This document shows, piece by piece, positions 1-64,000 of a DNA stretch of 64,000 bases. A program made the translations under genes and the position numbers. The stretch lies in the NCBI GenBank assembly GCA_964016885.1, contig OZ024741.1:170190001-170254000 (forward strand). Direction: 5' to 3'. Within the stretch, counting starts at the first letter, position 1. Each line of letters begins with the position of its first letter. This DNA is from Eledone cirrhosa. Lineage: Eukaryota. The notes beneath the pieces are model-generated. The model worked only from the letters and a program-made list of their open reading frames with translations, did no database searches and was not told where the DNA came from.

Positions 1-357
1 AGAAGTTATTTATATAGTCAAAATAATGTCTTCATTATTCATACTCATAATTAATGATTTAATGATACTCCTTTTGAATGCTGCAATTCAAAAATGGCTG
101 TTTGAACTGTATGTTTGCAAGTGTGTTATATCCTGGATAACTTTGGTTTAAACGGATCATAGATTTTGAGATGACCAAGTTGATAGGGTCGAGTTCAGAG
201 ACAAATTGAGAATAATTTTGTTTTGTAAAATCCTAGGATTCGTGGGAGAAACTTATGGTCTGCTTCAACAAATATTAAAGCAGGGGAGAGTTCAAGGAAG
301 GGATTTGCAAGTTAATTATGCGGTGAAAAATTACATCAAATGCTTGCACATAATTAA

Positions 358-858
358 AATAATTGTTTCTACTTTTGGCACAAGGCCAGCAATTAACCAG
401 TGTATTACTGGTACATTATTTTATCGACCCCGTAAGGATGAAAGGCAAAGTTAACCTCGGCGGGATTTGAACTCAGACCATGAAGTACATAATTAAAATA
501 ATTGTTTCTACTTTAGGCACAAGGCCAGCAATTATCCAGTGCATTACTGGTACTTTATTTTATCGACCCCGTAAGGATGAAAGGCAAAGTTAACCTCGGC
601 GGGATTTGAACTCAGACCGTAAAGGGACATAACTATGCTGGAAAGCATGGTGTCCGACTCTCTACCGATACTGCCAATCTACCGATTTATGTAATTAAAA
701 TAATTGTTTCTACTTTTGGCACAAGGCCAGTAATTACCCAGTGCATTACTGGTACTTTATTTTATCGACCCCGTAAGGATGAAAGGCAAAGTTAACCTCG
801 GCGGGAATTGAACTCAGAAATGGCAAGGGCCGTAACTCTATGCGTCAAAGCATGGCGT
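358..858 (-). mobile_element. Three tandem copies (one near full length, two 5'-truncated) of a tRNA-derived SINE
   Basis: The minus strand of the fullest copy has A-box-like TGGCAGTATCGG, B-box GAGTTCAAATCC, a core GCCTTTCATCCTTACGGGGTCGATAAAATAAAGTACCAG and a tail GCCTTGTGCC...AGTAGAAACAATTAT. The core resembles the Meta-SINE domain (from memory, not searched). At least 13 copies occur in the window. Confidence 0.9.
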
Positions 859-1350
859 GTGTGAGCGATACATAATGAGTGTGAGCGATACATAATGAGA
901 GAAAAAATTAAAGAGTGTGTTTTAGTAGAGAGGGCCAAAGTTATGTGCAAGATTAGGATTAAATAAGGGGGTAAGTGATCGTGAAGTTGGTACGAATTCT
1001 ATCATTGTCTACTGCAAGTCCGTTCCGTTCAATGTGATCTCGTTATATAACTTTAATAGATTTTTGTCAGTTGGGATAGTGCGAAACATCTAACTTTAGC
1101 TCATTTATAATGACACACTCTGAAATCCAATTCCATGTTCAAGTTTTACCTATCTGAATGTCTAACCGTTAGACATTTAGATAGTTAAAACTCTAACGCA
1201 TCAATCTTACCAGATTCGGAAGATCTTCAATGATTGCGTGTAATGTTCTGCCACTTCCTTTGAATATCTTATAAAACAAAATAACTGAGTGAGTTTTGTT
1301 ATTCAACACTCTAAACAACTTTATGACAAAGAATATTTTAATTTTATACA

Positions 1351-1390
<40 letters not shown>

Positions 1391-1502
1391 GGAGAGAGAG
1401 AGAGAGAGTGAGAGAGAGGGCGAGAGAGAGAGAGAGAAGAGTTAGAGATGGCAGAGAGAGAGAGAGAGAAGAGTTAGAGATGGCAGAGAGAGTGAGAGTG
1501 AG
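1351..1502. repeat. (TA)n-(AG)n compound microsatellite, representative of dozens of TA/CA tracts in 1-33 kb
   Basis: Directly visible dinucleotide runs. Confidence 0.95.
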
Positions 1503-1699
1503 ACAAAAATGAAGCCGGGACGAATACGGCAAATTTTTCTATAAGATACTGCTAATGATTTTGATAATACACCGCTTTTGTACGTTAATAAGTGTGTATA
1601 TATTTATCTACATATGTGCGAATATATTTCTCTACATAGATGTTTTTATACATATATAACTTTGATAACTTTGATAGGTTTCGGCCAGTGTTGGCCCTG

Positions 1700-2250
1700 G
1701 CCATGTCTAACTTAATAGCACCACCTGGTGAAGTCTTTCAAATCAGGATTTGGGCACCATGGCCCACTCAAGTAGAGAGTTATTGTTTACTGAGGCATAT
1801 TCGGGTGTAGGAAGTTTATCCGGGAATTCTTGAAGGAATTGGCCCAAAGACTTCTTGAACTTTTAATGTGTTTTGGTGTAATGTTAAAGAGAGCAGGGCC
1901 AATTGAGGTGAAATGATTGTGCCGTATTGTTGTTATGAGATGCGAGTGAGATTTTTGTCGTGGGCGGATAGCACGGGGCCCAAGCTTTGGGCGTACCTTA
2001 AAGGTGATGCCAACATCATTTGGGCAAAGCTGATGGAATATTATCCACATCATGCAGATAATGTAGCGCTCACGGCGACGTTGGAGAGAATAAAGGTTGA
2101 GCTTTTCTAGTCGACTCCAATAGTCAGGGCCTGTCATGCCATCTATCTTTTTGTAATTGATCTTTGGGGTGCTTCAACTTTCATGATACTTTGTTTTGTG
2201 TGGGTAGACCACAGTGGACAACAGTATTCAAGGTGGGGTTGGGCTCTACA
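1700..2250 (-). pseudogene. 3' fragment of a CR1-group LINE (RT C-terminal region)
   Basis: ORF 1787..2137 contains DYWSRLEKLNLYSLQRRRERYII, preceded across frameshifts by HLEYCCPLWS. This is typical of the CR1/L2-group RT C-terminus. Confidence 0.8.
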
Positions 2251-2731
2251 AACGTGTTCAGTATTCAACTGTATTTTCTAGTACTACGAATTCTATTTGA
2301 CGATATTTGGAAGGTAATGTGCTTTTATGTAACACTGCAGGCGTTAATGTATTTCTCTAAATTTTTAAAAGTAATTACATAACCACTAATATCTTAATGA
2401 AATCCCTGCTTCTCTATGCTATACATCCTACATGGTCAAAAGGTTTTATCAAAGCGTGTGTTAACTACGCTTCAACTCTCCTGTTGAACCTTAGCTAATA
2501 CTTTGTGGTCGTTCAGTAAGAAAATGAATGAAAAATGTCTATATACCTGTATATATGTATGCATTTCTCTTTACATACACACACTCACACATACACATGC
2601 TCGCACGCACACACACGAACGCAAAGACACACACACACACACATATATTGAACATTTGATTGTCTTTGTTACTGATATATGAGAGAACAAGGGGGAAAAA
2701 GATAAAAGTAAAAGATATAAACACAATATAT

Positions 2732-2838
<107 letters not shown>

Positions 2839-2906
2839 TAATTGGTGTGGGATGCTTAAAGCGTCCGTAAGCGGTAGGCCGTTTGGAAACTCTGCTTCGT
2901 AGAATC

Positions 2907-3005
2907 GAGACGTATCTGAGGACCTTGCGATTTCAGAGTCAGGTTCGATCATCACATCGATCGTGCCTCGAGCTGGTCGCCAAGGAAACGATTGTAATAT
3001 GTCTC
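2907..3005 (+). ncRNA. Type I hammerhead ribozyme with extended stem II (PLE family C; element about 2841-3045)
   Basis: Stem I GAGACGTAT/ATATGTCTC; core CTGAGGA (2916-2922); stem II closed by CTTG-CGA/TCG-CCAAG around about 45 nt; GAAA; minimal stem III CGATTG; cleavage triplet GTA. Confidence 0.75.
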
Positions 3006-3083
3006 ATAAATTTTATTCGTCGCAACACTGATTTTCCGTTTCTTATGTGATATATATATATATATATATCATATATATATATA

Positions 3084-3274
3084 TATAGGAACGAGTAGGA
3101 CCCCGACGGCTGAGCTCAAGCCGTTTCGACGGCTAATTCTGGACTAGTTAGCCGTCGAAACGGCTTGAGCTCAGCCGTCGGGGTCCTACTCGTTCCTATT
3201 ACCCACTCTACTTCCCTAAGTATTGAGTACTTTGGTGCGTTATGGTCCACCTGGTTCCTTACCACATTTCCTTC

Positions 3275-3280
<6 letters not shown>
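3084..3280 (+). mobile_element. Fold-back PLE terminal remnant (family B) carrying a hammerhead 3' half
   Basis: Palindrome of about 115 bp at 3085-3199 containing GAAAC-GGCT..AGCC-GTC-GGGGTCC, then a tail TTACCCACTCTAC..AGTATTGAGTAC..GGTCCACCTGG. The tail is shared with 7105-7310, 25466-25680, 25940-26115 and 31757-31865. Flanked by (TA)n. Confidence 0.75.
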
Positions 3281-3318
<38 letters not shown>

Positions 3319-3656
3319 TATAAATACGTAGAGAGAGAGAGATAAATTATTTATATCATTGTTAAAAAAAATGAAAGAAAATAGAAAAGGCAGAATGGAG
3401 AGGTATATGGAGTAAATTTGAAAGTTAAAAATACAATGCAAATATCGGTAAAAATATATAGATTAAAAGATATAGCTAAAATTAGATCATTATAGCTAAA
3501 ATTTATCACTAAAAATATATAGCTGAAACGATATTCCGTCAAATATAACTCTAAATATATATCATCAAAATGCTATAAATGGAAAAACGAAATCGTCAAG
3601 AGAGTAACACATCATCTTTGATATTAATAGAATATGAACAAATTATACACACATAC

Positions 3657-3699
<43 letters not shown>

Positions 3700-3705
3700 C
3701 ATACA

Positions 3706-3744
<39 letters not shown>

Positions 3745-3842
3745 CTACATACATATATATATATACTTACATATATACATATATATACATATATATACAT
3801 ATATATATATATATACATACATATATATATATGAGTTTAACG

Positions 3843-3876
<34 letters not shown>

Positions 3877-3943
3877 TTCGTTAAACTCATATATATATAT
3901 GTATGTATATATATATATATATGTATATATATAGATATATATG

Positions 3944-4140
3944 AGTCTCGGGTTCAATCGGGGGTAACGACAGTAAGTAAGGTACTCAATTCATAATATA
4001 TTATATACAAGATTTAATATAGAAATAGATTCTACAGGACTAGAACTGTTTCATTCGAAGGAAATCACCAGGAAAACCTTTCCTGATGATTTCCTTCAAA
4101 TGAATCAGTTGAAGTCCTGTAGAAGCGATTTCTATATCAA
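3944..4140. mobile_element. Fold-back pair of family A pLTR/hammerhead copies
   Basis: 4018-4075 is the reverse complement of 4080-4137 (CTGATGATTTCC..TGAA.CAGTT..AGTCCTGTAGAA). The tail at 3944-4010 matches the family A terminus at 12705-12780. Confidence 0.75.
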
Positions 4141-4396
4141 ATACATATATGTATGTATTATTCAGTTGACGAAAGTTGGTTGATCAGAATCTGCCGACTT
4201 TTTCAACAGGTCTTAAGCACTCATGGTTTGTGTTACTTAGGATTTTCTCCGTAAGGTATAGTCGGGAGTTTTAGTATAATAAATAAGAGAGTTATTATAT
4301 AACTACCTTACATCTTCGAAATGCGTATAACGAACTAGATAATAAAATGAAGATGTACGAATAAAACCGTCTCTCTTATTTATTATATTTATACAC

Positions 4397-4441
<45 letters not shown>

Positions 4442-4536
4442 GGTAAACATTGATGCAATTCAATTCAAGCACTCAACGTACTTTTTCCACATAGGAGTGA
4501 CGGAGTAAATATCGAATAACTACTTCGCATTTCCTT

Positions 4537-4609
<73 letters not shown>

Positions 4610-4868
4610 CACAGAGAAAATTGATAGGAAAATCTGCTTCGTAGAATCGAGACGTATCCGACGAACGAGATATTTCAGAGTCAGGTGTGATCACCACATC
4701 GATCATGCCTCGAGCGGGTCGCCCGAGAAAGAATTGTAATATGTCTAATACATTCCTTTCGTCGCGACCTGATTCTCTTTTTTCAGTGATATCATATTCT
4801 GCTCCACGAGGGCATCGAGTGCTCATACGGCCTATTGCATACGGATGCTTTAAGCATCCCACACCAAT
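4610..4868 (+). mobile_element. Second copy of PLE family C with a degraded hammerhead core
   Basis: Colinear with 2891-3035, with core CCGACGA. Its 3' end GCTTTAAGCATCCCACACCAAT appears inverted at 2841-2862. Confidence 0.75.
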
Positions 4869-4889
4869 TATATATATAGAGTATATATA

Positions 4890-5340
4890 TAGTTTTAATA
4901 TAGAAGAACTTCTATACGACTAGAACTGTTTCATTCGTGAGAAATCATCAGGAAGCTGGCTGCCCAAATAAGTAGTGGTATTTATATCTTTCCTTTTCTG
5001 GTGGTAGGAGTGAGTGAGGATTGGTATGGGTGGAGGTCATTGGATTTAAAGAAAAGGGAGTTCATTAAAAGCTAATTCTTTAAAGCTATTATATTAACAA
5101 AGGCAGAAAGAATACTGTAAACAAATTCAATCCTAGTTGATCACTAAGACTAACAATGCCTGTAAGACAGGTGTCTACAGGATGGGTGGGGTTCAATGGT
5201 TTAAAGAAAAGGGAAATACTTTAGGGCTGAAAGAAGGGTGACAAAGGCAAAAAGGGTTCCATCAACAGATTCAAGTGTTGGGGTTATTCCCCTTATTGTG
5301 AAGTTTCTCCTAATATATATTCCAGGTGTAGACAAGCTCA
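4890..5340 (-). mobile_element. Family A-related PLE pLTR/3' UTR with hammerhead (about 4904-4956)
   Basis: Minus strand AGCTTC-CTGATGA-TTTCTCACGAAT-GAAAC-AGTTCTAGTC. The adjacent UTR is similar to 7560-7760 (GAAAAGGGA.TTCATTAAAAGCTAATTCT, AACAAAGGCAGA). Confidence 0.75.
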
Positions 5341-5528
5341 TTCACATACGCGCCCACTTACACACCTACATACACATACACGCACACACAGGCAGGGACA
5401 CACACAATAAACATACATAATGGTACATACACAAACACATATACACAAATATATACATATATACATATATATACACATATACATATATATGTGTGTATAT
5501 GCATACGCATATATGTATATATATACAC

Positions 5529-5562
<34 letters not shown>

Positions 5563-5662
5563 GGTCTCATGCATACACACGCACACACACATTCATACGT
5601 ACACATATACATACATATATACACACATAAACACATATATACACATACGTATACACACACAT

Positions 5663-5713
<51 letters not shown>

Positions 5714-5926
5714 ATCAAGGGCGGTGCCCCAGCATGGCCTCAGCCGGATGGCTGAAACAGGTAAAAAAAAAAAAGAGTATATATATAGATATACACACGC
5801 ACACATATACACACACACATATATATATTGTGAAACTAAAAACCATATCATTTGTACTGGCTCTCTGTTTTTTGTTCTCTGTTCATATATTAAACTATAT
5901 ATATATATACCCCCCCCCACCCACAG

Positions 5927-5980
<54 letters not shown>

Positions 5981-6066
5981 ATACTTTGGGAGGGTCATGT
6001 TGCCAATAACAAAATGGCGTAGGACAGAACAAAGGAGAGGCACAGAAACAAAGAAAGGAATCCCCA

Positions 6067-6109
6067 GTCACTGAAGAGGTCACAGAGTGTGTGACGAAAG
6101 AACTATGAC
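6067..6109 (+). ncRNA. Minimal type I hammerhead (PLE family D; element about 5975-6270)
   Basis: GTCA-CTGAAGA-G-GTCACA(GAGTG)TGTGAC-GAAA-GAAC-TA-TGAC. The element begins with the inverted family terminus ATTGTTATACTTTGGGAGGGTCATG. Confidence 0.75.
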
Positions 6110-6501
6110 AATATATAAACAACTATCTGGTTGTAGAACCAACCAACCAACCAGAAATTTATAAATTTATAAATTTATTATAAATTTATTATAATAAATT
6201 GAAGTGAAAGCAACTGGTGCGTGTGTTTCTTACTAAAGAATCTTGCTAAACAAATTCAGAAACGAAATATATATATATATACAAATATATACATATATAT
6301 ACAAACATATATATATATCGAGTTTATAACTCAATATTTGATATTCACGGCTCCATACGTTGAGCTAATTTTAGTCCCATAAAACCTATTTTTAGCGACA
6401 CGATTATGAGACGAGTTAGGCACTGGGACACATGTGCGTTCAACAACACGTATTTCTGAGTCTTCTTAAGTATTTTGAAGTGAATGATACGAATTTTCCT
6501 G

Positions 6502-6578
6502 GATACCCGCAGAAGAGCACAGGAATAGTAAGTTTCACTTAATTGTTGCGAAACAAATTTAGAATTTGTCCGGGTATC
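6502..6578 (+). ncRNA. Type I hammerhead motif with one core substitution
   Basis: Stem I GATACCCG/CGGGTATC (8 bp); core CAGAAGA versus consensus CTGANGA; stem II GCA..TGC; GAAAC-AAATT(TAG)AATTT-GTC. Confidence 0.7.
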
Positions 6579-6662
6579 ACGGCCATTGCCAATATAGGTT
6601 TGTTATTTTTATTGATTTATTATTTTAAATCGAGACAGGCAAACAATATTATGTTAAATCAG

Positions 6663-6851
6663 GGCGGTGGATTGGCAGTATCGGTAGAGGGTCGGACGCC
6701 ATGCTTTCCAGCATAGTTACGTCCCTTTACGATCTGAATTCAAATCCCACCGAGGTTGAATTTGCCTTTCATCCTTACGTGGTCGATAAAATAAAGTACC
6801 AGTAATGTACTGATATATTGCTGGCCTTGTGCCAAAAGTAGAAACAATTAT
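6663..6851 (+). mobile_element. Full-length tRNA-derived SINE
   Basis: GGCGGTGGATTGGCAGTATCGG (A box) ... GAATTCAAATCC (B box) ... core ... GTAGAAACAATTAT. Confidence 0.9.
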
Positions 6852-6944
6852 GTTAAATTAGTATTTTTCAACCTAGCTAACCTGGTCATTTGCAATTCGA
6901 ATACATTTATAATTGTATAGGTGTTAATCCCTCATATATTCATT

Positions 6945-7014
<70 letters not shown>

Positions 7015-7059
7015 GTGTGTATATGTATTGTATGTATGTGTGTATGTATGTATATGTAA

Positions 7060-7104
<45 letters not shown>

Positions 7105-7110
<6 letters not shown>

Positions 7111-7310
7111 GGAGGAAATGTGGTAGGGAACCAGGTGGACCATAACGCATCAAAGTACTCAATACTTAGGGTAGTAGAGTGGGTAATAGGAACGAATAGG
7201 ACCCCTGCGGCTGAGCTCAAGCCGTTTCGACGGCTAATTCTGGACTCCTGAGTCCAGAATTAGCCGTCGAAACGGCTTGAGCTCAGCCGTCGGGGTCCTA
7301 CTCGTTCCTA
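7105..7310 (-). mobile_element. Family B fold-back PLE remnant
   Basis: Palindrome 7186-7310 with its axis at GGACTCCTGAGTCC, plus the family B tail, between (TA)n tracts. Confidence 0.75.
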
Positions 7311-7444
7311 TACATGTATATATATATACATATATATATATACATATTTACATACACATACATACACACATACATACAATACATATACACACACACACAC
7401 ACATATATATATATACGTACATACACACATACATACATACACTT

Positions 7445-7477
<33 letters not shown>

Positions 7478-8111
7478 CATATATATTCATATATATATAT
7501 ATATAGATGAGATTCTACAGGACTAGAACTGTTTCATACTTTAGAAATCATCAGGTATCTGGGTATCAAAAAATAAATATGGTATTTATAGGTCTCTACA
7601 AGTGGAAGGAGAGGGTGGGGAGTGGGATGGGTGTAGGTCATTGGTTGATAGAAAAGGGAATTCATTAAAAGCTAATTCTACAAAACTATAGTTTATTTTT
7701 ATTTTTATTAATTTTTGTTTTTAGAGTAACAAAGGCAGACAGAATTCTATAAACAGGTTCCGGATGGCATACCATTCCTTGTCATTAAGTATCTCTTAAG
7801 CTAACAGATGTCTATAAGATCAGTGGGGGGTCAGTCATGGTAGATAGAATTAAAGGAAAGGGAGATTCTTTAAAAGCTAAATTCATTAAGGTTCTACTAA
7901 GTGACAGAGGTTTAGAGAATTCTGGAGACGGATTCAAAATACTGAGTGCATATCTTACAATTATCTTCGAACTTCTCTTAAACTAATCAACTATATGCCA
8001 AAAATCAACAGACACATTCACACACTCCCGCGCAACCATAAACACACATACACATACACATATACACACATAAAAACACACACACATATATAAATATATC
8101 TATATATACAT

Positions 8112-8193
<82 letters not shown>

Positions 8194-8201
8194 TCACACA
8201 C

Positions 8202-8232
<31 letters not shown>

Positions 8233-8337
8233 TATATACACATATAAATACACTCACACACATACATACATACACACAAATATACATGTGCATACATATA
8301 CGTATATATACACATAGATATATATATATATATATAT

Positions 8338-8368
<31 letters not shown>

Positions 8369-8412
8369 TACAATACACATATATATATACATACACACAC
8401 ACATACACACAA

Positions 8413-8451
<39 letters not shown>

Positions 8452-8480
8452 AAGAAATATATACATATACATACACACAC

Positions 8481-8513
<33 letters not shown>

Positions 8514-8553
8514 CACAGACACACACATATACACATATATAAGGAAAAAGCAC

Positions 8554-8653
<100 letters not shown>

Positions 8654-8704
8654 TACACACACACATACATACATATATACACAAATACATACACATATAT
8701 GCAC

Positions 8705-8753
<49 letters not shown>

Positions 8754-8980
8754 TATATATATACATATATATATACAAACATACATATACATATATATAT
8801 ACACATACACACACACACAATATATATACACACATATACATATACACACACATACATACACACATACACAGATACATACATACATACATATACAAATATA
8901 TATATATATACATATACATACACATATATATATATATACATACATACATACACACATATATACACACACACACATATACA

Positions 8981-9012
<32 letters not shown>

Positions 9013-9214
9013 TACACATGCATATATATAAATATATATATATACATATATATCTATATACATACATATATACACATACATACACAGACATATACATAAA
9101 TATACACATTTATACAAACATATATACGCGTATATACACACATATATACATAGATATATACACGCATACACACATACACACACACAAATATATATACACA
9201 CACTCTATCTCTCA

Positions 9215-9299
<85 letters not shown>

Positions 9300-9363
9300 A
9301 TATACACACATATATATACACACCTGCACACACACACATATATATATACACACTCATACACAT

Positions 9364-9404
<41 letters not shown>

Positions 9405-9427
9405 CATACACATACACATACACACAC

Positions 9428-9494
<67 letters not shown>

Positions 9495-9803
9495 TATACA
9501 CATATATATACATACATACATATACATACATAAATATACACACATAAAACACATATACACACATACATATATATATATACATACACATACATATACACAC
9601 ATACACACAAGAATATACACATACAAATAAATAAGTACTCAATAAATATACGCATATACGCAGGCACATAAAAACACCTCTACAGGCAGAAAATGTAGAT
9701 AGGAAAGAGGTACTCACATAACCATAGTGGCCGTATTTCAGGTTGGGGAGTGGTGGGGGTAGGGTGGGAAGGAGGTATAGGGGCCAATAGAGGGAGGTCG
9801 TTT

Positions 9804-10787
9804 TTAGCCAACGGGCTTTAACACTGGCTTAAAGTGTTTGAAAGTTGCAAAGTTCTTGTGCATGCAGTTTGGGCAGTGTTCAGAGAGTTTGTTCAGTAGC
9901 GGGCCCTTGGCGAATAAAATTTCGTAGCTCTCTGAAATACAAAGGTCGCAGCCCTTGTGTCCTCCGTTGTAAGAGCACGCTTTCTGGAGTATTTTCCATT
10001 TAAGCGTGAAGGGGGTGGAGTTCCTTTTGAGGTCCCAAACGTAGGAGGCGAGTGTTGTCTGATTTTATTTGTCCGGTCTCTTGAAGGAGTGGGTATGGGC
10101 ATACCAACGGGTCTTAAAGTTGTTGGAGGTCATGCCGATGTAAGTTTTTTTGCAATCCTCGGTGCCTGAGATGACATCGCATTTGTATACGATATCATTT
10201 GTGAGGCATTTGTTTTCAAGTGGGCATGCTTCCTTATTTAGGCAATTACATAGAGCCCCAGTCCGGGGATTGGGTTCGGAGGTGGTTGGCTTATTTAATT
10301 TTTTAGAATTGTGGTTGGCTATATTCCTAGCTAGGTTAGGTGTGGTGGAGTAAGACAGTCTTATTGTGTTCTTATTAAAGATGGTGTGGTACCTATGTTG
10401 TATGGGGAAGTGTAATTTCAGCAAAGTGAAGAAAAAACTAGCTATCGGAGTAGATACCTCTCTATTGAAGGGAGGGTTGTACCAGCTAATCTGCCTATGT
10501 CTATTCCTCTTCTGCAATCTTGCGGTGGTTTCTAGGTAAGTTATCTTATCTTTAAATCCGCTACGGGCGAGGGCGTCATTGTAGTAGGAGGCAGATGCAT
10601 TAAAAATATCTTTGTTGGCGGAGAGGCCAGATATTCTAATAGAGACGCTTTTTACTAGGTTATCAGTGATGTTTTGGGGGTGGTTTGAATTAACATTAAT
10701 ATATTTAAGGGACTCGTTAGGTTTGTGGTACGGGTAATAGAGGGAAGTATCTAGGTCGAGAGTGACATCTAAGAAGTTGGCCCCCAC
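9804..10787 (-). pseudogene. PLE polyprotein C-terminal half: RT thumb, Cys-rich linker and GIY-YIG endonuclease, with one in-frame TAA
   Basis: [23 protein letters not shown] (RT end), [43 protein letters not shown] (GIY-YIG). After TAA at 10065-10067 the same frame continues TLASYVWDLK..LKWKIL..CDLCISE..LLNKLSEHCPNCMH to a stop at 9804. Confidence 0.9.
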
Positions 10788-10790
10788 ATA

Positions 10791-10841
<51 letters not shown>

Positions 10842-10882
10842 GTGTGTGTATGTGTATGTGTATGTATGTATATATGTATATG

Positions 10883-10941
<59 letters not shown>

Positions 10942-11006
10942 ATGTGTGTATCTGTATGTGTGTGTATATATATATGTGTGTGTGCAGGTGTGTATATATA
11001 TGTGTG

Positions 11007-11089
<83 letters not shown>

Positions 11090-11390
11090 GCGTGAGAGAT
11101 AGAGTGTGTGTATATATATTTGTGTGTGTGTATGTGTGTATGCGTGTATATATATATGTATATATGTGTGTATATATGCGTATATATGTTTGTATATATG
11201 TGTATATTTATGTATATGTCTGTGTATGTATGTGTATATATGTATATATATAGATATATATGTATATATATATATTTATATATATGCATGTGTATGTGTG
11301 TTTGTGTGTGTGTGTATATATATGTGTATATGTGTGAGTGTATATATATGTGTGCATGTATGTATGTATATATATATATATATGTGTATG

Positions 11391-11457
<67 letters not shown>

Positions 11458-11679
11458 GTATATATGTATATATATTTGTATATGTATGTATGTATCTGTG
11501 TATGTGTGTATGTATGTGTGTGTGTGTGTATATGTATATATGTGTATATATATTGTGTGTGTGTGTATGTGTATATATATGTGTATATGTATGTTTGTAT
11601 ATATATGTATATATATATATATGTGTGTGTGTATATATGTGTATGTATTTGTGTATGTATGTATGTATGTGTGTGTGTA

Positions 11680-11714
<35 letters not shown>

Positions 11715-11737
11715 GAATATATGTATGAATGGTGTAC

Positions 11738-11777
<40 letters not shown>

Positions 11778-12645
11778 GTATGTATGGTGCTTTTTCCTTA
11801 TATATGTGTATATGTGTGTGTCTGTGTATATATATAAATATATATATGTATGTATGTGTGTGTGTATGTATATGTATATATTTGTTTATGTATATATATA
11901 TATATATATATGTGTGTGTTTGTGTGTATGTGTGTGTGTATGTATATATATATGTATATGTGTGTATATATGTGTATTGTATATATATATATATGTATAT
12001 ATGTGTATATATATATATATATCTATGTGTATATATATGTATATGTATGCACATGTATATTTGTGTGTATGTATGTATGTGTGTGAGTGTATTTATATGT
12101 GTATATATGTGTGTGTGTGTGTGTGTGTGTTTTTATGTGTTTTTATGTGTATGTGTATGTGTGTTTATGGTTGCGCGCGAGTGTGTGAATGTGTCTGTTG
12201 ATTTTTGGCATATAGTTGATTAGTTTAAGAGAAGTTCGAAGATAATTGTAAGATATGCACTCAGTATTTTGAATCTGTCTACAGAATTCTCTAAACCTTT
12301 GTCACTTAGTAGAACCTTAATGAATTTAGCTTTTAAAGAATCTCCCTTTCCTTTAATTCTATCTACCACGACTGACCCCCCACTGATCTTATAGACATCT
12401 GTTAGCTTAAGAGATACTTAATGACAAGGAATGGTATGCCATCCGGAACCTGTTTATAGAATTCTGTCTGCCTTTGTTACTCTAAAAACAAAAATTAATA
12501 AAAATAAAAATAAACTATAGCTTTGTAGAATTAGCTTTTAATGAATTCCCTTTTCTATCAACCAATGACCTACACCCATCCCACTTCCCACCCTCTCCTA
12601 CCACTTGTAGAGACCTATAAATACCATATTTATTTTTTGATACCC

Positions 12646-12696
12646 AGATTCCTGATGATTTCTAAAGAATGAAACAGTTCTAGTCCTGTAGAATCT
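12646..12696 (+). ncRNA. Type I hammerhead ribozyme (family A)
   Basis: Stem I AGATTC/GAATCT; CTGATGA (12652-12658); stem II TTC(TAAA)GAA; GAAA; stem III CAG(TTCTAGTC)CTG; triplet GTA. Confidence 0.8.
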
Positions 12697-12778
12697 CATC
12701 TATATTAAAACTTTTATACTCTGCAATGTATTGAGTACCCTACTTACTGTGGTTACCTCCGATTCAACCCGGAATAAC

Positions 12779-12875
<97 letters not shown>

Positions 12876-13116
12876 CATATACACACATATATATATACAC
12901 ATACATATACACACATACATACACACATACACATGTAAATATATAAATAAATAAATACACAAATACACACATACAGGCACAAAATATATATTATTCAGAA
13001 TATTAATAAATGAAGACATTCACATAGTCAAAATATATGTTCTATTATACCAGTATTGACTGTCAATACTGGAATTGAGCCATCAAGACCGTTGAGGTAT
13101 GTCATACATCAATTCA

Positions 13117-13184
13117 TGTATTTTATCTGACGAGGACGTACTGAAAAAACAGCACAGTACCTTCGAAATATATATAATATAACA
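13117..13184 (+). ncRNA. Hammerhead motif inside a short element with inverted ends (about 12988-13234)
   Basis: TTTTAT-CTGACGA-GGACGTACTG..CAGTACCTTC-GAAA-TATATA-TA. The ends CAGAATATTAATAAATGAAGACATTCACATA and its reverse complement at 13196-13226 are inverted. Confidence 0.7.
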
Positions 13185-13678
13185 TCTATTTTGATTATGT
13201 GAATGTCTTCATTTATTAATATTCTGTATAATATTAATAACTCCAGAAAACTTCCTTGTAGAGTGCTTTTAATCTATTGTAAAACTATATTCATTGAGTA
13301 ATCAATGAACCATATTAATCTTTAGTCAAAAAAACAAAATATATATATATACACACATATATATATATACATATATATATAAACATACATAAATATATAT
13401 ATTTTCCGTTTTGTATGGCTTCTTGACTCATTGTTTAGCTCTGGTTTTTAACTATGGAGCACTTTGCCAGTATCATTTCTGAATTTTGCGTTTCGCTTCG
13501 CTTTTCCTGCTCGTCGAAATGCGATTCTCGCTGAATCTTTATTTGTATATATATATATATATATACGGGGTAACAGATTATTGTTATAGGTAGTCCACTT
13601 AAGTGTAGTCCAGTTATGGTACTCCGGGTAGTGGATAATAAACCTTTTTGTATAGCAAACCGTGTCACTCTTCTTTCA

Positions 13679-13749
<71 letters not shown>

Positions 13750-14300
13750 GTCCTAACAAAATGTATACACACTTCAACAGCTTTCTAATATATATTGCCT
13801 GTACATGGAATGAAAGTGTGTATACACACCTCTCCAAGACTATGTCACTGAGCCGAGTTCTTTGGCGCTACGCTGTAATACAGAAGAACTACCTTGTCTA
13901 AGTACAAAGCGAAACCAACAGTCAGAAGGCACCTCTTAACCAAAAATACCCCCCATCCCACTACCGGTAAACCCACCCCATCAATACCACCCCTTTGCCT
14001 GTAAAGTTATGTTGGTACCACAACACCCGGTCCTAAATAAATGAGGTCGTGTAGGTGTCACGACAAAAAAACACACAGTCCACGCTGTAATGTGGCCGTA
14101 TAGGTAACACGGTAAAAAAACTCCCAGTCAACACTGTATACGTGGTTGGTGTTAGGAAAGGCATCCAGCCGTAGAGAGCCTGCCAGACAGTCCTATACGA
14201 GCAAGACAACCAATCTTGCCTCAAGTCTAAACCCATGCTAGCCTGGAAGATAGACGTTAAACGATGATGATGATGATGATGATGATATATATATATATAT

Positions 14301-14769
14301 ATTGTTATACTTGGGGAGGGTCATATTGTTGTAGTAATATTGCCAGAAATAATAACAGAACACACTCACTGTTTGGTTGGTTTTCGCTTTTGTATCTTTT
14401 ATATGTCCACAGTTAATTAATTCGGTCATCAATGTTTATCATTGATTGACCAACGGTCAAAAATACAGATATAATATAGATATAAACATATATATAGTCT
14501 AACAAAGTTCTTTCGTTGCACATCTGCAACATCATCAGTGGTACTATTATGTTCCTCCTGTTGTATTGTATGTCTACGCCATTTTTATTTTATCTGTTTA
14601 TTTATTTATTTACTTATTTTTGTCTTCTTCTCTACGCATGCGTTTGCGTGTGTGTATAGTATTTGGTGTGTCTTCGCGTTTGGGTGACTGTGTTTTGGTT
14701 ATTGTATTCTATCTTAGTTTACTAGTGTGTGTTTATATGTGTTTGTTGTTATTGTGCTTGTGTATATAT

Positions 14770-14808
<39 letters not shown>

Positions 14809-15700
14809 TATATTTATATTTCTCTTAAGTCAGTATTGTTTGTTTGGGTGTTGTTATTCCATTCATTTTTTCTGTTTAGATTTGGCCTTCTAAGCTTTAT
14901 TTCCGCTTGCCTCTCTGATTTGCCTATCTGCTGGGTCATTTCTATGTTTAGATATTATTTTAATTTCTATGTTATCTATGTTACCGTCATCTTGTTGTCT
15001 GTCGTGTTCGTATAGTACTGAACCATTTTTTCATCCTTTTAATTCCCCCCAGTGGTGGTCTATCCGTTCTCCTATGCTTCGAACTGTCTCGCCTATGTAT
15101 GTTGTTGTCATGTTTCTGCAAGTACCCTCTGTACATCTTATGCTATGACTACGTTTCTAGTTTTACAGTTTACCTGGGAGTTTACTTTACATATAACACA
15201 TTTCCTATTAGTACAGTGGGTTTTCTTAAAAGGGTATGTTTCGCTGATCAAGGATTTTATGGTAGTTCCTGGCTTTTCTACAACTTTAATCTTTAAGTGG
15301 GTCTTTCTCAGGGCCTTCCTATACTGGTTAGCTAATTTCCCTCCAGGGAACATGACACTCTGGTATCTCTGGTTGTCGTACCATGAGGTGGCTTTCCCTA
15401 TCTTATGTTTAGTCCTTTGCTCCTGTATAATGGGCAAATTCCTTTCATGTCCAGTTATATGAACTGTGTTTATATCTATATTATATCTGTATTTTTGACC
15501 GTTGGTCAGTCAATGATAAACATTGAGGACCGAATGAATTAACTATGGAGATTTTAAATATACAGAAGCGAAAACCAACCAAAACAGTGAGTGCGTCCTG
15601 TTATTATTTCTGGAAATAGTATTACAACAATATAACTCTCCCCAAGTATAACAATATTTGTTTCGACACACAATTTAATATCAAAAACCTCGCAAAACAA
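14301..15700 (-). mobile_element. 5'-truncated PLE (family D-like): GIY-YIG remnant, 3' UTR, hammerhead (14500-14543) and inverted pLTR copy (15475-15657)
   Basis: ORF 15138..15437 KIKVVEKPGTTIKSLISETYPFKKTHCTNRKCVICK..CKTRNVV, then frameshifted TYIGETVRSIGERID. 14301-14485 mirrors 15475-15657. Hammerhead CTGATGA-T-GTTGCA(GATG)TGCAAC-GAAA. Confidence 0.85.
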
Positions 15701-16166
15701 ATATATATATATATATAAAACATGAGAAGAAAGAAGAAGACTGCGTGGTTGCACATGGGTTACATATGATAAAAAAAGTCCTTCGTCAGTGATTTTCCAA
15801 CAATCATAGATATTTCATCGCATTAAAAATCATATACCTCAGGTTGGTGCGAGCAATAGCTAAATAAAGCTATTGGAACAAGTAAATCGCGTAAAGCAAG
15901 TGAGACAAGTAAACAACATAGAAGGATGAAAGCAACGCAAAGATAGGAATAAACAAGCAACATGGTTATCCGGTCAGCATAAGATGGGTGGATTTCATGA
16001 GCGATCGAGATACAGACCGTCCGACGTGAGTGAGATGTGAGCAAGAAGAGAACTCACTACAAGCCAAACGGGAGGAAGTGAGAAGGGGAGAAACAGAGAG
16101 TGAGTGAGTGGAATATATATATATATATATACATGTATATATACAATACGGGTGGAAACATAATAG

Positions 16167-16210
16167 TACCACTGATGATGTCACAGATGTGTGACGAAAG
16201 AAATTTGATA
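16167..16210 (+). ncRNA. Hammerhead motif in a family D-like pLTR (about 16140-16385)
   Basis: TACCA-CTGATGA-T-GTCACA(GATG)TGTGAC-GAAA-GAAATT-TGATA. Stem II covaries with the 14500 copy. Confidence 0.7.
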
Positions 16211-16379
16211 GACTATATCTATATTCATATCTGTATTTTTTTAATCGTTGGTCAATCAATGATAAACATTGATTGCCAGATAAATTAACTAAGGAGAAAT
16301 AAATGATAGAGAAGCGAAAACCAATCCAAACCAACCAGCGGGTATGTTTTATTATTATTTTTGGCAATATGATACTCCC

Positions 16380-16435
<56 letters not shown>

Positions 16436-16733
16436 AGGTGAGTTTTATTGTAGTACAATAAAGCAATGCAGATATCGGATAAGAAGCACTCTACAGTTTG
16501 TAGGACTGGAGTATACATAATATATAAGATCAAAAGATGGTTAAATGAGTTCCATGTATTTTATTATGCGCATTTCAAAAACAAATATCATCATGCAATA
16601 ACATTTGTGTTTTCATCAGATAAAATAGGAGGACATATGTTTTCTATCTGCTTGCATAAATTCCACAGAACTTTCCATAACGTTTACAGCTAATATCCTA
16701 AACTTTATCAATTCAGAATCCTTTTCTCAAAGG

Positions 16734-16808
<75 letters not shown>

Positions 16809-17162
16809 TTCTTTAAAAATATACCCATTTTTCTACCTTATTTCAAAGTTATTTATCATATTCTATATCATTCCTATTCATCACTTCCCTTTCTTCCTTT
16901 TCCTTTTCTTTTCTTTTTCTTTTAATTTCTAACCCCTAATCTGTACCTTTTTTCTCACTGTGCCTAACATAGAAACAATTATTACACAATACACTATATT
17001 CTTACTTTATATCACCTTGAAAAAATCCTTCGTAAACATAAACATTTTTTTTTGACGTTCGATTATTCATCCTCTATTCATTATTTTTTTCTCACTTTCA
17101 TCTAACTTATTCATGCTCATCTCACAATATATCCTTACTTACATTACTTCTGTTTTTTTAAT

Positions 17163-17330
17163 AATACATATCAACATTTTCTTTCCATCGCACATATTAT
17201 TAAACCCTTAAAATTATTCTTAATACATATTAACATTTTCTTTCCATCGCACATATTATTAAACCCTTAAATATTATTCTTAATACATATTAACAATTTC
17301 TTTTCATCGCACATATTATTAAACCCTTCA
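17163..17330 (+). repeat. Three tandem copies of a ~60-bp unit
   Basis: AATACATAT.AACATTTTCTTTCCATCGCACATATTATTAAACCCTT starting at about 17163, 17222 and 17282. Confidence 0.85.
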
Positions 17331-17685
17331 ATATACAAACCTTAACTTTACATTATTTTTCTCTTCGTTAATTTTCAAATTCTTTTAATTTATACATTAT
17401 CTTCCAACGCTTTTTCAACCTCTCTATGTAAAACAATATATTTTTCTCAGTTATAAAAGCTATCTCTCTCTCTCTATCACCCATCTCTCCTCCTATCTCA
17501 TCCTTCCTCATTATACTCCTCCCCCTCCACTTTTTACTCTCATCCCCTCCTCTTTTTCATCCTCCCCCCCCCCTCAAACATTATTTTTTCCCCCAATGTC
17601 ACACATTAATCTAAAACTACTTTTCATCATATGTTGATTTAAAACTGCACTATCCACAAGTGTTTTTAACCTTCATATCATGTCC

Positions 17686-17756
17686 TATTTTATCTGATGA
17701 AAACACAAATGTTATTGCACGATGATATTTGTTTTTGAAATGCGCATAATAAAATA
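17686..17756 (+). ncRNA. Minimal type I hammerhead ribozyme with palindromic stem III
   Basis: Stem I TATTTTAT/ATAAAATA; CTGATGA (17694-17700); long stem II ACAAATGTTATT..GATGATATTTGT; GAAA; TGCGCA; triplet ATA. A mirror copy lies at 16557-16627. Confidence 0.85.
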
Positions 17757-17786
17757 CATGGAACTCATTTAACCATCTTTTGATCT

Positions 17787-17821
<35 letters not shown>

Positions 17822-17827
<6 letters not shown>

Positions 17828-17900
17828 TGTAATAAACAACGTAAGATAATTATTTCATTTAGAATGAAATAATTATCTTATGTTGTTTATTACATAACTA
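17822..17900. repeat. Palindrome built from a hammerhead 3' half
   Basis: TAGTTATGTAATAAACAAC.TAAGATAATTATTTCATT(tag)AATGAAATAATTATCTTA.GTTGTTTATTACATAACTA. It contains GAAA-TAATTA-TC. Confidence 0.7.
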
Positions 17901-18065
17901 AAACGCTCTGTAGCCTACATAGAGCGCTCTCTTTTCCTTTACCTTTCCTACGGAAATACTTCATTTATATATATATATATATATACATATATATATACAT
18001 ATATATGTACACACATAGACACACACATACACACACACGCACACACATATATATATATATATATA

Positions 18066-18144
<79 letters not shown>

Positions 18145-18319
18145 GGAGAGAGAGAGAGAGAAAGAGAGAGAGGTAGAACACTGTAAGGTAATATCCGTAG
18201 TGGTAGAGCACTCAGTCCATGTGACGAGTTTGGTAGAAGTATTACACAACTGCCAAGGGTATAAAGCTATACTCTCCAACCCCAGTAAGGAATTTGAATA
18301 TTGCACACGACTACGAAGT

Positions 18320-20260
18320 AACAGAGACCTGAGACTTAACGGCAATAGAATAGCAGGAACCCCCCACGACAAATACGCCTGACCAAAACACACCCACGCC
18401 ACCACCAAACCACAACAACCACACTAAACTCCATGAAGCCCGAAGTAGACCTGTGACATGGTAAAACGCCCCGTTCTCTATACACGTTGCCACCAATATA
18501 CCGGGAACCTTCTTCAGAGCCCTGGAACAATCCTTCCCACCCACACATAAATACCACAAGCTCTTTAATAGACACTCTGTCAAATTCTCCTTCTCCACAA
18601 CACCAAATCTAGGCGACAGGATAGCACACACAAATAGGACAAAAATACGCAAACACATGATAGCACTACAACCAACCACTAGCACAACCCAAAACGAAAC
18701 AACACAGACGACACAACACAGCAACCTACATGCCAGCTCCACACAGAATACAAACAACCGGCAACGACACAACAAACCCATAACCCCCAACTGCAACTGC
18801 AAAAAGCAGGTAGAATGCCGATTAAACGGGAAGTGCCTCGTTAAAAACATTATTTACCGGCCGAAAAGAGTACTCCTACATAGAGGCGACCTCGACTACG
18901 TTTAAGGAGCGCTGGTATAACCACAATAGATCCTTCAAATACAGGCCAAAACGATCCCAAACAATACTGGCGGACTTGATCTGGGACCTCAAAGACAAGA
19001 CGTGTGGCCCAACTCCGCAACGACAGAAACCACTGCAGGTTATGCGTAGCCGAATTGGCTGAGATCATTAAATTGAAATCGGCCATTAACTCAAGATCTG
19101 ACATAATAATAAACTGCATACACACCAGGATGTCTACCTTCCGTGCACAAGCATTCGGCCGAGGGCCACCCATTAACCCTGACTCAACATAGGGATAATC
19201 TCCTTTGCCTTGCCACACCGTACCTCATCTCAGTACATTTGTCTTCTCTAACATGTAACCCATTGTAAGATCAGATCTTGTAATTATCATGTAGCACCCA
19301 TCACCCGACCACCACCAACACCACCACCAACAAACACATCGCCATACATCCCTAATCACACTACCATTGTGTTCTATGCGTTTTCTCTGTCAGGTTTTAA
19401 CTTGTAATACATCGTAACATCCGATCCTGTAAATATCATGTCGAACAAATCACCCCCCCACCTCCACCACCTCCAAACACATCGCCATACAACCACCATC
19501 CCCCATTGCAGTACCATTGTTTTCTCCGTCACTTTTTAACCAATAAGCCATCGTAAAATTCGATCCTGTAAATATCATGTCGCACCCACCAACACCACCA
19601 CCACCACCACCAGGCACATCGCCATACTTCCACAGCCATCAACATCACCAACACATATCATCCCTCCCTAAGCAACGCATGTGTGTAAGCATGTTTGTAC
19701 AACCGCCATCCCCACGGGCTATATATATATATATTTGTCAGACTACGTGTGTCTAGATATGTATCTCCTTATAGAATTGAGCCGCCTTAACAACCCACGA
19801 TCACAATCATCACACCACCATAAACACTGCAACCTTTCATCTTTATCACAAACAACAACACCACACATAACAATCTGCCACATCTACATGCCAAACTATC
19901 TACCGACAACCAGCACCCTCACATCACCACCCATTTCAACCTTCGACCTTCACCCCCAACTTATCATCACACCCACCCCCACATACACTACAGGCAAAAA
20001 CATCCCTATCGATTAATCCACCAATCAAAACAAACTTTACTGACCACCGTAGGTACTTCTGACTTTATCATACAGCATGTATTCATTTTTCCATTAACAT
20101 TATAAGGGTTCTGACGTGCCGCGTATTACAGAGTCGGGTCAGATCAATACAGATCGATACAGATCTAACCTTGAGCTGATCAGTGGCGAAACGCGCACCA
20201 CCAACCAATAAACGTAATGAAGGAGTAACCAATCGTCCTTGTTATTTTATTTTACTATAT
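18320..20260 (+). mobile_element. Decayed PLE of the same group as the 9804-10787 ORF: RT end and GIY-YIG, 3' UTR with three ~145-bp repeats, degraded hammerhead at about 20105-20200
   Basis: Plus-strand frames give NAPFSIHVATNI, SFPPTHKYHKLFNRHSVKFSFSTTPNL, CNCKKQVECRLNGKCLVKNIIYR, TTFKERWYNHNRSF and CRLCVAELAEII..INSRSDIIINCIH. The 3' motif is CTGACGT-GCCGC..GTGGC-GAAA-CGCG. Confidence 0.85.
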
Positions 20261-20427
20261 ATATATATTTATTAAAATAACAGATTAAAGTTTAAGCAAA
20301 GAATCGCTGCTTTCACCCTTAACGGGATCTTCTGAAACTAATATTTGCTCTACGGTTCTTATATATTTGATATATATTTATCCTTATTGAGCCCTCTTTG
20401 AATTTTAGTCTTCAAATTTATTATTAT

Positions 20428-20468
<41 letters not shown>

Positions 20469-20473
<5 letters not shown>

Positions 20474-20604
20474 GTGGTTACACAACAGTTAGTTCACCAT
20501 ACCGAGAACAATTGTTTCACCTTAGCGGATCCTCATCTCAGGATCCGCTAAAGTAAAACAATTGTTCTCGGTATGGTGAACTAACTGTTGTGTAACCACT
20601 TCTA
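20469..20604. repeat. Near-perfect 135-bp palindrome built from a hammerhead 3' half
   Basis: TAGAAGTGGTTACACAACAGTTAGTTCACCATACCGAGAACAATTGTTTCAC mirrored around GGATCCT..AGGATCC. The minus strand of the left arm reads GAAAC-AATT-GTT-CTCGG. Confidence 0.8.
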
Positions 20605-20665
20605 CCTAACTCGTCCCATAGACTGAGTCATATACCACTACAGATATTACCTTCCAGTGTTCTAC

Positions 20666-20743
<78 letters not shown>

Positions 20744-21427
20744 GGGGTAACAAATTATTGTTATAGGTAGTCCACTTAAGTGTAGTCCAGTTATGGTACT
20801 CCGGGTAGTGGATGATATCAACGCTTGGCTAAGTTTGACTCAACAAGGCGTTTCAATAGTGATGCAGCGAGTACGCTGTAATTCCTATGTTGTAAACACT
20901 TGGAGTAATGATAAATCAGGAAAGAAGAGTAACACGGTTTGCTATACAAAAAAGGTTTTTAATCTCATTGCTGACAATTGTATCTCTGAACTGGTAGGTC
21001 TAGAGATCGCTACCCGCTTATTTTCACGTTATTCGATCACCAATACAAAGTTATAACCAGTGAATTCATCGGAGCTTCTTTCCTGATATATATATATATA
21101 TAAAGAAAAAAAGATGAAATCGAAAATGCAACTGGAGTCTTATTTAAAAAAAATATATATATTTATTTGGTTCCTTTACCGGTTTCGCAGTTCTTCTGCT
21201 GTTCAAAAGTAGAGTTGAGATGGAGGGTCTGTGGTTTTTCTCTCAGATGTTAAACATTTTTTTTTAGGAACATTTTTAAGAAAAAAATTTTTAATTTATG
21301 ATAAATTGGAATGAAAGCACTTGGTGCGTGTGTTTCTTATTGGCAACATCACCCTCACAAAGTATAACAATATCGATTTCAACACACGTTTTCAGATAAG
21401 GAATCTTGCTAAACAAATTCAGAAACG

Positions 21428-21481
<54 letters not shown>

Positions 21482-21520
21482 TATATTAATAAATGGAAAC
21501 TATATTTATAAAACCATATT

Positions 21521-21585
21521 TATTTTATTATATATATTTCAAGGGCAACCAACGCAATTATGGAGCGCTTTCATCAGATAAAATA
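21521..21585 (-). ncRNA. Minimal type I hammerhead ribozyme
   Basis: Minus strand TATTTTAT-CTGATGA-AAGCGC..GCCCTT-GAAA-TATATA-TA-ATAAAATA. Stem I is the same as at 17686, while stems II and III differ. Confidence 0.8.
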
Positions 21586-22776
21586 CAGATTTGTTTTATA
21601 ACTAAATATTGACATACCAGGAAAAAAAGACAACCTTAACGGTTGGAGCTTCCTGGATAGTGGAGATAGTGATACAAAATTATTAGTGAGTATGCAAATG
21701 AGTGTTCGAAAGGTTGAAAAGATAACGGTTTATTTAAATTAAACTGTTAGAAGAAGATGATATGTAAGGGAGAGAGAAAAAAATAAAAAAATGAAAAAAA
21801 GAAAGGAGAAAGAAAGCAGAGGAAAGAAAGAACGATTATATATATTGATAGTGAAAATAGAGTGCATGAAGAGCTAAATATAGACAGCGTAAGTATATCT
21901 AAAAGAGAGAAGAAATGAGAATAACGTGGTAGAATAATATTTATAATGCAGGATTCATTACGTTTTGATTATAATACTTATAATGATAGGTTGAAAAATT
22001 AGATTAAAATTAAATTAAATTAAAATTAAAAATTAGAAATCAAAATTAAAGATTAAAATTTACCTTAATATTAAAGATTTAATTTAATAATTTACTATTA
22101 ATAATTAGTTTAAATGTTTAGGATTATAAATTATTTAAATAGTATTTTACATTAGAGCAAAACTAATATAGTTTATTTTATTAAAAGTTGTAAGTCAAAA
22201 TTTAAACATCCAAATAATTCTAAATTTATGAAAAATTTACGAGAGTTTACAAAAGAATAACCACTTAGTTATATTATAAAAACAGTAAGGAAGTGTAAAG
22301 GAAGTTAGAAGTGATTTTTTAAGAACTCAGATGACTCTAACGATTAAATGTTATAAAGTTAAAAGTAAAAATTTTTTTTATCTTAAGAATATAATAAAAA
22401 CATGAACCATATATTATTTTATACGAAGTCATAAATTTACTTGCTATAAAGTTAAAACATTAACATTAAAATTAAAACATAAAAAAAATTTATCTTAAGA
22501 ATATATTTAAAGCATAACCATAGGTTATTCCATATATATATAAAAATCATATATATAAAAATCATATGTTTTTTCACATATATATAAACATTAAAACGTT
22601 TGGAGATATAAAAATATAAAAATATAAAAATATTGTAAGGTATGAAAATAATGGTTTTTCTATATCTTTCAAAGGAATTTTCAAAAAACCTTCCGTAAGT
22701 TTTTCAAGAAAAATTTTTTTTCTTAAGGAATTTCGACCAGTCATATAAAAAAAATTATAATCTATCAATAGGTGTA

Positions 22777-22958
22777 ATAATTGTTTCTACTTTAGGCACA
22801 AGGCCAGCAATCACCCAGTGCATTACTGGTACTTTATTTTATCGACCCCGTAAGGATGAAAGGCAAAGTCAACCTCGGAGGGATTTGAACTCAGATCGTA
22901 AAGGGACGTAACTATGCTGGAAAGCATGGCGTCCGACCCTCTACCGATACTGCCAATC
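22777..22958 (-). mobile_element. tRNA-derived SINE
   Basis: Same family as 6663-6851. Confidence 0.9.
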
Positions 22959-23131
22959 CATGCCAATCCATCAATAGGTGTAATAATATAAAGTATATAG
23001 TATATATATGTGAAGTAGAGATATGAATCATATATAGATATAGAAGACATATATAACATTTTATATACTGTATATATTTAAAAGTTGAGTTTAAACGGTG
23101 TTTGCAGGAACTGAATAAATTATTTCTCAAA

Positions 23132-23175
<44 letters not shown>

Positions 23176-24062
23176 TGTATGTAATTATGCATTATGTATG
23201 TATATTTTTTCCATTTATGATACAGTAATGTAAGAATCTATAAGCATAGACAGACAGCTCCTTACATGAGAATAGGTAAACATTTCTCCAAGGAAGCGAT
23301 ACTGTGCAAAAGTAGACAACGACTTCGCTTTACGTGTAAACATTACCTCTTGTCCGGGCATGATACAGGTGTTGATTTTATCTCGTTTATCATTGCGCCT
23401 GCATCGTGGAAAGTCTCTAGAGGGATGTATTTTTATAAATATATACAATACATCTAGTATTTATAGTATATGCGTGCAGTGGTTGGTGAAGCAGGCACAT
23501 ACATGAATTGCGTTTTCAGTAGTTTATTCAGATCACGCTAACCTAAATTGTAAATTCTGTTTATCATAGAAATGCGGGAAAAGGAGGTAATTACATATAA
23601 CGAATTTCTATATCTTCTTCATGTCACGCTTTGTGAACATAAAAATGGAAAAACATATTGAACAATAGAGTGAATGGTATACAACGCTGAAATATGTTTG
23701 ATGATAAGTGTGTTGGATCAGAACTGAACTGGGGTTAATAAAAAATAACAACAAAATCAACAACAATCACTACAAAAAAAATACATCAATAACATTAATA
23801 ATTATGGTACCATACTATAGACTTTGGTAACATTTTCAACACAGGCTTTGTTCACACGCAACCTAAAAATCTCTTATGAATATGTTAACTGCTACGATGA
23901 ATAGATGGCAGCGAATTGCTAGAGTTTCTAGTGTGTCTTGGAGGCCCTCTAATAAAGGATCATGAATGCTGTCTTTCACTTCTAGAAGGTAGCAGAAAAG
24001 AGAGTCTGAACGATCGTCCAATGGAATGGCGAAAATGTTGTTTCATGCAACATTAGTAACAA

Positions 24063-24518
24063 GGTATCGGTAGAGAGTCGGACGCCATGATTTGCAGCAT
24101 AGTTCAAATCCCGCCGAGGTTAACTTTGCCTTTCATACTTACGGGGTCGATAAAATAAAGTACCAGTAATGCACTGGATAAATTGCTGACCTTGTGCCAA
24201 AATTAGAAACAATTATTATACATATGGGGGAGCCACACTTACAACACTACATCATTTTCCCTATATTACACCTCCCAACTAGAACCATGGCAATACGCAA
24301 GGGGCTTCTATGTCTAACACACACTAATAGGTAGATTAGCAGTATCGGTAGAGGGTCGGACCTCATGCTTTGACGCATAGAGTTATGGTTCTTGCCATTC
24401 AGAGTTCAAATCCCGGCGAGGTTAACTTTGCCTTTCATCCTTACGGGGTCGATAAAATAAAGTACCAGTAATGCACTGGGTAATTGCTGGCTTTGTGCCA
24501 AATGGAGAAACAATTAAT
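24063..24518 (+). mobile_element. Two SINE copies (24063-24218 and 24330-24518)
   Basis: B box GTTCAAATCC, core and tail as in 6663-6851. Confidence 0.88.
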
Positions 24519-25045
24519 AATATAGCCAGAATCCCAACACTTCAAAAAGTACGGCTTCCTTTTCTGAGCATGGAAATACTTAAATTCTAAACGTAAACCA
24601 GATTCCGCCTCCAAAAGACTCAAGCGCCACTTATATACGCAAGGTGGCTTATATACTTGGAGTACAATTGCTGATATATACAAACATTCTAAAACTGAAC
24701 TCCCAATTTGCCATCCTAACTGAGTTGCAAACATTTAGTCACATCTACGTCACCACCAACGGGATGTATCTACAATCAACCTACAGGATAGGACTTATAA
24801 CATGCTTCTATTTGTATCACCTATAGAGTAGTGAAAAGCCAAACCCACCTCGAAACGATGAAAGGTGATGTTGACTCTGGCGGAAGTTGAACTCAGAATG
24901 TAAAAGTTCGTAACAAAATGTCACACGGCATATTGTCTGACATATTAATCGCTTCTGCCAAACTAACAATAAATGATAGAACGTTGAGGTGAAACCTAAA
25001 ACAAAACAATAAGAACAATATATATATATGAATATATATACATGT

Positions 25046-25159
<114 letters not shown>

Positions 25160-25243
25160 TAAGTTATACTCGGTTGAATCGGGGGTAACCACGTAAGTAA
25201 GGTACTCAATACATAGCAGAGTATAAATGTTTTAATATAGAAA

Positions 25244-25294
25244 AGCTTCTACAGGACTAGAACTGTTTCATTCATGAGAAATCATCAGGAAGCT
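25244..25294 (-). ncRNA. Family A hammerhead in a fold-back element (about 25165-25435), with a mutated mirror copy at 25373-25423
   Basis: AGCTTC-CTGATGA-TTTC(TCAT)GAAT-GAAA-CAG(TTCTAGTC)CTG-TA-GAAGCT. Stem I shows a compensatory change relative to AGATTC/GAATCT at 12646. Confidence 0.85.
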
Positions 25295-25431
25295 GGCTGT
25301 CCAGGTAAATGTGATGATATTTATATTTTTTCTTTTCTAGTGGTAGGAGAAGGTGGGGACCCCATCCCCGCCAGCTTCCTGATGATTTCTCATGAATGGA
25401 ACAGTTCTAGTCCCGTAGAAGCTTTTCTATA

Positions 25432-25465
<34 letters not shown>

Positions 25466-25466
<1 letters not shown>

Positions 25467-25681
25467 GGAAACGAGTCAAGATCCCGACGGCTGAGCTCCG
25501 GCCGTTTCCACAGCTAGATCCGAAGTAAAAAGGGTTCAGATCTAGCTGTCGAAACGGTCGGAGCTCACCCGTCGGGGCCCTGACTGTTTTCCTGTTACCC
25601 ACTCTATTACCCTCAGTATCGAGTATTCTGGCGCATTATGGTCCACCTGGTTTCTTACCACACTTTCTTTGTTGTTTTATG

Positions 25682-25757
<76 letters not shown>

Positions 25758-26115
25758 ACTGTTTCTACTTTAGGCATAAGGCCACCAATTACCCAGTGCA
25801 TTACTGGTACTTTATTTTTATCGACTCCGTAAGGATGAAAGGCAAAGTTAACCTCGGATTTGAACTCAGATCGTAAAGAGACGTAACTATGCTGGAAAAC
25901 ATGGCATCCGACCCTCTACCGATACTGCCAATATATAACAAGAACAAATAAGGTGTGGTAAGATACCAGAGTACTCAATACTTAGGGTAGTAGAATGGGT
26001 AATAGGAAAAGAGTCAGGACCACGATGGCTGAGCTCCGGCCATTTCACCAGCTAGAGTTCGGATCTAGCTGTCGAAACGGCCGGAGCTCAGCATTCGTGG
26101 TCCTGACTTTTCCTA
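25466..26115. mobile_element. Two family B fold-back remnants in opposite orientation flanking a SINE (25757-25931, minus)
   Basis: Palindromes 25467-25592 and 26004-26114 with GAAAC-GGYCGGAGCTCA..GTC/TTC, and tails as at 3199-3280. Confidence 0.75.
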
Positions 26116-26237
26116 TATATATATCAACATTTTGTAAGAGATAACAACATGAATGGACCTATTATTTTTTATCTAAAAACATTTTTTTTCCAATTCCATC
26201 CCGCCCGTCCCCTCAATCTATCTCATTTCTCATTCTT

Positions 26238-26273
26238 TCTTCTGATGAAGGAATATCATCCGAAACGTTAAGA
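26238..26273 (+). ncRNA. Very short minimal hammerhead motif
   Basis: TCTT-CTGATGA-AGGA(ATATCA)TCC-GAAA-CG-TT-AAGA. Confidence 0.65.
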
Positions 26274-26365
26274 CGCTCTTCCTGCTATATCAAGCGTTAA
26301 CCTAATATATCCCTTCCATATACTGTACCGATTGTGTTGTTATTTCTGTTTACCTTTTACACACA

Positions 26366-26450
<85 letters not shown>

Positions 26451-28013
26451 CACCTCAGCTGATCTTTTGATCGAACCATGAAACAAACATATACCATTTC
26501 TCTTGATTCACATGCGTGAGCTGCCATAGTACTAGATTTAAAGCTATTTCTTTAGGATGTGTTACACAGTGACCCTATATAGTTGAATTCAAGACATTTG
26601 TTTTCGGAGGAAATCACCAGGAAGTCACAGAATGTTTATATATTTTATTGGAGTGTGTGTGTTTATGTGTGTGTGTGTGTATGTGTGTGTGTGTGCGTGT
26701 GTTTCTGTTTGTGTACATGTATCTATGTATTATGGTGTATATGTATGCATGCTTAGTGAATGTTGTATAAGTGTGTGTGGCTCCTGTTTGTATGCATTTC
26801 TATGTCTAGGTTTGTATATCTATGTTTGTGTGATAAATATATATGTGTGGGTATGAGCTGTTTAATATGTCGAGAGGTTGGACTGCTATTTCTAGTGGAC
26901 GAGAACCCTCCATGTCGTTGTGGGTGCTAAAATCATATATTGATACCATGTGCGTTTAGCCACTTTCAGCCCTGTATTGAGTGAGATTAGGCGATTATGA
27001 AATTCCCTCACTGATGATCCGTTTCAAAATATCTAATTTCGCCGTTATTTGGTGAAATGTATTCTGATTCTGTGGAGAATCGTTATCAGGTATTTTGATC
27101 TTTATCAGGTATTTTGTTTTAATGTTGTTATTATATTTAATAAGATACTCAATAAATTATGTAATCTTACTTTCAGTGTAGTTTGTCTCTAGTTCTATGT
27201 TTTGATATGTCTTAGTGTACACTTAACTGTGTATGAATATATTTCATTCACTTTCTTATAGTGATTAAGGCTCGATTTTATTCTCTGAATTCTATCTTGA
27301 GCTGTTTTTAGAGACAAGACATATGTTTTATTTTGTATCATTCATGACACCCTTTGTTTTGAAAGTAATAATGATATGTATGGTTATATGCATATGAATG
27401 TGTGTGTGTGGGTGCATGTGCATGTGTGCCTGAGAGTGTATGTATGATGGCGTGTGACTATGTAACAATACAAAATGAAGCTTATTAACATATAAAGTAT
27501 AAAAAACCAACAATAATCACAATACCAACAACAAAATTAACAACATAACAAGACAATGAAAGAGAATAACGTACCCCATATTTTAATGGAATTATGCACG
27601 ATTCTAGAAGTGTGCCTCATTCTAAAACGTTTAGTAGTTTAGTCTGGGCTGGGTTCACAAAGATGGCTATCCTTAATGTTTCGTTTTCTTGAATTACATT
27701 AAATAATATGATCGATTTTAAGATGAAGAAAATTTAGCTAGTGTTACTATACAATGGCTATGCAGTAACTCCATATTTGTAGATGATGGTAGAACTAAAA
27801 CATTTAGGCAATGCAAGTTGAATTTAGCTCAATCACACAACTCATGTTCCTGTGTACTTCATCGCTTTAGGTTGTTGTCGTTCCGCCTTAGGTCAGCCCG
27901 GATCGAGGAATCCTAACTATGATCAAAAGCATTTCAGATTTCCCAATCTTTGTTCTTATGCGTAATGGATTCCGATGACATACATTATCCTACGAGCTTT
28001 TTCAGTTTAAGTC

Positions 28014-28155
28014 ATAATTGTTTCTACTTTAGGCACAAGGCAAACAAATATCCAGTACATTACTGGTACTTTATTTTATCGACCCCGTAAGGATGAAAGG
28101 CAAAGTTAACCTCAGCGGGATTTGAACTCAAACAGTAAAGGGACGTAACCATGCT
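28014..28155 (-). mobile_element. 5'-truncated SINE
   Basis: Core and tail of the same family. Confidence 0.85.
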
Positions 28156-28251
28156 AGAGTGAATTGATAATAATTTGGCTGATATTTATAAAAGGATATG
28201 TGACGATGTAGAAACACTCTCGATAGCAGGGGTAAGCGTGATCATCTAGGC

Positions 28252-28430
28252 CTGCGGTCGCCATCCTTTCTGACCTCACCGACCACTAAATTCATAATTT
28301 TAAGTCCCGCGGACCAATAATATGAATTTTCTTAAAAAAAAAGATAAATACATTTAAATTTTTCTATGGACTACCAAAACTTTTTTCTCGGACCACCAGT
28401 GGTCCACGGACCACCGGTTGGCGACCGCTG
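28252..28430. mobile_element. hAT (Charlie-like) MITE
   Basis: TIRs CTGCGGTCGCCATCC / GGTTGGCGACCGCTG, subterminal GGACCAC motifs, and imperfect 8-bp flanks ATCTAGGC / ATTTAGAT resembling the NTCTAGAN target. Confidence 0.75.
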
Positions 28431-29111
28431 ATTTAGATGCTTCTTAGGAACTTAGGTGTTTCCATTGTTCTTATCATTGATTGATGTTCTTTGTGTCATT
28501 ATTGGTGGTCATGGAAGTATTGAAGATGGTGACCATGATAAGCAAAGAAACAAACTACAACAACAACAAAAACAATAAAAATAAAAACTGTAGCTTATGG
28601 AGAAAAGGCAAAATCGTGAAGCTTTTGACAATCGATTCCTTTTAATAACATCTCAAATATAAAGACGAAAAGGCCATAACACCTGATGTGTTATACATAT
28701 ATTTTTATTTAATATTTTACTTCGTTGTCTGTATTTTGTATGTTCTTTTTATTATTCTACCAACAAACACCACCTTCCCTACACCATACCATGTATTCCA
28801 CATACACCATACTCAATTCTCTTATTACCGTTTCTTCACACCCATGAGAAATATACGAGTATTATTTTAACCTTCAGAAATTTTATTCTTGTAGTATGTA
28901 GCATTAGACTGTTCAGCATCCCCGACCCATCTCTCATGTCGACCTTTCGAACGATATTTCGATGTTGAATCTACAGAAAAGTTAAACTAATAACTTCAGC
29001 CACGCTACTGAAACTGCTGATCGGAAACGTTTATCCATTATTTTATTATTTTACCGGTTTTCATGATTGCGCCCATGAATGAGCATCACCAGTACATATT
29101 AATTCAAGTTT

Positions 29112-29291
29112 GGTGGATTGGCAGTATCGGTAGAGGGTCGGACGCCATGCTTTCCAGCATAGTTACATCCCTTTACGGTCTGAGTTCAAATCCCGCCGAG
29201 GTTAAATTTACCTTTCATCGGGGTCGATAAAATAAAGTACCAGTAATGTATTGGTTAATTGCTGGTCTTGTGCCAAAAGTAGAAACAATTA
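29112..29291 (+). mobile_element. tRNA-derived SINE
   Basis: A box, B box, core and tail as in 6663-6851. Confidence 0.9.
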
Positions 29292-29409
29292 TTTCAAGTC
29301 TGGTACTCATTTTATTTGTCTTCCTTTGTCTAACTGCTACGCTACATGACACAAACACATACACAAGCACATACGTGAATATACATATACATAAACACAT
29401 ACGCCATCC

Positions 29410-29441
<32 letters not shown>

Positions 29442-30641
29442 CTAGTATTAAAGCCCGGCGTTGCTCGGGGTCATTAAGTTACCAAAGTTAGGTTGCACCA
29501 CCCATTTTATGGCAGCACTTTTTTGTCTGCCAAGCACTGGGTGAATGAATTGCAGACCTGGAAGCAGGAGCTGCGCCAGCAGTGCAATTGTAGTTTCGCC
29601 TATGGATATTATCTCTGTGCAAAAAAGTGTTGAAATTTATTGTTTCACAGTACTTGCGCAACACGTGCGTAGACGATGCCAGCCGAACAACAGAGCTGCG
29701 ATGGAGTTGTTCTGCATGGTTGTCTGTGTGTTTTCTAAATTTAAGACAGTAGGGAGGGTTGTGATATGAGGGAGAGTTAGCTGCTGTTTCTAGCAGGTTT
29801 AGTGACCTCATAGAAGATATGTTTTCTAAATTTAAGACAGTAGGGATGGCTGTGATATGGGGGAGAGTTAGCTGCTGTTTCTAGCAGGTTAAGTAACCTC
29901 ATAGAGGATATGTGTTTTCTAAATTTAGGACAGTAGGGAGTGGTGTGATATGGGGGAGAGTTAGCTGCTGTTTCTAGCAGGTTTAGTGACCTCATAGAAG
30001 ATATGTTTTCTAAATTTAAGACAGTAGGGAGGGGTGTGGTATGGGGGAGAGTTAGCTGCTGTTTCTAGCAGGTTTAGTGACCTCATAGAGGATATTATTG
30101 TTTATCATTATCTATAAAAGGCAGATTGTTGTTGTTGTTGTTAAAGTGAGTGTGTGTTTGTATGCGTTTGGAAAAGAGGTTTTAAAAAAGATTTATCGCT
30201 TGTTGTTGAATAAATGTATCTGTTGCTTTTGAATAATTGTCGTTTCGTATGAAATGTAATAATTTGAAGTATAAAAGAGAAAGTAGCAAAATGTGTGGGT
30301 TGTAGATAGACGAGAGCAGATGATATGACAGAGTAAAACGGACAGTATCACCATCAAGCTTGGAAAGAGAAAGTAGCAGAAAGAGAAAGTAGCAGAAAGT
30401 ATGAAGTTGTATAGATTTTGAATGGTAGTGGAAAGAGTTTAAATGACAGAGAAAAATCGTAAAATATTGAGTTTTATCTATTTTTTGCGTAATTGTGGGT
30501 GAAATTGAAAAAATGAGATGTGCCAAGACGCAATCGAAACTATTTCGAATACTGAATTGTAAATTTCAATTGAAGAAATTCTATATCGTAGATTTCTATA
30601 AGAAAGGAGCATGACCACACACTGAGCTTTATAGATTATGA
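29442..30641 (-). mobile_element. Non-autonomous Helitron
   Basis: The minus strand starts A|TCATAATCTATAAA and ends with the hairpin CCCGAGCAACGCCGGG, 8 nt and CTAG|T. It is inserted between A and T in a TA tract with no TSD. Confidence 0.7.
29730..30095 (+). repeat. Minisatellite, four copies of a 91-93-bp unit
   Basis: GTTTTCTAAATTTAAGACAGTAGGGA..GGGAGAGTTAGCTGCTGTTTCTAGCAGGTTTAGTGACCTCATAGA.GATAT at about 29730, 29821, 29914 and 30005. Confidence 0.95.
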
Positions 30642-32305
30642 TATATATACCCCCCCCCCCACACACACGCACACACACACACATACAAATATATATATAT
30701 ATATATGAGAATTTCGTATATCTAAATATATACGGAGTGTTTAATAGATATATTTCTTCATTTGCCACAACAACATTTTGAATGCCCAGCTATGAGTAGA
30801 AGGCCAGCGCCATCTAGCGGATTCCAGCAGAAGCAGCGGAGGATAATTGCCTACGCATTTCGAGCTCTGGCTTCCCTTTGCTTACTGCTGCAATTTGAGA
30901 CAGGAAAAAATATACTTTTTTCGCCTGAATAATCGGGCTGATTAGCTGGAATTCACTAGACGGCGGTGGGCTTTCAAAATATGTATTTATTAAGGTGGTA
31001 TCGAGCAAAAGTAGAGAGGAGAAGGATAACAATCTCTCGACTGGAAAGTTCTGAGAATCCAGGAACACATTATGCGGGCCACATCCACTTTGCTGTTTAT
31101 ATGAGCGGCACAGCTTATGTTGTTATCAACAATTACTCCCATATATATAATATATATAACAGGATGTTACCAGTTTTAAACTAGTAATAGTCAGTCAATG
31201 CTTAGGAAAGTAGAGTATAAATATATTGCAGAGTAATATATTTACATACTATGTTAAGGTATCATAACATATATAATATGTATATTATTATGTTTCTCAA
31301 TAGAAAAAAAAAAATCAATGGACGTTGGCCCAAAGCATCAATAATTCAAAGTAAAAGATATATGTATGAAGAAAAAGAGAGAAAGATCCATATATCGTTT
31401 GAAAAACACGTAGTATTTTGTACACATAGTACACGTAGTATTTTGTATACACTAGCCCTCAGATATCGATAGATATAAAGGTGTTTTGTAGTATATCGCG
31501 ATATATCCTTAGATTATTAGTTTCGCGTCTTCTGTAGCTTTATCAAAAATCGACTGTTGGTAATCGATGATTGATTATTTAAATCGACGTTTGCTTCTGT
31601 TTGTAAACTATGGAACGCTACCATTAGGAAGATAAACGACTTCAATCTTAAAGTATGTACGCTTTCCTAAATATTATGTGCTTTCTATATGTGTACAAAA
31701 TACCATGCTTTTCTCAAAATATATGTGGCAATTTCCCTCTAAATATATATGTATATAACGAAGGAGGTGTGGTAAGGAACCAGTTGGAGCATAACGCACC
31801 AGAGTACTCAATACTAGGGTAGTAGAGTGGGTAATAGGAAAATGTTCAAGCCGTTTCGACGGCTATTTCTACTATTTCCGTAGTAGAGCACTTTCCGACC
31901 CTACCACGCCATAGCCCGACTTTTCCACTCAGCTCCAGCTTTTTCATATTACCCAACCAACCAACCAACCAGAAATTTATAAGTTTGTAGATTTGTAAAT
32001 TTATAAATTTATAAATATATAATAAATTGAAGTGAAAGCAACTGGTGCGTGTGTTTCTTATTGGCAACATGACCCTCCCAAAGTATAACAATATATATAT
32101 ATATATTGGAATAAATGCTCTGAAATAGCGATATATATGTGAATATAGACATAGAATATTCGAAAATATATCGCTATTTCAGAGCATTTATTCCAATTTC
32201 TAATTTCTGCCGGACCGGCAACCGCTCTTTCAAACCAGTTCCTGTACACAGCTAAGTATTCTATAAGTCTCTAGCTGTGTCATTCTCGATAAAAGCACTG
32301 GATAT

Positions 32306-32348
32306 GTAGTCCTGAAGATTTCTAACAAGAATGAAACGCGTAGATTAC
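32306..32348 (+). ncRNA. Minimal type I hammerhead ribozyme
   Basis: GTAGTC-CTGAAGA-TTTC(TAACAA)GAAT-GAAA-CGCG-TA-GATTAC. Confidence 0.8.
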
Positions 32349-32494
32349 TTCCCTTGCTTTTATCGAGAATCTAGTTGTAATACGTGACGTATTCTATTCT
32401 ATAGCGATTAGGTCTTCAAAATGTTTATTATAAACATACAGAATATTTTCGAATATTCTATGTCTATATTCATATATATATATATATATATATA

Positions 32495-32900
32495 ATTCGT
32501 TTTTTAATTCGTTTTGCGAGATTTCTTATCTGAAAATGTGTGTTGAAACAGATAGTTATAATTTGGGAGGGTCATGCTGCTAATAAAAACACACGCACCT
32601 GTTGGGTTTTCACTTCAATTTGAAGTTTCCGGTTGGTTGGTTGGTTCAATAACCGGAAGGTTTTTTATATATTGCCAAAGCTCTTTAATCACACCTTCTG
32701 TGACCTCCTCGGGAAAGGAGAGACAAAATAAAAACCCAGTCACTGAGGAGATCATAGAAGGTGTGACGAAAGACCTTTGACAATATATAAATAACCTTCC
32801 GGTTATCGAACAAACCAACCAACCAACCATAATTGAAGTGAAAACCAACGACAGGTGCGTGTGTTTTATTTACAGCATGACCCTCCCAAATTATAACAAT
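32495..32900. mobile_element. Family D fold-back pLTR pair, hammerhead at 32739-32781
   Basis: 32555-32710 mirrors 32743-32897 (terminus CATGACCCTCCCAAATTATAAC). GTCA-CTGAGGA..GTGAC-GAAA-GACC-TT-TGAC. Confidence 0.8.
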
Positions 32901-33856
32901 ATATATATATATATAACTTGCCTCGAGTGAATTATTTTTATATCTACGTACTCTGATGTGTTGATCAGATGTAAATAATTTATTGGAGTTCGATTGACGC
33001 AATTTCAAGCGATTGGCGACATCTAGAGTCACCTGATCAATGAAACAATTGTCAGTACTTGAAATATAGCCCTTTATTGTACAGCCAACCATGTTACTCT
33101 TCATTCTTTCACTATATATATATATATATATATTTTTTTTTTTCAAATTAAAATATAACTTTAAAGAGAGAGAGAATGTGTCATATCGTTTGAGAAAAAC
33201 AGTATTTTGTACACATATAAAAAGCACATAATATTTAGGAAAGCGTACATACTTTAAGATGGATATCCATTATCTTCTCTGTGGCAGATATATGTAAACA
33301 GCTCTTCTGTTCATTCATGGAATAAGAATTTCCAATATAAACTGTTAGGGTTATTGTCCTCGAATTGCTTTTTTCTCGATCACACGCAACATGTCTCTCT
33401 GATTAGTTTATATCTCCGAACAGATAAACATCAGTCGAATGAATTATATGTATGACCCATGGTGTGACTAGAACTCCAATTAAGATATGATCAATACGAG
33501 AAATCGCTTATAATCCAACCAAATGTTGTGTAATATGTCTATGAAAGAAATATACTACGCCGTCAGCGGGTTTCGGATTCTCTTACAACTTGTTGGAAAT
33601 ATAACGTTACAGAGTTAGATATATTTCTTTATTAGTTACAAGGGCGCACAAGAAAAGGGGACAATAAAAAGACATGCCGGGGATTTTACATACAGTCGTG
33701 TAAAAAATATAAAAACAAACAATTACAACAATGAAATCCCCAATAGGGGAGAAGCACCACAAATGGGTTGTTTAATACCCCGTCGATAGAACAACCCTCA
33801 ACTCCAGGAGCGTGTTGTGCAAGTGCTCCTTTCTTCCTTTTGCTCTCTTCTTCAAC

Positions 33857-36800
33857 CTACAGGCTTATAAACAGAGAAGGCCCAATCACTCGGACCATTT
33901 TCGCTTCATTCACCCACCTTTCAGTAAATTTACTGGGGTGCAGTGCCTCTCTCTCCACTCTGATTCTCCTTCTAAAGTGGTACTTAAAGAAGGGAATCAA
34001 TTGTTGTCCGGAGAGAAAGCCATCTGTCCTCAGTCCTCTCAATCTCGTCCACAATATAACTTCTTTCACCATAGCCACTGTACAGAGGAAAACCGCCTCT
34101 CTTTCGTTTTTGAAAGAGGCTGGCGGTTTGATCCTTACTATGGACTCGGCGGTCAACTGGATGTGTCCCATACGCGACAGCAGTTGTTCTGCATAGTTCC
34201 ACAGGTTGGTTACACCCGGGCAGTGTACAATTGCGTGCAGGACTGTTTCAATGTCCTGTGTGCATCTTGGACACGTCCTCTTGGAAGGATCCCTGCCGGG
34301 GCCTTCGTGCCTGTAGATCTTGTCCGAAATGGTGGAGCTCCTCGGTAGCACTGCCCGGCCAGGGACCTCTTGAAGTTGTCCATAGGTCCCGGGCGGAAAG
34401 TGCTACCAAACAGACTGGTGAGCTCAACATCTTCGATGCCAGAGTCTCTCCGAGCACGTCGTCGCCCTTGTAACGTACAAGACCTCTATGGAATCTCCAC
34501 TGATTGCTGAGACCGCTTGCCAGAGGACTGTGAGCGCCTGAGCGCATTCAATGTGCCAGGCGCCCATCGTTTTCGGTCTTTTCTTCACCCAGGACTGCAG
34601 CTCCGTCAGCGAGACGAGCTGTGGGAAAGCCTGTCTCACAAACGGTGCCCACACCGGTGGGAGGTCGGTGAGGAATACCTGGAGATGCCGCAGCCTCAGC
34701 GCATGTTTGCGCATCATCAGCCACGGCATTCCCAGACCTCCGTTGGAAGGGTGCTGACAGCAGACGGATCTTCTCACCAGCGGAGCCTGCTTCTTCCACA
34801 GAAACTGGAAGAGCATGCGTTCCATCTTGGCGAGGTGTTCACGGGGATACGGCACGAGAGTCAAGCGGTAGTAGATGACGGACGCTATGAAAGTGTTCGC
34901 CACCTCCGCTCTACCTTTCAAGGACAGTTTGCCCACTTCTGTGTGAGCGCAAACAACTTGGCCGTGACCTCGTTCCAGTTTTTCTCGACCTGCAGGTCTG
35001 GACCGAACCAGAACCCGAGCAATTTCACCGGTCCGTCCGTCCAGCGTCCAACGACGCTGTCGGACGTCATCAGTTTGCCTCTCCACGTACCGAGTTGCAA
35101 CCCGACAAACTTGTCCGGGTTTAGTTTTGCTCCCGTATGCGTTTCGTATTCTTTCAGTAAGTTGCCAATCACCCCGAGTGCTCTACACCATTACCGTAAC
35201 GTCGTCGGCATAAGCCGACGCTGCTTTGTGCAGGCCTGGTTCTAGAGAGATGCCTTGCAACAGCTCCAATTTCTGCAGTAGAGTCAATACATACAGAATT
35301 GAGGAGAGAGGGTACCCCTGTCGAATGGAACGCGTGATTGCGAACGGCTTCGTTCCGTAGCCGTTCACCTTCACCCTCGAGCAGATGCTGGTGTGCATCG
35401 CCTCGATCCATACCTCTGAAAACGGGGCCGAAACCGGCCGCCTTGAGAACCGCTTCCAAGTATCGATGGTCGACCCTATCGAATGCCTTAGACTGATACA
35501 AATTGATCAGAGCCCCACCGAAGCCGGGTTTACTACCCATCCTCTCTATAATGTATCGTGGAGGTTGTCGTGTATGGACCTGGTCGGGATTGCACACGTT
35601 TGCGCTTTCCCTACCAGGTTCTCGGCGCTAGAAACTTGGCCAAAATCTTTAACTCTGTGTTGAGCAGAGTTATGGGCCTGAAGTTGTTAATTTCGTCCCC
35701 TTTGTTCTCGTCTTTGCTGGTCAACGTTACTACGCCCTTGCCTGCAGAACTCGGAATTCTCCCGTTCTGCTGCCAATTACAGTAAACGGCTTCGAGGCCA
35801 CCACAGAATGCCTATGTAAAACTCATAGGGTAGACCATCTAGACCGGGTGACTTGCGTTTCCCGCAGCGGTCCAGAGCGTCCCGTATATCAGTGTCCGTG
35901 ATCGGTCTTTTGCAGAACTCGGCGTCCGTGCTTGAGAGACGCGGCAGGCCGTCGATGTATGAACTAAAGTTCATTGCCCCGTTCGGCTCACCGTCGTTCT
36001 GCTCAACCAGTCGCGCAAAGTGCTGCTGAAAGGCCGCGCACATTTGCTTGGGGCCAAGTAGCACGCGTCCGTTTTGGTATTTCAAAGACCGAATCGTGGA
36101 CTTGTTGCCACTTTTTGCCTCCGCCACTCGGGCCCAGCTGACAGCTTTCGCTCCTTCGTTTCCCAGAGCACGTGTTTTGCTTCTGACCAGGCAGCCTTCG
36201 TGTTTCGCATCGAAGAACTGGTCCAGTGCCGTTCTCGACGCTAACACTCAAGCTGCGTGCCACTTCTAAGTGCCTCCTCTACCTTGGCTACTAGTTCTCT
36301 TTCTATTTTGTTTTTCTCTTAGGCTAAATCTCTGCTAAACCCTATCTATTCTATTCTAATTGCTTTCTTGAGAGAGTACCTCCATTTATTGTTTACGATG
36401 GCTCCCGTTAACTGTTGCTTGACTAGTCTACTTATCCGTTCACTGTAAGCTTTACGTACCAGCAACGACACGTTCAGCTTCGAGTACCCGGGTCCTTGTC
36501 TATGTGTTGTATCACGGTTGACTAAGCAGACGACTAATTTGTGATCTGATTAGGCAACCATGTGCATTCGTGGACAGCTTAACATCTCCTTGTCCCTTTC
36601 TCTAATGAAGAACCTATCTAAATACGATCTAGATGTCCCGCTGCGGTTTGGCCACGTCCACTGTGGTGCAGTCGGGAAATCCAGTCGATACCTATCGGCC
36701 AGTTGTAATTAGCCGATTAAAGTTTTGAGGCTGTTGCACCCCCCCTCTACTGGGACATGCTCCCACATAGTCCTATCGTGCATCTAGGATACCATTCCAG

Positions 36801-37228
36801 TCCCCCACTAAAAGTAAGGAGCGAGACGTTCCCACAAATGACTCTAGACGCTTAAAGAAGTCTGGCCGTGATTGCGATTGCCCGGTCGGGGCATAAACGG
36901 CCACCAGTCTGAAAGCTCCACCTCCAATACTGTTCATGTCTAGGACTATCAGTCTACCCTTCGGGTCCAAGCGTACTTGCTCTTCTTCGACTTCCAGGTT
37001 CTTCCAAAACATGACAACCACTCCCTCTCCACCTCCTGGCTGACAGAGAGATGCGTCGATCTCAAAGTCGTCGAAGATGGGGGTTAGTTGCTGCCTTTTG
37101 TGGATCCTGGACTCGGTAAGGGTTATCACATCCATACCGTGTGACCTAAGGTCGTTTAAAAGTTGACCCTGTTTTCAGGGCATCCCTAGGCCACGCACAT
37201 TCACGCTTCCAACTCGTAAACTAGCCAT
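33857..37228 (-). pseudogene. LINE ORF2 (apurinic-like endonuclease, reverse transcriptase, zf-RVT-type motif) with several frameshifts and stops
   Basis: MASLRVGSVNVRGL, ITLTESR, VAVYAP, LLVGDWNGILD, KSPGLDGLPYEFY, QSKAFDRVDH, RSIRQGYPLS, AYADDVT, LSLKGRAEVANTFI, GGLGMP and CPRCTQDIETVLHAIVHC. Confidence 0.92.
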
Positions 37229-37269
37229 GTTGGTGAAGAAGTGTTGGTGAAAAAGGACGGAAGGTGCAC

Positions 37270-39055
37270 TTACCTTTTCGTTTCCTGGAGATCGGGTTGT
37301 TCAATCTCCATTTGGGTGCTGGATGGGGTGTCGGGTGGGGCGGGGAAACTTTTCAACAGGACGCGGTTGATGGGTTTCTGGCAGGGGTTGCCCACGACCT
37401 GTGAAAATTTATTTTTCAGGTCATTATAGGTTTCCATAGAAACCCTTATAAGTTTAAGCTGTGGAGACGATTCTGCCTTGACGAAGGTCTTGCCCTCCGT
37501 CTCCACCTTGGGGTTTTGGGAGATGCCCTCCATCAAACTCTTGTTGTTTGTGTTGATGTATGCGTATTGTTTGTATTTTTGTTGTGTTGTTTTAGTTTGT
37601 TGTTCATCCGGGAGTTTTTTTTTTATGGTGGGTGCTTGTGTTTGGGGTCGTGTTGGTGTTGGTTTTGCTGGTAGTGGGATGTTTGACTGTGGTGTTGTTT
37701 GTGTTGTTGTTGTGTCTGTGGTTGTGTGTTGGTGTTGGTGATTGGAGTTTTGTGGGTTTTGTGGTGTCTCTTTTTTTTATTCTTAGATTTCCGCGGTTCT
37801 CCCTCTTCTTCACTTAAAGAAAGAGAAGCAACTTCATACGTGGATGAATAATCATCGTCAAGAGTGTTGGGTAGGGGTAAGTTGTGTGGTGATGGTGTTT
37901 AGGTGTGTGTGTTTGTGTTAGTGTTTGATGGAGTGGGATGGGATGGGGCTGTGTTCTTCAGGGGTGTTGTCTCTGTTTTTTCTGTTGTTGTTGGTTGAGT
38001 GTCTGTTTGTTTCGGTGTGGTTGCTCGTTACGTCTGTCGTTGTACTTGTGGTGGTGGTGGTTATTTTGGTGTTGGTGTTGGTAATAGCGTTTTTTTTAAT
38101 GATGTTGTTTTGTGAATGACAGGAGGCTTTTAGGTGTGCTGTGCTACCACAGCGAAAGCAATGAAATTTTCGTCCTTCTGTCGAAATATTTAATTTGTTG
38201 TCGTCGTCGATGACGATTCTTTCGGGTATTTTGGAGATTCTCTCCGGCCTGATTTGCAACAGAATCTCCAAATCAGTACCCGCCCACCTTTGTCGAACAG
38301 AATTTCGTATCGAAAGAATCATATCAGTTGCTGGCTCTACGAAGCCAGCCAAGATCCACCAGATGTTAATGTTTGGCGGTATGTTTTTTATTTTTATTTT
38401 TTGTATCCTTTTTCCCATGTATGTAGGGGAAAAGGTGCATGATTTTGGCACTATTTGTGTCACAGAATGTTTTGGGGCAAGTGCCTCACTTTTAAAGCGT
38501 ACGGAAACACTTCCGTACTGTTTTCGTCGTTGGAGAAAGTCGATATTTTCTCGAATTTCCTTGAAAGTAGCTTCTATATCTGTTTGACTAACAAATATCG
38601 GCTTTCTCGTGGTATTGGACACAGTCCTAACGGACGCTGTCCTTCGAATTGTGTCTTCTTTTATTTCAAGGGGTGAGTTAATTCCTTCTCTTCGAAAGTT
38701 ACAAATTTTCTCCCTTGCTGGAGCATATCTCTTGCATTGGAGATGTCAAGATTTATAAAATCTTGTTTTTTGTTCACTGTTTCAGCGAAAGACATTTTTT
38801 GTGTGGTGTTGCTGTTGTTGTTGTTATTGTTATCGTTGTTATCCTCGGTGTTGGAAATCTCAGTTCCTTGACGAGGTGAAACTTTATGTGTAGATGTATC
38901 TGTGGAGTTGTTGATGTTTACTTTTTCATGTGTATGTATCTTAATGTGTTTAATTCCTGAGTTTTCATTTCTCTCCGCTTCGACGGTAGAAATTGTACAA
39001 TCTTCAAGTGGCAATATTTTTTTCCCTCTGTTGACAGTCGTATCTATGGCGGCAT
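37270..39055 (-). pseudogene. LINE ORF1 (gag-like, CCHC zinc knuckle), frameshifted
   Basis: SFAETV motif, CFRCGSTAHLKASC in ORF 37918..38622 and a Thr/Asn-rich tail. It lies directly upstream of ORF2. Confidence 0.8.
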
Positions 39056-40160
39056 ACCATTGGGAGCGCCCCGGCTCCACCGCCTCGCCAATCAAGTTCC
39101 TCCAATCGCTATCAGAGGCAACCGGGATGGACGCTCCACTCGGCTGGTTAGGCGGCCGTTTCTCTAACGACCCTGCAGAACGGGTAGGGGACTGTTTACA
39201 GTATTTCTTTTTATTCCTTAGATCGCTCCTTTTCGAACTAATCTGTTTCACAGTCTTTCCGGGCAGGAAAGGAGCGATCCCAAGATTGACACGACGACAC
39301 CCCGCCCTAAGAAGCTCGTCCTCCTTCTCGAGAAGGACCGAGACCTCCTGCTCGGACCAACAACCACGGCCAACCCGGGTGCGGGGCTGCCCAGCTCTCT
39401 CACGAGAGGCTGCAGCAGCAGCACGAGAGGCACGCTTCTTTCCGATTTCCTCTGCGTGTTTCGCGATCCTGCGGCGATTGGCCACCACTGGATGGCGATG
39501 TCTCTCGTGCTGTGATCTTCCTGCGACCGTACGAAAAGTACGGTTGCACTCTCCGCACCTGTGGATCAAGTCCGAGACGGCGGGCATGTCGTCCCATCTC
39601 CTGCCCGTACATCGGCCCACGTGCACCCGGAGCGAATGCAGGTGGCAACTTTCCCTACCGCATTTGCTGCACCTAAAAACTGCCTTTCGCTCATGACAGC
39701 GCAGCAAATGCTCCGCCCAACCAGACGGGCCCGAGAAAGTACGCGAACAGCACGAACAAAACAAGACTACGCTCTTACACGGAATCTCGAGACAGTCCTT
39801 CCCCGCGACTGTTTGCCCAACCTCACAGACAGAGTCCATGGGGTCGCGCGCGAGCCACGACGGCAGTTGCTTGCCTCTCAAAACCAAAGCGTGGGTTGGG
39901 TACTCCAGAGTAAATTTATCGGGTGTATCCCTACGAACTAGTATAGTCGGTATTTGAAACCTCCGGTGGGTCAAATCCAGTGAGCCGGCGCTCTTACGAG
40001 GAACATAGCCCGGCTCTTTGCCAGTCCTCGGAGACAGTTGCCAATCGCAGCGGGCCATTACAGAACGCTGCGACAGGCCGGAGGGACCCATCCCATTCCC
40101 TCCGGCCACTGGTTTTTCGGCCCCCAGCTGCCGTATGGACTTCAAATTTTGTGTCATCAT
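38661..40160 (-). CDS. Chimeric ORF: R2 N-terminal DNA-binding region (three zinc fingers and Myb, about 370 aa) fused in frame to the first ~130 aa of the Tx1-like ORF1
   Basis: CSCCSRTFSGPSGWAEHLLRCH (CCHH), CSKCGRESCHLHSLRVHVGRC (CCHC), CGECNRTFRTVAGRSQHERHRH (CCHH) and Myb-like WSEQEVSVLL..IAPFLPGKTVKQISSKR. There is an abrupt GC-rich to AT-rich shift near 39055. Expression is unknown. Confidence 0.75.
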   Translation of the reverse strand: MMTQNLKSIRQLGAEKPVAGGNGMGPSGLSQRSVMARCDWQLSPRTGKEPGYVPRKSAGSLDLTHRRFQIPTILVRRDTPDKFTLEYPTHALVLRGKQLPSWLARDPMDSVCEVGQTVAGKDCLEIPCKSVVLFCSCCSRTFSGPSGWAEHLLRCHERKAVFRCSKCGRESCHLHSLRVHVGRCTGRRWDDMPAVSDLIHRCGECNRTFRTVAGRSQHERHRHPVVANRRRIAKHAEEIGKKRASRAAAAASRERAGQPRTRVGRGCWSEQEVSVLLEKEDELLRAGCRRVNLGIAPFLPGKTVKQISSKRSDLRNKKKYCKQSPTRSAGSLEKRPPNQPSGASIPVASDSDWRNLIGEAVEPGRSQWYAAIDTTVNRGKKILPLEDCTISTVEAERNENSGIKHIKIHTHEKVNINNSTDTSTHKVSPRQGTEISNTEDNNDNNNNNNSNTTQKMSFAETVNKKQDFINLDISNARDMLQQGRKFVTFEEKELTHPLK

Positions 40161-40351
40161 AATTTAGGCACCAATTAGTTCGTCATTAATGTGGCCGACC
40201 AACCGAGAATGGTAGAACCTGCCGAGTCAACACTGACCACCGCAAAAAAAAAAAAAAAAAAAAAAAAAGGGAAGCGGGACAGAGCTGCCTCTCTCGTACA
40301 GCTCAAAACCACTGACTTAAGCTCTCTTCCCACGCCAAGGGTGGTGCCGAC
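39056..40351 (-). mobile_element. 5' portion of an R2 retrotransposon (three-finger, R2-A-type) inserted at the canonical 28S site
   Basis: 28S ends ...GGGAGTAACTATGACTCTCTT at 40352, where the canonical continuation AAGG|TAGCCAAATG is the R2 target. A same-strand ZF-ZF-ZF-Myb ORF follows 190 nt later. Confidence 0.93.

Positions 40352-40360
<9 letters not shown>
40167..40360 (-). ncRNA. Putative HDV-like self-cleaving ribozyme spanning the 28S/R2 junction
   Basis: P1 is 28S-derived (GA)CTCTCTT with AAGAGAG(CT); P2 is GGCACCA (40348-40342) with TGGTGCC (40173-40167); P3 is CCC/GGG with the 7-nt loop TTGGCGT; J4/2 CTAA precedes the P2 3' strand; the P4 region is long. Confidence 0.65.
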
Positions 40361-40390
<30 letters not shown>

Positions 40391-40406
40391 GTTGAATTTC
40401 TTCACT

Positions 40407-40438
<32 letters not shown>

Positions 40439-42442
40439 CGCGTCTATGCGGCTCGGCCGGCTACGCGATGCTCTGTTTTAATTAGACAGTCGGATTCCCC
40501 CGGTCCGTACCAGTTCCGTGTTGACCGTTCGCCGCCAGCCGAACGCCTGCCGCGCGTCTCGGCAACCGCCCTCCTCCTCGCGAACAAGAAAGAAAGGAAG
40601 CTAACCGACGCGCCAACGAGCCCGAAGTCGTGTCGCTCCGCGGTGTCCCGGGCGTGGAGCCGTGTTGTTCGCGCCCACTACGCATCGAACGTCGCAAAAA
40701 GCAACCGACCGAAACGCCTCTCCAAGCCACCCGTTTTTGTTTCCGACCGACAAAAACGAAGAAAACGAAGAAAAAAAGACGACGACGACGCGCGAGCCGC
40801 CGGCACTGCGATGAACAGTAAAGGAAAGAGAAAAAAAAACCGAAAGAACAAAACAAAAGCGAGCAGAAAAACGAAAAAAAAAACAAACCGCCCTTGCGAG
40901 CGACAAGCCTCTCCCTCCGTCTACTGCTACGCCTTCATCCCTCCTCCGCGGTAATCTTTCAACAAACCCCGTCCGCCTCCGCGCGACCAACCCGCAGCCG
41001 CCGCCGCCTTCTTCCTCTCTCTCCTCGCCGCCAACCGAAAGAAGGGCAAGGAAAAACGAAACGAACGCAAACGAAACGGGCGCAAATCGACCACCCGACC
41101 GACGCTCGAACGTCGAGTCCGACGCCAACGCTACAGCCCCGTACCGGTTCACCGCTTCGCGTACAGACGTGCCGCGCGACCGATCCCGAGTTTTTGGAAA
41201 AAAACAACAAGACGGCCGACAGGCCGACACACACACGGCCCGACCGACCCGGTCCTCGGAGCCAATCCTTCTTCCGAAGGTACGGATCCATTTTGCCGAC
41301 TTCCCTTACCTACATTGGCGCTATCGACGAGAGGCTGTACACCTTGGAGACCTGCTGCGGATGGTGGGTACGGACCGACTCGAGAGCTGCGAATCGTTAC
41401 GGACCCGGATTTTCCAGGGCCGCCGAGAGCGCAACGGACGCCGCCCGAGACGCGGCGCTCTACAGGTACCATATCCGTATCTCCGGACGAGCCGATTCCA
41501 CGGACGCGGTCCTTTACGAAGAAGAGAGAACTCTTCCCGGGGCTCCCGGCAACGTCTCCGGGCTCGCTTGCGTTGCCGCTGCTTCGCCCGACCGCCGGCT
41601 TCGATGACGCGACGACGCGTTAAATCCCACCGACGGACGAGCACTCTCCGAGTTCGGGTTCGGGAATATTAACCCGATTCCCTTTCGATGCAAGGCCGGC
41701 CGTAACAAAAACAGAAGAAGCCAAAAAAAAAAAAAAAAAGGGTTTTTTTTCTTTTTTTTTTTTCCTCTTTCTCGACAACGGATCCGGCGCCTTTCGTACA
41801 AGCTTTCGCCCGCTTCTTAGGACCTACTGACCCGTGCTCGACCGCCGTTGGCACGGAACCCTTCTCCACTTCGGTCTTCGAAGGTCTCGTTCGAATATTT
41901 GCTACTACCACTGAGATCTGCACCCGCGGTCGGCTTCACCCGGGCTCACGCCCGCGGCTTCCGTGCACGCCGCGGCGCCCTCCTACTCGACCAGGCATCG
42001 AAGAAAGTTACGTCGTGTTACCTTTTTTCGCCTATCGCCTGGCCGGTCCGGCATCGGTCGCTCGCTCCAGCGCCATCCATTTTCGGGGCCGGTCGATTCG
42101 GCAGGTAAGTTGTTACACACTCCTGAGCGGATTCCGACTTCCGTGGCCACCGTCCTGCTGTCTATATCGACCGACACCCTTTCGGGGATCTAATGGGCGA
42201 AGCGTAGGGCACCTTAGCCGGACGTTCGGTTCATCCCACATCACCAGTTCTGCTTACCAAAAGTGGCCCACTTGGCACCGTGCCTTCGTCGCCGAAACGG
42301 CGGCCGCCTCCGATCGGGAGAGAGAGCGGCCCGTTTCGCCCGTTCCGAGTTCGAGAGTAGATCGAGGCCGTCAACGTCCCCGGGGCCTCCAGTCGTTCGC
42401 TTTACCGGACGGAATTGCGTGTCGTTCTGTCTGCTGCTGGCG

Positions 42443-42485
<43 letters not shown>

Positions 42486-43989
42486 CGGCTCGATTGGTCT
42501 TTCGCCCCTACACCCGGTTCCGACGATCGATTTGCACGTCAGAGGCGCTTCGGACTTCCACCAGAGTTTCCTCTGGCTTCGTCCCGACCGGGCGTGGATC
42601 GCCATCTTTCGGGTCCCCGGCCGCCTGCTACACCTGAGTCGGAGCGCGCCGCGCCGACGGCCCGAAAGCCGCCACGCGACGCGCACACCCGACCCGGGAA
42701 CGATGCTTCGAAACGCCTACGACGGCGCGGAAAAAAGTAGAAAAAAACAACAGCGACACCACCCGAAGGCCATGCCGCATGCCGTCAATTCAAACCAGCC
42801 CCTAACGCCGCCGTCGACGACGCGTCACGTTCTCGCTTTCACTTCGCCGTCGGAGTTCGTTAAATTCGATTTCTTTCGCTCCAACGACTCGCAACCGACT
42901 GGGACTCCTCGGTCCGTGTTTCAAGACGGGTCGGGTAGGTTGCCGATGCTCGTCGCAGACCTGCAGCAGCGGACGGCTCGCGATCCTCGTCCACCCAGCG
43001 ACCCGCTCCCTCCTGCTCCGCAAAGAGAGCAAAAGAGAAAAAGCAAACGGGGCGAGCGAACGAGGCGGCCGCTTTCTCGAAAGCCGATCGGAAATTTTAA
43101 AGGATATTTAAAAAAACCAACCTAAGCATATACGAACGGCGCTGCGGCTGATAAAGGAACACGCGCGTTTGTCCCGTCCCCGCCTGTTAGCCGTTCCTGG
43201 GACGATGAAAACCACCGCCGAGCGACGGGCCCGGTCGAGAGAAGCGCTGTTTTCGGAAACCCGCTTCGAAAGCGAACCGGGAACGGTTCGTTTTCTAGGC
43301 GGGACGCCGCTCTGCGACCTGCGGACACCGCGCGCCATCCAGCCTGACGGGAACGGGTCGCGACGACGGATCGAAGGGGAAGTGCGTCCGATGCCGGCAC
43401 CCCGCGAATCGTAACGCCGGCGAGGCGGTCGGCGGTCGACTCGTCGAAACGAGAGACCGCCGCCGACGCGATCGCCGACGACGACGGCGCCTTAAAACAG
43501 CAGCGGACTGAGTCCCCTCGCGATCGCGGTGAACGGTCCTACTCGTTTAACTCCTGGGCGGTTTCACGGTCTCTTGAACTCTCTCTCCAAAGTTCTTTTC
43601 AACTTTCCCTCGCGGTACTTGTCGGATATCGGACTCGTCCCGGTATTTAGCCTTGGATGGAGCTTACCACCCGCTTTGGGCTGCGTTCCCAAGCAACCCG
43701 ACTCTCGGGCCGAAGAAAGAGACACTGTCGATCGCCGCCGGCTCCGAATGGGCCTGGCACCCGCTTTGGGCAGCCCCGATCGAGGGGACTCCGAACCTAG
43801 CCGGGCGAAACGAACGACCGTGTACGACCCTTGCGCCACAGCTCTCGACGACCTGCTTGCGGACGACGAGATTCAGCGTTGGGCTCCTCCCAGTTCACTC
43901 GCCGTTACTAAGGGAATCCCGGTTGGTTTCTTTTCCTCCGCTTAGCGATATGCTTAAGTTCGGCGGGTAGTCGCGTCCGAGTCGAGGGC
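40352..43989 (-). rRNA. 28S: 28S rRNA gene, 5' part only (truncated at the R2 site)
   Basis: ACCCGCCGAACTTAAGCATATC, GACCCGTCTTGAAACACGGACC, AGCTGGTTCCCTCCGAAGTTTCCCTCAGGATAGC, CGAAAGGGAATCGGGTTAATATTCC and GTGATTTCTGCCCAGTGCTCTGAATGTC occur in the correct order with large expansion segments. Confidence 0.97.
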
Positions 43990-44599
43990 AGCTATTCGCA
44001 TACGCCGAATACGCTGAATACGAAGAACGACGAGGACGGTAAGAAGAAGAAGGCGGCATTGATAAAGAAGAGGTTGGCGGCGGGCGCCAAGGCGGAATGT
44101 GGAAAAAAACGAGAGAAATGGGAAAAAAAGAAGCGGCATCGAAATCGTTTCTCGTCGGCCGACACGAACGCTTTGTGTTTTTGGCGACTCGCAGAGCGAA
44201 CGCCGGCCGACGAACAACGACCGCGCCTGTGTTACTGCGTTTCTTTTTACCCTTCTCGTCTTCCCTTCTTCTAAATCTTTCTCCTCTTTCCGTGCTGCGA
44301 CGATCTCCGAAGCGAACGACGAGAAATAAAGAAAAATAACGACGAAAAGTGTTAGTTCTTATTTCAATACGGGAGACGGAGCGTTCCGCGAGCGACGACT
44401 CTCGCTTCTTCTGCGACTCCCGACTTCCCGCTGTTACCATGGCGCAAAAGAGAAGAGTAAAAGAAAAGAAACTGCGCTTCGCTAAGGCGGGCAGCGGCGG
44501 CAGCAGCGCAAAAGGCGGCGGATGCGTTTCTCTCTTTCATCTCTCACTCTCGTGAGCGGGCGGCGCATGGCGAAACAGCAGACATCGCGATTGTATCGT
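43990..44599 (-). other. ITS2
   Basis: Lies between 5.8S and 28S. Confidence 0.9.
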
Positions 44600-44762
44600 G
44601 ACCGCCTCTCGACCGGACGGGGCCCCGGGACGATGGAATCCCGGGGCCGCAATGTGCGTTCGAGGTGTCGATGTTCACTGAGTCCTGCAATTCGCATCAG
44701 TTCACGCGGATAGCCGCGCTCTTCATCGACGGACGAGCCGAGTGATCCCTCGTCCAGGGTTT
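44600..44762 (-). rRNA. 5.8S: 5.8S rRNA gene
   Basis: GGATCACTCGGCTCGTCCGTCGATGAAGAGCGCGGC, GAATTGCAGGAC and CGAACGCACATTGCGGC. Confidence 0.95.
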
Positions 44763-45309
44763 TGTCAATTTTTAAACGAAAACGAAAACGAAAAAAAAAA
44801 AACACGGTAAAATGAACGCGAACGCATAGAAACAACCAACGGTAGACGATGGCGGAGGACGGCGGCGACGACAGCGACGTTATTCACGGGAGGTTTTCAC
44901 GTTCGCTGCTCGCTGCGGTTTGTCTGCTGCTGGCTGCTTTGCTGCTTCCGCGGGCGAGGTGAGAGGAGGAGGAGGAGGAGAAAAATAAGAAGCGCACGTC
45001 GAAAAAAATACGTTCTTTCGGATACGAAATCGAACGATGCGCAAATGTTATCAGCCGAGCGCCGTGCCGGCGCCGGCAAAAGAAAAAAAAAATAACGGTA
45101 GGAGCGGTTTAGGCGGCTGTAGACGCGCAGTAAGCGATATTGGCGGCGATTTCGCAAACGGCGCTCGCTCCATTTAACGGGTTACGCCGGCTGCTAGGCG
45201 TCTTCAGATGACGAACCCGACCGTTGTTGTTGTCGTGATCACCGAATAACGAAAATAAGGCGGCTTTCGTTTTGGCGGCAGAGTCGGCAATTAACGATAA
45301 TATACGCGG
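44763..45309 (-). other. ITS1
   Basis: Lies between the 18S 3' end (GGATCATTA) and 5.8S. Confidence 0.9.
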
Positions 45310-45367
<58 letters not shown>

Positions 45368-45510
45368 AGCGATCGGGTTCGGTCGTCTTCTCCGGGCCAT
45401 CAGAGAGCGCACCGACGACGGCAACGAACCGACCTGACGGCCGAATCGAAACGCCGCCGCACGGCCTGCGAACTCGTGGGCCAGATCCGAGGACCTCACC
45501 GGACCGTTCG

Positions 45511-45553
<43 letters not shown>

Positions 45554-47106
45554 GATCGACGCGGGCTGATGACCCGCGCCTACCGGGAATTCCTCGTTCA
45601 CGGGGTTGGTTCCAGGCCCCGATCCCTATCACGGGAGGTGGTTCAGAGGTTTCCCGACCCTCTCGGGCCGGGGAGTGGCGCCCGCTGATACCTCCAGTGT
45701 AGCGCGCGTGCGGCCCCGGACATCTAAGGGCATCACAGACCTGTTATCGCTCCGCCTCGTGCGGCTTTCTGCCGCCCGTCCCTCTAAGAAGCGCTGCGTT
45801 CACCAACCGACTGGCCCGGACGCGACGACGTGCCGACGCCGGGGCTGTTCGCGCCGGTCCCCCCTCCCGAGCCCGATAAACCGACCGCCGCCTCCGCCAG
45901 GGCTGCCTTCATTCCTCCATTCCGCAAGCGAACTCGCGAAAGAAGAAGACGACGACGACGCGACGACGACGGCAACGGCAACGGAAGCCCGAGCTCGAAG
46001 AAAAAGGGAAAAAAACCGAACGCAGGACAGCTTACCGACGACGGCTTCGGCGCCGCCACGCTACCGGAAAAGCACTAATCGACGCGCTAGTTAGCAGGCC
46101 GGAGTCTCGTTCGTTATCGGAATCAACCAGACGGATCGCTCCACCAACTAAGAACGGCCATGCACGCAGAGCTCTGCGGCCCGACCGCGCACGCACCGGC
46201 GAATAGGGCCGGGAGTGCGAACGGACGACCGAAGTCGACGCGCGGCGCGCGAACGACAACGGCGCCGTCGCCCCGAACGCGCTGACGACGCAGCGCGCTT
46301 TCGAGACCCGAATTCCGACTACGAGCTTTTCAAACGCAACAATTTTAATATACGCTACCGGAGCTGGAATTACCGCGGCTGCTGGCACCAGACTTGCCCT
46401 CCGGTCGATCCTCGTTAACGGATTTGAAGTGTACTCATTCCGATCGCGGGGCCTCGACAGAGTCCCGCGTCGTTATTTTTCGTCACTACCTCCCCGTGCC
46501 GGGAGTGGGTAATTTGCGCGCCTGCTGCCTTCCTTGGATGTAGTAGCTGTTTCGCATGCTCCCTCTCCGGAATCGAACCCTGATTCCCCGTTACCCGTTG
46601 CCACCACGGTCGGCACTTACCGGGCCGTCGACAGAAGCGATTCTAAGCCCGTGCGATCGTACTGACAGTTATCCAGAGTCACCAAAGTCGAATTGATGCG
46701 CGACACCGCGCAACCGGCACGCAGCGAACTGCGAACGGCGCTGACGGCATCTAACGCGTCGTCGGTCTCAGTCTAATATTTGCGCCGCGACCAATGCGAA
46801 GGCCGACCGTGTCGACGCGATCTGTTGGGACCGCGCGGGAAGACGGACCGACCACAGCGATGGAACGCTGAGCGCGTTTGTAACCCGACTCCCGGGTGCG
46901 ACCTGCGATTGCGGCCTCAGTTGCATGTATTAGCTCTAGAATTGCCACAGTTATCCACTCTCCTCGCGGTGAGGAATACGGTCCCGAGGATTAGGTCCGG
47001 TTCCTGAGCCATTCGCGGTTTCACCATTCGTTTACGGCATGAACTTACACTTGCATGGCTTAAGCTTTGAGACAAGCATATGACTACTGGCAGGATCAAC
47101 CAGGTA
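45310..47106 (-). rRNA. 18S: 18S rRNA gene with a large internal deletion (non-functional copy)
   Basis: Starts TACCTGGTTGATCCTGCCAGTAGTC, has GTGCCAGCAGCCGCGGTAATTCC and GTACACACCGCCCGTC, and ends GAACCTGCGGAAGGATCATTA. The central conserved block is missing at 46165/46166. Confidence 0.95.
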
Positions 47107-49200
47107 TCTTCCGCACGAAATACAAAACGACGACCGAGAACAGAAGCGCATGGAGGTGGCTGCAGCGAATTTCATCTCGTCTCGTTGTAGGCGGAATGAG
47201 AAAACGTAACAGAAAAAAAAAATACGGAAATGTCGGCAACCGGTCCACGAGCCGGTGGAGGTAAGAAACGAAGAGAAAAGAAGAAGGACGCGGCGCTGCG
47301 CGTTTGGCGGCATTTACTCATCAGATCATCTCCACTCCCAGCGACGTCGTCGACAAAACGGGCGTATACGAAAACAAGTCGCCCGCCGGCTGCCGGCCAA
47401 TCGTTTAGTCTTCTTTCTCCTCCTCGGCGGCGGCGATGAAAGAAAAGAAAAGAAACAAACGAAAACGAGCTCGCAAGACGGTTTACAATCCGATGGCATC
47501 GCACGAAGCCGCTTTCGAAAGCGTTTCCCTGGGCGTAAGTGCGAGCTGAGGCGTCATGCAGGGGCGGCAGCAGCATGCGGCCTCGAAGAAGAGGAGAGAG
47601 ACAAGTAGGCGGCGCCCTCCGCTTTCGATTCAACAGCTGCTGTCGCCGTTACTGCTACGTAAAAAGAAATCGGTTCGACATGGCGACGGAATGCGGTCAA
47701 CGGAAGAGAGTTAGGAAGACGACGACGACGCGAAAAGCGCCGCCGCGTAACCTAACGGCTAGTTATGCCGGGGCAAACTTGGACGACGCCGACCCGATAA
47801 AAGGCAGCGGCGCAAGCAGGGACACCAGGACTTGATGCCAGTGTCCCTTCGGGAGGGACGACGCCGCTTTCTTTCATAGATATCGCGTCGCCGTTGGCAA
47901 AACGAGGGTAGCTACGGATATACCCAAGCCCGCCGCGGCAGTGGCGACGCAACGCGAGGTCAGCGGCATGACCTGACCGGGTTCACGACGAAAAGCCGAA
48001 ACCTTCGTCGCAGCAAGGAAGAGTGACGCGCGTCGTCGCCGTCGTAGATCGTCGTCAAACGCATTGCAGGGCATTTAGGCGTTGCTCCTACATTAAAATG
48101 ACGGCTATTACGACGGACGCGTACCTACTGCTGTGACGGAAAGGCGGCGGTTCGGAAGGCGGATAATCGTCGAGGCCGAGGGTCGGCGAGCGAACGAACG
48201 AACGAAAAAAAAAAAAAAGAGGTGAGGAGGAAGCGGCGAGGCGTTCGGCGAAAAGGTTTTTCAGACATTTTACGCCGACCGGGCGGGAAGGCGTTCGTTT
48301 TTTGGCGTCAACCGAGGAGTAATTTGCGTTGCTCCAGCGGTAACGAACGTCTTCGTCGCAGCAAGGAGGAGTGACGCGCGTCGTCGCCGTCGTAGATCGT
48401 CGTCAAACGCATTGCAGGGCATTTAGGCGTTGCTCCTACATGAAAATGACGGCTATTACGACGGACGCGTACCTACTGCTGTGACGGCGGAAAGGCGGTC
48501 GTTCGGAAGGCGGATAATCGTCGTGGCCGAGGGTCGGCGAGCGAGCGAGCGAGCGAACGAACGAAAAAAAAAAAGAGGCGAGGAGGAAGCGACGAGGCGT
48601 TCGGCGAAAAGGTTTTTCAGACATTTTACGCCGACCGGGCGACAAGGCGTTCGTTTTTTGGCGTCAACCGAGGAGTAATTTGCGTTGCTCCAGCGGTAAC
48701 GAACGTTTTCTATCGTGGGTCCGGTCGGGCGACGGCGGCGGTCTGAAAAGGCAATTCTTTTGCCGCGACGGAAGCGCAATCGAAAGGCGGATCACAAAAT
48801 GCGGCTAGCCGTCGAAAAGGATAAAAAAAAGAAAAAAGAATAGGCGAGGAAAAGGCGGCGCGAGGAGGTTCGGCGAAAAAGGCTTTCAGAACTTTTACGT
48901 CGCCCGGACGGGAAGGCGCTCGTTGTTGGCGTCAACCTAGGAGTAATTTGCGTTGCTCCAGCGGCAACGAACGTCTTCTATCGTGGGTCCGGTCGGGCGA
49001 CGGCGGCGGCGGCGGTCTGTAAAGGCAATAATTCGTCGATGGCGGCGTGTACGGGCTGTAACGTGAGGGCGGGTCGTGGACGAGGACGACATCGCATATA
49101 GGGTATCCGAACACGCCTAACCCGTAACCTACGCAGTAAACCGAAAGCTGCAACGGCTAGCACCCTTCCGTTCACTAAGCTCGTTCGACCGAGGTTACCC
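47107..49200 (-). other. 5' external transcribed spacer with ~350-bp tandem duplication (48003-48350, 48351-48706) and a partial third copy (48841-48975)
   Basis: Lies upstream of 18S and the repeats are directly visible. The start is inferred from the promoter-like motif. Confidence 0.75.
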
Positions 49201-49235
49201 TATATAATAGACAGGACCCCCTGGCCGTGCTGCAT
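49195..49235 (-). promoter_or_regulatory. Putative RNA polymerase I gene promoter / initiation site
   Basis: Minus strand GCAGCACGGCCAGGGGGTCCTGTCTATTATATAGGGTA. It is the most 18S-proximal of three identical blocks, and TATATAGGG matches initiation motifs known from other rDNAs. Not mapped experimentally. Confidence 0.6.
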
Positions 49236-49984
49236 CCTCCGGAATCGTTGCAAATCCCCCAAGGGCGATCCGCCCGCCACGGGTCGGCTGCGGAACCGCC
49301 TAGACGGCGGGTTGGCTTCGATCCCTCTGTCGATGCGGGACCTAGAATGGCTAGAGAGATAGAAGGCGGCGTGTCGTCGGCGAAGCTGCACCACTTCGCC
49401 GTTCGGGCGTCGTCGTCGGCTGGATTCCCCTGCAGCCACCGCGGGTCGGACGCGGCCGACTCGGCACGCATCAACGGCGGAACGTTTACCGGGTACGAGG
49501 CGGAAGGCGGAAGGCGTCGTGTCGCGTGTACACGCCGTCTTGCCGCATCTCTTTCCCGGCAGCTACTCGCAAAAGTACGGGTCGGCGGCGGAACCACCTA
49601 GCCGGCGGATTCGATTACTTTCCGCCGTCTACACGGGGCCTCCCCGAAGGAAGCTAGTTGGCGGCGTGTTGTCGTCGCGTCGATGACCAAGCTACTCCAC
49701 GCTGCCGTTCGGGCGTCGTCATCGGCGGCTGGATTCCCCTGCAGCCATACGGGTCGGAGGCGGCCAACTGGGCACGCCCCTTAAAGGCGGAACACGCATC
49801 GGAGGTGGAGGGCGGGCGTTAACGTGCAGGCGGGGCGGACGAGTTCTAGACGGCATGTCGTCGAGGCGGAGACATCCGTCATAGCATAGGGTAAGCCGGC
49901 ACGTACCCGTCTTGAAAACGGAATATTCACGACTCTCAACGGGTAGCACCCGGAATCGTTTTCTTCGAGCTCGTCCGATCAAGC

Positions 49985-50025
49985 CTACCCTATATAATAG
50001 ACAGGACCCCCTGGCCGTGCTGCAA
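49985..50025 (-). promoter_or_regulatory. Putative Pol I spacer promoter 1
   Basis: Identical ~38-bp block to 49196-49233. Confidence 0.55.
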
Positions 50026-50881
50026 AATCCCTACTCGGTGGTATTCCCCGCAGGCGTTTCGCAACCCTACGGGTCGGCGGCGGATCCGCCTCGCCGGCGG
50101 GTTGCGAACTTTCTCGCGATCGAAGCGAGAAGGCGTGAACGAATAAAGGAATGTTTGCCGGGTTCGAGGCGGAAGACGGAAGGCGTCGTGTCGCGTGGCG
50201 GAACTTCGCGTATACACGCCGTCTTGCCGCCTGTCTTTCCCGGCAGCTACTCGTAAAAGTACGGGTCGGCAGCGGAACCGCCTAGCCGGCGGATTGGATT
50301 TCTTTCCGCGATCGAAGCGTGAAGGCGTGGACGAATAAAGGAACGTTTGCCGGGTTCGAGGCGGAAGACGGAAGGCGTCGTGTCGCGTCGGGGAACTTCG
50401 CCTCGCTTCGCATATACACGCCGTCTTGCCGCCTGTCTTTCCCGGCAGCTACTCGTAAAAGTACGGGTCGGCGGCGGAACCGCCTAGCCGGCGGAATGGA
50501 TTTCTTTCCGCCGTCTACACGGGGCCTCCCCGAAGGAAGCAAGTTGGCGGCGTGTTGTCGTCGCATCGACCAAGCTACACCACGCCTCCGTCCGGCCGTC
50601 GTCATCGGCTGGATTCCCCTGCAGCCACACGGGTCGGAGGCGGCCAACTTGGCACGCCTTAACGGCGGAAACACGCATCGGAGGCGGATACGGAGCGGAG
50701 GCGGAGGGCGGGCGTTAACGTGCAGGCGGGGCAGACGAGTTCTAGACGGCATGTCATCGAGGCGGAGACATCCGACATAGCATAGGGTAAGCCGGCACGT
50801 ACCCGTCTTGAAAACGGAATATTCACGACTCTCAACGGGTAGCACCGGGAATCGTTTTCTTCGAGCTCGTCCGATCAAGCC

Positions 50882-50922
50882 TACCCTATATAATAGACAG
50901 GACCCCCTGGCCGTGCTGCAAA
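50882..50922 (-). promoter_or_regulatory. Putative Pol I spacer promoter 2
   Basis: Identical block 897 bp further upstream. Confidence 0.55.
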
Positions 50923-52139
50923 ATCCCTACTCGGTGGTATTCCCCGCAGGCGTTTCGCAACCCTGCAGGTCGGCGTCGGTTCCGTCTCGCCGGCGGGTTG
51001 CGAACTTTCACGCGATCGAAGCGAGAAGGCGTGAACGAATAAAGGAACGTTTGCCGGGTTCGAGGCGGAAGACGGAAGGCGTCCTGTCGCGTGGCGGAAC
51101 TTCGCCTCGCGTAACTTCGCCTCGCGTCGCGTATACACGCCGTCTTGCCGCCTGTCTTTCCCGGCAGCTACTCGTAAAAGTACGTGTCGGCAGCGGAACC
51201 GCCTAGCCGGCGGATTGGATTTCTTTCCGCGATCGAAGCGTGAAGGTGTGGACGAATAAAGGAACGTTTGCCGGTTTCGAGGCGGAAGACGGAAGGCGTC
51301 GTGTCGCGACGGAAACGTCGCCTCGCTTCGTGTATACACGCCGTCTTGCCGTCTGTCTTTCCCGGCAGCTACTCGTAAAAGTACGGGTCGGAGGCGGAAC
51401 CGCCTAGACGGCGGATTGGATTTCTTTCCGCGATCGAAGCGGGAAGGCGTGGACGAATGAAGGAACGTTTGCCGGGTCGTAGGCGGAAGACGGAGGGCGT
51501 CGTGTCGCGTCGGGGAACTTCGCCTCGCTTCGCGTATACACGCCGTCTTGCTGTCTGTCTTTCCCGGCAGCTACTCGTAAAAGTACGGGTCGGCGGCGGA
51601 ACCGCCTAGCCGGCGGAATGGATTTCTTTCCGCGATCGAAGCGGGAAGGCGTGAACGAATAAAGGAACGTTTGCCGGGTCGGAGGCGGAAGACGGAGGGC
51701 GTCGTGTCGCGTCGGGGAACTTCGCCTCGCTTCGCGTATACACGCCGTCTTGCCGTCTGTCTTTCCCGGCAGCTACTCGTAAATGTACGGGTCGGCGGCT
51801 GAACCGCCTAGCCGGCGGAATGGATTTCTTTCCGCGATCGAAGCGGGAAGGTGTGAACGAATAAAGGAACGTTTGCCGGGTTCGAGGCGGAAGACGGAAG
51901 GCGTCGTGTCGCGTCGGGGAACTTCACCTCGCTTCGCGTATACACGCCGTCTGCAAAGGCCCTGGACGGTCGTATTCCCCGTAAGCTTACGGGTCGGCGT
52001 GGGAAAGGCCATACAGTTACGCGTTCGCCACCGCCAACTGACGTTTTAGTGACAGCTTGATTTCGGACCTTTTCTGAGGAAGTGTGGCTACCCAGCTCGC
52101 TACCGCATCCTAATTCTTATCGATCTTGAGGTCTGGTAA

Positions 52140-54530
52140 ACTTCAAAGAGCAATTTCACTAGTCCGTTTTTCGAGCGTCCGGCGGCGTCGTTGAATTGAA
52201 TGGTGCCGAGTTGCAAACCAACTTTTCCGGGTTCATTTTTGCTCCCGTCAACCTTTTATATTCTTATAAGAACGTGCCAACCAACACGATTTCCTATATG
52301 TTCGACACCATTACGTTGATATCGTCCGTATATCCACGGGTGGGACGCCACGCAACAGTTCCATCTTGAGAGTCAATACATACAGAGAACAAAGGAGAGA
52401 TGGTACCATTGGCGGACAGCTTACATGATTTGAAACGGTCCCGTAAGGTGGTCATTTACTTCCACCACCTAGCAGATTCCGATGTGCATTACTGCAATCT
52501 AGCCTCTGAAGACGAAACCGAAGCCATCTGCCTTAGGTACAGCCTCCAAATATCGCTGGTCGGCCCTATCGAAAGTTTTTGCTTGATCTAAATTGGCCAT
52601 AGACCCACCGAAGTTATGTTTATTTCCCTCTCTTTTATATATCGCATGAAGTGGAGGTTGTCGTGTATGGTATGGACCTGATCAGTATTGCGCATGTTTC
52701 CACATCCCCTATCAGACCCTCGACAATATGAACCAACCTATTCGTTAGCACATTGGCGAAAATCATAAACTCTAAGTTTAGGAGAGTTATGGGCTTGGAA
52801 TTGTATATAGAGTTCCATTCTCACATTTCCATATCAGCGTTACCGGCTCACAGGACTCGGAATACACCCGTGTTGCGGCTTGCTGCAGTAGACCGCTTCG
52901 GAGACATTAGAGAACAATCTGGCATATCTTGGTAAAATGTGTAGGGCTGACCATCTAAACCAGGTGACTTGCGCCTATCCTTAATTTCGCCTTATATTAT
53001 CGGCCCTTCGCAGCACTCAGCATCAGCTGGTGAGTGTCATGGGATGACATCGAGGTAGGAACTGAATTTCGCTACTGTCTCCGAAACCCCTGCACACCCC
53101 GAACAGCTGAGCAAAGTGCGGGCGAAAGGCCGCACACTTCTGTCAGGAATCGTTTAGCACGCTTTCGTCTCGGTCTGTCAAAAACCGAATCGTGTTTCTC
53201 TTCCACTCGGGCTCATCGAACAACTTTCGTTACCCTGTTTCTTAGAGCACGCTCCTTAGCCCTGACAATTCAACCTTCATGTGTCACATTGAAGAAATGG
53301 TCTCATGCCATTCTCGCCGTTAGCACATCAGTTGCAATGCCACATCTAATCGTCTCATCAAATTTAGCTAGCAGCTCCCCCTCCTTTCTATTGTTTCTAT
53401 TACTACTTTTTTTTATTAACACCTAATCAAACTACTTTAGTCTCTCTGTTGAGAGCACATAACTACCAGTTGTTGACAACTCCCCTGTCAACTTATATTT
53501 CACTAAAGTAGTGACCATATCTTTGTAAAGTGTACGCACCGGGAACTACGTGTTATTCTTCCAATAGCCAGGTCCTTGACTACATGTTCTATCTAGGTCT
53601 ACCATGAAGATCACTATTTTCTGACATAACGAAAAACTATATATGATCTAGATGACCCTAATTGGTTGGTCCAAGTCAACACCGGCGCGTTCCAGAAATC
53701 TAGTAGAGTACCTGTCAGAGAGTTGGAACTCACTGATCAGGTACTTGAGGATTTTGCACCTTAAGAAATCCGGTCGCCCGGTTCCGATCGGGGCGTAGAC
53801 GGTCATCAGTCTAATGGCACCCACTTCACTATTGCTCACGTTAAGGACCACCAACTTCTCCTCCGGGTCTTGTAAGATTCTTCCTACCTCGAAATTAAGG
53901 CTTTTCCAAAACAGCACTACTACTATGCCTCCTATTCCAGGCTGACTAAGAGATGCGAAGATCTCATAGTCCTTTAAATGGAGGCTATTGCGCACGTTTC
54001 CAACATTCTGACCTACCTAGGTAATGGAAGTCACATCTTTATCTACTGGTCGTCCAGCTAGCGATCTTTCTTCCATGACGACCACAGTACATGATCATTT
54101 AAGTATTCTACTTGCCATGTTGGCTGGTTGATCAAGAGAAAAAAGATTTACTTACACTCCGGCGTTTGTGGCCGTCGGTTGGTTCCACCTATGGGAAACC
54201 CTTTAAAAGCTTGAACCTGGCCTTTACATTAGGTGTTCCCAAAATCACGTGGAAAGCCCTCCATACTCTCTTATATGTACCCATCGTCATACCGTACCAT
54301 CATAAGGTCTTTCGGTACTCTAAATGTGTGTGTACCAAAAATATCCCACTTTTTTAGATTTTTTGCTTCGTGCTATGAGGACCATTCGTTTTTCGTTCGC
54401 CCTTCTTACGGACACGAAGTTTTCTGTTAGTGTTCTTTGTTGTTGTTGTGCTTGATTTCGGTTGGGTGGTTGTGGTAGTGGTTTTAGTGTTGTTGTGGAT
54501 GTGTCTTTTGTTTATTTTGTTTGTGGTGTG
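52140..54530 (-). mobile_element. Older degenerate Tx1-like LINE related to 33622-39055 (ORF1 tail, APE, RT), broken inside the RT region
   Basis: ORF 53648..53995 (EIFASLSQPG..VVVLFWKSL..GAIRLMTVYAP..RPDFL) aligns by eye to 36773..37135. Also FGGSMANLDQ..FDRADQRYLE at about 52540-52610, YTDDINVMVS at about 52305-52332 and GAKMNPEK at about 52225-52248. Confidence 0.85.
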
Positions 54531-54584
54531 ATATTCACATACGTCTTGACAGACTAAACAACAAAGATGACAATAATAATGATA

Positions 54585-55123
54585 ATAATTGTTTCTACTT
54601 TAGGCACAAGGCCAGCATACCCAGTTCATTACTGGTACTTTATTTTATCGACGCCGTAAGGATGAAAGGCAAAGTCAACCTCGGCGGGATTTGTATAATA
54701 ATGATATTTGTTTCTACTTTAGGCACAAGGCCAGCAATTACCCAGTGTATTACTGGTACTTTATTTTATCGACCCCGTAAGGATGAAAGGCAAAGTAAAC
54801 CTCGGCGGGATTTGAACTCAGACTGTAAATGGACGTAAATATGCTGGAAAGCATGGTGTCCGACTCTCTACCGATACTGCCAATCCACCGCCCTATATAA
54901 TAATGATAATAATGATAATAATGATCTAGTATAGGCACAAAGCCAGTAATTTGGTGGAGGCGAAAGTCGATTAAATCGACCTCAGTAAATTACTGGTTCT
55001 TTATTTTATCGACCCTGTAAGGATGAAAGGCAAAGTTAACTTCGGCGGGATTTTAACTCAGACCGTAAAGGGGCGTAACTCTATGCTGAAAAGCATGGCG
55101 TCCGACTTTCTATCGAAACTGTC
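54585..55123 (-). mobile_element. Three tandem SINE copies
   Basis: 54585-54691 (partial), 54706-54893 (full length) and 54930-55123 (variant). Confidence 0.88.
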
Positions 55124-55789
55124 TAATAATGATGATGATGATGATGAAAATGATGATGATTTCTTTATTAACCACACAGGGCTAACATTAAGAAAACATT
55201 AAAGTATGATTAATTGCCCTCAGTAGATGCTCACGTCTGCAGCCAGCAGAGATTTCCGCAGGAAAATAATTTTCATCGAAGCCGGCACAGCGGAAACATC
55301 CTTCAATCTCCACACAATCCTCCTGGCACTCCCCTTTTACATAACACTTCTTTCCAATCAAATTAACAGGAACATTATCACCACCACTACCACCACCATC
55401 ACCATGAACAATAGTAATAACAACAAAAAATACAGATAAATATCAACAATGGACATTCTAATGAAATATAATTTGCACATCATTTAATAAAGTAGGGAGA
55501 GAGAATGGAGGATAAAGTGAGGGGTTGAGAAAGGGGAGAGAAAGAGAAAGAGAAGGAGAAAGAAAAAGAGAAAGAGAATGACGAAAGATTGAATAGAGGT
55601 AAAGAAAGCGGTGAGAGGAATATAGAGAGACTGTAGATGGACAGTGTACAATAAAGAGCGAATAAGATAAATATCAATAATAGATTTATGTGTTTATGTG
55701 TAAATTATTAACCATATATTTACATATGGGTCTGGCTCGAGTTTATGTATTATAGAATCTTAGATCAATACAAATACTGCATTGAAGCA

Positions 55790-56182
55790 TCCGACGGAAT
55801 CACCCTCTTCTCATTCGAAGGGGGTAGATCCCTCATCTGGGACGCCACCTGCTGCGACACGTTCTCCGCCTCCAACTTAGTCGCTTCGGCCACAAACCCC
55901 GGCATCACAGCCTGCCCCACCCCTCGCAATTGAACGTAAAGTAAACAAATACCGGGGTTTGTACGACCGCTTCATCTTCCCACTGGTCACCGTCGAGATC
56001 TCATGCGTACTTGGACCTCGTACTGCCGAGCTCCTCCGCCAGATCGGCGCGTCGGCGGCCCGTCTGAGGAGGGAGCTCTGCGAGGTTGGGTGGCTGTTGC
56101 AGCGGGTGTCACTGGCCATCGTCTGGGGGAATGCTTTTGCCGTCTTGTCAGCGGGGTGCAGCACTTCTTCCCTCTCGCCCTA
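55790..56182 (+). pseudogene. Restriction-like endonuclease C-terminal fragment of a CRE-clade non-LTR retrotransposon
   Basis: DGITLFSFEGGRSLIWDATCCDTFSAS, then KYRGLYDRFIFPLVTVE..LRQIG..LLQRVSLAIVWGNA. This matches the RPDG..WDATC..K..KY..QRxSxAxQRGNA pattern. Confidence 0.75.
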
Positions 56183-58799
56183 GGCCCAAAGCCCAAACAC
56201 CCTCCACCTTCACCCTCCCCTCTCTTCTGCAACACCAGTGCTCTTACCATCTCCTCCCCCTCCCGATCCTTTTCTTCTTTCTTTCTCTTCTCATTTTTTC
56301 TCTCTCTCTATATTTAATTCTATATTTCCCTATTCTTTCTTTCCTTTTGTTTCCCTTTCTTTTTTTTATTTCTATATTGAAAATAAACAGGATTTGAGGA
56401 CAAAGCCCCCACCCCCCAAACAAAATGACAGATGAAACCTATATCAGAGTAATCTCATTCCGATACAGCCATTAAGCGACCATATCCAAATAGAACATAC
56501 CAGGGAAATTAAAGAAATTCAACAATTTCCATTTCTCAAACGCATGGAACCGTACAGTTTCGATACTACTAAAAAATTTCTTCTTCTTCTTCTTCTTCTT
56601 CTTTCAGTAGTAAGCCCATTTCTCCAGTTTGAAGATAACGTCCATCCTCCCTACCTGAGAGTATCGGAAGCCCGGGTAAGTGCTATGAACGCTGTCTTTC
56701 CTCATTAAACAATAACAAATTTGAACCACAAAAGCCACCTAACATGTCTACAGTCACTCGGCCTGCCAAAACTGGCAGTAAAATTTCATCGTGACCGAAT
56801 ACAAAAAACTATAATTATTTCTAGTCAACGTGATTAAAGAATCTAGCATTAAATATGTTAACATTGTCTCAACTATATTTTTGTTGTTGCCCATCGATCC
56901 GACATTCTACTCTCTCCTGAATACACTAGTAGAAAATGAAAAAAAAAAAAAAGAATTGTAATGGGCTGATGAAAATATCAGATATTAAATGAAGGTTTTA
57001 CATTGTATGAATAAGAAGATTTTTTTAATTTGTTTTTCTTTCATAAATGTAATATCTTCCAGTCCATTTCATTTGCTGACAGCTATTCTGGTCCAATAAT
57101 ATAAGTTACAACTGACATCGAATTGCAATTTTTCTAACAATCAAATTCTAGAGTTATTAATTCTGAAGCTTAATTTTGATTGGAAATATCATTTATAGAT
57201 CCATTAGTAAAATTGTTAGCATGAAAGAAGCAGTCCTGAAAACTCAGTCATTTGTGAAAGACCTCCATGCAAATGCTCTGCGGTCAGACGCCCGTTATAA
57301 ACTCTACTCAACCAATTAAGCAGGTATTATGTGTCTATTGAACTGTAAGTTTGGACTGATGTAGGAAGAGTAAATATTCTTATGTCGGAATAACATAATT
57401 TCGCCAGCAATTATTTACCCTATCGGCTCCAATAATCAGCTGATCTGAACATATAGCTATTTTGCTGCTACTACTTCAATTGCAAATGTAGAACACTGGT
57501 GTCTTATATTTACAGCCAAGCGAACAAATGATTCTACTCTCTGAATCAGAAAATCTGACGATGCTTTTTGTTTCTTTATTTGATCCCTTTTTCATTACAG
57601 ACAGGCACCTTTCTGTCTCTCATACATAAATAGCATCTATTTTCTGTGCTGGTAATATCACTGAGGTAAAATAAATCTCTATCTTCTTATCATTGGCACA
57701 ATTCCAGTCATTTTTGGCGATGTTGGGTGGGAGTAGACTTGATTGAATCATCCGCAGTACTTGATAAAGTAAATCGAATATTATAATCATTATTTACATT
57801 TTCTTTTAATTTATGATATATTTTATGTCTTAGGTAGCGAATTGACAGAGTAGTTAAAGGGACGCATATATATCGTGTGGTATTTTTTCCCGCTCTTTGT
57901 ACATTTGATTTAAAATCACATCGATGTCAACGTTGCCTTTTATAAATGTGGGATTGATGAAGAAAGAATCAGTCCAGGGTGGTCGTCGATTAGCGGAATT
58001 GTTTGAGCATCGGACGAGATGTTTGGTGTATCTTTTCTACGTGTTTACGATCTGGGTTCAAATTTCGGCAACCACCACTGGCTATTTCCCGATTAGGAAC
58101 GGGGCTTTTGGCTCTTAGTTAAGAGTGAAAGGCCGTCGATTTTAGAAGGATATGGCGTTCAAAGCAACATTTCAGTCCCATTAATGCCAAAACAACAGGA
58201 GTGTTAAACACTAGGACAGAAATATATGCCAAAAGAGAAAGAAATCGCAGCACCAGGGTAGGGGTTGCAGGTGGGAGTGTACAGTTGCGTAACGAAATAG
58301 TTCTATCTACCAAAACTGGCGGAAAGTCGACGAGGAAATTTTGTGTGGAGGAAGTTGATCAGATAAAACCTCATTTTGATCAAATAGGTAGAAATTGATA
58401 AGAATTTCTAATATAGATACAAGGCAACAGAATATGTTGGATAGGGGATATTATAGCCAATTATATCGGCCTGCATTACTTGTGAAGGTTTTTATTTCCT
58501 CAACATGAGAAAGATGAAAAATGAATAGGATCCCATAAAAACTTAAACTGGAATTATGATATTTAAGAATAATATTTACAATTATGCTTTTATTTAGTTA
58601 AAGGAAGATGAATGATATTTAAAACGATGGACAGGTTACAAATCATGCGATGATTTACGTTGAAAAATGTACACTGTATACACAATTTTATTGTCCTCTT
58701 GAATAGGACGGTCACTTAGGGGCTATGAAGGTATCTGACGCTAACTACCAATGTTTTCTCCTCCCCAGTTGTCATTCTCCAGCCTGCAAGTTTTTGCTC

Positions 58800-61210
58800 A
58801 GAGTAGGCTTATTCATCTACGATACGTATGCAGAGTGGTTCACATTGTACCAAGGTAAGCAAATGAGTTATCATAATTCAAATTTGTGCCATATACAGTG
58901 GAGGGGACAGGGGGTGTCCGTACCCCGGCTGTTTTTGCTAAACATGTCACACTTACCTGGAGATTCACTTTTGTTGAGGTACAACCAGTCTTCTTCATGC
59001 TGATTGTTAAACCAAAGATCCTATAGGCAAGCAAGAAGCTGTTCATCAATTCTTGTGCCCCTTCGAGGGATATTGCAGCAAGTGCATCATCATCAGCAAA
59101 TAGTAAATAGCCAATAACATTTGTTCGTGCAATCGTTTTAGCCTTAAAGCACTGATGGTTGAATGGCCCATCTGATTTACGGAATTTAAATCCGACATCA
59201 GTGTCTAAGTCGTAACATGTATAATGGATCATTACTTAGAATAACAAAGGCAAGAGAAAAGGAAGTATGACACAACTCTGCTTCGTACAGTTTGATATAC
59301 CAATTTGACATAATTCATGCTTTCATGCTCTCGTGAAAAGACACGATAATATTCAATACATTGTCAGGTATGCCAAACTTTTTTGAGGATTTTCCATATA
59401 GCCTTGCGACAGACAGTGCCAAAGGTTTTGATCAGATCAACAAAAACCATAAACAGCTCCTGGTTCTTTTCATGAACCTTCTCTGCAGCCTGGCGAAGGG
59501 AAAAAATTATGTCAATAGTAGCCCTATCAGTGCGGAATCTACATTAATTTTTTGGGGTTAGATATCATCAATAATTCTGGATGCAATTCTGTTGAGAATG
59601 ACATGAGAAAATACCTTACCAACAATGCAGAAAAAGGTAGATGATGAGAGAGTTGTCACAGATATATTTTCACCTTTTGCTTGAACAGAAGTATCTCTGA
59701 AATATTTTCCAGAAATAGCCGAAGAAGCTTACGAATTTGACTATCACATCTGAAAATTGAAGGTGCGATTCCATCTTTACTAGGAACTTTAATGGATGAT
59801 GGCTGCTTGATAAAGGCTTGTACTTTATTTTCAAGCTTGGATTGAATGCTAATCCGAGTGTCCCTGATCTTTGTGGGATAGAAGGTACATCTTTCTCCAC
59901 GTTTGACTCACCCTTTAGGACATTTTCAAAGTTTTCCCTCCACCAAAAGAGTATTTCAGCTTTGTCTGTGTTTCAGGTTGTACACTCAGATGATAAAACT
60001 GGATTTGACCTGCTCTCCCTTCAGACCATTATAAAAGGCCATTGAGTCCTTTTTATCAGCAGCATCTTGCAGTTAAGCTATTTTAGCTGCCAACTAGGCA
60101 TCCTTCATCTTCTTACCAGCTGCTTACATTCGTTATAGGTTTTCCTTGCAGTGGTTGAGTTTTATCTCAAATCCAAAGCCTATGTAGGCTGTGCATCCCG
60201 CTGATAAGTTTCTAGAGATCTGAATTGCTTTCATCAAATCAGTACTTGTGTTTTCTCATAGGAAATGTTAAGATTTCTACGGAGGCTGCATAGTTGGCAT
60301 CTTCTAGGAAGCCACGATGTCATCAGAAATCTGGACAGAATCGAAGAGTGAGCCACGTTTTGCATATAGAATAGTAAGCCACTTGTTTTGCATTCCAGTC
60401 TCCTATCAGTGGATCTTAAAGTGTCTACATCCACCTTGGGTGAGATAGGAAAATTTGAAGATGCCTTTTGTTGGGTAAATTTAATGAAACCTTACTCTGC
60501 AGCAGTGCATAATCCGAGATATAGCAAGAAGGGTGAAAAGAGTGAGTGGTTTTAAAACAATTTAGGTGACACCTGCTTTTAACGTCTTTGTCAATCATGT
60601 ACCAATCATTTGATTTAAGATGCATCGGTAATTTCCTATGGTTTACAGGTTGTTGAAAAAAGCTATTAGTGATGCTAATTCCTTGCAGAGTGAAAGCAGC
60701 CAAAGATAAACTGAGTCTATAGCTCCATTAAACCCAAGGACGTCATGCCATGTTTGATCGGCATTTCCAATTCTAGCATTGAAATTTCTGATTATGGTGA
60801 GCTTGTTCTCGTAGGGGAAAGTGGGGACAATGGTCATAAATTGTTTCTATACCCTGCTCATATAAATACAGAGATGGGGCGCATAACATAGGTATTGTTT
60901 GCTAGTTTCTGGGAAAGAGTCATGATATGATCAATAGCTCGTTTGAGGAATGGTATGGATTTATCAATGTCAAATCTGATGACAAACCCAACACCAGGTA
61001 GACCGTGGTCTCCATCAATTTTTCCGTACTAGAAAACTATGTATTCTACTCATACCTCTACATTTGGAATGTCCCAGGAAGTCGAGTTTCACTTACAGCG
61101 CAGATATTAGTATTATATCTATTGAGCAAATTGCAGATGAGGGCTAATCTTCGTCAGTCATATGAATCGCTCTCCCAGAGTGTTCTTGCATTCCAGGAAA
61201 TAAAAGTTAA
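58800..61210 (-). mobile_element. Decayed RTE-clade LINE (APE and RT)
   Basis: FISWNARTL, AVSETRLPG and FNARIG (APE); FRKSDGPFNHQCFKAKT..LLFADDDAL..FGLTISMKKT (RTE-type RT). Many stops. Confidence 0.85.
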
Positions 61211-61939
61211 ATAATCAATTTTCTTAGTTAAAAAAAATTGAACCAAGTTTAAACAAGCACTTAATACATGTTATTTAAAGGTATTCTGTAGAATGTATAT
61301 TTTTTTAATTAGAATCCTTAGTTCATCAGCGAATTCATCGTTTCCCTATTATATATCAGAACATCTTTGAAGGAGACTTGTAATTTCAATTATCATACAA
61401 AAAAAGCAAAAGCAGCAAAAATAATAGACGAAGTAAATAAATCATTTAAATAACTAATTAATTACATAATTATTTGATTGTATACGTGTCCTTAAAAATA
61501 ATTATTCAAGTTTGACTTTAATTATGGAAGTGTCTTCATTTTATACTTTACGGCACCGTTAAGAAGAAAATTATATTGGGTGTTATTTCCTACTACGGTT
61601 GTCAGAAGCAGTAGTACAATGATTAATTGAATCCATATTAATATAGTGTTGGGATGATACCTGTTATAGTTGTTCTTGTGTGAAATCCACGCAGATCCCA
61701 TAAAATTCCAACAGAGCCCAATACACCGGAACAACTATAACAGGTACCATTCCTCAAACTTCAATTATTTTCATAAAGAATCAACACACAAAACAGACAA
61801 ACAATAGACAACAGCTGCGCTCAAAATAACAATTGGGTGAGGGTGGGGTGTCACAAAGACAGAAATATCACGTCACTCAATGGCATCCGCTCATAAGAAA
61901 CAGAACGTAATCAACTTTCAAAGAGGTCATTAGCAAACA

Positions 61940-63975
61940 CAGATATTAAATAAGGGAATGAAATTTACACTCTCCACGGAAACACAAAATTTCCCCGAAA
62001 TGAAGAACGTCATCACAGAATTCTGCACAAAAGGCAGGCAAGCTGAATTCATTTCCGAGAAACATGACAGTGAAAACAAATCACTAGTTACAAACAAAAA
62101 GGATTTCTGCCCAAAGAAAGGAAGGAATAAATCATTAGCCTACTACTGCGAACATATTATGAATTTTCCCGTTGAAAAGATTGGAAATAGAAACACCAAA
62201 TCAAATGTTTCAAAACCTGAATAGGAGAACTAATTGATTTACAAGAAAACACTGAAATCATCACTATTAAAGAAGCTGATAAAAGTAGCACTGTAGTCAT
62301 GAGAAATACAGACTACGATAAAGATCTAGCACTTAAATTGATAGAAGACAACAATTACTATGAACAAACAAGCAACTATAAAGAAAAACAATAACAGAAA
62401 ACAATAACAGAAAATCGTTATATACCACAAAAGTTACATACCACAAAAGTCTTACCACGAAAAAACTGACTACATATGCCACTTAAAATGAAAAAGTATA
62501 GCTTATTTTATGGCCTACAGAAAATATACAAATGAAAGCTGATAAATAATGTTTGGATAAAGCTCGACAACCCAGTTAACACCTGAAAACGATTTAAAGC
62601 TCAGGCAAATAATAGCAGGTTCTGCATATGAAACCAACTGTTTGAGTAACCTGGATATCCTTCTAAAGCCCTTCATAAAACATTTACAGTGCTGTAAGAA
62701 GGGCGAGAAATGCTGAATCATCTCCACAAAATAGAAAGTGAACACACAATTGTTGTTTCTTTCGACGTTGTCAACTTATAAACAAATATAATCCATAACT
62801 ATAGAATAACTGCAATTGAATATTAGTTAGATACACAACAATCCGAATTACTGATACGCACCAAAAGAGACTTCATCATAGATGGACTCATATTCATAAT
62901 ACAAAACAATTATTTTATGTCCAAAGGATTTTCTTACCGGCAAATATCAGGGACCCCAATAGGCAAGAAGGTAGCACCCATATGCGCCAATTTAGTTCAA
63001 TATAGTCCAAAACCAATCACGAATACTATTTGGAAATACATTTCCCACACGACTACAAAACAGACTTTTACTTTATTTTGTGATAGAAAAAACATTGATA
63101 GAATTCAGTCAGTCGAGTTTAATATCAAGGAACGAGTCTATTTAGATATCTCAATCTCAAAATCGGACGGAAGAATAGGAACAGACATTTTCTATAAACC
63201 CACCGACATTAAAATAGAACCTTCTATTCACATCAAGTCATCCAAAATACAGGAAATTAAACATTCCAAACAGAATATGCACAATATTATCGAAGCCGAT
63301 CAAATGTAAGTAAAGATCGGAAGAAGTGAAAAACATACTTATCCAAAGAGCTTTCCGACTTGGCATAATCACTAGGCAAAATACATAGATATATGTATAA
63401 GGAAAATGAAAACAAAACCAGGAAACATGTTTTATATATGTGTAAGTTTTCAACTCCAGAAATGTTGAAATGTCTGACAACCTCCGCAAACACCTCGCTA
63501 TTCTATATGACGATGAAAAAATGGAATATATTCTTTAAACACGCCAAATCATAAAAAATAAAAGACAGCCTAAAACACTAAAATATATCCTCATTGGAGA
63601 AGTTCCCATAAACAAACCTCCAACACCAATGTTACAAAATGTGGAAGAACAAACTGTGGTAACTGCTTATAGGACCAGAATTCAATTTTAAGGTTGGACA
63701 AATCTTCAGAGTAAAATAAAATTTCACTTGCAACTTGGAAAACCTAATCTATGTGGTTACATGCTGTGATTGTCTGTAAAAGTTCTTAGGACAGGTGGGA
63801 GTGACATTACTCAAAAGCATACCCCACCAGCAAATCTATCAGTGACGAAAATACGAGGCAAATCCTCATAAGTAGTCACAAGATGTTCCCACTCTACAAG
63901 TACCCAGACTCTTTCCCTCAACAACAGAGAATAAATACAGAAAAACAATTCATTAACAAATATAAATCATAGTTA
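61940..63975 (+). mobile_element. Decayed Penelope-like element (RT and GIY-YIG)
   Basis: IKEADKSSTVV, FYGLQKI, LRQIIAG, VSFDVVNL, YRQISGTPIGKKVAPICANL, YLDISI..TDIFYKPTD and NLIYVVTCCDC. Confidence 0.85.
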
Positions 63976-64000
63976 AATGTAATTTCCTTATAAGACAATG

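Follow-up and report, generated by a model that had tools for sequence, protein, structure and literature searches.

One question that this locus raises is whether the 5' part of an R2 element, which follows a 28S gene and continues in frame into the ORF1 of an L1/Tx1-type LINE, belongs to a new mobile element or was joined to the LINE by chance. The locus lies in a 64,000-nucleotide stretch of the Eledone cirrhosa genome (contig OZ024741.1), which was analysed as a whole and is called the window below. An earlier reading, made from the letters and their open reading frames (the sequence-only reading), had offered three options: a hybrid element in which an APE LINE gained R2's expression, release and rDNA-binding functions, an R2-targeting Tx1 family plus a later deletion, and a one-off junction. 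Based on the copies found in the assembly, the junction is a one-off and does not mark a new hybrid mobile element. We consider it likely that a dispersed rDNA fragment carrying R2 was joined to an older L1/Tx1-type LINE in a single copy, that the join probably arose through microhomology-mediated end joining, an event at the DNA level, and that the product is probably inert.

Composition of the locus

The features are given below with their positions in the window.

33613..39051, minus strand: LINE from an abundant L1/Tx1-type APE family, decayed and truncated at its 5' end, ~91% identical to the full-length copy L069
33628..33633, minus strand: AATAAA of the LINE 3' end, then a very short TCTA-type tail, with the element end near 33613
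33860..37190, minus strand: what is left of ORF2 (APE, RT, zf-RVT), broken by at least 9 frameshifting indels
37921..38683, minus strand: ORF1 segment with RRM/CCHC-like features, in another reading frame than the fused ORF (Atlas comparison through the family copy L017)
38661..40160, minus strand: fused frame from its first Met, 499 codons (~370 R2 codons, ~122 low-complexity ORF1 codons, 7 out-of-frame codons and the stop)
38672..38698, minus strand: site of a single-copy 10-nt frameshifting deletion in ORF1 (copy comparison)
39052..40351, minus strand: 5' 1.3 kb of a three-zinc-finger R2, with leader, ZF1-3 and Myb (homology, copy comparison)
40322..40358, minus strand: HDV-like ribozyme core, predicted by eye (P1 with the last 7 nt of 28S, P3, L3)
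40352..47106, minus strand: dispersed rDNA unit with 18S, 5.8S and the 28S as far as the R2 site (homology)
44603-44761, minus strand: 5.8S
45310-47106, minus strand: 18S
47107..52005, minus strand: ETS and intergenic-spacer repeats, in which a promoter-like motif occurs three times (49198, 49988 and 50884)
52006..54000, minus strand: older Tx1-type LINE, ~64% identical to the first and cut inside its RT by the rDNA piece (comparison)

On the minus strand the 28S terminates at 40352, four nucleotides before the uninserted target that is seen in L090, and the R2 5' part is inserted at the R2 site, as the sequence-only reading had stated. The same reading had described about 370 uninterrupted codons with CCHH-CCHC-CCHH fingers and Myb. 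This description holds: across the zinc fingers and Myb the first 369 codons match R2Tg (PDB 9dou, E=4.6e-16) and two more R2 proteins (E<=1e-12), and the CCHH, CCHC and CCHH fingers are legible in the translation. Lineage A (three-zinc-finger) R2s such as R2Tg share the 28S site and have three N-terminal zinc fingers and Myb, and three-finger R2s are reported from Mollusca (available text of PMC13188248). The R2 family found here may be among those catalogued in that study. In contrast to these elements, only the 5' 1.3 kb is present here and it lies in a single dispersed unit; neither an R2 RT, an RLE nor 3' 28S was found beyond the junction at this locus, as had been noticed before.

Other R2 copies of the genome show what a complete element looks like. 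It is ~4.2 kb long, and copies of this length followed by 3' 28S occur at L028 and L065. The RT was confirmed in other copies (RVT_1 in L023 and L027), and in L027 the CCHC and PD..D motifs were recognised by eye. Among the fetched R2 copies there was no single fully open R2 ORF, the longest being 875 aa, and from these sequences an active R2 in the genome may be named as a candidate only. R2 was contained in 18 of 20 stretches of 10 kb, two of the 18 overlapping. Comparable internal deletions were seen in L022, L025 and L030, and L025 breaks ~40 nt further on and rejoins 3' 28S. The 5' frame of R2 is often open: neither stops nor frameshifts interrupt the covered part in 5 of 12 other segments (one 68-codon piece is left out of this count).

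The leader in front of the R2 frame may fold as a ribozyme. By eye, all 7 bases of P1 pair with the 28S end, P3 forms 3 of 3 pairs and an L3-like loop is present, with P2 not assigned; the same features were recognised by eye in most other R2 copies examined. No HDV-type family was among the nine Rfam matches at E<=10, and the ribozyme is therefore given as a prediction. R2 ribozymes that build P1 from 28S sequence, and that cut 9 to 36 nt upstream within 28S, have been described (PMC3774820, available text).

Beyond the R2 part follow the APE, RT and zf-RVT pieces and the AATAAA, which bears out the APE-RT ORF2 and 3' end read earlier. Each of these pieces stays under the Pfam curated cut-off, since the ORF is fragmented. 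P0003, a 67%-identical relative, matches the solved structures of L1 ORF2p with E=4e-50 and of R2 with E=4e-24, so that L1 is the closest. ORF1 of the family copy L017 gave Atlas matches of 0.90-0.92 to zf-CCHC/RRM clusters and no relevant Pfam match. From such comparisons the LINE can be placed in the L1/Tx1 group, with Tx1 clade as a putative label. L1/Tx1-clade APE LINEs resemble it in the putative RRM/CCHC-like features of ORF1, in an ORF2 with APE, RT and zf-RVT and in microsatellite-associated ends, and Kibi and Koshi are members that target microsatellites (PMC4494074 and PMC3812793, as far as their available text goes). In contrast to these elements, the copy here is truncated and dead, and it has (TCTA)n or (CT)n as tail and flank. 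All nine complete LINE 5' ends are preceded by (CTAT)n or (CT)n, seven of them immediately after the 3' end of another LINE, which recalls the microsatellite preference of the Kibi type (PMC3812793, PMC4494074). The GC content of ORF2 (0.52) and of R2 (0.56) is similar. Among the protein relatives of the LINE, the only one with an animal name comes from Argonauta hians.

Copy number of the junction and reach of the fused frame

The sequence-only reading had suggested that other R2 and LINE copies would place the breakpoint and reveal any microhomology. Such a comparison puts the junction at 39049-39051 on the minus strand, where 3 bp of exact microhomology, within a longer imperfect match, are common to both partners. 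In a pattern search of the whole assembly (3.0 Gb, 1796 contigs) the junction was matched once, and its control gave 0 matches. Native LINE sequence over the equivalent point was matched 278 times, again with a control of 0. With 38900-39250 as query, where the best 40 candidates were scored as in the other similarity searches, one match spans the junction (the window itself), eight cover R2 only and 31 cover the LINE only. Nine of the 11 fetched LINE copies have a complete 5' end ~300 nt upstream, with the ORF1 start 33 codons before the junction point, and all 11 extend upstream past this point. The LINE in the window is without these ~300 nt, namely its own 5' UTR and ORF1 codons 1-33. That the junction is the LINE's true 5' end, as matches ending there had suggested, was dropped because other copies continue upstream. 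The sequence-only reading had named what would speak against a hybrid: a junction that is single-copy, untranscribed or lacks read support, with intact R2 (RT and RLE) and Tx1 copies with their own 5' UTR elsewhere. This largely holds, since the junction is single-copy and since R2 copies with RT and RLE and LINEs with their own 5' UTR were found, and its option of a one-off junction fits the one match in 3.0 Gb.

Repeats lie on both sides of the join, and an assembly misjoin of an rDNA-R2 copy with a LINE copy might be suspected. We regard this as very improbable, as the join shares only 3 bp, each side has private substitutions and deletions that are absent from the other copies examined, and the window lies inside a 416-Mb contig. 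In assembled read pieces from five of seven sequencing runs, loose ends at 39048-39051 run on into native R2 or native LINE. No junction-bridging piece was among them, which is no evidence either way since contigs drop rare variants and one of the runs is a reduced-representation run.

Another option is a Tx1 family that targets R2, with a deletion afterwards. Tx1-clade families often favour repeats, other transposons included, and targeting may be defined as R2 in more than 20% of flanks (both from the available text of PMC4494074). However, R2 or rDNA was found within ~1.5 kb at none of 40 other LINE loci, and the only R2/rDNA hits near LINE loci come from L039, outside the R2 of L027. In none of the 18 stretches that hold R2 is a Tx1 joined to R2; the nearest Tx1 is a 71% piece at a distance of 1.2 kb (L125). 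The target is marked by the 3' flank, and this flank is not R2; full-length LINE copies are preceded by (CTAT)n or (CT)n. Such a family is, in our opinion, next to inconceivable.

The stop-free frame spans 38661-40163 on the minus strand (500 codons) and joins the LINE ORF1 at Ala34, in the LINE's own reading frame. The earlier claim that the frame enters ORF1 without a stop is thus correct, but the frame ends before the folded part of ORF1. Near 38683 a 10-nt deletion diverts it to the stop at 38661, and the fused protein stops short of the RRM/CCHC-like region. The deletion is single-copy in the assembly, so the assembly holds no parent copy with that lesion. The first ~490 fused codons have no stop or frameshift, while the remaining LINE is heavily broken; two of 11 other LINE copies are likewise frameshift-free over the same 119 codons. 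The in-frame join is likely a 1-in-3 coincidence.

Against the majority of copies, dN/dS of the R2 part is 0.30 (14 synonymous and 10 non-synonymous codons). Purifying selection on this R2 copy, as this value would indicate, was rejected because the signal sits in changes that are shared with other copies (14 synonymous, 10 non-synonymous, dN/dS 0.29), which suggests that it was inherited from an active lineage. The private changes (2 synonymous, 4 non-synonymous) give a dN/dS of 0.82 (P=0.56) and look neutral, with the little power that six changes have. Inside the fused frame, the private changes of ORF1 (2 synonymous, 4 non-synonymous) are not different from neutral, also at low power; after the frameshift there are 4 synonymous and 21 non-synonymous ones.

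Relative ages of the two partners

Private substitutions, meaning those found in no other copy examined and with low-complexity sites omitted, were counted on both sides of the junction. The LINE has 91 in 3036 sites (3.0%) versus 17 in 2558 (0.66%) for R2 and 28S together (Fisher P=6e-11), of which R2 has 7 in 1169 and 28S has 10 in 1389. The middle of the LINE, compared with four copies only and kept out of the Fisher test, has 58 in 1863. When the best ORF1-core matches are added, the LINE count is 72 in 2065, and the closest ORF1-core relative is 93% identical among the best 40 of 1736 candidates, which were scored. In a leave-one-out comparison the R2 part of the window has 0.6%, typical of 10 other segments (0.1-1.4%). 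The LINE of the window has 3.1%, the second highest of 16 for ORF1 and the highest of 14 for the 3' part. Assuming equal mutation rates, and with a best-hit sampling that favours young copies, the LINE is probably four to five times older than the split of the rDNA-R2 piece from its relatives.

The lesions are distributed in the same direction, with at least 10 frameshifting indels in the LINE versus 0 in the R2 part (the ORF2 indels were called against the majority of other copies, and those of the middle part rest on four copies). That this ORF2 copy is disrupted, from which the sequence-only reading had taken the copy as not autonomous, is confirmed by its at least 9 frameshifting indels. 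Based on its larger number of private substitutions, the LINE was probably already decaying at the time of the join and its ORF2 was probably dead before it. With most LINE lesions predating the join, the chimera was probably never autonomous.

One explanation that would keep the join a one-off is that target-primed reverse transcription placed the LINE downstream of an rDNA-R2 copy already present, and that the truncated 5' end of the LINE was joined to R2 at the microhomology with loss of the intervening DNA. The LINE 3' end is intact, one deletion would explain all missing pieces, and 5' truncation with short microhomology is typical of L1-type insertions. However, this order predicts a LINE that is younger than R2, whereas the LINE has ~4.5 times more private substitutions and carries all the frameshifting indels counted above; we think this order of events unlikely.

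The same data bear on a hybrid family, in which an APE LINE adopted R2's Pol I expression, its ribozyme release and its rDNA-binding domains as ORF1. The in-frame fusion leaves the zinc fingers and Myb whole, and the predicted ribozyme core and the promoter-like motifs are retained, as such a family would have them. Yet there is one copy only where a family should have several, ORF1 is cut ahead of the RRM/CCHC region, ORF2 was probably dead before the join, and the private changes, at low power, show no purifying selection. A hybrid family is therefore highly improbable to us, and the title of the sequence-only reading, in which the LINE replaces the RT and RLE of R2 as a working unit, goes unsupported by a single copy with a broken LINE.

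The rDNA piece and the probable order of events

The rDNA here is a single dispersed unit, and its 18S has a 43-nt deletion near 46634 compared with L062 and L065. The whole piece measures 13 kb, with spacer repeats that lie upstream of the promoter-like motifs. Its length, its spacer DNA and the cut elements at its two ends are easier to explain by an event at the DNA level than by an RNA template. One may also think of a template switch or RNA ligation between LINE RNA and a pre-rRNA/R2 co-transcript during reverse transcription, as 28S/LINE-1 chimeras are known in mammals (PMC13174262, available text) and both parts here have the same orientation. RNA/LINE-1 chimeric insertions resemble our locus in that rRNA-derived sequence precedes a LINE and shares its orientation, but the 28S segments given in the available text of this source are 50-482 nt long, against 13 kb with spacer repeats from upstream of the promoter-like motifs; moreover, the two parts here are of unequal age, and a target-site duplication is not evident. 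We give this mechanism hardly any credence.

A mechanism that would fit our data better is the DNA-level join of an rDNA-R2 piece to an older LINE. The LINE would have inserted first and then decayed. The 13-kb rDNA piece, from the spacer repeats to the 5' end of R2, would then have come between the older Tx1 and the LINE. The 3' part of R2, the 3' 28S, the first 300 nt of the LINE and the 3' part of the older Tx1 would have been lost at the rDNA capture or by a later deletion. Across the insert, neither the 3' part of the older Tx1 nor the missing 5' end of the first LINE was found within the 64-kb window.

Taken together, the locus is a dispersed rDNA pseudogene that was joined in frame by chance. 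It is similar to the dispersed rDNA pseudogenes and fragments described before (Robicheau et al., 2017, as cited in the available text of PMC10946416) in being a single decaying unit outside an array that is joined to unrelated repeats, and differs from them in that the R2 5' end joins a LINE ORF1 in frame. A literature search by title and abstract opening gave no earlier description of an R2-Tx1 hybrid. As found, the locus is one rearranged rDNA pseudogene among the many dispersed rDNA and R2 copies of this genome and matters little in itself. It does indicate that chance alone can join two retrotransposons in frame and that private substitutions on each side can order the events. A spreading R2-headed APE element would have meant that modules were swapped between the RLE and APE branches, and neither the copy number nor the lesions support this.

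The unit is probably silent, but its retained promoter-like motifs and predicted ribozyme core leave room for transcription. These retained parts, the dN/dS of 0.30 against the majority and the long open fused frame beside a broken LINE are among the observations that speak against an inert join. If Pol I released a chimeric RNA with the R2 leader and the LINE 3' tail, the encoded 499-residue ZF/Myb protein could occupy the 28S R2 site without cutting it and act as a dominant-negative brake on R2, and the tail could be copied by active Tx1 enzymes. We hold this to be very doubtful; if true, the locus would be a snapshot of the birth of R2-headed APE elements. The promoter-like motif is present in other rDNA units too, and we take it to resemble the Pol I start sites of plants and insects.

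R2 leaders and R2 breaks at other rDNA copies

In many dispersed 28S copies of the same assembly (stretches L075-L089) there is an element that carries the R2 leader, with a sequence that diverges beyond the leader. A distinct leader follows the target sequence at the 28S site in two stretches (L086:2132 and L091:1647), and its P3/P1' layout is the same as that of the R2 leader. This leader is of value for a covariation analysis of the predicted ribozyme.

A second dispersed rDNA unit, on another contig (G000:C4, ~153.426 Mb; L025:7785-7786), has a deletion from R2 position ~1354, ~40 nt away from the R2 breakpoint of the window, through to the 3' 28S. Further R2 breaks were found at ~1057, ~1215, ~1475 and ~1543, in a search that was biased towards copies with the first 1.3 kb. 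On contig G000:C18 (15.04-15.08 Mb; L021-L024) at least nine R2 segments of two families are clustered head-to-tail, some of them separated only by a short, duplicated 28S target sequence, and the cluster terminates at an ORF that resembles an LTR retroelement.

5' ends of the LINE family

In the LINE family, the nine copies with a complete 5' end (L010, L012-L018 and L020) all begin behind (CTAT)n or (CT)n, and seven of the nine come immediately after the 3' tail of another LINE. Possibly, this family targets its own microsatellite tail.

The rDNA unit and base composition of the window

A promoter-like motif appears three times in the window; one copy heads the ETS, and the other two lie in spacer repeats:

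49198, promoter-like motif
49988, promoter-like motif
50884, promoter-like motif

These copies are candidates for the Pol I gene and spacer promoters. At 46634 the 18S has a 43-nt deletion compared with two other copies, a marker by which transcripts of this rDNA unit could be recognised.

Elsewhere in the window, at 8000-12000 and 17000-20000, the GC skew swings strongly, from -0.86 to +0.79, which suggests simple-repeat arrays in opposite orientation.

Follow-up and report, generated by a model that had tools for sequence, protein, structure and literature searches.

The 64,000-nt stretch of Eledone cirrhosa DNA analysed here (contig OZ024741.1, positions 170,190,001 to 170,254,000; the window) carries, on its minus strand, the 5′ end of an R2 retrotransposon. 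Of the element, the window contains no more than the ~1.3 kb at its 5′ end. The account that best fits the data, to which we assign a probability of roughly 85% as a whole, is that of an Eledone-type lineage-A R2 seated at the canonical 28S site, now an inert copy, in a partial rDNA unit that was joined at the DNA level to older LINE sequence. The features on which this account rests are collected in Table 1.

Table 1. Features of the rDNA/R2 block and the adjoining LINEs, in window positions.
Feature	Position	Strand	Remarks
R2 retrotransposon 5′ fragment (5′ UTR and ORF N-terminus)	39045..40351	-	3′-truncated
R2 ORF N-terminus	39045..40160	-	372 stop-free codons; two Met codons right after the ribozyme
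ZnF3 (CCHH)	39758-39693	-	
ZnF2 (CCHC)	39671-39609	-	predicted co-fold with ZnF3
ZnF1 (CCHH)	39557-39492	-	
Myb domain	about 39371-39201	-	structure matches
Predicted HDV-like ribozyme	40167..40358	-	descriptor match; covariation by eye
Ribozyme P1	40358-40352 with 40328-40322		first strand is the last 7 nt of upstream 28S
Ribozyme P2	40348-40342 with 40173-40167		
Ribozyme P3	40341-40339 with 40331-40329		L3 40338-40332
Ribozyme P1.1	G40336-C40321		core pair
Ribozyme P4 region	40316-40182		135 nt; holds 26-nt U run
Ribozyme catalytic C (predicted)	40178		
18S	47106-45310	-	Rfam
5.8S	44761-44603	-	Rfam; same unit as 18S
28S, Rfam segments	43967-41326 and 40488-40322	-	Rfam
28S, 5′ two thirds	40352..43967	-	ends 4 nt before the canonical R2 nick site
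Intergenic-spacer-like tandem repeats	49200..52020	-	units ~192-202 bp; upstream end of the rDNA block
L1-Tx1-like LINE, decayed, adjoining the R2 break	33620..39044	-	3′ end near 33620 by eye
Second L1-Tx1-like element, more decayed	52023..53614	-	cut inside RT by the rDNA block

An Rfam scan shows one rDNA unit in the 64-kb window; it lies on the minus strand and is partial, the remainder of its 28S being absent from the window. True 28S identity stops at 40352, the four bases AAGG that precede the nick site are missing, and the first base of the element is 40351; the 5′ junction thus lies at the canonical 28S site, where the earlier note on this DNA had placed it, with the same first base and the same missing AAGG. 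The downstream 28S target motif named in that note as the end of a full-length copy does not occur on either strand of the window (0 matches), and there is no 3′ junction into downstream 28S here because the R2 copy is truncated. In the 18S, ~140 nt (46305-46166) stand in place of Rfam model positions ~646-1279 (~630 positions), a gap that takes out the conserved central domain. This domain is essential for a working 18S, and the unit as assembled therefore cannot make one. A second, shorter oddity in the 18S lies near 46660. The tandem repeats at the upstream end of the block are, judging by their position, rDNA spacer; three TATA-like promoter-type motifs were seen in them by eye (near 50890, 49995 and 49205), and the presumed ETS contains a 356-bp duplication (48003-48710, minus strand). 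By eye, the 28S expansion segment is closer to the E. cirrhosa row than to the Octopus rows of Table S2 of Hassan et al. (PMC13188248), and a protein of Argonauta hians is among the 7 matches to the flanking LINE, both in agreement with the cephalopod host that had been proposed from the letters, and more precisely with an octopod, probably Eledone.

The reading frame of the fragment is open throughout, as the earlier note had stated; none of 20,000 base shuffles left a frame of 372 codons free of stops, and the stretch 40160-39057 alone encodes 368 residues. A six-frame search of the whole window with the finger pattern CxxC-x12-H-x3,4-H/C gave five matches, of which three are the R2 fingers and the other two are translations of AC microsatellites. 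Pfam found no Myb domain in the R2 ORF and only weak zinc-finger matches, and the Myb was recognised from structure, its model giving c-Myb/TRF-like matches with an rmsd of 1.1-2.5 Å over ~50 residues. The N-terminal ZnF1 and Myb domain that mark R2 are therefore both present, and the CCHH-CCHC-CCHH-Myb arrangement noted earlier is upheld, for the fingers by the motif scan and for the Myb by structure.

A phmmer search of 177,635 PDB sequences returned three matches at E ≤ 0.01, all of them vertebrate R2s (zebra finch/turtle), with E-values from 9e-16 to 3e-12. A HMMER search with the fragment gave 265 proteins at E ≤ 0.001. Among the best 150 of these, 38 are at least 900 aa long, and the Y/FADD motif was found in 30 of the 38 and the zinc-knuckle/RLE pattern in 24; RVT_1 was present in 23 of 26 homologues drawn from the same 150 and scanned, and the CCHH-CCHC-CCHH pattern is common to 57 of 72 alignment rows. 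A word-indexed homologue search among longer proteins scored 0 of 8000 candidates, which is weak evidence. One R2-like match of 1462 aa (P0045) has a three-finger/Myb N-terminus, no RVT_1, a weak endonuclease/phosphatase match at 964-1028 and no match to octopod L1-Tx1-like proteins; it may be a similar truncation chimera elsewhere.

A fold search with the whole model gave high rmsd values because the domains are flexibly linked, and the first two fingers (ZnF3:2) were therefore modelled alone with AlphaFold2 (pLDDT 87). This model superimposes on R2Tg and turtle R2 (three PDB entries) with Z 7.5-7.7 and an rmsd of 2.2-3.2 Å over 62-67 residues, and on R2Tg alone with 2.2-2.3 Å over 62-63 residues, the next fold having a Z of 3.8. 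R2Tg of zebra finch (PDB 9dou, 9nl3) and the R2 of Platysternon (9nl2) belong to lineage A and share with the Eledone fragment the ZnF3:2 co-fold (predicted here), ZnF1, Myb, the 28S target and a ribozyme P1 drawn from upstream 28S; their N-termini are ~30-35% identical to that of the fragment.

The fragment is an R2, and it is likely to belong to lineage A. As the copy has no RT, the lineage is argued from the finger pattern and the predicted fold rather than from phylogenetic proof. The CCHH-CCHC-CCHH fingers are necessary for lineage A and not sufficient, since Hassan et al. (PMC13188248) describe three-finger R2s also inside or near lineage D and regard finger number alone as not diagnostic; the co-folded ZnF3:2, which these authors give as a lineage-A feature and which our predicted model contains, also occurs in some R2s near lineage D. 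Of the R2-A label in the earlier note, the lineage-A-type N-terminus stands, both in its fingers and in the ZnF3:2 model, and the use of three fingers as a hallmark does not. The same paper places molluscan R2s in the 3-ZnF branch as well as in the other one. In a quick ZnF-Myb tree without a lineage-D outgroup, P0001 groups with P0002-P0004 at 98% SH-aLRT. Utopia elements target U2, have no Myb domain and are not at the 28S site; the fragment has both the Myb and the 28S junction.

Cephalopod R2s are already published, so the copy adds no new host lineage, and the novelty that the earlier note had held open does not survive. Table S2 of Hassan et al. 2026 (PMC13188248) holds nine molluscan R2 rows, six of them cephalopod, with one finger (by eye) in Sepiola atlantica and Sepia lycidas and three in Octopus vulgaris, O. 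sinensis, O. rubescens and Eledone cirrhosa. The E. cirrhosa element (R2-1_ECi, row 186) is 3818 nt long; it has an ORF of 995 aa and is flanked on either side by 28S. By hand count over table text truncated at 400 characters per entry, ~247 of 299 aligned residues are identical between it and residues 71-368 of the fragment (~83%), which comes close to the near-identical catalogued family that the note had said would remove the novelty, and the first 83 nt of the two elements differ at eight positions (~90% identical). R2-1_ECi shares with the fragment the 5′ junction without AAGG, a U-rich tract, the double Met after the ribozyme and the order ZnF3-ZnF2-ZnF1-Myb. It differs in being full length, whereas the fragment is without RT, RLE and 3′ UTR, and in having, by eye, a more decayed 5′ end: its ORF begins only at fragment residue ~71 and the cysteine spacing of its ZnF2 is altered, while the 5′ end of the fragment is cleaner. 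One P2 pair also differs between the two and is compensated. The ~17% divergence, the many conservative differences and this compensated pair make it probable that the fragment represents a sister family, or an element of a congener, and not the R2-1_ECi family itself. By eye, seven changes at conserved 28S positions in ~165 nt of flank were seen beside R2-1_ECi, whose copy appears to lie in a decayed rDNA unit, which makes dispersed rDNA units plausible in Eledone.

The three Octopus elements (R2-1_OVu, R2-1_OSi and R2-1_ORu) have three fingers, a Myb and the 28S site, as in the fragment, and by eye the same ribozyme core, with L3 starting UUG and the same P1 3′ strand; their proteins are clearly more distant, their 5′ UTRs are longer and their P2 and P3 pairs are different. 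The O. vulgaris repeat annotation has one R2 family (PMC13282606), and the first molluscan R2 was that of oyster, of subclade R2A3, in a paper whose available text has no octopus (PMC5035012). A literature search for R2 retrotransposons and Octopus returned only piRNA work, and cephalopod R2s were found in the supplementary table only, not in the main texts, as available, of PMC13188248, PMC13580325 and PMC5035012.

The junction can be folded into a putative HDV-like ribozyme whose P1 would pair the end of the upstream 28S with the 5′ UTR (Table 1) and whose cleavage is predicted 11 nt upstream of the nick site (-11). The 5′ HDV-like ribozyme of R2s is thus present as a predicted fold, from a post hoc descriptor and covariation judged by eye. 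Searched on both strands, the 64-kb window gives one match to the descriptor, and 2000 shuffles of the 251-nt junction give none; the significance of these figures is inflated because the descriptor was written after the fold had been seen. The minimum-free-energy fold of the junction recovers P2 and P3, pseudoknots being beyond the method, and is not better than those of shuffled sequences (z -0.98; 36 of 200 as good). An Rfam scan of the junction gave six matches, of which only 28S is credible, and no HDV-like family. A C at ribozyme position 1, as predicted here, is unusual.

Comparison, made by eye, supports the fold better than these tests: five of the nine molluscan rows of Table S2 (E. 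cirrhosa, the three Octopus and the scallop M. varia) carry this core, and their P2 and P3 covary. In the octopod and scallop rows P1.1 appears reversed, with a G in L3 and a C after P1, beside a U-U. In the row of the mussel L. fortunei, again by eye, the P1 3′ strand is unchanged and P1.1 is the usual CC/GG, which fixes the register. The double-pseudoknot topology predicted here is that of the CPEB3 and HDV ribozymes, from which it differs in its 135-nt P4 with a U tract. The P1.1 of CPEB3 also has one G-C pair and a U-U (bioRxiv 10.1101/2022.09.22.508989), with C22 paired to G37, the reverse of the arrangement here. The U tract itself (40244-40269) is a homopolymer and is inherited, since a similar, interrupted tract occurs in R2-1_ECi.

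In zebra finch the ribozyme cuts at -28 (PMC3774820), as against the -11 predicted here. An alternative P1 with the -28 region was considered and rejected: the complementary 7-mer, found by eye, lies inside P4 and has no adjacent P3/L3 or P1.1. Cleavage within the 28S would account for the missing AAGG; R2s that cleave 9-36 nt upstream have uniform junctions and pass on 2-7 bp deletions of the 28S (Eickbush et al. 2013, PMC3774820). Such fixed deletions are inherited and R2-1_ECi also lacks AAGG, so the missing bases do not argue for youth, as the earlier note had taken them to. We consider it somewhat better than an even chance that a molluscan R2 ribozyme subtype with reversed P1.1 and cleavage at -11 has been drawn correctly, in fold and site, and is undescribed. 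A thin literature check found no description of this variant: the available text of PMC13188248 has the word ribozyme in its references only, and -11 is not among the sites named in that of PMC3774820.

Similarity to R2 is lost near 39045. The frameshift-aware alignment with the nearest homologue runs out at 39051, and GC content drops across the break from 0.66 to 0.40. Searches of the window for the continuation of R2, with the best 150 homologues and five C-terminal pieces as queries, found no R2 RT or endonuclease and gave only weak cross-matches, to L1-Tx1-like RT. The LINE joined at the break has an ORF1-like part, with a low-complexity N-terminus and a CCHC knuckle near 38160, and an ORF2 (37228-33860, minus strand) with APE, RT and zf-RVT. 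A homologue search with the ORF1 core gave matches in 0 of 307, and the APE piece had no match among PDB sequences. ORF2 is broken by 9 stops and 11 frameshifts, a count from which 2 stops that appear in both of two alignments have to be subtracted. This LINE and a second one upstream are presumed from domain layout, rather than a tree, to be of the L1-Tx1 clade; no third copy of the kind was found in the window. Octopod L1-Tx1-like LINEs (e.g. Argonauta hians protein P0156) have the same APE, RT and zf-RVT and are 62-71% identical to the flanking elements in the tested stretch; both copies in the window are broken. Both ends of the 13-kb rDNA/R2 block (52023 and 39045) adjoin same-strand copies, which share 64% identity.

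The R2 frame runs on in frame for 127 codons into the ORF1-like N-terminus (38661-39044), ending at a stop at 38661, and 3 of 20,000 shuffles were free of stops over this length. Gene finders would call a chimeric ORF of 500 aa across the R2/LINE join. Elsewhere in the window, a further heavily decayed LINE, RTE-like by eye and with APE and RT remnants, lies at ~58850-61200 (minus strand), with weak RT cross-matches at 59380-59640, and the flanks hold a tandem repeat of 91 bp together with copies of a dispersed, SINE-like repeat of 121-139 bp (29727-30096, 54576-54814, 348-618).

The R2 part and its neighbours have decayed to very different extents. No lesions were found in the 372 codons of R2. 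The downstream ORF2 has 13 in 880 codons, apart from a further 5 in the APE part, and the upstream LINE has 29 in 521. Had the R2 part decayed at the downstream rate, 5.5 lesions would be expected in it (P about 0.004, from one pair of elements and with GC differences ignored). The rDNA-R2 block is younger than the flanking LINEs. To this extent the youth that the earlier note had read from the open frame holds; the same frame gives no evidence of an active family, because the copy is truncated and lies in a defective rDNA unit. An origin of the 13-kb block by RNA template switch was rejected, as the block includes spacer repeats upstream of visible promoter-like motifs.

By analogy with R2Bm and R2Tg, and with second-strand synthesis and target-primed reverse transcription (TPRT) as described in PMC3774820 and PMC13580325, an intact member of this family would be co-transcribed with the 28S by Pol I and its RNA released ~11 nt upstream of the nick site by the HDV-like ribozyme, with the last 7 nt of upstream 28S forming P1. 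ZnF3:2, ZnF1 and Myb would bind the target, the restriction-like endonuclease would nick it, and the RT would copy the RNA by TPRT. The retained 28S bases could then anneal upstream and prime the second strand, handing on a junction without AAGG. Later, a partial rDNA unit, from the spacer to the 5′ part of the 28S, would have been joined at the DNA level, at either end, to L1-Tx1-like copies older than itself, costing the R2 its RT, endonuclease and 3′ UTR, along with the remaining 28S. The present copy is capable of none of the enzymatic steps and, as far as its assembled sequence goes, is dead.

Two other accounts share with this one the identification of the fragment as R2. The truncation and the 18S deletion could be assembly errors at a collapsed rDNA array, in which case a full-length and possibly active R2 exists; we regard this as unlikely. 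Assemblies often truncate rDNA-nested R2s (Hassan et al., PMC13188248), the R2 part has no lesions, and CpG in the rDNA is not depleted (observed/expected 1.4-1.5). However, the window contains no N gaps, the unit is single with microsatellite-rich unique DNA on either side, and the apparent decay around the catalogued E. cirrhosa copy points to dispersed units as a plausible setting. No more probable, in our estimate, is the retrotransposition of a 5′-truncated L1-Tx1-like element into the R2, followed by deletion of the remaining R2 and 28S. L1-Tx1 families have been recently active in O. vulgaris (PMC13282606, Table 1), and the LINE is 5′-truncated within ORF1 at the junction with an intact-looking 3′ end, as TPRT would give. 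Yet decay has gone further in this LINE than in the R2 that it is supposed to have entered, there is no return to R2 sequence beyond its 3′ end, no target-site duplication surrounds it (the longest shared word is 8 nt and lies inside the LINE), and the upstream LINE is broken on its 3′ side, a break that TPRT cannot make. Since the block is younger than its flanks, the DNA-level join of a dispersed rDNA unit is favoured over such a nested insertion.

It is highly improbable that the sequence was a once-mobile hybrid, with an R2 ribozyme and a ZnF3:2-ZnF1-Myb module fused in frame to the ORF1/ORF2 of an APE-type L1-Tx1 element, which if true would be a natural swap of a targeting module between LINE clades. 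The 127-codon run-on is what this would produce, but a join has a 1 in 3 chance of being in frame, ORF1 is frameshifted near 38700 and ORF2 heavily broken beside a clean R2 part, the ORF1 pieces match none of the best 150 R2-like proteins, and there is only one copy in the window. That the fragment is instead a host zinc-finger/Myb gene or a Utopia-type element beside rDNA by chance has a negligible probability: the weak generic Pfam matches, the empty search among longer proteins and the similar co-folded fingers that Utopia proteins can carry would allow it, but the junction at the R2 site, the Myb absent from Utopia, the PDB matches to R2 only, the superposition of ZnF3:2 and the 28S-flanked relative R2-1_ECi refute it.

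The preferred reading, an inert lineage-A R2 end joined at the DNA level to older LINEs, has small discovery value, since three-finger R2s are already published for four octopods, Eledone included, and the copy has lost the enzyme half that a gene-insertion tool would need. Its 5′ end looks better preserved than that of R2-1_ECi, which makes it a good probe for a full-length Eledone R2. The molluscan ribozyme variant is the only part that may be new; if the octopod and scallop fold is right, it bears on the length of upstream 28S needed for precise 5′ joining.
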